Source of the DNA: Macrostomum lignano
Lineage: Eukaryota
Reading direction: 5' to 3'
DNA length: 64,000 nucleotides
Assembly (NCBI GenBank): GCA_002269645.1
Contig: NIVC01002891.1
Span: 62,001-126,000 of the forward strand
Made by a program: the position numbers and the translations under genes. Each line of letters begins with the position of its first letter. The first letter of the stretch is position 1. Below are positions 1-64,000 of the stretch, in pieces. The notes beneath the pieces were generated by a model. It worked only from the letters and a program-made list of their open reading frames with translations. It did not search any database and was not told where the DNA came from.

Positions 1-26649
<26,649 letters not shown>

Positions 26650-27127
26650 ATTGCGGCGCTTCCCTGACTACTATTATTAGTAGTAATTATAGCTATCAAT
26701 ACAGCCGGGTTTATTCGCATTTATAGTCTGCGTTGCCAATAGCAACGCCGAGACTCGGCTTTGCTTAAACGGCAAATTCGATCGATTTCTGGAATTCAAG
26801 GACGTTTCAAGTCAAGGACATTTCTTGGAAAACTTTCAAGGGCTCGCATTTTTTAAGAAGCCAATTGGGTATTAAGCCTCTGTCCAGGCCCTACGCTTTG
26901 TTTGTTTGCTAGGAGCCATATTTGTTTACAAAAAACAAACTCTAAGAAGCCGTCAACACGAGCATTTATCTGCAAGCTACATGTGTATTTTATTAACAGC
27001 ATTGAAGTCAGAACAACACTCGTACAAGAATGCGCGCTTATTGAAACACACAGAAAACTAAAAATTGCGTTTAACTGCTAACACTAAATGTGTATTTTAT
27101 AAGATCCTTGCTGTAGCTCCAGTCTGC

Positions 27128-27350
27128 CAAGGGCGATTCTGGTGGCGGACTCAAGGGCGATTCTGATGGCGGACTCAGGGGCGATTCTGATGGCGGACTC
27201 AGGGGCGATTCTAATGGCGGACTCAAGGGCGATTCTAATGGCGGACTCAGGGGCGATTCTAATGGCGGACTCAGGGCGATTCTGGTGGCGGACTCAGGGG
27301 GCGATTCTGATGGCGGACTCAGGGGGTTGGGGCTAATGGCAGATTCAGGG
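27128..27350. repeat. ~24-bp minisatellite between MRPS12 and SZT2
   Basis: Unit GGCGATTCTGATGGCGGACTCAGG. Confidence 0.9.
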
Positions 27351-27373
27351 GAGAGTGAGTCACAGTTGAGTCA

Positions 27374-27982
27374 CTACTTAGGCACAGGCTTAACAACGTG
27401 AGCGCAGTCGTATTTGCCGCGCACAACTTTATGTTTGACGCCAATCAAGTCCTGACACCTGCCGCCTCTAACCAGCACCATATTGTGCTCCTGCAGGTTG
27501 TGCCCGATGCCAGGCACGTAGGCCGTGATCTCGCGACCGTTGGACAGGCGGACTCGGACGCATCGCCGATTGGCCGAATTCGGCTTCTTCGGCTTACGAA
27601 TCAGAGTTCGCAGTACAACGCCTTTCATAAACGGCCGGCCGTCCATGTGCCGATTGGGCGGCCGCTTCTTCATGATCGGCCCGTAGCGGGCCATGCGGTT
27701 CAGCAGGTTGTCGTCTTCCACGCAGGTTGGCAACTCGATGCTCCACCGGCTGCGAGGCACCACGGCCGTTTCGTCGAACAGTTCAAGGGAATCAGTGTTA
27801 GAGAATCGCCGCTTGATGGTGCTGACAAAGCGGACTGGCAAGGACTGGAGCGCCGACAAGCAGGGAGTTCTGGTGGCTGCTGGCACTGCCAATGCTGTCT
27901 GCAGCCGGCCGCCTAGCAGCACTCGCTGGCATGCTGTGGAGGCTACCGACTGAGCAAGCGGCCTCATCAATCTGACCAGCAT
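27374..27982 (-). CDS. MRPS12: Mitochondrial ribosomal protein S12 (uS12m), single exon
   Basis: Contains [30 protein letters not shown]...[21 protein letters not shown]...VRGKYDC, preceded by an Arg-rich presequence-like N-terminus; ATG at 27982. Confidence 0.95.
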
Positions 27983-28134
27983 CCCGGGAATTGATTTCGA
28001 TTTTCTATAAATACGATTTGTGTGACGTATTGCGCACCCGCGGCTATACAGCATGCAAAAAACAATCAAAAGCACGTGATAATCGAATCAGGTAAGATAT
28101 ATTCACACTCATTACCTTTATATGTTAGCTTTAA

Positions 28135-29108
28135 CCTTCAGCGGGCCCTCCCTCAGCTCCTTCAGCGGACCCTCCCTCAGATCCTTCAGCGGACCCTCCC
28201 TCAGATCCTTCAGCGGACCCTCCCTCAGATCCTTCAGCGGGCCCTCCCTCAGCTCCTTCAGCGGGCCCTCCCTCAGCTCCTTCAGCGGGCCCTCCCTCAG
28301 ATCCTTCAGCGGGCCTTCCCTCAGATCCTTCAGCGGGCCTTCCCTCAGATCCTTCAGCGGGCCCTCCCTCAGCTCCTTCAGCGGGCCTTCCCTCAGCTCC
28401 TTCAGCGGGCCCTCCCTCAGCTCCTTCAGCGGGCCCTCCCTCAGATCCTTCAGCGGGCCTTCCCTCAGATCCTTCAGTGGGCCTTCCCTCAGATCCTTCA
28501 GCGGGCCTTCCCTCAGATCCTTCAGCGGGCCCTCCCTCAGCTCCTTCAGCGGGCCCTCCCTCAGATCCTTCAGCGGGCCTTCCCTCAGATCCTTCAGCGG
28601 GCCTTCCCTCAGATCCTTCAGTGGGCCCTCCCTCAGATCCTTCAGCGGGCCTTCCCTCAGATCCTTCAGCGGGCCCTCCCTCAGCTCCTTCAGCGGGCCT
28701 TCCCTCAGCTCCTTCAGCGGGCCCTCCCTCAGCTCCTTCAGCGGGCCCTCCCTCAGATCCTTCAGCGGGCCTTCCCTCAGATCCTTCAGTGGGCCTTCCC
28801 TCAGATCCTTCAGTGGGCCTTCCCTCAGATCCTTCAGCGGGCCTTCCCTCAGATCCTTCAGCGGGCCCTCCCTCAGCTCCTTCAGCGGGCCCTCCCTCAG
28901 ATCCTTCAGCGGGCCTTCCCTCAGATCCTTCAGTGGGCCTTCCCTCAGATCCTTCAGCGGGCCTTCCCTCAGATCCTTCAGCGGGCCTTCCCTCAGATCC
29001 TTCAGCGGGCCCTCCCTCAGCTCCTTCAGCGGGCCTTCCCTCAGATCCTTCAGCGGGCCTTCCCTCAGATCCTTCAGCGGGCCTTCCCTCAGATCCTTCA
29101 GCGGGCCC
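28135..29108. repeat. 24-bp minisatellite (~40 copies)
   Basis: Unit CCTTCAGCGGGCCTTCCCTCAGAT. Confidence 0.95.
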
Positions 29109-29764
29109 TACAATGCCACAGCACCCCCTTAGATTCTGAATTACTTCAAGTACAGGAGATGTAATTTGCTTAAGTTAATTTCAGAGTAATTAGATAAAAG
29201 CAGAGAAAGAGCAATACAAGTGAGCATCTGATACGCCTTGATCTGTGTATATTTAATTACTTGACATGCAGTGAAGAGCGGCGTGACTTATTGCTATTTA
29301 TAATTCAATTTTAATTGGACGAACCGCAAGAACTTGACGTGGCATTCTCTAGAGCGATAAACAGACACAAATAATACAGAAAAAATTCAATAATTTAGAA
29401 AGCAGCAGCACATGACTTTCCACACTTTGCTCAATGTAAGCATTGGCTACTATAAGTAATAATTTGCGGCCAAAACTTCTGTATTGGTATAATTCACCTG
29501 CACCCACGCGTACGAGGGGGGACATTGGACAAAAACTGTACAAAATCAAGGAAACCAAAATGGAATAAGAGCTATCATATCATGTTTTTTTAAAGCGCGC
29601 ACACAAGCAGCACACAGTAACGGAGGGCAAATCAAAACTTTAGAAACTGTATAAGGGATTTTTCTTATTATGACTAATCTTCAAATCATAGAAATTGGCT
29701 CACACAAATCTTCGGCTCCAGATTCAACTGAACTCGATAAATTTACTAATAAGAGTAGCTGTCA

Positions 29765-30210
29765 ATGCTCATGGGGGAATTGCTGAGATGCCAAAGCTCA
29801 TGGGGGAATTGCTGAGATGCCAAGGCTTATGGGGGAATTGCCGAGATGCCAAGGCTCATGGGGGAATTGCTGAGATGCCAAGGCTCATGGGGGAACTGCT
29901 GAGATGCCAAGGCTCATGGGGGAATTGCTGAGATGCCAAGGCTCATGGGGGAATTGCTGAGATGCCAAGGCTCATGGGGGAATTGCTGAGATGCCAAGGC
30001 TCATGGGGAAATTGCTGAGATGCCAAGGCTCATGGGGGGGGGGAATTGCTGAGATGCCAAGGCTCATGGGGAAATTGCTGAGATGCCAAGGCTCATGGGG
30101 GGGGGAATTACTGAGATGCCAAGGCTCATGGGGAAATTGCTGAGATGCCAAGGCTCATGGGGGGGAATTACTGAGATGCCAAGGCTCATGGGGGAATTGC
30201 TGAGATTTCA
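29765..30210. repeat. ~29-bp minisatellite
   Basis: Unit GCTCATGGGGGAATTGCTGAGATGCCAAG with a variable G-run. Confidence 0.92.
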
Positions 30211-30949
30211 TAGGGGAAACATCATTTTCCTTTAAGAAACTAACAATAGTAACTGTACAATGTCAAAAGCATGTACATGTAGTTTATTAAAAAAAATTTT
30301 CCTTTCTAAAGTAGCCTCCCCAACGGGGTCGCAGATTGTTAGTCTTTACTATCTGATAGTGGTACAAGCGCGTGAACACGTATTTAATGAGTATTTTTAA
30401 AAAAAAAGCAACAAAAAGCATCGATGTTTTACCTTTCACCTGCTGGCTATTTAAACTATTTGATGCACACTGCTTTATACAAATCATAAAATTGGAATCT
30501 GTCGTTCAAGAATCACACGAAGCCTGACAAAAGGAGTTTCAAATTATTTTTTTTGATAAACAAACTTGATAGTCTGGTCTGGAATTTTAACAGAAGCGGA
30601 ACAAAAACACTAGCAAAAGATATCTGCCTACAAACAGAGGATAAATGATAAATTAAGACTCGAAGCAATATTGCTTTTTTCAAATTCTATTTGAAAGGTA
30701 ACCGAACTTCTATTTCGAAGATGAGCGCAATATCAAATGATAAAATTTGACTCGATTTTTTTCTCATTTCTCGCGCTTCGATTGGCTGGAAATTGCTTTC
30801 TTTCTTAGAAAATCGATTTTTTAAGGTATCTTAAATAAGCATTGCTCTTGAGATCAGTTTTGCTATATTTAGCTATTTAGACACCACCCCCATCATTTAA
30901 AGCTCCGCATCTGTTCATCAGACTAAAGCAACAAAAAAGGGAATCAAAA

Positions 30950-32200
30950 ACCTGCAAAACAATTTGCAAGGATTACTACTGAAAAACTCGGGACGCAGAA
31001 CTTAAACTTGGTAGGAATTTGTATACCATTCTAAAATCAGCCATACTGCTGGCCTTAAATAGTCAGTGTTACGCTAATTAGTTAGAGACTTTTTACCATA
31101 GAGAATGCTTTCAGGCGGGCCTTGAAGAAAATTCCCACTAAGTTTTAGGTTCCGCGCAAAGATCATATATACACAAGATGGTGGTGGCCATAGAAGCTAA
31201 TGTAAATAATTTTGCATCTCGCGACAGCGCGAAAATCAACTACTGAACTCAATTTCATCAGTAGTCTCTGCAGTTAATTCATCATTCTTAGTTGAATTGA
31301 GCATTCGTTTAAATAATTCATGAGAAGTTTTATTGAATTCTCAAAAAATAGCGTCTATGTCCTTAAGCTACTGAACTCAATTTCATCAGTAGTCTCTGCA
31401 GTTAATTCATCATTCTTAGTTGAATTGAGCATTCGTTTAAATAATTCATGAGAAGTTTTATTGAATTCTCAAAAAATAGCGTCTATGTCCTTAAGCTACT
31501 GAACTCAATTTCATCAGTAGTCTCTGCAGTTAATTCATCATTCTTAGTTGAATTGAGCATTCGTTTAAATAATTCATGAGAAGTTTTATTGAATTCTCAA
31601 AAAATAGCGTCTATGTCCTTAAGCTACTGAACTCAATTTCATCAGTAGTCTCTGCAGTTAATTCATCATTCTTAGTTGAATTGAGCATTCGTTTAAATAA
31701 TTCATGAGAAGTTTTATTGAATTCTCAAAAAATAGCGTCTATGTCCTTAAGCTACTGAACTCAATTTCATCAGTAGTCTCTGCAGTTAATTCATCATTCT
31801 TAGTTGAATTGAGCATTCGTTTAATTAATTCATGAGAAGTTTTATTGAATTCTCAAAAAATAGCGTCTATGTCCTTAAGCTACTGAACTCAATTTCATCA
31901 GTAGTCTCTGCAGTTAATTCATCATTCTTAGTTGAATTGAGCATTCGTTTAATTAATTCATGAGAAGTTTTATTGAATTCTCAAAAAATAGCGTCTATGT
32001 CCTTAAGCTACTGAACTCAAATTTATAAGCAACCTATGTCGGCTTTTTCCCCACAAGTGACGAAAAAAAACGGTCGCACTTTCCCTATTACCGCCATACG
32101 AAGTGGCCCATCTAGGGAATATAAGATCTATGGTTCCGCGTCCTGAGCTTTTCAGCAGTCCTTGACAATTTACTCGATTAATTACGTAATTGAAAAAACA
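30950..32200. mobile_element. Element with subterminal inverted repeats enclosing a 128-bp tandem array
   Basis: CAAGGATTACTACTGAAAAACTCGGGACGCAGAAC near 30970 is inverted to GTTCCGCGTCCTGAGCTTTTCAGCAGTCCTTG near 32135. Confidence 0.45.
31240..32020. repeat. 128-bp tandem repeat (6 copies plus a partial)
   Basis: Units start at 31240, 31368, 31496 and so on, with period 128. Confidence 0.95.
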
Positions 32201-32327
32201 TGATTTTCATATAGAATTCAAGTTTGTTTTGCTTGCTTCTTTACTCTGTCTCTGGTTAGTCTACGGCCTTATAAGTCTCGTAACATAGAAAATCACGATT
32301 TTTCGGCCTCTCTATTCGCGTGAAACG

Positions 32328-35300
32328 ACTGTTACATGAGCACTGTGTGGTCAAGGCTGCTGTTACATGAGCACTGTGTGGTCAAGGCTGCTGTTACATG
32401 AGCACTGTGTGGTGAAGGCTGCTGTTACATGAGCACTGTGTGGTCAAGGCTGCTGTTACATGAGCACTGTGTGGTCAAGGCTGCTGTTACATGAGCACTG
32501 TGTGGTCAAGGCTGCTGTTACATGAACACTGTGTGGTCAAGGCTGCTGTTACATGAGCACTGTGTGGTCAAGGCTGCTGTTACATGAACACTGTGTGGTC
32601 AAGGCTGCTGTTACATGAGCACTGTGTGGTCAAGGCTGCTGTTACATGAGCACTGTGTAGTGAAGGCTGCTGTTACATGAGCACTGTGTGGTTAAGGCTG
32701 CTGTTACATGAGCACTGTGTGGTTAAGGCTGCTGTTACATGAGCACTGTGTGGTCAAGGCTGCTGTTACATGAGCACTGTGTGGTCAAGGCTGCTGTTAC
32801 ATGAGCACTGTGTGGTCAAGGCTGCTGTTACATGAGCACTGTGTAGTGAAGGCTGCTGTTACATGAGCACTGTGTGGTCAAGGCTGCTGTTACATGAGCA
32901 CTGTGTAGTGAAGGCTGCTGTTACATGAGCACTGTGTGGTCAAGGCTGCTGTTACATGAGCACTGTGTGGTCAAGGCTGCTGTTACATGAGCACTGTGTG
33001 GTCAAGGCTGCTGTTACATGAGCACTGTGTGGTCAAGGCTGCTGTTACATGAGCACTGTGTGGTCAAGGCTGCTGTTACATGAACACTGTGTGGTCAAGG
33101 CTGCTGTTACATGAGCACTGTGTAGTGAAGGCTGCTGTTACATGAGCACTGTGTGGTCAAGGCTGCTGTTACATGAGCACTGTGTGGTCAAGGCTGCTGT
33201 TACATGAGCACTGTGTGGTCAAGGCTGCTGTTACATGAGCACTGTGTGGTCAAGGCTGCTGTTACATGAGCACTGTGTGGTCAAGGCTGCTGTTACATGA
33301 GCACTGTGTGGTCAAGGCTGCTGTTACATGAGCACTGTGTGGTCAAGGCTGCTGTTACATGAGCACTGTGTGGTCAAGGCTGCTGTTACATGAGCACTGT
33401 GTGGTCAAGGCTGCTGTTACATGAGCACTGTGTGGTCAAGGCTGCTGTTACATGAGCACTGTGTGGTCAAGGCTGCTGTTACATGAGCACTGTGTGGTTA
33501 AGGCTGCTGTTACATGAGCACTGTGTGGTTAAGGCTGCTGTTACATGAGCACTGTGTGGTGAAGGCTGCTGTTACATGAACACTGTGTGGTCAAGGCTGC
33601 TGTTACATGAGCACTGTGTGGTCAAGGCTGCTGTTACATGAGCACTGTGTGGTCAAGGCTGCTGTTACATGAGCACTGTGTGGTCAAGGCTGCTGTTACA
33701 TGAGCACTGTGTGGTCAAGGCTGCTGTTACATGAACACTGTGTGGTCAAGGCTGCTGTTACATGAGCACTGTGTGGTCAAGGCTGCTGTTACATGAGCAC
33801 TGTGTGGTCAAGGCTGCTGTTACATGAGCACTGTGTGGTTAAGGCTGCTGTTACATGAGCACTGTGTGGTCAAGGCTGCTGTTACATGAGCACTGTGTGG
33901 TCAAGGCTGCTGTTACATGAACACTGTGTGGTCAAGGCTGCTGTTACATGAGCACTGTGTGGGCAAGGCTGCTGTTACATGAGCACTGTGTAGTGAAGGC
34001 TGCTGTTACATGAGCACTGTGTGGTTAAGGCTGCTGTTACATGAGCACTGTGTGGTTAAGGCTGCTGTTACATGAGCACTGTGTGGTGAAGGCTGCTGTT
34101 ACATGAACACTGTGTGGTCAAGGCTGCTGTTACATGAGCACTGTGTGGTTAAGGCTGCTGTTACATGAGCACTGTGTGGTCAAGGCTGCTGTTACATGAG
34201 CACTGTGTGGTCAAGGCTGCTGTTACATGAACACTGTGTGGTCAAGGCTGCTGTTACATGAGCACTGTGTAGTGAAGGCTGCTGTTACATGAGCACTGTG
34301 TGGTCAAGGCTGCTGTTACATGAGCACTGTGTGGTCAAGGCTGCTGTTACATGAGCACTGTGTGGTCAAGGCTGCTGTTACATGAGCACTGTGTGGTTAA
34401 GGCTGCTGTTACATGAGCACTGTGTGGTTAAGGCTGCTGTTACATGAGCACTGTGTGGTGAAGGCTGCTGTTACATGAACACTGTGTGGTCAAGGCTGCT
34501 GTTACATGAGCACTGTGTGGTCAAGGCTGCTGTTACATGAGCACTGTGTGGTCAAGGCTGCTGTTACATGAGCACTGTGTGGTCAAGGCTGCTGTTACAT
34601 GAGCACTGTGTGGTCAAGGCTGCTGTTACATGAACACTGTGTGGTCAAGGCTGCTGTTACATGAGCACTGTGTGGTCAAGGCTGCTGTTACATGAGCACT
34701 GTGTGGTCAAGGCTGCTGTTACATGAGCACTGTGTGGTTAAGGCTGCTGTTACATGAGCACTGTGTGGTCAAGGCTGCTGTTACATGAGCACTGTGTGGT
34801 CAAGGCTGCTGTTACATGAACACTGTGTGGTCAAGGCTGCTGTTACATGAGCACTGTGTGGTCAAGGCTGCTGTTACATGAGCACTGTGTGGTCAAGGCT
34901 GCTGTTACATGAGCACTGTGTAGTGAAGGCTGCTGTTACATGAGCACTGTGTGGTCAAGGCTGCTGTTACATGAGCACTGTGTGGTCAAGGCTGCTGTTA
35001 CATGAGCACTGTGTGGTCAAGGCTGCTGTTACATGAGCACTGTGTGGTCAAGGCTGCTGTTACATGAACACTGTGTGGTCAAGGCTGCTGTTACATGAGC
35101 ACTGTGTGGTCAAGGCTGCTGTTACATGAGCACTGTGTAGTGAAGGCTGCTGTTACATGAGCACTGTGTAGTGAAGGCTGCTGTTACATGAGCACTGTGT
35201 GGTCAAGGCTGCTGTTACATGAGCACTGTGTGGTCAAGGCTGCTGTTACATGAGCACTGTGTGGTCAAGGCTGCTGTTACATGAGCACTGTGTGGTCAAG

Positions 35301-35755
35301 GCTGCTGTTACATGAGCACTGTGTGGTCAAGGCTGCTGTTACATGAACACTGTGTGGTCAAGGCTGCTGTTACATGAGCACTGTGTGGTCAAGGCTGCTG
35401 TTACATGAGCACTGTGTGGTCAAGGCTGCTGTTACATGAGCACTGTGTGGTCAAGGCTGCTGTTACATGAACACTGTGTGGTCAAGGCTGCTGTTACATG
35501 AGCACTGTGTGGTCAAGGCTGCTGTTACATGAGCACTGTGTGGTCAAGGCTGCTGTTACATGAGCACTGTGTGGTCAAGGCTGCTGTTACATGAGCACTG
35601 TGTGGTCAAGGCTGCTGTTACATGAGCACTGTGTGGTCAAGGCTGCTGTTACATGAACACTGTGTGGTCAAGGCTGCTGTTACATGAACACTGTGTGGTC
35701 AAGGCTGCTGTTACATGAACAGTGACTGTGAGTTACATGACTGTGGTCAAGGCTC
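32328..35755. repeat. 31-bp satellite array (~110 copies)
   Basis: Unit GGCTGCTGTTACATGAGCACTGTGTGGTCAA with point variants. Confidence 0.98.
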
Positions 35756-35769
35756 AAGTCTCTCCAGGT

Positions 35770-36220
35770 GGGAAAATCCGCTTCCGGACATTTGCCCTCC
35801 GGCACTTCCCCTCCGGCACTTGCCCTCCGGCACTTCCCCTCGGCGGCGTTTGCCCTCCGGACATTTGCCCTCTGCAAATTTACCCCCTCGCACTTTACTC
35901 ACCTCACCTCCTCCTGTACCCACCCGTCGTTCCTCCAGCACCAACCTCATCCTCCCGCCTCTTGCATCCATCAGGTTCTTCTCCAGCCAACAACTCATCC
36001 TTTTCTAGTAAGCAATATATACCCGCGCCCTACCCTATCCCCAGCCTTACCTGTACTTTTCCAGAGGGGAAATGTCCGGAGGGCAAATGTCCGGAGGGCA
36101 AATGTCCGGAGGGCAAATGTCCCCGAGGGCAAATGTCCTCGAGGGCAAATGTCCGGAGGGGAAATGCCGGAGGGCAAATGTCCGGAGGGCAAATGCCGGA
36201 GGGCAAATGTCCGGTAGCCG
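35770..36220. mobile_element. Foldback/MITE-like element with tandem subterminal inverted motifs
   Basis: CCGGACATTTGCCCTCCGG copies on the left are inverted to CCGGAGGGCAAATGTCCGG copies on the right. Confidence 0.6.
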
Positions 36221-36425
36221 GGAAAATCGTTTTTTTCTCTCGAGTAAACTGTTTTTACAGGTTCTCTTTCATTCATTTTTTGCTTTAATCTGCTTAAACA
36301 GATGCGCTAAGGTAGATAAGTCTTCATAATCCTGACGAAATAGAAGTTAATTATTAACAAGCAGAAGTTGAAAAAGCAAATTTTGGAGCGGAACTCAACA
36401 GAAGACAGTTGCGGGACTAAGCGGA

Positions 36426-39400
36426 TCAGCTGTGAATGGCCTTGTCCAGGTGATTTGGAGCGTCAGCAAACCAAGACTTGAGCTTGAAGGCTTCGGCCAG
36501 CAGCAGGGTGACCTCCTCGTCGCCCCACTGATGCGTTGGCAGGTCCTGCAGCATCAGCATGAGGCCTTGGAAGTCCGATTCGCGTTTGAGGTCGCGCGAG
36601 AAGCGCAGTAGGAATGCAGCGCACACGTACAGGTGAAAATGTGAGAAGCCGTCAACTTCAGACTGCGGGATTCATGAGATGTGGCGTGAAGAATCTCCAT
36701 CAAATTTGTGGCATTTGAAATCCGTTCTAAATTTTTGCAGGATTGTCCCACAATTCTGCCCATTCCGCGCTCGCCTGAGCACACACAAGCGCCAATACTG
36801 TACGCAGGCAGCAACTCATGCACACAGCGTGTTACAGCGGCTCTGATTTTCTAAGCGTCAGGCATGTGCACTCTCTGTGCCTTGGGGTGGGAACTAATAG
36901 CATCTCATTGGAATTATTACTGTAGAATCTCATTAGAGCTTATACAATCTTACTAGGAGAACTAATAGCATCTCATTGGAACTAATAGCATCTCATTAGG
37001 GAAACTAATAGCATCTTATTAGGGAAACTAATAGCATCTCATTAGGGGAACTAATAGCATCTCATTAGGGGAACTAACAGCATCTTATTAGTTAGGGAAA
37101 CTAATAGCATCTCATTAGGGAAACTAATAGCATCTTATTAGGGAAACTAAAAGCATCTCATTAGGGGAACTAAAAGCATCTCATTAGGGAAACTAATAGC
37201 ATCCCATTAGGGGAATTAATAGCATCTCATTAAGGGAACTAATAGCATCTCACTGGAACTAATAGCAACTCATTGTTGAAACTAATAGAATCTCATTAGA
37301 GCTAATAGCTGTAATTCTACTGTTATTAGACACTATTAGATTCTACTATTATACACCCATAATGGCCAACCATCAAGGTACCGAGAGTGTGCATTCCAGA
37401 TGATGGGAAAGTCAGGGCGGCTGTACACTCCATGTAAATTGCCTCAGCGCTGGTTGTGAAACGATATCGTCAAAGGGCTCCCTGCGAATTTTGTTTTTTT
37501 TCTAACCCGCTTGTCAGACACTCACGTGATACGTGTCCCACAGCCGGATAATGCAGCGCAAAGGAATCTCCCGCATTAGTAAATTATTCATCCAGCGGAA
37601 GGCGAATTGCAGGTACTCAACATCGTGCCGTTCCAGGTGCGAATCCAAATCACCTGATAAATAAATTTGGGAATAAAGACGGGTTCAGAGAGGCTTTTGG
37701 ATTGGGATTTACGATCATAATAAATTTTACGGCTAAATCTATGGCAATATGGAATATAAAAGCTACGTAGTTTACCTGAAGAGGGGCAAGATTACTAGTC
37801 TAATATACTAGTTAAACATTATGAATAAAAATAGACAAATTAGAGATTATAAAAGCTACCCCAAGGGGGGGGGCAAAACAGCTAGTCTAATATACTAATT
37901 GAACATTATGAATATGCATAGACAGATAGAAATTATAAAAGCTACCCCAGGGGGGGGGCAAAACGGCTAGTCTAATATACTAATTAAGCATTATGAATAT
38001 ATATGGGCAGATTAGAGTCGATAAAAGCTGGGGTTGACTACTAGTCAAAAATACCAAAATTGCTTAATATGAAGAAACTTTATTAATTAGCAATCTCACT
38101 ACCCACCATCAACTCGTTGTATAATCTTCCTGAGTGCCAGCACATTCTGCTGGATGCCAGGCTGCGGGAACACGAAGTTCTCCTGTATGGTGTCCAGCAG
38201 TGCCGACAGGGACCAATAGCAGTCTGCCTCGATGCTGGCTAATTCACTATCGTTCGGCGGCTCGCCGCGCAATCTCAAACGATCGCTCGAGTCAACGTCT
38301 ACAGTGCAATATTCGGATAGGTAAACTATGAAATATGGCGTTACAAGGTCGTTCATGCCCTGCACGTAAGTGCTCGCCGGTCGGCGCATGCTCCAGATGA
38401 ACAGTATTCGGGCGAACACCTGGCAAGAGGTAAATTTTGATAGGAAAATTATAGGATAGTAGGTGAGAAATGGCTAAAATTAATGAAAAATTTCTACTAG
38501 TCTGAGCTATCATTCCGTGGACCATAGACTATACTGTACAATAATTCTACACCACTAAAGTACAGTCATGCCGCGGACCATAGACTATACTGTACAATAA
38601 TTCTACACCACTAAAGTACAGTTATGCCGCGGACCAGACTTTACTGTACAATAATTCTACACCACTAAAGTACAGTCATGCCGCAGACCATAGACTATAC
38701 TGTACAATAATTCTACACCACTAAAGTACAGTCATGCCGCAGACCATAGACTATACTGTACAATAATTCTACAACACTAAAGTACAGTCATGCCGCGGAC
38801 CATAGATTATGCTGTACAATAATTCTACAACACTAAAGTACAGTCATGCCGCGGACAATAGACTATACTGTACAATAATTCTACAACACTAAAGTACAGT
38901 CATGCCGCGGACCATAGATTATGCTGTACAATAACTTGTCTTTTGTCTACATTCCATGCCTGATTTTGAAAGTTCCAAAACTAAACTAATACTCAATTTA
39001 AATTGAGCATGCCTAAATCATACTCATTCTCAAATTTTGCAATCCAATCTGTTTATAACTTAAGTTTAAGGAAACCATTTAAGACACGCATCGACATGGT
39101 AGGTGCCGCCATAAACCATTACCTGATGAAACTGAGTATGCTCAGCCAGCACAGTCATGCGCACCAAATCCTTCAATATCTGCTTGTACATGCCGTCGTT
39201 AGCCGGCTGAGTTCTCTTGCCATAGTATTCGTCAACCATGCCAGCGTACATTCGTCGTTTCTCTTGAAGCACCGCGGCCCGCCTAGAGGAATTCACCGGT
39301 GCATATTTAATGAGCAGTTTCCACACAATCGGGCGCACAGTATGCGTGACGCCAGACCAGGCCAGCCGGCGCAGCTCGTCCATATTGGTGGCGGCAGCGC

Positions 39401-40823
39401 CTATCAGGGAGGCGAATTTCGACTCCTTCTCAACTGTGTCGGCCGACTTGCCGCCGCTAGCGTTACTGCCGTCGCTGCCGCCGCCGCCAGCGTCCTCTGA
39501 CAGTCTACGGTGGGCGCAATAGATACTGTGAATCTGAGCTGTTGAATAGCCACTCTGACGTACGCCTAGACCGGGCGCTGGAAGCTTCGGTTTTGCTCGG
39601 TTTGGCTGCTGCCGTTGCTGTTGTGGTTGTTGCTGCTGCTGCTGCTGCTGCAGTTCTTTGGCAGATTGAGCAGACAATGCGACTGAATAAGTCGCCTTGC
39701 TGCTGCTGCCAACCGATCGGCGATGATTCTCAATCACCTGCGGGTGCGCGGATATAAATATAGCAAGCGGCACCCTCAACTGGCACTGACCCAATTGCCC
39801 AGCAACCTCTTATGGAGGATTCAGCAACACGGGAGCCCTAAAATTAACCTGTGCGGCCTTGCCAAGTCTTCATACTTCATTCATCATCAGCATCTCGATC
39901 AAACGCATGCCTGCATCATCTCTGACTTCGGAGTTTTGGACCTTCAGGCACTGCTGCGGAAATGTCCGACGACTCAGCTAATCAAGCCTCGGACACTGGG
40001 CAAACTTGAACTACTCGGCAGTCTCTCAACTGGGCTTAACAGTAACCATGTCTAAGACCCAATTTACACATTAGCCGATGAAATTGGTACCAAGGCCAAG
40101 AAGCGTCCCAGAATCATTTGCGTCGTCATAGAAACCTTTCAGAGTCGTTGCATGTTAAAACAGGTAAAAGAAAAAAAGTAAAAGTGGCCAAAGAGAGTCG
40201 CTTAAGGTTAACAATTTTAGGCGTTTTATTGTCTGCGACTCTGGGGCTGTAGAGTCATATCTGAGGCGTGCCGGAGTCGCTGTAAAATCACGGGAGTTGA
40301 TTCTAAAGCGCATCTATAACAACTCTATTTAGCCTACTTTGGTTAGTAGAAAGTAAAGCGCTGACACAACGACTCTTCGACGACTCTTTACGATTCTTCA
40401 ACTCACGTGATGCACTCGTGACTCAACAATCGCCTCTCCATCGCATTACAATAGTTTGAGTCGTGAGTTGTTTACAAGGATTCTTTAGCAATTCTCGTCA
40501 TGGTAACATTTTCAATGGGTTGATCATATATATTACATCACTGCTAATTACCTGATTAGCGGTGGCGCTAGCCAATGAAGCCGAGTGCTGCACCTGGCTG
40601 AGAAACTCCTCATCATTGGCATCCCAGACGTCGTCTGTGCCCCGGTTGAACTTGTCAAAAGCCAGCCGGCTCTGCGAATTGTTTGACGCAATGATTGCCG
40701 CTTTCACAGTCTGCTGGCCTAGCTGAGAGGGAGAGCAGGCCGAAGATGGCCACCAGGTTTGTACAGCTTGCTAGCGCAATTGATGGAGCCAAAGTGCTGT
40801 ACGCTGCTGCGTGTAGGAGGCAT
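36426..40823 (-). CDS. TBC1D22: TBC1 domain family member 22 (Rab GTPase-activating protein)
   Basis: Exons 40754-40823 (start uncertain), 40552-40718, 39123-39737, 38107-38419, 37526-37653, 36426-36662, all phase-consistent. Motifs LRRLAWSG, VRPIVWKLL, YVQGMNDLVTPY, EYLQFAFRWMNNLLMRE, RLWDTY, FHLYVCAAFL. Confidence 0.92.
36890..37310. repeat. ~23-bp minisatellite in a TBC1D22 intron
   Basis: Unit ACTAATAGCATCTCATTAGGGAA. Confidence 0.9.
38520..38935. repeat. 56-bp minisatellite (~7 copies) in a TBC1D22 intron
   Basis: Unit CCATAGACTATACTGTACAATAATTCTACACCACTAAAGTACAGTCATGCCGCGGA. Confidence 0.92.
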
Positions 40824-41723
40824 GCACCAAATTAATTAATATAACAGCTATATGACCTTCTCTGTACCCATTTGTATGGCAGCTTATGTATTTCTACTTT
40901 TAGTAGCATCTAAAGTAGAATACTTTTCTTTACTCTCAGCAACTGATATTTTCAAATGTTTACCAACTAAAATTCACAAAATTATATAGTTTGATTATAC
41001 ATCAGGATCAAAGATATATAATCAAAAATACATTTTATTTTACTTTTACAATTTATTTTTATATATAATGACTCAATAGGGCAGGCTGGCTTTAGTGGAC
41101 CAGACAAAGCAAGTTTTTTTCAAATCTTTTTTTTAATTTTGAAGTATTCATTTTTTATCTTATGCTTGGCCCATTACCATGATTTTATTTGGATGTTTAA
41201 TATAAGATGAATTGCTTTTAAACTCTTAATAATATATTATATCAACTTATGAAATTCTATCTTCTAGTAGCTTTTTTACCACTTCACTTTTCTGCTTGTT
41301 CAGTATGATGATAGGCTTGGATTTTGTTTTATTTAGATACTTTTCTAAGCTTCATATTATCCATTCTGCTATTAGGGCATAACATCTTATAGAAAAACAT
41401 GTTTTATAGGATTTATTTAGATTTCTATTTTTAGGCAAAATGTCATCAACAAGGTCAATAAGAAGTAGGAAAAAACATAGCTTTCTGTCCTTGGTAGATA
41501 ACTTTGTTGAAGAAAGCAGGCTAAATAATGTTGCAATTGATGGTATTAATCAGGCTGATAAAGTGCATTCAAATGCTAAATCATAAAATTTAAAGTCAAA
41601 CACTTCAAACTGAGATTACACAACAATCAAATTTTGCTTTCCATTGCTATCTATCCCAAATTCTTTTACTCCCCAATCCAATTACTTCCAATGACCACCA
41701 AAGCCGACAAACTGAAGCATCTA

Positions 41724-43380
41724 CAGTCATGCACAAAAGTAAGTACACCCCAAGCAAAAATTGAGAAAAACGGTTATAATTTCTGAACCGTCAGCTCTAT
41801 TACGACAAAACTGCATCACAATGATCCTTATTGACTGGCGCTTATTTTGACACATCAAGCTTTGAAAAACTCTTTGTGGCTAAGGAGCTGTGGCCAAAAA
41901 TGCTCAAACACACCTGTGCAAAAGTAAGTACACCCTGCCCTTCACTACCAGTATAACCTCCTCTGTGCAAATGCGAGCCACCACAAGTACATTGCCAGCC
42001 GCCTCACTGCCTGTTACGTCACCAGCGACTTTAGTCCTGCTCGCCCCTGCCCTCAATCGGCTCAGCTACTGGTTTTCATGCTACTATAAAGCTCATGTGC
42101 ACTGCAGCCGCTTCGTCATTGACTTGATACACGCCAGGACAATGCCAAGAGGCCAGGAGCTGTCAGTTCAGTTAAGAAATCGCATTGTAGCAGCTCACGA
42201 TAGTGGCGATGGCTACAAGCGGATATCTGCTGCCTTCAATGTGCATGTATCAACGGTTAGGCGCATCATCGCAAAGTACAAACAGCACGGCACCACAGCA
42301 TCTCTGCCTCGCAGTGGCCGGCCGAGCAAAATTTCAGCTCGCGCGCTGCGCAAACTCATGCAAGAGGTCAGCCAAAACCCGAATGCAACATCAGGCGAGC
42401 TGCAGCAGATGCTGAATGCAGCTGGCTTATTGCCGCACAGGACTACTGTTCGCCAAGCCCTGAACCGCGCGGGCCTCCGCAGCTGCATTCCAAGAAAAAA
42501 GCCTCTGCTGCAGCAGCGAAATCGCGATGCCAGGCTGCAGTTCGCTAATGCGATGCTGAGCAAGCCAGACAGCTACTGGCAGTCAGTGCTTTGGACTGAT
42601 GAAACCAAGATTGAGCTGTTCGGCAGGAATGAGAAGCAGCGCGTGTGGCGCAAGCCGAACACTGCATTTGAGCAGAAACACCTGAAGCCGACAGTCAAGC
42701 ACGGAGGCGGCAGCATCATGCTGTGGGGCTGCTTTGCAGCTGCTGGCACCGGCAGGCTGATGCACATCACCGAGAAGATGAATTCGGCCGTGTATCTGCA
42801 GATCCTTGACGAAAACCTGCAGTCATCAGTGCATGACCTCGGTCTTGGACGAGCTTGGACACTGCAGCAGGACAATGACCCCAAGCACACGAGTGCTGCA
42901 ACTCGGCGATGGCTGCAGCAGAGGCGCATCAAGGTTATGGAGTGGCCAAGCCAGAGCCCTGACCTGAACCCGATCGAGATGCTGTGGACGGATCTCAAGA
43001 AGATGGTTCACGCGAGGAAGCCGAAGAATCTGCGGGAATTGGCCGAATTCTGCATCGAGGAGTGGCGGAAAGTGCCCGCTGAGAGGTGCGCTGCCCTGGT
43101 GAATGGCTACCGCAAGCGGCTCTTGGCTGTGGTGGCTGCACGAGGCGGAGCTACAAAGTATTAAGACAGGGTGTACTTACTTTTGCACATGTGTGTTTGA
43201 GCATTTTTGGCCACAGCTCCTTAGCCACAAAGAGTTTTTCAAAGCTTGATGTGTCAAAATAAGCGCCAGTCAATAAGGATCATTGTGATGCAGTTTTGTT
43301 GTAATAGAGCTGACGATTCAGAAATTATAACCGTTTTTCTCAATTTTTGCTTGGGGTGTACTTACTTTTGTGCATGACTG
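41724..43380 (+). mobile_element. Intact Tc1-family DNA transposon, IR/DR type
   Basis: TA target duplication (41722-41723 and 43381-43382). ~210-bp near-perfect TIRs beginning CAGTCATGCACAAAAG, each with an inner and outer copy of CAAAAGTAAGTACACCC. Confidence 0.96.
42142..43164 (+). CDS. Tc1 transposase, DD34E, 340 aa
   Basis: MPRGQELS... paired-like HTH, GRPSKI, WTDETK, QQDNDPKH followed by 34 residues to the E of SPDLNPIE; no stops. Confidence 0.95.
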   Translation: MPRGQELSVQLRNRIVAAHDSGDGYKRISAAFNVHVSTVRRIIAKYKQHGTTASLPRSGRPSKISARALRKLMQEVSQNPNATSGELQQMLNAAGLLPHRTTVRQALNRAGLRSCIPRKKPLLQQRNRDARLQFANAMLSKPDSYWQSVLWTDETKIELFGRNEKQRVWRKPNTAFEQKHLKPTVKHGGGSIMLWGCFAAAGTGRLMHITEKMNSAVYLQILDENLQSSVHDLGLGRAWTLQQDNDPKHTSAATRRWLQQRRIKVMEWPSQSPDLNPIEMLWTDLKKMVHARKPKNLRELAEFCIEEWRKVPAERCAALVNGYRKRLLAVVAARGGATKY

Positions 43381-45564
43381 TATAAGATGAGCTAAGTCTA
43401 AGTGCCAGTGACAAAGGAGAGTTGGACAGTGATACTGAAAATGAACTGCTAGCCCTGGAATGCCAGAGAACTAGGCCCAATCCTCTAGGAGCAAGGCCCC
43501 AGCCATCCTCAGTGGTTGTGCACCCAGATTGGCCCTTTTCCACAACACCCCAAGATTGGGTTAAGCTATTGAAATAGCAGGCTGATGCTCCAATCAACAT
43601 TGCCCCTGCAATAGTGTGACAACAGCCCAAAGATAGCAACTTGACCATTGTTCTGCTGCACAGTGAGATGCCCAAGAAGGATGCACCATCTTGGATCATA
43701 GCAAGCAATATCTACAGCCTTATCATCCCATGACCCAAAATGACAACTAAGGTTGCCTATTAAACAGCCATTGTCACCCCCTCTGGTAATGCCACTGTCA
43801 ACCTACAAAATGCAACCCCAGCATCAGGCTATGACCAGGCTGCTAGCAAAACAAGAAACCCCAACTGAAATCCTGTCATTAATGCAAGATGCATCCAAGC
43901 TAGAACCACTCCACAAAATCAGCAGCAATTATAGCAAGATCACATTGCTAAAATGCCAAAGCATTACCACATCAAGTATCGCTAACTAGTCATAGAGATC
44001 CAACTCTATTTGGTGCAAATAGGGCGATAGCACATGGATGGTTGGCCATTTCCTATATGAGAGGACCTTTGCTCCACCATCCAGACATTACAGTGGATAC
44101 TGCCTATGCCTGCCCATGCTGTTGCAGTCTAGAAGTGCATTGTTGCAAATGCATTGTTTGATTTAAACCATGGCTAGGTCAACTGACCTAATGTCTGCAT
44201 TGCAATCTAGTGGCTTGGCAAGGAGTATGGCTGGCACTACTTAGATTAGTTACCAATGGAGATACTGACTAAAACCTAGAAAAATACTCATTTATAAATG
44301 CATTCCTATTTTTTATGTTAGGAAAGACAATTATTATAGTTATTTTTAGTAGTACTTATTATTGCAAACCAATACATTTTGCCTTCCTTTTTCTAGTAGT
44401 ATATGCTTGTTTTGTGAAATAGAGACATACAAATTATACGTTTTTACTCATAAAAATATCTTTACCTTTTTCTAATAAAATAGCTACTTGAATATATCTG
44501 AATAACCTATATTGCAATATTATTCATAGTGCATATTTTCTCACCTAAAAGTTTTTTTAATAGTCCACCATCTTTAATGCTTTTTGTATAAATACTAGCA
44601 AAAAATATCTTGAAGAGATAATTCTCTCTTGATCTCACTTTGTTTGCTTATTTGGCCTTGCTAACTAGTGCATATAGCATTGAGGCCTTGATGAACATTT
44701 TGTATTGTGTAAAGAACCTTTTTAAACTGATAATTAGGTTGATTATTTATCTTTTTTGTCTATACTATTTATAGCAAATAATATTAATGAGCATAATATA
44801 TAGTTAATTATAATTAATTATTAATGAGCTTAACACTAACTCTTCCGGATAATTCTATAAGTGTATGCCAGGTATAGACATATACTTTTTTTCTTAGGAA
44901 TCTTGCATGCCAATTGTGCATGCCAACTTTTGGCACACAAGGCCAATGCACACTCAAATTTTTGGCATATTCTATATGATCCAGGGTATAGTAACAATTG
45001 GGCATAAGGTAGTTCTCCAATAGATTTTTTCATCTATAAATAAGACAAAAAAACTAAAATTATATAGAGTAAGCAAAATATATTGCAAAAAATTAAAAAC
45101 TAAAGATATAAAAAGATTAATTTAATTTTTCTTCTTTATTATAGTTATTATTATCAAAAGTAGCTATGTTTTTTTTACTTTATTTAGCAGGAAAATGAAA
45201 TCTATCATTATCAAATAGAATAAAAATACTAAAGTAACCACTTTTAAAATATCTATGGAACTAGAATCTATAGGCTTTCAATATAGGCATTCCCATTGAA
45301 TTTATAATATAGCATCCCTTGTGTTATACTAGGCCTATATATAAATATAACTTTCATTTGATGAGCCTAGGTGCTTTCTATACTTAGTGACTTTGGTTTA
45401 GACTATAGACTAGGCCTAATGCCATATTAAAGCCCCATCAACCATATCATTTTTAGGCTCAAACAATCAGTTTTCCTCTAGCATAGGCTTAACTCCAAGC
45501 ATGAAATAGACTATGGGGCTTAAACAATAGACTATGCCACAATAGTCAATAGTCTAATTATGCC

Positions 45565-47540
45565 CAGGGGTATAGCTAGGAATTTCCTATGGGCCAGGAT
45601 GGAATTCTTGCTCGAGGGTAGGAAAACGCGCGCGCACGTTTTTGGAGCAGCACGCAAGTGCGCATGCCAGCTGTAAAAATAAGTCATAATGCAGATCATG
45701 GCCCCATCACCCCCATGCAGCAAAAAAATGAAATTTCTAGTTTTTCAATTCTATGCCGATGTAAATAAAAAGTTGTACTTTAAGTGTAAAGTAGCTTGAA
45801 CACTATATTTTTTAGAGAAAATATTCTTAAAAATTATGAGAGTTTTATTAAACTTCAAAGAAACTATTTCTGCTAAAAACTATTATTCTTTGTTTTACTT
45901 TTGTTTTGAAATTTTCCGGCGTAAAAACAATCTTCCAGACTATGAAAAGTAGGAGAACTTGAGCCCACATACACCACATGGCACATAACCATGTTGAATG
46001 CATGTACAAGTCAAATCCTGTCTGTGATTCTTTGGCAAACAGCTTCTTATGCAAGTGCATACAATAATGGAGCGCGCACACACCTTCTTTAAGAGCGTGC
46101 AAATAGGCTTCTTTTCAGTGCGCAAGCGCACACGAATTTGACAAGTGCGCACAAATGCGTAACAACTTTTGTGCAAGAATTCTATCCTGGCCTATGGGGG
46201 GATATACCAAGGTGAATTTTCTATGGGGGGGGATACACCAAGGTAATAGTGCTATGACAAAGTCACATGGTAGTATGTATAGCAACAAAGGGCAACAAAA
46301 AAGTTTTGGTCAGGCTCTTCAAGGGGGATATATCCCCCCGGATCCTAGTCATTTCGTCAACTGCCATTTCATCAACTGGACACATCGTCAACCCGTTCCC
46401 CATATTGGTCGTTTTGTCAACCAACCAATAGGATACTTTCAAAGCTTGGTTATTTCGTCAACTGTTCAATGGGACGATGTCAACTTTTGGTCACTTCGTC
46501 AACTGCCAATAATATACGCCCCGCATGCAGCCCTCCTCCTTTCTCATTCTGGGCTTGGAACTAGACAATGGCGGAGTTACTGCCACAAAGATGCAGTTTG
46601 TATGGTAAAAAAAGGAAAATGCATTGCACAAAATCACAAAGATCACAAAGGCCACTGTTGTGTATTGCAAAGGCATGCAATACGTAAGGATAGTTCGGGG
46701 ACAGCGTTTCTAGAAACTTCCATTGCGGACTTGTTTACGCATAGTTCCAGAAGTTTCCTCCCCCGGTCTTTCTAGAACTTTCCTTCCCCGCGTGCATAAA
46801 TATACGAGCCACCCTCCTATTGGCCAAGCCCTCTTTTGGTGCCACTGGGCACCTGGATAATTATCTATCTAGTTTCTGTGTTCGTTAATTCAACAACAGA
46901 ACAGCCACCACAAAGGTCACAATCAAATATAAAGCTGAAGATATGCGCAGAGTGTACAATATACTTATGTAGGGTGGGGGTGGGTGCGAGGATGGATTGA
47001 GAGAACAGGTGTCAACGCAAAGGGTGCTGGTTCAAGTTACAAAGACAGGGCACGTTGTCAGTTTAGGGGTGGGTGCGAAGATGGATTGAGAGAAGTCAGT
47101 TGGTTCATTGGTGGTTCTTTTTGTGGTGAATTCAAAAGTAGTCGAAGAAGAAGGTGGAAAGCGTGAAAGATCAATCTTGCCTTTGTAGCGGCATGCTTGC
47201 TACATGCTTGCTGCATGTATACAAATTAATAGAGAATGTTCTGGAAAATCTGGGAGTTTCTGGAATAATACCCGATAATAACAAAGGTAATAAGTGGATA
47301 TGACATGCATTAGTTGATGTACATGTTATGACATTTGCAAACTGTAGACGAAGTAACTAACATTCTCAAGTCATTTCATCAACTGACTAATGAACCAATC
47401 TAAAACCTTGGTCATTTCGTCAACTTCAAGTGAGACCACCTTAAAATGTTAGTCACTTTGTCAACCCAGTTGACAAACTGGCAGTTGACGAAATGACCAG
47501 CATCCTCCCTCCCTATCCCCCCTCCCTATCTATGCCCTTG
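45565..47540. mobile_element. Decayed non-autonomous hAT-like element
   Basis: Ends CAGGGGTATAGCTAGG and CCTATCTATGCCCTTG; 8-bp TSD ATTATGCC/ATTATGCT. Confidence 0.65.
46348..47499. mobile_element. MITE with repeated-motif TIRs (GTCATTTCGTCAACTG), nested in the hAT-like element
   Basis: Left GTCATTTCGTCAACTGCC and right GGCAGTTGACGAAATGAC; degenerate flanking duplication GGATCCT/GCATCCT. Confidence 0.6.
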
Positions 47541-49057
47541 ATTATGCTATGTCTAATTTCAATTCTATCCTTTTAAATAAAGAATGATATATATACTTGT
47601 GAGCATTTGTTTCACTATAGGAATTCTTATAATTGTTTGCTAAGCACAAATTTAAAGCAAAAAAATATTGAACAAAAATGTAATATTGCCACAAATATAC
47701 CTATACTGGCTATAGTATACAATATAATATATTGCATAATATAATATACATATATATATATATAATATATGTTTTTATTTAATATAAAATACTTAATATA
47801 ATTTGTATTTAATACATGATATAATTTAACAAAATTACTTATTTAATAATATTACTATTTGCTTTTCATAGACCATACTTAACATTAGATCCTAGTAACT
47901 AAATATTGTAACTTAAAAATAGGACTTAAACCAATGTTACTAAAGTATCTGTAAATGAAACAACTGGCAAAACAAAACAGTAGGTCTATACTATAGGCCT
48001 AGTATTCAAAAATTTCAATTCAATTATATTTTTCATATGTGATTCTGTGTGAACTAAAGCCTTATTGAATGTATTCTTTATATTTATGTTGAGATATGTC
48101 TATTTATAACAGTTCATTTAGAAATAGTAAAATTAGAACAGAAGCTAGAAATGATAAAAATTGCCGGTGGTTCTGCTGCTGCAAAATAAGCTGCTGCTTG
48201 TCTAATCTCTAATAATCGTTTCGTCGAAAAAGAAAAAATTGTGTTTCGAAATCAGAGGTTCTTGTTACAAAAGAGATTTTTTAATGTATTTATTTTAAAT
48301 ATTTTTTATTTAGGGCACAAAAAGAAAGTTTGAGTAAACTTTTTATTTTCAGTTTTTTTTAGCTCGGGAGGTTTTGAATTTGTTTTAGCAAATCGGCGCG
48401 ATAAATAATTCAAATTTTCGGATTACATTACGACTAGTGGCTCCGGCTTGATCGAGCTCAGACCTTGTTTGCTCAACTAAAAAAATTCTTTGACTCAGTG
48501 ATTAGCACAATACACAACTAGCAGACTCAACTTTTTAATTTTTCAGATTTAATTACTAACTTTGAAGTATACCTCAGGTCAATTGTATTGGATCCCAGTC
48601 AACAGGTGGCGATATCTTAAAGAAGGTAGTGTTAATTAATACTCTCTGTTGTCTGGGCGTACTTAAAATTCGATTTTGTGAATGGGGTGGGTTAATTAGG
48701 TGTCAGGATTGACTGAATCAATTCATCAAAAAGAGCAGTTCGTCTTTCTCTTAAATTTTGAATGCAAAATTATTGAATTACTTAACTAAGTGGAGCGGAA
48801 TTTTTTGCCTTTAAAGCTAAATGTGGTAGAACAGCACGCTTGATAATGAGAAGTAAAAGAAAGGAGATTGCGAGCATTTTCATTAGAACGACATGTTTCG
48901 CCTAACTTTAGGCATCATCGGGCAGATTGGAATTTATTTAATTTAAGTCAAAACGTAGAGTATAAATACATTTCAGTGGCAGATAGTCAGTGATGCACAA
49001 GATCGTAATAACAAAACACGGGGGAGTCAACAGATCAAAACCGAGACAGACAGAGAA

Positions 49058-49101
<44 letters not shown>

Positions 49102-49120
49102 CCGGGTAGTGGGTGTACGT

Positions 49121-50599
49121 TTAGAACACTCTCAGGAGAGCACCGGCCCCGGAATAACCCAACTGTTTATTTAAAGTTGGTTGCCAGTTTTTAATGTACA
49201 TAGCTTCAATAATCTTAAGGCGATGATCGATATTGCAACTGTGTATGATAGTAAACCTATCCTTTTGTTCACTGTTGGCGCATTCACTACAGGCCATAAG
49301 ATGGTCTTGCACTGCTGATGGCTTTAACCAGTGTTCTCTGCCCCTAACATACAAGTGCCGTTTCGATTTACCTAGGTAGGTAACTCTCTGATCAACAGAG
49401 CACTGGAATTGGTAGACGACACCTGCACGTAGTTGCAGAGGCACACGGCTTTTGAGCTTAGAGACATACTGGCCAACTTTATCGCAATAAAAGGTGATTC
49501 TCAGATTATCATTAGAAAACTGCTTAAAGCACCGGAGGAGCGCTTTCTTAAAACTGATCGAAGCCTCGCCAAAGTAGGGGATAGAAAGGTGCCTATATTT
49601 GGTCTGAAACTGATCTTGCTGTTGTTCATTCACATTGGATTTTTGCAAATGTAATTTTTGGTTGAGAAACTTTTTAAGATGGTAGCTAAGCAGAGATTCT
49701 GGGTAATCATTCATACGGAAATATTTAGTGAGATTAGTCACTTCTTCATGGAAATTCTTCCAGCTGTTAGAAATTTCAAAAGCCCGGTGGAGCATGCAGC
49801 GAACCAGGCCGATTTTCCACTGCTTCGGGCAGATCGAATTAAAGTTAAGCAGAAGGCCGGTGAAGGTTGGTTTTCTATAAACTTTGGTCGAAAGCTGCTG
49901 ACCTTCAATGTTAATGTCAATGTCAAGGAACGGTATGGTTTTTCCGCCTCCCTCAACAGTGAATTTGATGTTAGGATGCGTGTTATTTAACAAATCAAGG
50001 AACTTGGTGTGGTCCGCTTTTTTGTCAAAGATCAAAAGCGTGTCATCGACATATCTCTGATAGAATTTAGGAGCGCAGTCGCTTCTCAGCCATTCCTTCT
50101 CCCAATTGGAGAGGCAAATGTTGGCAAGCGTTGGGGCAAGGGGGCTTCCCATGGCGCATCCGTCGATTTGGCGGTAATACTTATCTTGAAAAAGGAAAAT
50201 TCCGCTAGTGGCCATGACCATGAGCTTACGGAACTGATCTTTGCTATACGATGGTCTAGAGCCTTCTTTCGAGTAGACTAAGTCAGTAGCCAGATCAATG
50301 GCGAGATTTAGCGGAATGTTAGTGAACAGTGAGACAATATCAAAGCTAAAAAGCCTATCATCATCATTGAACTCGACCTCAGATAGCGAGTTCAAAAATT
50401 CTTTACTCGAGTTAACATGATAGTCACGTTCAATGTGCGGCTTAATGAGGCTATCCAAGAACTTGGCTAACTGATATTCAGCAGTGTTGACCATAGACAC
50501 AATAGGTCGCAGTGGTTTATCGGGCTTGTGCACTTTGCACATGCCATACATCTGACCTGGTTGGCTGCCGCTTGGGTAGATTTTATAATAAGTATCAGG
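49121..50599 (-). pseudogene. 5'-truncated inverted copy of the Penelope ORF
   Basis: The translation is identical to the C-terminal ~490 aa of the + copy from PDTYYKIYPSG onward. Confidence 0.9.
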
Positions 50600-50861
50600 T
50601 ATGTTAGGGGCAGAGAACACTGGTTAAAGCCATCAGCAGTGCAAGACCATCTTATGGCCTGTAGTGAATGCGCCAACAGTGAACAAAAGGATAGGTTTAC
50701 TATCATACACAGTTGCAATATCGATCATCGCCTTAAGATTATTGAAGCTATGTACATTAAAAACTGGCAACCAACTTTAAATAAACAGTTGGGTTATTCC
50801 GGGGCCGGTGCTCTCCTGAGAGTGTTCTAAACGTACACCCACTACCCGGCTCTCTCTCTCT

Positions 50862-50947
<86 letters not shown>

Positions 50948-51065
50948 GTCTCGGTTTTGATCTGTTGACTCCCCCGTGTTTTGTTATTACGATCTTGTGC
51001 ATCACTGACTATCTGCCACTGAAATGTATTTATACTCTACGTTTTGACTTAAATTAAATAAATTC

Positions 51066-51112
51066 AAATCTGCCTGATGATGCCTAAAGTTAGGCGAAAC
51101 ATGTCGTTCTAA
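51066..51112 (+). ncRNA. Minimal hammerhead-ribozyme-like motif in the pLTR
   Basis: CTGATGA (51074-51080), stem II GCCTA/TAGGC, GAAA, palindromic ACATGT, GTC cleavage triplet (after 51105). Stem I is weak. Confidence 0.6.
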
Positions 51113-53598
51113 TGAAAATGCTCGCAATCTCCTTTCTTTTACTTCTCATTATCAAGCGTGCTGTTCTACCAGAATTCTACTTTCAAGTGAGCCAACGCTA
51201 TGACGTGACAGTCCAAAGCCTGCGGAAATTGGAAAGAACTGCTACCTGTCTACTGAAATGCCATCTAGACCAACGGTTCCTGTTGAAATGCCTTGAACTG
51301 CAGCTTACGCCTAAGTTTGTGCGCTTCAAAGTGCCTCAATCTGTAGTGTTCAGAAACTTAAAAGGCGTCCATGCTAACTTAGTCAATAAGCAATTCACCT
51401 ACTGCAAGCAGAAAGATAAGAAGCTTACTAAGTCGTTAAAGCATCAGAAGCTTCTCCTACGCCAAAAGACCGGCATTTTAACGTATGCAGCAGTCGTGCA
51501 TTTGATCAACAAGCAAGCCAGGAAGATCAATGAGACAGCTGTACAAAAACAACAAGGCAAACTTCGCAATCTATGGGTTGAGAAGACGAAACACGGTCCT
51601 GACTCCGTCACCAATCTCTCGGATCACGAGCTAACCATCGCGGAGAAGAATGCTCTTCAGTTTGGTCTCAACCAGCCTGTTCTGCCACCTCGCCTTCCTC
51701 GCATCAACATCCAAGCTGCTATCGAGGACGTGGTAAGTGGAGGTACGATTGGGAACACTGACGGAGGCACGGATACCGGAATCAAACCTGAATTCAAAAA
51801 CCACTTAATTACTGCTAGTGATAACTTCTTTGCCAAGGCGCAAAACTACATTAATAACAAGGCCAATCGCTTGCTGCACTGTACTTTGAGATCTTTGAAA
51901 AACAATGAAAATATCCGCATACTTAAATACGATAAAGGTAACGGCACTGCCATCTTGAATGTCACTGACTACAATGAAAAGATGAGAAGCATTTTAAGTG
52001 ACGGATCTAAGTTTAAGTGTCTCGGGGAACATTCTTTAGTTACTACCTCGCACCCTATCTTAAAAAATGAGCGCAAAATTCAAACCTTTCTTTCCCAGCA
52101 TATCAAAAAACACGTTAAGCCTGATACTTATTATAAAATCTACCCAAGCGGCAGCCAACCAGGTCAGATGTATGGCATGTGCAAAGTGCACAAGCCCGAT
52201 AAACCACTGCGACCTATTGTGTCTATGGTCAACACTGCTGAATATCAGTTAGCCAAGTTCTTGGATAGCCTCATTAAGCCGCACATTGAACGTGACTATC
52301 ATGTTAACTCGAGTAAAGAATTTTTGAACTCGCTATCTGAGGTCGAGTTCAATGATGATGATAGGCTTTTTAGCTTTGATATTGTCTCACTGTTCACTAA
52401 CATTCCGCTAAATCTCGCCATTGATCTGGCTACTGACTTAGTCTACTCGAAAGAAGGCTCTAGACCATCGTATAGCAAAGATCAGTTCCGTAAGCTCATG
52501 GTCATGGCCACTAGCGGAATTTTCCTTTTTCAAGATAAGTATTACCGCCAAATCGACGGATGCGCCATGGGAAGCCCCCTTGCCCCAACGCTTGCCAACA
52601 TTTGCCTCTCCAATTGGGAGAAGGAATGGCTGAGAAGCGACTGCGCTCCTAAATTCTATCAGAGATATGTCGATGACACGCTTTTGATCTTTGACAAAAA
52701 AGCGGACCACACCAAGTTCCTTGATTTGTTAAATAACACGCATCCTAACATCAAATTCACTGTTGAGGGAGGCGGAAAAACCATACCGTTCCTTGACATT
52801 GACATTAACATTGAAGGTCAGCAGCTTTCGACCAAAGTTTATAGAAAACCAACCTTCACCGGCCTTCTGCTTAACTTTAATTCGATCTGCCCGAAGCAGT
52901 GGAAAATCGGCCTGGTTCGCTGCATGCTCCACCGGGCTTTTGAAATTTCTAACAGCTGGAAGAATTTCCATGAAGAAGTGACTAATCTCACTAAATATTT
53001 CCGTATGAATGATTACCCAGAATCTCTGCTTAGCTACCATCTTAAAAAGTTTCTCAACCAAAAATTACATTTGCAAAAATCCAATGTGAATGAACAACAG
53101 CAAGATCAGTTTCAGACCAAATATAGGCACCTTTCTATCCCCTACTTTGGCGAGGCTTCGATCAGTTTTAAGAAAGCGCTCCTCCGGTGCTTTAAGCAGT
53201 TTTCTAATGATAATCTGAGAATCACCTTTTATTGCGATAAAGTTGGCCAGTATGTCTCTAAGCTCAAAAGCCGTGTGCCTCTGCAACTACGTGCAGGTGT
53301 CGTCTACCAATTCCAGTGCTCTGTTGATCAGAGAGTTACCTACCTAGGTAAATCGAAACGGCACTTGTATGTTAGGGGCAGAGAACACTGGTTAAAGCCA
53401 TCAGCAGTGCAAGACCATCTTATGGCCTGTAGTGAATGCGCCAACAGTGAACAAAAGGATAGGTTTACTATCATACACAGTTGCAATATCGATCATCGCC
53501 TTAAGATTATTGAAGCTATGTACATTAAAAACTGGCAACCAACTTTAAATAAACAGTTGGGTTATTCCGGGGCCGGTGCTCTCCTGAGAGTGTTCTAA
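51112..53598 (+). CDS. Penelope-like polyprotein: reverse transcriptase + GIY-YIG endonuclease
   Basis: RT motifs SFDIVSLFTNIP, QIDGCAMGSPLAPTLANI, RYVDD; C-terminal GVVYQFQC...TYLGKSKRHLYVRGREH. The 828-aa frame is intact; the true start may be spliced. Confidence 0.93.
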   Translation: MKMLAISFLLLLIIKRAVLPEFYFQVSQRYDVTVQSLRKLERTATCLLKCHLDQRFLLKCLELQLTPKFVRFKVPQSVVFRNLKGVHANLVNKQFTYCKQKDKKLTKSLKHQKLLLRQKTGILTYAAVVHLINKQARKINETAVQKQQGKLRNLWVEKTKHGPDSVTNLSDHELTIAEKNALQFGLNQPVLPPRLPRINIQAAIEDVVSGGTIGNTDGGTDTGIKPEFKNHLITASDNFFAKAQNYINNKANRLLHCTLRSLKNNENIRILKYDKGNGTAILNVTDYNEKMRSILSDGSKFKCLGEHSLVTTSHPILKNERKIQTFLSQHIKKHVKPDTYYKIYPSGSQPGQMYGMCKVHKPDKPLRPIVSMVNTAEYQLAKFLDSLIKPHIERDYHVNSSKEFLNSLSEVEFNDDDRLFSFDIVSLFTNIPLNLAIDLATDLVYSKEGSRPSYSKDQFRKLMVMATSGIFLFQDKYYRQIDGCAMGSPLAPTLANICLSNWEKEWLRSDCAPKFYQRYVDDTLLIFDKKADHTKFLDLLNNTHPNIKFTVEGGGKTIPFLDIDINIEGQQLSTKVYRKPTFTGLLLNFNSICPKQWKIGLVRCMLHRAFEISNSWKNFHEEVTNLTKYFRMNDYPESLLSYHLKKFLNQKLHLQKSNVNEQQQDQFQTKYRHLSIPYFGEASISFKKALLRCFKQFSNDNLRITFYCDKVGQYVSKLKSRVPLQLRAGVVYQFQCSVDQRVTYLGKSKRHLYVRGREHWLKPSAVQDHLMACSECANSEQKDRFTIIHSCNIDHRLKIIEAMYIKNWQPTLNKQLGYSGAGALLRVF

Positions 53599-53617
53599 AC
53601 GTACACCCACTACCCGG

Positions 53618-53663
<46 letters not shown>

Positions 53664-55446
53664 TTCTCTGTCTGTCTCGGTTTTGATCTGTTGACTCCCC
53701 CGTGTTTTGTTATTACGATCTTGTGCATCACTGACTATCTGCCACTGAAATGTATTTATACTCTACGTTTTGACTTAAATTAAATAAATTCCAATCTGCC
53801 CGATGATGCCTAAAGTTAGGCGAAACATGTCGTTCTAATGAAAATGCTCGCAATCTCCTTTCTTTTAAAGCTAAATGTAGCTACCATTTCCTAATCTATA
53901 GGGGCAGAAGTTCTACTTTTGTGTCCCTGTTAGATTTTTATCCCATGATAAAATTAGCAAGACTTGATACATAAATTACTTAGATACTAGAACTGTAATT
54001 TAATTTGTGGTGGTTTGATTAAGTTGTATTATGATATTAATTCAGATACCCCAGCAAATTCTGATACCCCCCGCTCCACTTAGTTATGTAATTTAAAAAT
54101 TTTGCATTTCAAATGCTAGCCTGCCTCATTCTACTTAGATCCTGCGTGGGTTTGGTCCAACTCGGATGGCAAGGGATCACAGGGGACGCGCAGAGTTATT
54201 CACGGGTCCAGGCCGCGTGCACAACCATAATGCAAGCTATTTATAAATATATATTGAGCTAGTACTCCCAGGCAAATGTTGTTCTATATTACATTTGGCT
54301 CATATCTTTCCTATGATGAAACTAGCTCGTGACGAGTGAGCATACATTTTACCTATCAAATTTTCTCTTACAGTTAAATTAAGAGATGAAGAAGGCAGGG
54401 AACGAATCGATGATGGATGTACCTTCGCCACTTAGGACCACAATTAGCCTCAACCATTGCACTCAAAAGCGAGCGGTAATGAACCAGTTTGAACTCAGAC
54501 AATTCAAATTCACCTGAAAGTGTCAGAAATTCGGGCAATGAGTAATTAACGGCCGAAAACTCAAGACACTGCAGGATGCGCCGATGGCGCGGTTGCTGAA
54601 GCACAAGGCCCACCAAGCAATTAGGGCAGGAGGGCGAACATCACAGGCCACGCTTTTCAAGCCATGTCAAACTTGAGCTGATTGAATCAATGGAACAAAA
54701 ATTCTCCCGGATGTTGAAACTGACAAATTGTTCGTCAAGAGAGGGGCTGCAGCTTGAGAGAGGGACCCTTCTATGTATCGGGAGGAGAGACTGGCGAAAA
54801 TTAGTCCGAGACTAATTATTAACTCTCACGCGCAAGCTATAGAGAGCTTACACCGGAACTTACGGAAGCTTTAATGGGCCCAATCACTGTTCAAACACTT
54901 ATCAATGACTATTAAAATACACTAAAATAGAATTTTATGACCTCCACAATTGCGTTAGCTAATTTAGTAGGCACCAAATGCGCTAGTGCTTATGGTGATA
55001 AAAGGGCCTCATGAGTGTTAACGAGAATCAGAGCCACTTAATTGTTTAGTTTGCAAGCAAAAAGAGAATCAGAAAAAGCATCAAGACACACTGAAGACTT
55101 TACTAAATGGAAGGCATTTTACTGCAAGCTGCTCGTGGCGTCTGCAGTGGCCATCTATACGCGAAGTTGAAAAAATAAAAGAGGGGCGGCTGCAGATAAC
55201 AGGTGCGTCAGACAGAGGCATGGAGTCCCAGGTGGACTTTGGCATCTGGATTGGAAACAAACCAGATTGCAGACACCCAGGCATCTATGCTCTGAACTCC
55301 GCGACTCTTGTTTTCCAGCTTCCATGCCCCTCTGTCTCTCTGTGTTCGTATTTTTGCAATTGTCTCACTCCTCTGCTTCATAAATGTGAGCGCGAGCGCA
55401 GCAGCTGCGCAGACCTAAAAAACTTCAACCAGCGCACCTGCCCAGA

Positions 55447-58400
55447 ATGGCCCAGTCAACTCGATCAGGTTCGGGCGGGTCCGCTGACAGTCGTTTCGAA
55501 TTACCCGCCATCAACACCCGGCACAACCCGCACCCACACAGGTGCGTCCACATCAGCTCCCTGCACGGCTGCCAGGTGCCCAGCGTGGTCGATGATCAAA
55601 TGCCACTGCATCTGCACGTGTGAGTTCCTTTGGTGCTGAGTTCCTTTGGTGCTGAGTTCCTTTGTTGCTGAGTTCCTTTGTTGCTGAGTTCCTTTGTTGC
55701 TGAGTTCCTTTGGTACTGAGTTCCTTTGTTGCTGAGTTCCTTTGTTGCTGAGTTCCTTTGGTACTGAGTTCCTTTGTTGCTGAGTTCCTTTGTTGCTGAG
55801 TTCCTTTGGTACTGAGTTCCTTTGTTGCTGAGTTCCTTTGTTGCTGAGTTCCTTTGTTTCTGAGTTCCTTTGTTGCTGAGTTCCTTTGTTGCTGAGTTCC
55901 TTTGTTGCTGAGTTCCTTTGGTACTGAGTTCCTTTGTTGCTGAGTTCCTTTGTTGCTGAGTTCCTTTGGTACTGAGTTCCTTTGTTGCTGAGTTCCTTTG
56001 TTGCTGAGTTCCTTTGGTGCTGAGTTCCTTTGGTACTGAGTTCCTTTGTTGCTGAGTTCCTTTGGTGCTGAGTTCCTTTGTTGCTGAGTTCCTTTGTTGC
56101 TGAGTTCCTTTGTTGCTGAGTTCCTTTGTTGCTGAGTTCCTTTGGTACTGAGTTCCTTTGGTGCTGAGTTCCTTTGGTGCTGAGTTCCTTTGTTGCTGAG
56201 TTCCTTTGGTGCTGAGTTCCTTTGGTGCTGAGTTCCTTTGTTGCTGAGTTCCTTTGGTACTGAGTTCCTTTGTTGCTGAGTTCCTTTGGTACTGAGTTCC
56301 CTTGTTGCTGAGTTCCTTTGTTGCTGAGTTCCTTTGGTGCTGAGTTCCTTTGTTGCTGAGTTCCTTTGGTGCTGAGTTTCTGTTCGTGGGTGCTGAGTAT
56401 CTGTTCGTGGGTGCTGAGGATCTGTTCGTGGGTGCTGAGTACCTGTTTGTGGGTGCTGAGTACCTGTTCGTGGGTGCTGAGTACCTGTTCGTGGGTGCTG
56501 AGTACCTGTTCGTGGGTGCTGAGTACCTGTTCGTGGGTGCTGAGTACCTGTTCGTGGGTGCTGAGTACCTGTTCGTGGGTGCTGAGTACCTGTTCGTGGG
56601 TGCTGAGTACCTGTTCGTGGGTGCTGAGTACCTGTTCGTGGGTGCTGAGTACCTGTTCGTGGGTGCTGAGTACTTTTTCTTGGGTGCGACTCTGAATTCC
56701 TGCTCTCCAGATGCGTTCAATTCGCTTTCCTGTATCAATACTAAATATTCGTTAAAAACCAAAATTGAAATGAAATTTATAGAATTTTAATTTTTTTTTG
56801 CGCACTACTGACAGACAATAATTACCAATAAAAAGCAGTACATTGAGAGTTTAGCTGATCTTCAATTAAACTTGCTGGAAATCCGCTCAGCTGCTACCCG
56901 ACAGCCCGGCCGGAGGTGCTGCGCGCGGCCGCTGCCAAGCCCAGCGAGCAGCTCAACGGTCTGGCGAAACCTGAGCACCTTGAGCAGTTTTCTCGGCTGC
57001 TGGCTAAGGATAAGTCCGAGTCCTGTAGTGCCTGGCGCGGTGCGCTGTCCAGCCTCACCCGGGAGACTTTCGGCGTCGGCGGCGACGGCAGCAGCAGTGA
57101 CGGCGCCGTTCCGGAACGGCCCAGCCGGACTCGAGCGGGTGAAACTCGGTTTTTCGGGGTGATAGTCTAGAGTGCCAGAAGGGTGACGGAAGGGTTACAA
57201 CACAGAGTGACAGAAGGGTGACGGCAGAGGGTGCTATAACAGTGACACTACTATGGCCTCTCTCTGCCTCTCTCCCTGCCTCTCTCCCTGCCTCTCTCCC
57301 TGCCTCTCTCCCTGCCTCTCTCCCTGCCTCTCTCCCTGCCTCTCTCCCTGCCTCTCTCCTTGCCTCTCTCCCTGCCTCTCTCCCTGCCTCTCTCGCTGCT
57401 TCTCTCGCTGCTTCTCTCCCTGCCTCTCTCCCTGCCTCTCTCCCTGCCTCTCTCCCTGCCTCTCTCCCTGCCTCTCTCTCTGCCTCTCTCCCTGCCTCTC
57501 TCCCTGCCTCTCTCCCTGCCTCTCTCCCTGCCTCTCTCGCTGCTTCTCTCGCTGCTTCTCTCCCTGCCTCTCTCCCTGCCTCTCTCCCTGCCTCTCTCCC
57601 TGCCTCTCTCCCTGCCTCTCTCCCTGCCTCTCTCCCTGCCTCTCTCCCTGCCTCTCCCCCTGCCTCTCCAGATTAAGAAATTAACCCAAGCCTGTGTAAA
57701 GCTGTTCGTCCTTAAAATAAGCACTATATTGTTGTTTATTTATCACCGTCCTCATACCTAGAGACAAAGAAGTTGGATTGTTTTTCTCTCTATAGGTACT
57801 TTAGTTTGTAAAATGTAATAACAAATGGAATGAGAATAGCATCATAATAATTATGTACATATTTCTAACAGTGTACAATGCTGGTTACAAACGGTAAATC
57901 AGAATAGTTCTGTGAGAATCCGACTTGACAAAGTTTCGTTTCAATGAAACGATCGATTATTTATAATTGGGCTTGGGGTGGTCTGCTAGCCTCGGTGTAC
58001 AATGGAAATGGAGAAGCTGTCTGATTGGTCGGACAGCCGGACCTCTCTCAGACTCTTGCCCATTGAACCTCCACCCCAACCCCCAACCCAGACTGTTGCA
58101 TTAGCACAAGGGTTTGCAAAGGCAATTTTCAAATTATCATTCTAAATAATTAGGGGTGGGTACACTGCACAATATAAACTCATACGTCTTCAACCATCGT
58201 GTGTGTTTCAATACCGATTGCCAATCTAATTGACTGAGCGAATTGTCAAAAATGTCAGCTCGACTGCGTCCGTTGTTGATTGCGTTGGCTCTTTGGGCCT
58301 CATTGACGCTGGCAGCCCCTCCCTTTGGAACTGACACCGGTAACAACGGCAGTGACGACGATTGGAAAGTATCCGAAACTGGTGCTGGCAGCAAGGACGA

Positions 58401-61400
58401 CGATTTAAAAGTGTTCAAAACCGGTGCTGGAAGCAAGGACGACGACTGGAAAGTGTCCAAAACCGGTGCTGGCAGTAAGCAAAACGCTGGTACCAAAGAC
58501 GACGACTCAAATGTGGCCAAAACCGGTGCTGCTAAAAAGAACGATGACTGGAAAGTGTCCAAAACCAATGCTGGCAGCAAGGACGACGACTGGAAAGTGT
58601 CCAAAACCAATCCTGGCAGCAAGGACGACGACTGGAAAGTGTCCAAAACCTATGCTGGCAGCAAGGACGACGACTGGAAAGTGTCCAAAACCAATCCTGG
58701 CAGCAAGGACGACGACTGGAAAGTGTCCAAAACCAATGCTGGCAGCAAGAACGACGACTGGAAAGTGTCCAAAACCAATGCTGGCAGCAAGAACGACGAC
58801 TGGAAAGTGTCCAAAACCAACGCTGGCAGCAAGAACGACGATTGGAAAGTGCCCAAAACCAATCCTGGCAGCAAAGACGACGACTGGAAAGTGTCCAAAA
58901 CCAATGCTGGCAGCAAGAACGACGATTGGAAAGTGCCCAAAACCAATCCTGGCAGCAAGGACGACGACTGGAAAGTGTCCAAAACCAATGCTGGCAGCAA
59001 GAACGACGATTGGAAAGTGCCCAAAACCAATCCTGGCAGCAAGGACAACGACTGGAAAGTGTCCAAAACCAATCCTGGCAGCAAGGACGACGACTGGAAA
59101 GTGCCAAAAACATATGCTGGCAGCAAGAACGACGACTGGAAAGTGTCCAAAACCAATGCTGGCAGCAAGAACGACGACTGGAAAGTGTCCAAAACCAATG
59201 CTGGGAGCAAGAACGACGATTCAAGGAAAGTGTCCAAAACCAATGCTGGCAGCAAGAACGACGATTGGAAAGTGCCCAAAACCAATCCTGGCAGCAAGGA
59301 CGACGACTGGAAAGTGTCCAAAACCAATGCTGGCAGCAAGAACGACGATTGGAAAGTGCCCAAAACCAATCCTGGCAGCAAGGACAACGACTGGAAAGTG
59401 TCCAAAACCAATCCTGGCAGCAAGGACGACGACTGGAAAGTGCCAAAAACCAATGCTGGCAGCAAGAACGACGACTGGAAAGTGTCCAAAACCAATGCTG
59501 GCAGCAAGAACGACGACTGGAAAGTGTCCAAAACCAATGCTGGGAGCAAGAACGACGATTCAAGGAAAGTGTCCAGAACCAATGCTGGCAGCAAGAACGA
59601 CGATTGGAAAGTGCCCAAAACCAATCCTGGCAGCAAGGACGATGACTGGAAAGTGTCCAAAGCCGTTGCTGGCAACATGGAAAACACTGGTACCAAGGAA
59701 GAAGACTGGAAAGTGTCCAAAACCGGTGCTGGCGATAAGGAAAAAAACACTGGTACCAAAGGCAAAGACGACTGGAAAGTGCCCAAAACCAATGCTGGCA
59801 GCAAGAACGACGACTGGAAAGTGTCCAAAACCAATGCTGGCAGCAAGAACGACGATTGGAAAGTGCCCAAAAGCGGTGTCGGTAGCAAGGACGACGACTG
59901 GAAAGTGCCCAAAACCAATGCTGGCAGCAAGGACAACGACTGGAAAGTGCCCAAGACCAATCCTGGCAGCAAGGACAACGACTGGAAAGTGCCCAAAACC
60001 AATGCTGGCAGCAAGGGCGACGACTGGAAAGTGTCCAAAACCAATGCTGGCAGCAAGAACGACGACTGGAAAGTGCCCAAAAGCGGTGTCGGTAGCAAGG
60101 ACGACGACTGGAAAGTGCCCAAAAACGGTGCTGGCAGCAAGAACGACGACTGGAAAGTGTCCAAAACCAATGCTGGCAGCAAGAACGACGACTGGAAAGT
60201 GTCCAAAACCAATGCTGGCAGCAAGAACGACGACTGGAAAGTGTCCAAAACCAATGCTGGCAGCAAGAACGACGACTGGAAAGTGCCCAAAACCAATACT
60301 GGCAGCAAGGACGACGACTGGAAAGTGTCCAAAACTGTTGCTGGCAACAAGGAAAACACTGGTACCAAGGACTACGACTGGAAAGTGTCCAAAACCAATG
60401 CTGGTAGCAAGAATGACGACTGGAAAGTGTCCAAAACCAATGCTGGCAGCAAGAACGACGACTGGAAAGTGTCCAAAACCAATGCTGGCAGCAAGAACGA
60501 CGACTGGAAAGTGCCCAAAACCAATACTGGCAGCAAGGACGACGACTGGAAAGTGTCCAAAACCAATGCTGGTAGCAAGAACGACGACTGGAAAGTGCCC
60601 AAAACCAATGCTGGTAGCAAGCACGACGATTGGAAAGTGTCCGAAACCGGTGCTGCTAAAAAGGACGACGACTTGAAAGAGTCCAAAACCGGTGCTGGAA
60701 GCAAGGACGACGACTGGAAAGTGGCAAAAACTGGTGCTGAGAGCAACGGAAAGAGTATCTGGAAGGCAGCCAGCACCGATTCTGAGAACAACAACAACTG
60801 GAAGGCAGCCAACACCGGTTCTGAGAGCAGCAACGACAACGGGAAGGCAGCGAACACCGGATCTGAGAGCAACAACGAAAACTGGAAGGCAGCCAGCACC
60901 GGTTCTGAGAGCAACAACAACTGGAAGGCAGCCAACACCGGTTCTGAGAGCAGCAACGACAACGGGAAGGCAGCCAACACCGGTACTGAGAGCAACAACG
61001 ACAACTGGAAGGCAGCCAACACCGGTTCTGAAAGCAACAACGACAAATGGAAGGCAGCCAACACCGGTTCTGAAAGCAACAACGACAACTGGAAGGCAGC
61101 CAACACCGGTTCTGAAAGCAGCAACGACAACTGGAAGGCAGCCAACACCGGTACTGAAAGCAGCAACGACAACTGGAAGGCAGCCAACACCGGATCTGAG
61201 AGCAACGACAACTGGAAGGCAGCCAACACCGGTTCTGAAAGCAACAACGACAACTGGAAGGCAGCCAACACCGGTTCTGAAAGCAGCAACGACAACTGGA
61301 AGGCAGCCAACACCGGTTCTGAGAGCAACAGCGACAACTGGAAGGCAGCCAACACCGGTACTGAAAGCAGCAACGACAACTGGAAGGCAGCCAACACCGG

Positions 61401-63815
61401 TACTGAAAGCAGCAACGACAACTGGAAGGCAGCCAACACCGGTACTGAAAGCAGCAACGACAACTGGAAGGCAGCCAACACCGGATCTGAGAGCAACGAC
61501 AACTGGAAGGCAGCCAATACCGGTACTGAAAGCAGCAATAACTGGAAGGCAGCCAACACCGGTACTGAGAGCAGCAACGACAACTGGAAGGCAGCCAACA
61601 CCGGTTCTGAGAGCAGCAACGACAACTGGAAGGCAGCCAACACCGGATCTGAAAGCAACAACGACAACTGGAAGGCAGCCAACACCGGTTCTGAGAGCAG
61701 CAACGACAACTGGAAGGCAGCCAACACCGGTTCTGAGAGCAACAACGACAACTGGAAGGCAGCCAACACCGGTACTGAAAGCAGCAACGACAACTGGAAG
61801 GCAGCCAACACCGGTACTGAAAGCAGCAACGACAACTGGAAGGCAGCCAACACCGGATCTGAGAGCAACGACAACTGGAAGGCAGCCAACACCGGATCTG
61901 AGAGCAACGACAACTGGAAGGCAGCCAATACCGGTACTGAAAGCAGCAATAACTGGAAGGCAGCCAACACCGGTACTGAGAGCAGCAACGACAACTGGAA
62001 GGCAGCCAACACCGGTTCTGAGAGCAGCAACGACAACTGGAAGGCAGCCAACACCGGATCTGAAAGCAACAACGACAACTGGAAGGCAGCCAACACCGGA
62101 TCTGAAAACAACGATAACTGGAAGGCAGCCAACACCGGATCTGAGAGCAACGACAACTGGAAGGCAGCCAACACCGGTACTGAAAGCAGCAACAACTGGA
62201 AGGCAGCCAACACCGGTACTGAAAGCAGCAACGACAACTGGAAGGCAGCCAACACCGGATCTGTAAGCAACAACGACAACTGGAAGGCAGCCAACACCGG
62301 ATCTGAGAGCAACGACAACTGGAAGGCAGCCAACACCGGTACTGAGAGCAACAACGACAACTGGAAGGCAGCCAACACCGGTTCTGAAAGCAACGACAAC
62401 TGGAAGGCAGCCAACACCGGTTCTGAAAGCAACGACAACTGGAAGGCAGCCAACACCGGTTCTGAAAGCAACGACAACTGGAAGGCAGCCAACACCGGTA
62501 CTGAAAGCAACGACAACTGGAAGGCAGCCAACACCGGTACTGAAAGCAGCAACAACTGGAAGGCAGCCAACACCGACTTCCAGTCAGCCAGCAGCGAGAG
62601 CAAAGACAGCAACTACATTGAGTACAAGACAAACAGTCAGCTGGGCTCAGACTCTGAGAGTTCCTTCAATGCCAAAAAGAAGGGCGGCGCGAGCGGTGCC
62701 GAATTTAGCAAGCAGTACAACACTTTCGACAATGCCTACAGCGACAGCAGCGACCAGCAGCAGCAGCAACAAGAACAGCAGGAAGTCGGTAGCGCCAATC
62801 TCAACAGTTACGACTGGAACTTCGGCGACAACAATGAACTCCGCGCTGATTACTGAGCGCTTTGAATTGGCTTTTGATGTCAATGCGAACTTCATGCTGT
62901 TACTGAAGTCGTTTCTTTCGTTTGATTTCTGATTAGTAATGATTCGTTGTTTTTGTTCAAAATATACCACTTGTTGATAAAACAATTTGCTTGGTTTTTG
63001 TCGCTGATTTTTGACTGACTTATGAAAATAGGGTTAAAAAACAAGTATTTTATAGATTTGAAAGTACATGGGATGGATGGAAAAATGGAAATCACTAGGT
63101 ATATTGTGGATAGTTTCTCGTCAATATAGGATTTCCGATGTTGTGAAGCTAATGTGAATACCGAAGATAATGTATGGCATCATTCTAATAAGAGCCTATA
63201 CAAGCAGTTGCTTGGATTATACACTGCGTGTTCTGAATTCTGAACATTTTGGAGTGTGCGGATCCCTCAGTAACATGGGGTATTCCCTTAGTGACCTGGG
63301 TATTCCCTTAGTGACATGGGTATTCCCTTAGTGACATGGGGTATTCCCTTAGTGACATGGGTATTCCCTTAGTGACATGGGGTATTCCCTTAGTGACATG
63401 GGGTATTCCCTTGGTGACATGGGGTATTCCCTTAGTGACATGGGGTATTCCCTCAGTAAAATGAGGGAATTATGTATTCCCTCCTTATTTCAACATAAAA
63501 ACTCATCCAGTCTCCTCCCTCATCAAACTGCAAATCTCAGGCCCACCTGCAAATCCCCATCTGGCCAAGGAGGCGCAGCGACTGTACAGTCCGCTGACGG
63601 GCCGCCTGGTGGCCGGTGGCGACGCTGCAGCGACATCTGCCATCGGCAAGCTGGAGCTGCTGCAGGGCTCCGTGATAAGCATGCTGTGCCGCATCCTGCA
63701 GACTCAGGACCGAGCCGCTGTGCAGGCCTGGCTGATGGCCGCTTCGCCTAGAGAGCGCGAACTCGTGACCGACATTATCCAATCCTCGGTGGCCAACCGG
63801 GACGAGTATTTTGTG
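55447..63815 (+). CDS. TBATA/SPATIAL-like protein, exons 55447-55619, 56891-57138, 63541-63815, continuing past the window
   Basis: Splice phases agree (2, then 1). Motifs [23 protein letters not shown] and [28 protein letters not shown] resemble conserved blocks of TBATA as I recall them; not confirmed by a search. Confidence 0.65.
55620..56675. repeat. 16-bp then 21-bp minisatellites filling intron 1 of the TBATA-like gene
   Basis: CTGAGTTCCTTTGTTG, then CTGAGTACCTGTTCGTGGGTG. Confidence 0.95.
57255..57668. repeat. 12-bp minisatellite
   Basis: Unit CTCTCTCCCTGC. Confidence 0.95.
58020..58180 (+). promoter_or_regulatory. Putative internal promoter of the repeat-protein gene
   Basis: TATAAA at 58173-58178, GGGGTGGG at 58153-58160 and an inverted CCAAT (ATTGG) near 58024, all upstream of the ATG at 58252. 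Confidence 0.4.
58252..62856 (+). CDS. Intronless secreted ~1,534-aa tandem-repeat protein ([14 protein letters not shown] x~55, then [14 protein letters not shown] x~44) of unknown function
   Basis: 4.6-kb open frame with a signal-peptide-like start ([22 protein letters not shown]), 39/42-bp repeat units varying by whole codons, and a unique C-terminal tail before the stop. Confidence 0.85.
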   Translation: MSARLRPLLIALALWASLTLAAPPFGTDTGNNGSDDDWKVSETGAGSKDDDLKVFKTGAGSKDDDWKVSKTGAGSKQNAGTKDDDSNVAKTGAAKKNDDWKVSKTNAGSKDDDWKVSKTNPGSKDDDWKVSKTYAGSKDDDWKVSKTNPGSKDDDWKVSKTNAGSKNDDWKVSKTNAGSKNDDWKVSKTNAGSKNDDWKVPKTNPGSKDDDWKVSKTNAGSKNDDWKVPKTNPGSKDDDWKVSKTNAGSKNDDWKVPKTNPGSKDNDWKVSKTNPGSKDDDWKVPKTYAGSKNDDWKVSKTNAGSKNDDWKVSKTNAGSKNDDSRKVSKTNAGSKNDDWKVPKTNPGSKDDDWKVSKTNAGSKNDDWKVPKTNPGSKDNDWKVSKTNPGSKDDDWKVPKTNAGSKNDDWKVSKTNAGSKNDDWKVSKTNAGSKNDDSRKVSRTNAGSKNDDWKVPKTNPGSKDDDWKVSKAVAGNMENTGTKEEDWKVSKTGAGDKEKNTGTKGKDDWKVPKTNAGSKNDDWKVSKTNAGSKNDDWKVPKSGVGSKDDDWKVPKTNAGSKDNDWKVPKTNPGSKDNDWKVPKTNAGSKGDDWKVSKTNAGSKNDDWKVPKSGVGSKDDDWKVPKNGAGSKNDDWKVSKTNAGSKNDDWKVSKTNAGSKNDDWKVSKTNAGSKNDDWKVPKTNTGSKDDDWKVSKTVAGNKENTGTKDYDWKVSKTNAGSKNDDWKVSKTNAGSKNDDWKVSKTNAGSKNDDWKVPKTNTGSKDDDWKVSKTNAGSKNDDWKVPKTNAGSKHDDWKVSETGAAKKDDDLKESKTGAGSKDDDWKVAKTGAESNGKSIWKAASTDSENNNNWKAANTGSESSNDNGKAANTGSESNNENWKAASTGSESNNNWKAANTGSESSNDNGKAANTGTESNNDNWKAANTGSESNNDKWKAANTGSESNNDNWKAANTGSESSNDNWKAANTGTESSNDNWKAANTGSESNDNWKAANTGSESNNDNWKAANTGSESSNDNWKAANTGSESNSDNWKAANTGTESSNDNWKAANTGTESSNDNWKAANTGTESSNDNWKAANTGSESNDNWKAANTGTESSNNWKAANTGTESSNDNWKAANTGSESSNDNWKAANTGSESNNDNWKAANTGSESSNDNWKAANTGSESNNDNWKAANTGTESSNDNWKAANTGTESSNDNWKAANTGSESNDNWKAANTGSESNDNWKAANTGTESSNNWKAANTGTESSNDNWKAANTGSESSNDNWKAANTGSESNNDNWKAANTGSENNDNWKAANTGSESNDNWKAANTGTESSNNWKAANTGTESSNDNWKAANTGSVSNNDNWKAANTGSESNDNWKAANTGTESNNDNWKAANTGSESNDNWKAANTGSESNDNWKAANTGSESNDNWKAANTGTESNDNWKAANTGTESSNNWKAANTDFQSASSESKDSNYIEYKTNSQLGSDSESSFNAKKKGGASGAEFSKQYNTFDNAYSDSSDQQQQQQEQQEVGSANLNSYDWNFGDNNELRADY
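63265..63455. repeat. 21-22-bp minisatellite
   Basis: Unit CCTTAGTGACATGGGGTATTC. Confidence 0.9.
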
Positions 63816-63894
63816 GTGAGGCTCGACTGAGTTAATTGGGTAGAATTTTACTGCCGAAACTCGGCTGAGATAGAGAGACTTGAGCATAATTATA

Positions 63895-64000
63895 GGGGAG
63901 TAGAGGAAGGGAGAAGGGGAGTAGAGTGAGGGAGAAGGGGAGTAGAGTGAGGGAGAAGGGGAGTAGAGTGAGGGAGAAGGGGAGTAGAGTGAGGGAGAAG
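63895..64000. repeat. 21-bp minisatellite at the start of the next intron
   Basis: Unit GGGAGAAGGGGAGTAGAGTGA. Confidence 0.85.

Follow-up and report, generated by a model that had tools for sequence, protein, structure and literature searches.

Temporary bioadhesion, seminal-fluid biology and regeneration are studied in the flatworm Macrostomum lignano as a laboratory model, and the known secreted material proteins of this species are large repetitive orphans. Its adhesive proteins were described as large, repetitive and without relatives, with Mlig-ap1 carrying Lys/Arg-rich regions, a calculated pI above 14 and Cys-rich EGF, lectin and other domains, and Mlig-ap2 being built from repeats of 255 and 221 aa together with vWD and TSP1 domains; the working model for both of them is charge-based (PMC6410801). 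Phase separation is driven by aromatic stickers at regular intervals between polar spacers in prion-like domains (PMC8638251; bioRxiv 10.1101/2021.01.01.425046), which are intracellular stretches of 100–200 residues using Tyr or Phe and holding few charges. Mucins and insect glue proteins are secreted proteins in which short hydrophilic units are repeated in long tandem arrays.

The open reading frame (ORF) described here was found in a window of 64 kb, which is the whole stretch of M. lignano DNA that was analysed, and its product can be compared with each of these systems. Like Mlig-ap1 and Mlig-ap2 it comes from the same species, is predicted to be secreted, is very repetitive, has no detectable homologues outside its lineage and may work on the basis of charge, but it differs from them in its Trp units of only 13–14 aa, in the pI of its two blocks (9.3 and 4.4), in the lack of any Cys and of any known domain. 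Compared with these two proteins for occurrence in adhesive footprints, its diagnostic peptides were absent from four footprint mass-spectrometry supplements of PMC6410801, which is a weak test as it depends on the search database of the authors, and the supplements of a seminal-fluid screen did not contain the protein either. With prion-like domains it shares a uniform aromatic spacing (14 residues in 63 and 13 residues in 19 cases, together 82 of 109 intervals), polar spacers rich in Gly, Ser, Asn and Thr, a very low hydrophobicity and a predicted disorder, whereas it is predicted to be secreted, uses Trp, reaches 1,400 residues and has 21–39% charged residues set out as one basic and one acidic block; this likeness would be functional only and not one of homology. 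Mucins and insect glue proteins resemble it in secretion (predicted for our protein) and in the long arrays of short hydrophilic units, the number of which probably varies by unequal exchange in both, but Pro, Thr and Ser account for just ~23% of its residues (2%, 8% and 13%, respectively), Trp, Lys, Asp and Asn dominate, and the Cys-rich flanking or terminal domains of mucins are missing. The best explanation, which we put forward tentatively and at slightly less than an even chance, would be a genuine lineage-specific single-exon gene of M. lignano for a secreted, mostly disordered block polyampholyte with Trp stickers that forms a condensate or gel.

Genomic setting and architecture of the Trp-repeat protein

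The ORF (58252–62856, + strand) is uninterrupted over 1,534 codons from the ATG at 58252 to the stop at 62854–62856, exactly as it had been placed by the sequence-only reading. It lies within an intron (~6.4 kb) of a SPATIAL/TBATA-like gene that runs in the same direction, and neighbouring exons are 98–100% identical to TBC1D22 of M. lignano. The exon of the host gene downstream of the ORF matches Pfam SPATIAL with E = 2e-11 (profile positions 161–201), and adding the putative first coding exon and then the probable middle exon lifts the SPATIAL score from 45 to 60 and from 60 to 73 bits (Table 1). Due to an in-frame stop codon in front of it, 58252 is the first possible start. A scan of 57701–58251, upstream of the ORF, revealed a single TATA-like hexamer, the TATAAA box, which may act as promoter, and no canonical AATAAA poly(A) signal was present in the 744 nt scanned downstream of the ORF stop. 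Paralogues of the ORF were not found within the 64-kb window.

Table 1: Features of the Trp-repeat ORF and of the surrounding host gene.
Feature	Position	Strand	Basis or remark
Host SPATIAL/TBATA-like gene, putative first coding exon (MAQST...), followed by GTGAGT donor	55447..55619	+	
Host gene, probable middle exon	56859..57167	+	boundaries approximate, stop-to-stop ORF given
TATAAA box, putative core promoter	58173..58178	+	79 nt upstream of ATG
In-frame stop codon upstream of ATG	58231..58233	+	sequence scan
Signal-peptide-like N-terminus, predicted cleavage after TLA (aa 21)	58252..58314	+	hydropathy profile and sequence
Block A, 55 units, 799 aa (aa 33–831)	58348..60744	+	repeat-unit parsing
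Block B, 45 units of 13 or 14 aa, 613 aa (aa 832–1444)	60745..62583	+	repeat-unit parsing
Unique acidic tail (aa 1445–1534, 90 aa, ...NELRADY) and TGA stop	62584..62856	+	
AATATA, possible weak variant poly(A) signal	62961..62966	+	105 nt past ORF stop
Host SPATIAL/TBATA-like exon downstream of the ORF, AG acceptor and GTGAGG donor	63541..63816	+	

The encoded protein (~163 kDa, no Cys) is composed of a signal-peptide-like start, block A, block B and a unique tail. At the N-terminus two Arg are followed by a hydrophobic core of 14 residues, with a 9-residue Kyte–Doolittle mean of up to 2.7, and by the small-residue motif T-L-A, after which cleavage is predicted by the von Heijne −3/−1 rule, giving a mature protein that starts with APP. 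As there is no second hydrophobic segment (maximum 19-residue mean −0.44) and the C-terminus is hydrophilic, a membrane anchor is not expected, and both a GPI and a transmembrane anchor were dropped from consideration. The units of block A follow the consensus SK[DN]DDWKV[SP]KTN[AP]G with Trp in 50 of the 55 units and a net charge of +31 (pI 9.3), and those of block B open with S[SN] and end with [ST]E, with Trp in 43 of 45 units and a net charge of −36 (pI 4.4). From one Trp to the next the spacing is 14 residues in 64 and 13 residues in 17 cases. All of these parts had been recognised before, with the signal-peptide-like start, two blocks of ~55 and ~44 units and a unique tail of ~90 aa containing KKK, and our parsing agrees with this description. 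Two possible modifications were rejected, N-glycosylation as only one sequon is present among 235 Asn and C-mannosylation as neither WxxW nor WxxC motifs occur.

Fold or disorder

From its composition the Trp-repeat protein is predicted to be disordered, with a mean hydropathy of 0.32 in comparison to 0.42–0.43 at the boundary between folded and unfolded proteins. A different proposal, a beta-solenoid or amyloid-like material, had been made in the sequence-only reading, and a beta-solenoid or cross-beta fibre would have one strand and one turn per unit, a core ladder of Trp and Val (or Trp and Ala) and ladders of Asp, Asn and Thr that may bind cations. We consider it unlikely. For both blocks AlphaFold2 indeed gives each unit one strand of 6–9 residues, on which Trp and Val share a face, and part of block A alternates between ...S..NAG and ...P..NPG units, which would fit a coil of two units (28 residues). 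The confidence of these models is low, however, with a pLDDT of 61 and a pTM of 0.58 for block A and values of 53 and 0.39 for block B, for which four of the five models even stay at a pLDDT of 36 or less, and AlphaFold2 is known to produce unrealistic beta-solenoids from perfect repeats (PMC11795689). Foldseek searches against PDB and viral models gave no match with E < 0.1, although the non-significant PDB list holds many beta-helix proteins (best TM-score 0.57, for SufD). Furthermore, hydrophobic residues make up just 7.5–14%, the position in the charge–hydropathy plot is on the disordered side, and in ~18 units of block A, about a third, a Pro would sit in the middle of the strand (WKVPKT).

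Bacterial ice-nucleation proteins (16-residue coils; PMC9418140) would be the known solenoids to compare with, as they also consist of dozens of near-identical units rich in Thr, Ser, Asn and Gly with one aromatic residue each, and AlphaFold2 draws a solenoid for our protein as well. There is no sequence relationship between them, and the Trp-repeat protein differs by its low model confidence, its lower hydrophobic content and the Pro inside the putative strand.

Gene or minisatellite

The M. lignano genome consists of ~15% simple and tandem repeats (PMC5730564), so that a 42-nt array in an intron is not remarkable in itself; the same intron also holds minisatellites of 12 and 21 nt, and ~40 arrays are present within the 64 kb. 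The ORF might therefore be no gene at all but an intronic 42-nt minisatellite without stop codons that is fortuitously read through from a nearby ATG, which we regard as quite unlikely. Its length by itself is weak evidence of coding, since four other frames are open for 524–750 codons (1.6–2.3 kb) across the ORF and two further ones over the tail. The differences between units are mostly non-synonymous, with 18 synonymous against 69 non-synonymous changes in block A and 11 against 31 in block B, and without an excess of synonymous change the comparison of units offers no support of the dN/dS type; such a test is uninformative here because a few propagated non-synonymous variants dominate. Selection on the protein, which the sequence-only reading had deduced from the open frame, is thus only weakly supported by that argument. 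The product is also missing from the UniRef proteome of M. lignano within the collections searched, which would, if it is expressed, probably be due to repeat masking or to assembly collapse of tandem repeats, and vertebrate 'hypothetical proteins' in the databases with similar 13/14-aa Trp repeats resemble translated minisatellites.

Better evidence for coding than the length of the ORF is provided by the phase of the repeats, the GC3 of the tail and the TATA box. The offsets of all long internal repeats of the ORF are divisible by three, while exact runs at other offsets do not exceed 11 nt, and the array departs from its 42-nt register 23 times, always by ±3 or ±18 nt, so that offsets and length variants are multiples of three throughout the 4.3 kb of the array. 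In contrast, most other minisatellites in the window that deviate from their register do so by non-multiples of three, including six of ten others with a period divisible by three. The larger duplications noted before, with a DDSRKVS variant that occurs twice, are real as well: an exact copy of 226 nt carrying this variant is found at an offset of 339 nt, block A shows higher-order duplications at offsets of 339 and 228 nt, and an exact copy of 236 nt lies at an offset of 411 nt within block B. For a minisatellite read by chance, all block duplications and no fewer than six different types of length change would have had to stay in frame, with a probability of ~(1/3)^6, and two unit families that differ in 13 of 42 nt would have had to keep both the frame and the skeleton S-x-N-D-x-W-K-x-x-x-T. 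Also against it are the signal-like peptide located exactly at the first ATG, behind a TATA box and an in-frame stop, and the tail, in which the GC content of the three codon positions (0.48/0.38/0.70, GC2 being lowest as in neighbouring exons) fits real exons in the frame of the ORF only. GC3 is 0.69 for the whole ORF and 0.70 for the non-repetitive tail, within the range of 0.62–0.74 in neighbouring exons.

A further reading is de novo gene birth, in which an intronic 42-nt minisatellite would have expanded downstream of a sequence capable of serving as signal peptide, and the basic Trp/Lys and acidic Trp/Asn blocks of the product would form a complex coacervate within one molecule. As a whole we judge this scenario to be improbable.

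Database matches and the proposed secreted material

No relative of the protein emerged with any of the tools used. Pfam-A gave no family at the gathering threshold, the sole match being Tsi3 (PF22211) with 24.1 bits at a cut-off of 26 and without a separately significant stretch; searches of PDB sequences and Rfam gave nothing relevant, an exact-sequence look-up returned no record, and a string search of the literature with the unit peptides no true match. The full-length protein had no matches in a word-indexed homology search either, to which we give little weight: the same tool missed TBC1D22 with a query of 164 aa at 1e-10 but found it with a longer one (E = 2.6e-150). A HMMER scan of 1.84 billion cluster representatives yielded 322 matches to unrelated proteins with a period of 13/14 residues, which on inspection were coiled coils, kinase inserts, phage tail repeats, a fungal peptide precursor and vertebrate minisatellite-like ORFs. 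Homology to any of them was rejected, as a permutation test showed that the periodic Trp alone is matching. The family had not been recognised in the sequence-only reading, and the searches of Pfam, PDB sequences and the cluster representatives likewise gave no family match besides artefacts of periodicity.

The fungal match (P0128), with FSDDWGVAKEKREA units parted by KR sites, resembles a precursor of repeat peptides, and numerous short, nearly identical units behind a signal peptide would also fit a polyprotein that is cut into ~100 small Trp peptides, as known for precursors of neuropeptides, antimicrobial peptides or fungal repeat peptides. This is very improbable for our protein, which has no Cys, only five dibasic sites in 1,534 residues, none of them periodic or flanking units, and no Gly-Lys/Arg motif for amidation where its units end.

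Homology to the 14-residue Trp repeats of phage and actinobacterial tail proteins (among them the matches P0007, P0010, P0019, P0030 and P0051), with acquisition by horizontal transfer, is hardly credible, even if these also repeat Trp at intervals of 14 residues along stretches of several hundred and have, like our protein, neither a Pfam family nor a solved structure (phrog_6079, phrog_24159). The match to phrog_24159 (tail fiber protein) reaches E = 8e-13, Trp recurs with a period of 13/14 in 56 of the best 150 HMMER matches, many matches carry DLDLRW[RA]V.N.VT[SG] or SRSTxWxV units and match the tail protein phrog_6079, some units of P0010 read RWKVSNTVTS, block A shares the Val two residues past Trp with the W-x-V repeats, and the gene has no introns. 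The small E-values arise because each Trp contributes ~11 score units and tens of repeats add up, and when Trp is excluded the score of unit against profile lies between −3.9 and +1.7 over 13 positions (permutation P 0.02–0.58), so that the likeness beyond Trp is at chance level. No match spans the signal peptide or the tail, and block B is without the conserved Val positions. In the phage repeats hydrophobicity is higher and another Val is conserved at position +6 after Trp, where our protein has Asn or Gly, and these repeats follow LamG, Spherulin4 or beta-helix domains, whereas the Trp-repeat protein has no other domain, is eukaryotic, starts like a signal peptide and lies in a flatworm intron with the codon usage, GC3 and promoter context of its host genome.

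The best reading of the sequence would be a lineage-specific secreted-material protein of which one half is basic and the other acidic, and in which the Trp stickers are evenly spaced. Its single-exon gene, nested on the same strand in the intron of the TBATA-like gene, would encode a cysteine-free, largely disordered block polyampholyte of ~163 kDa, with a Lys/Asp-rich basic N-terminal and an Asn/Ser-rich acidic C-terminal half and in both of them one Trp sticker per 13–14 residues amid polar spacer. Multivalent Trp–Trp and Lys–Trp (cation–pi) contacts together with the attraction between the two halves might condense the protein in secretory granules, a mechanism that we infer from the composition, and after release it may set as a cohesive, hydrated gel or coating such as mucus, glue, egg-coat or seminal material. 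The array would grow and be homogenised by unequal exchange of 42-nt units and multi-unit blocks, with only in-frame length changes being tolerated. Glue, mucus, eggshell and seminal-fluid proteins had already been suggested as material classes, which is sensible because the gland secretions known from the flatworm M. lignano include glue and seminal fluid.

If the ORF is not expressed, it would be a caution that minisatellites with a period divisible by three can mimic genes, and that periodic pseudo-proteins can populate databases and match each other at very small E-values. If it was born de novo, a tandem repeat would have turned into a structural protein inside the intron of another gene, and with the coacervate it would represent a previously undescribed design of flatworm secretions, be it glue, mucus, egg coat or seminal material. 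If it is expressed, it would be a new design with Trp stickers at a fixed spacing of 13–14 residues, without cysteine and with halves of opposite character, basic and acidic, within a single chain, and other repeat-encoded secreted proteins may likewise escape the protein sets. It would then also be a tractable case of minisatellite dynamics generating and maintaining an intronic coding repeat, and would offer a simple peptide motif to biomaterials work.

Two blocks of Trp-spaced repeats in one open reading frame

The ORF under study is a single unbroken frame of 1,534 codons. It begins with 21 residues followed by APP, with two arginines leading into a 14-residue hydrophobic core and a small-residue T-L-A motif, and no second hydrophobic segment was found in the protein (highest 19-residue Kyte-Doolittle mean -0.44). 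Using the Trp register to delimit the units we obtained two blocks and a tail, the change in unit type from block A to block B being abrupt. Judged by their sequences, the two kinds of unit are clearly related, as they have the skeleton S-x-N-D-x-W-K-x-x-x-T in common and are identical at 29 of 42 nucleotides; charge sets them apart. The variant DDSRKVS is present twice because a block of 226 nt has been duplicated exactly at an offset of 339 nt, and block B holds an exact copy of 236 nt at an offset of 411 nt. The sequence-only reading had thus described the ORF, the units and their counts, the tail and the duplications correctly throughout.

Features of the window and subdivisions of the predicted protein
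Feature	Position	Strand	Details
GC-rich ORF segments	1-14000 (e.g. 1473-2084, 3405-3986, 8766-9494, 10315-11031)	-	poly-Ala and poly-Gln runs; minisatellites between
Fibrinogen-related (Fibrinogen_C) exon	17311-17901	-
Mitochondrial ribosomal protein S12, main exon	27377-28087	-
31-nt minisatellite	32329-35718		109 copies, 97% matching
TBC1D22 (RabGAP-TBC) gene	36429-39647	-	exons matched to UniRef A0A1I8H3...
Inverted repeat, two arms	49043-50599 and 52120-53676		1,557 nt, 99% complementary, 1.5 kb between
Host SPATIAL/TBATA-like gene, exons	55447-55619, ~56859-57167, 63541-63816	+	flank the ORF; Pfam SPATIAL
ORF under study	58252-62856	+	1,534 codons
Block A	aa 33-831		55 units, 14-residue consensus; Trp kept in 50
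Block B	aa 832-1444		45 units of 13 or 14 residues, 14-residue consensus; Trp kept in 43
Tail			90 residues, unique; KKK and a 10-residue stretch

Genomic setting and evidence for coding

The flatworm Macrostomum lignano is free-living. With a TBC1D22 query taken from the neighbouring exons its protein came out far ahead of those of all other species, and exon-by-exon tblastn gave 98-100% identity in three exons and 92% in a fourth, short segment, which assigns the window to M. lignano. The Pfam SPATIAL score was 45 bits for the exon downstream of the ORF alone, rose to 60 bits when the first upstream exon (with an RHNPHPHR motif and a GTGAGT donor) was added and reached 73 bits for the concatenated exons including the second one. 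Since the ORF lies between these same-strand exons, the exon model places it inside a ~6.4-kb intron of the TBATA-like gene, and this intron also contains two minisatellites, one of 12-nt and one of 21-nt units. In M. lignano polycistronic precursors are resolved via trans-splicing (PMC5730564), so that expression from the host transcript, instead of from a putative TATA promoter, would be possible.

Elsewhere in the window, the inverted repeat has at its edges nested inverted repeats of smaller size and runs of the CT dinucleotide; it has the appearance of a foldback or transposon-like element. The several long GC-rich ORF segments at the start of the window gave no Pfam match and may be exons of one large gene.

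About 40 tandem arrays are found in the window, and simple and tandem repeats are reported to make up ~15% of the M. lignano genome (PMC5730564). The 31-nt minisatellite shows zero register shift. As it spans 3.4 kb and is comparable in size to the array of the ORF, array length alone is not a coding sign here. The 4.6-kb open frame, earlier put forward as the main argument, is also weak, because four further frames across the array are open for 524-750 codons and two more are open over the tail. At the codon level, differences of the units from their consensus (18 synonymous and 69 non-synonymous in block A, 11 and 31 in block B) gave no sign of purifying selection, these counts being dominated by a few propagated variants (N/D at position 3, S/P at 9, A/P and S/T at 13).

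The phase of the array is more telling. All offsets of its long internal repeats are divisible by three, exact runs elsewhere reaching 11 nt at most (noise level). The 42-nt register is broken 23 times, in every case by +/-3 or +/-18 nt and through six or more distinct kinds of event, whereas six of the ten other arrays in the window with a period divisible by three deviate by lengths that are not multiples of three. Over the whole ORF GC1/GC2/GC3 is 0.41/0.48/0.69; for the non-repetitive tail it is 0.48/0.38/0.70, and there this frame alone gives the pattern of the neighbouring exons (GC2 lowest, GC3 highest at 0.62-0.74). The signal-like segment comes directly after the first ATG, with an in-frame stop 21 nt upstream and, 79 nt before the ATG, the sole TATAAA in the 550 nt scanned, and the two blocks, though diverged, keep one frame and one skeleton. 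Phase, codon-position GC, start context and the frame shared by two diverged blocks all support coding, and we regard it as quite likely that the ORF is a real protein-coding gene.

Search for relatives

The protein gave no Pfam match above threshold, chance lectin matches only in the PDB sequences, no record in an exact-sequence look-up and no match in a word-indexed protein search. As a positive control for the latter, a 164-aa TBC1D22 query returned nothing at 1e-10 and a longer query with the same exons retrieved the M. lignano orthologue with E = 2.6e-150; because of this erratic behaviour we relied on HMMER, which scanned 1.84 billion representatives without an index. At E <= 1e-3 it yielded 322 matches (best 4.6e-55), a heterogeneous set including coiled coils, an insert of a kinase-like protein and a fungal KR-separated peptide precursor, whose sole common property is a period of 13 or 14 residues. 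None of them covers the signal peptide or the tail. Among the vertebrate matches, 'hypothetical proteins' of 13/14-residue Trp repeats from Bos mutus (P0143, ELR60503.1), Liparis tanakae (P0079, TNN28338.1) and Cetorhinus maximus (P0081, XP_078422491.1) look like translated minisatellites, and such database entries match any periodic query at very small E-values.

The single coherent group consists of phage and actinobacterial tail proteins matching phrog_6079 (P0007, P0010, P0019, P0030, P0051 and about 25 others), in which a 14-residue W-x-V repeat, its units reading for example DLDLRW[RA]V.N.VT[SG] or SRSTxWxV, occurs 15-35 times. Neither a Pfam family nor a solved structure was found for these repeats, and the class may merit separate structural study. 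Our protein also matches phrog_24159 (tail fiber protein) at E = 8e-13. In a permutation test with the Trp column removed, its units scored -3.9 to +1.7 against the tail-repeat profiles (P = 0.02-0.58); the small E-values therefore reflect ~11 score units per Trp multiplied over dozens of units, and membership in the phage class was rejected. From these sequence comparisons we conclude that the protein is without detectable homologue in Pfam, the PDB sequences and the HMMER representatives, in agreement with the first impression of an unrecognised family. As the UniRef M. lignano proteome, the source of the TBC1D22 match, was within the searched collections and the protein was not found, it appears to be unannotated there.

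Proposed nature of the protein

The beta-solenoid suggested at first is possible, but its support does not go beyond a known bias of the prediction method. AlphaFold2 run without alignment gave one strand of 6-9 residues per unit (D-W-K-V-S-K-T-N in block A), stacked in a solenoid-like manner, with low confidence for both block A (pLDDT 61, pTM 0.58) and block B (pLDDT 53, <=36 in four of five models; pTM 0.39), and it is described to yield unrealistic beta-solenoids for perfect repeats (PMC11795689). With Foldseek neither the PDB nor the viral models gave a significant match; many beta-helices were in the non-significant PDB list. The composition speaks for the opposite: 71% of the residues are Asn, Lys, Ser, Asp, Thr or Gly, while hydrophobic ones amount to 14% in block A and 7.5% in block B, the mean hydropathy of 0.32 is far under the charge-hydropathy boundary of 0.42-0.43, and in about one third of the block A units the putative strand is interrupted midway by Pro.

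We favour the reading that the protein is a block polyampholyte, secreted and for the most part disordered, in which Trp stickers recur at even spacing. Block A (87 kDa, pI 9.3) has a net charge of +31 and block B (65 kDa, pI 4.4) one of -36, and 82 of the 109 intervals between aromatic residues in the mature protein measure 14 or 13 residues. Cysteine is absent from the mature protein, as are WxxW and WxxC motifs; of its 235 Asn one lies in an N-glycosylation sequon, and there are only five dibasic sites. We infer that it would condense via Trp-Trp and Lys-Trp contacts and via the attraction of its basic half to its acidic one, and after secretion would form a hydrated cohesive material; the sticker-and-spacer analogy is taken from intracellular prion-like domains (PMC8638251; bioRxiv 10.1101/2021.01.01.425046).

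We rejected a mucin, since Pro/Thr/Ser is low and Cys domains are absent, and also a polyprotein of peptides, since cleavage sites do not recur periodically. Among biological analogues, the adhesive proteins Mlig-ap1 and Mlig-ap2 of M. lignano come closest. They are likewise large, repetitive orphans that are secreted, as is predicted here, but are built quite differently, from regions rich in Lys/Arg whose pI exceeds 14, Cys-rich domains and repeats of 221/255 aa (PMC6410801). No peptides of our protein were present in the adhesive-footprint mass-spectrometry supplements of that study, a result that depends on its authors' search database.

Altogether, the ORF probably lies nested in an intron and encodes a genuine secreted repeat protein of M. 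lignano, unannotated and lineage-specific; in this animal it can be tested quickly by in situ hybridisation and RNAi. Its sequence design would be new, its class familiar, and it does not overturn expectations.
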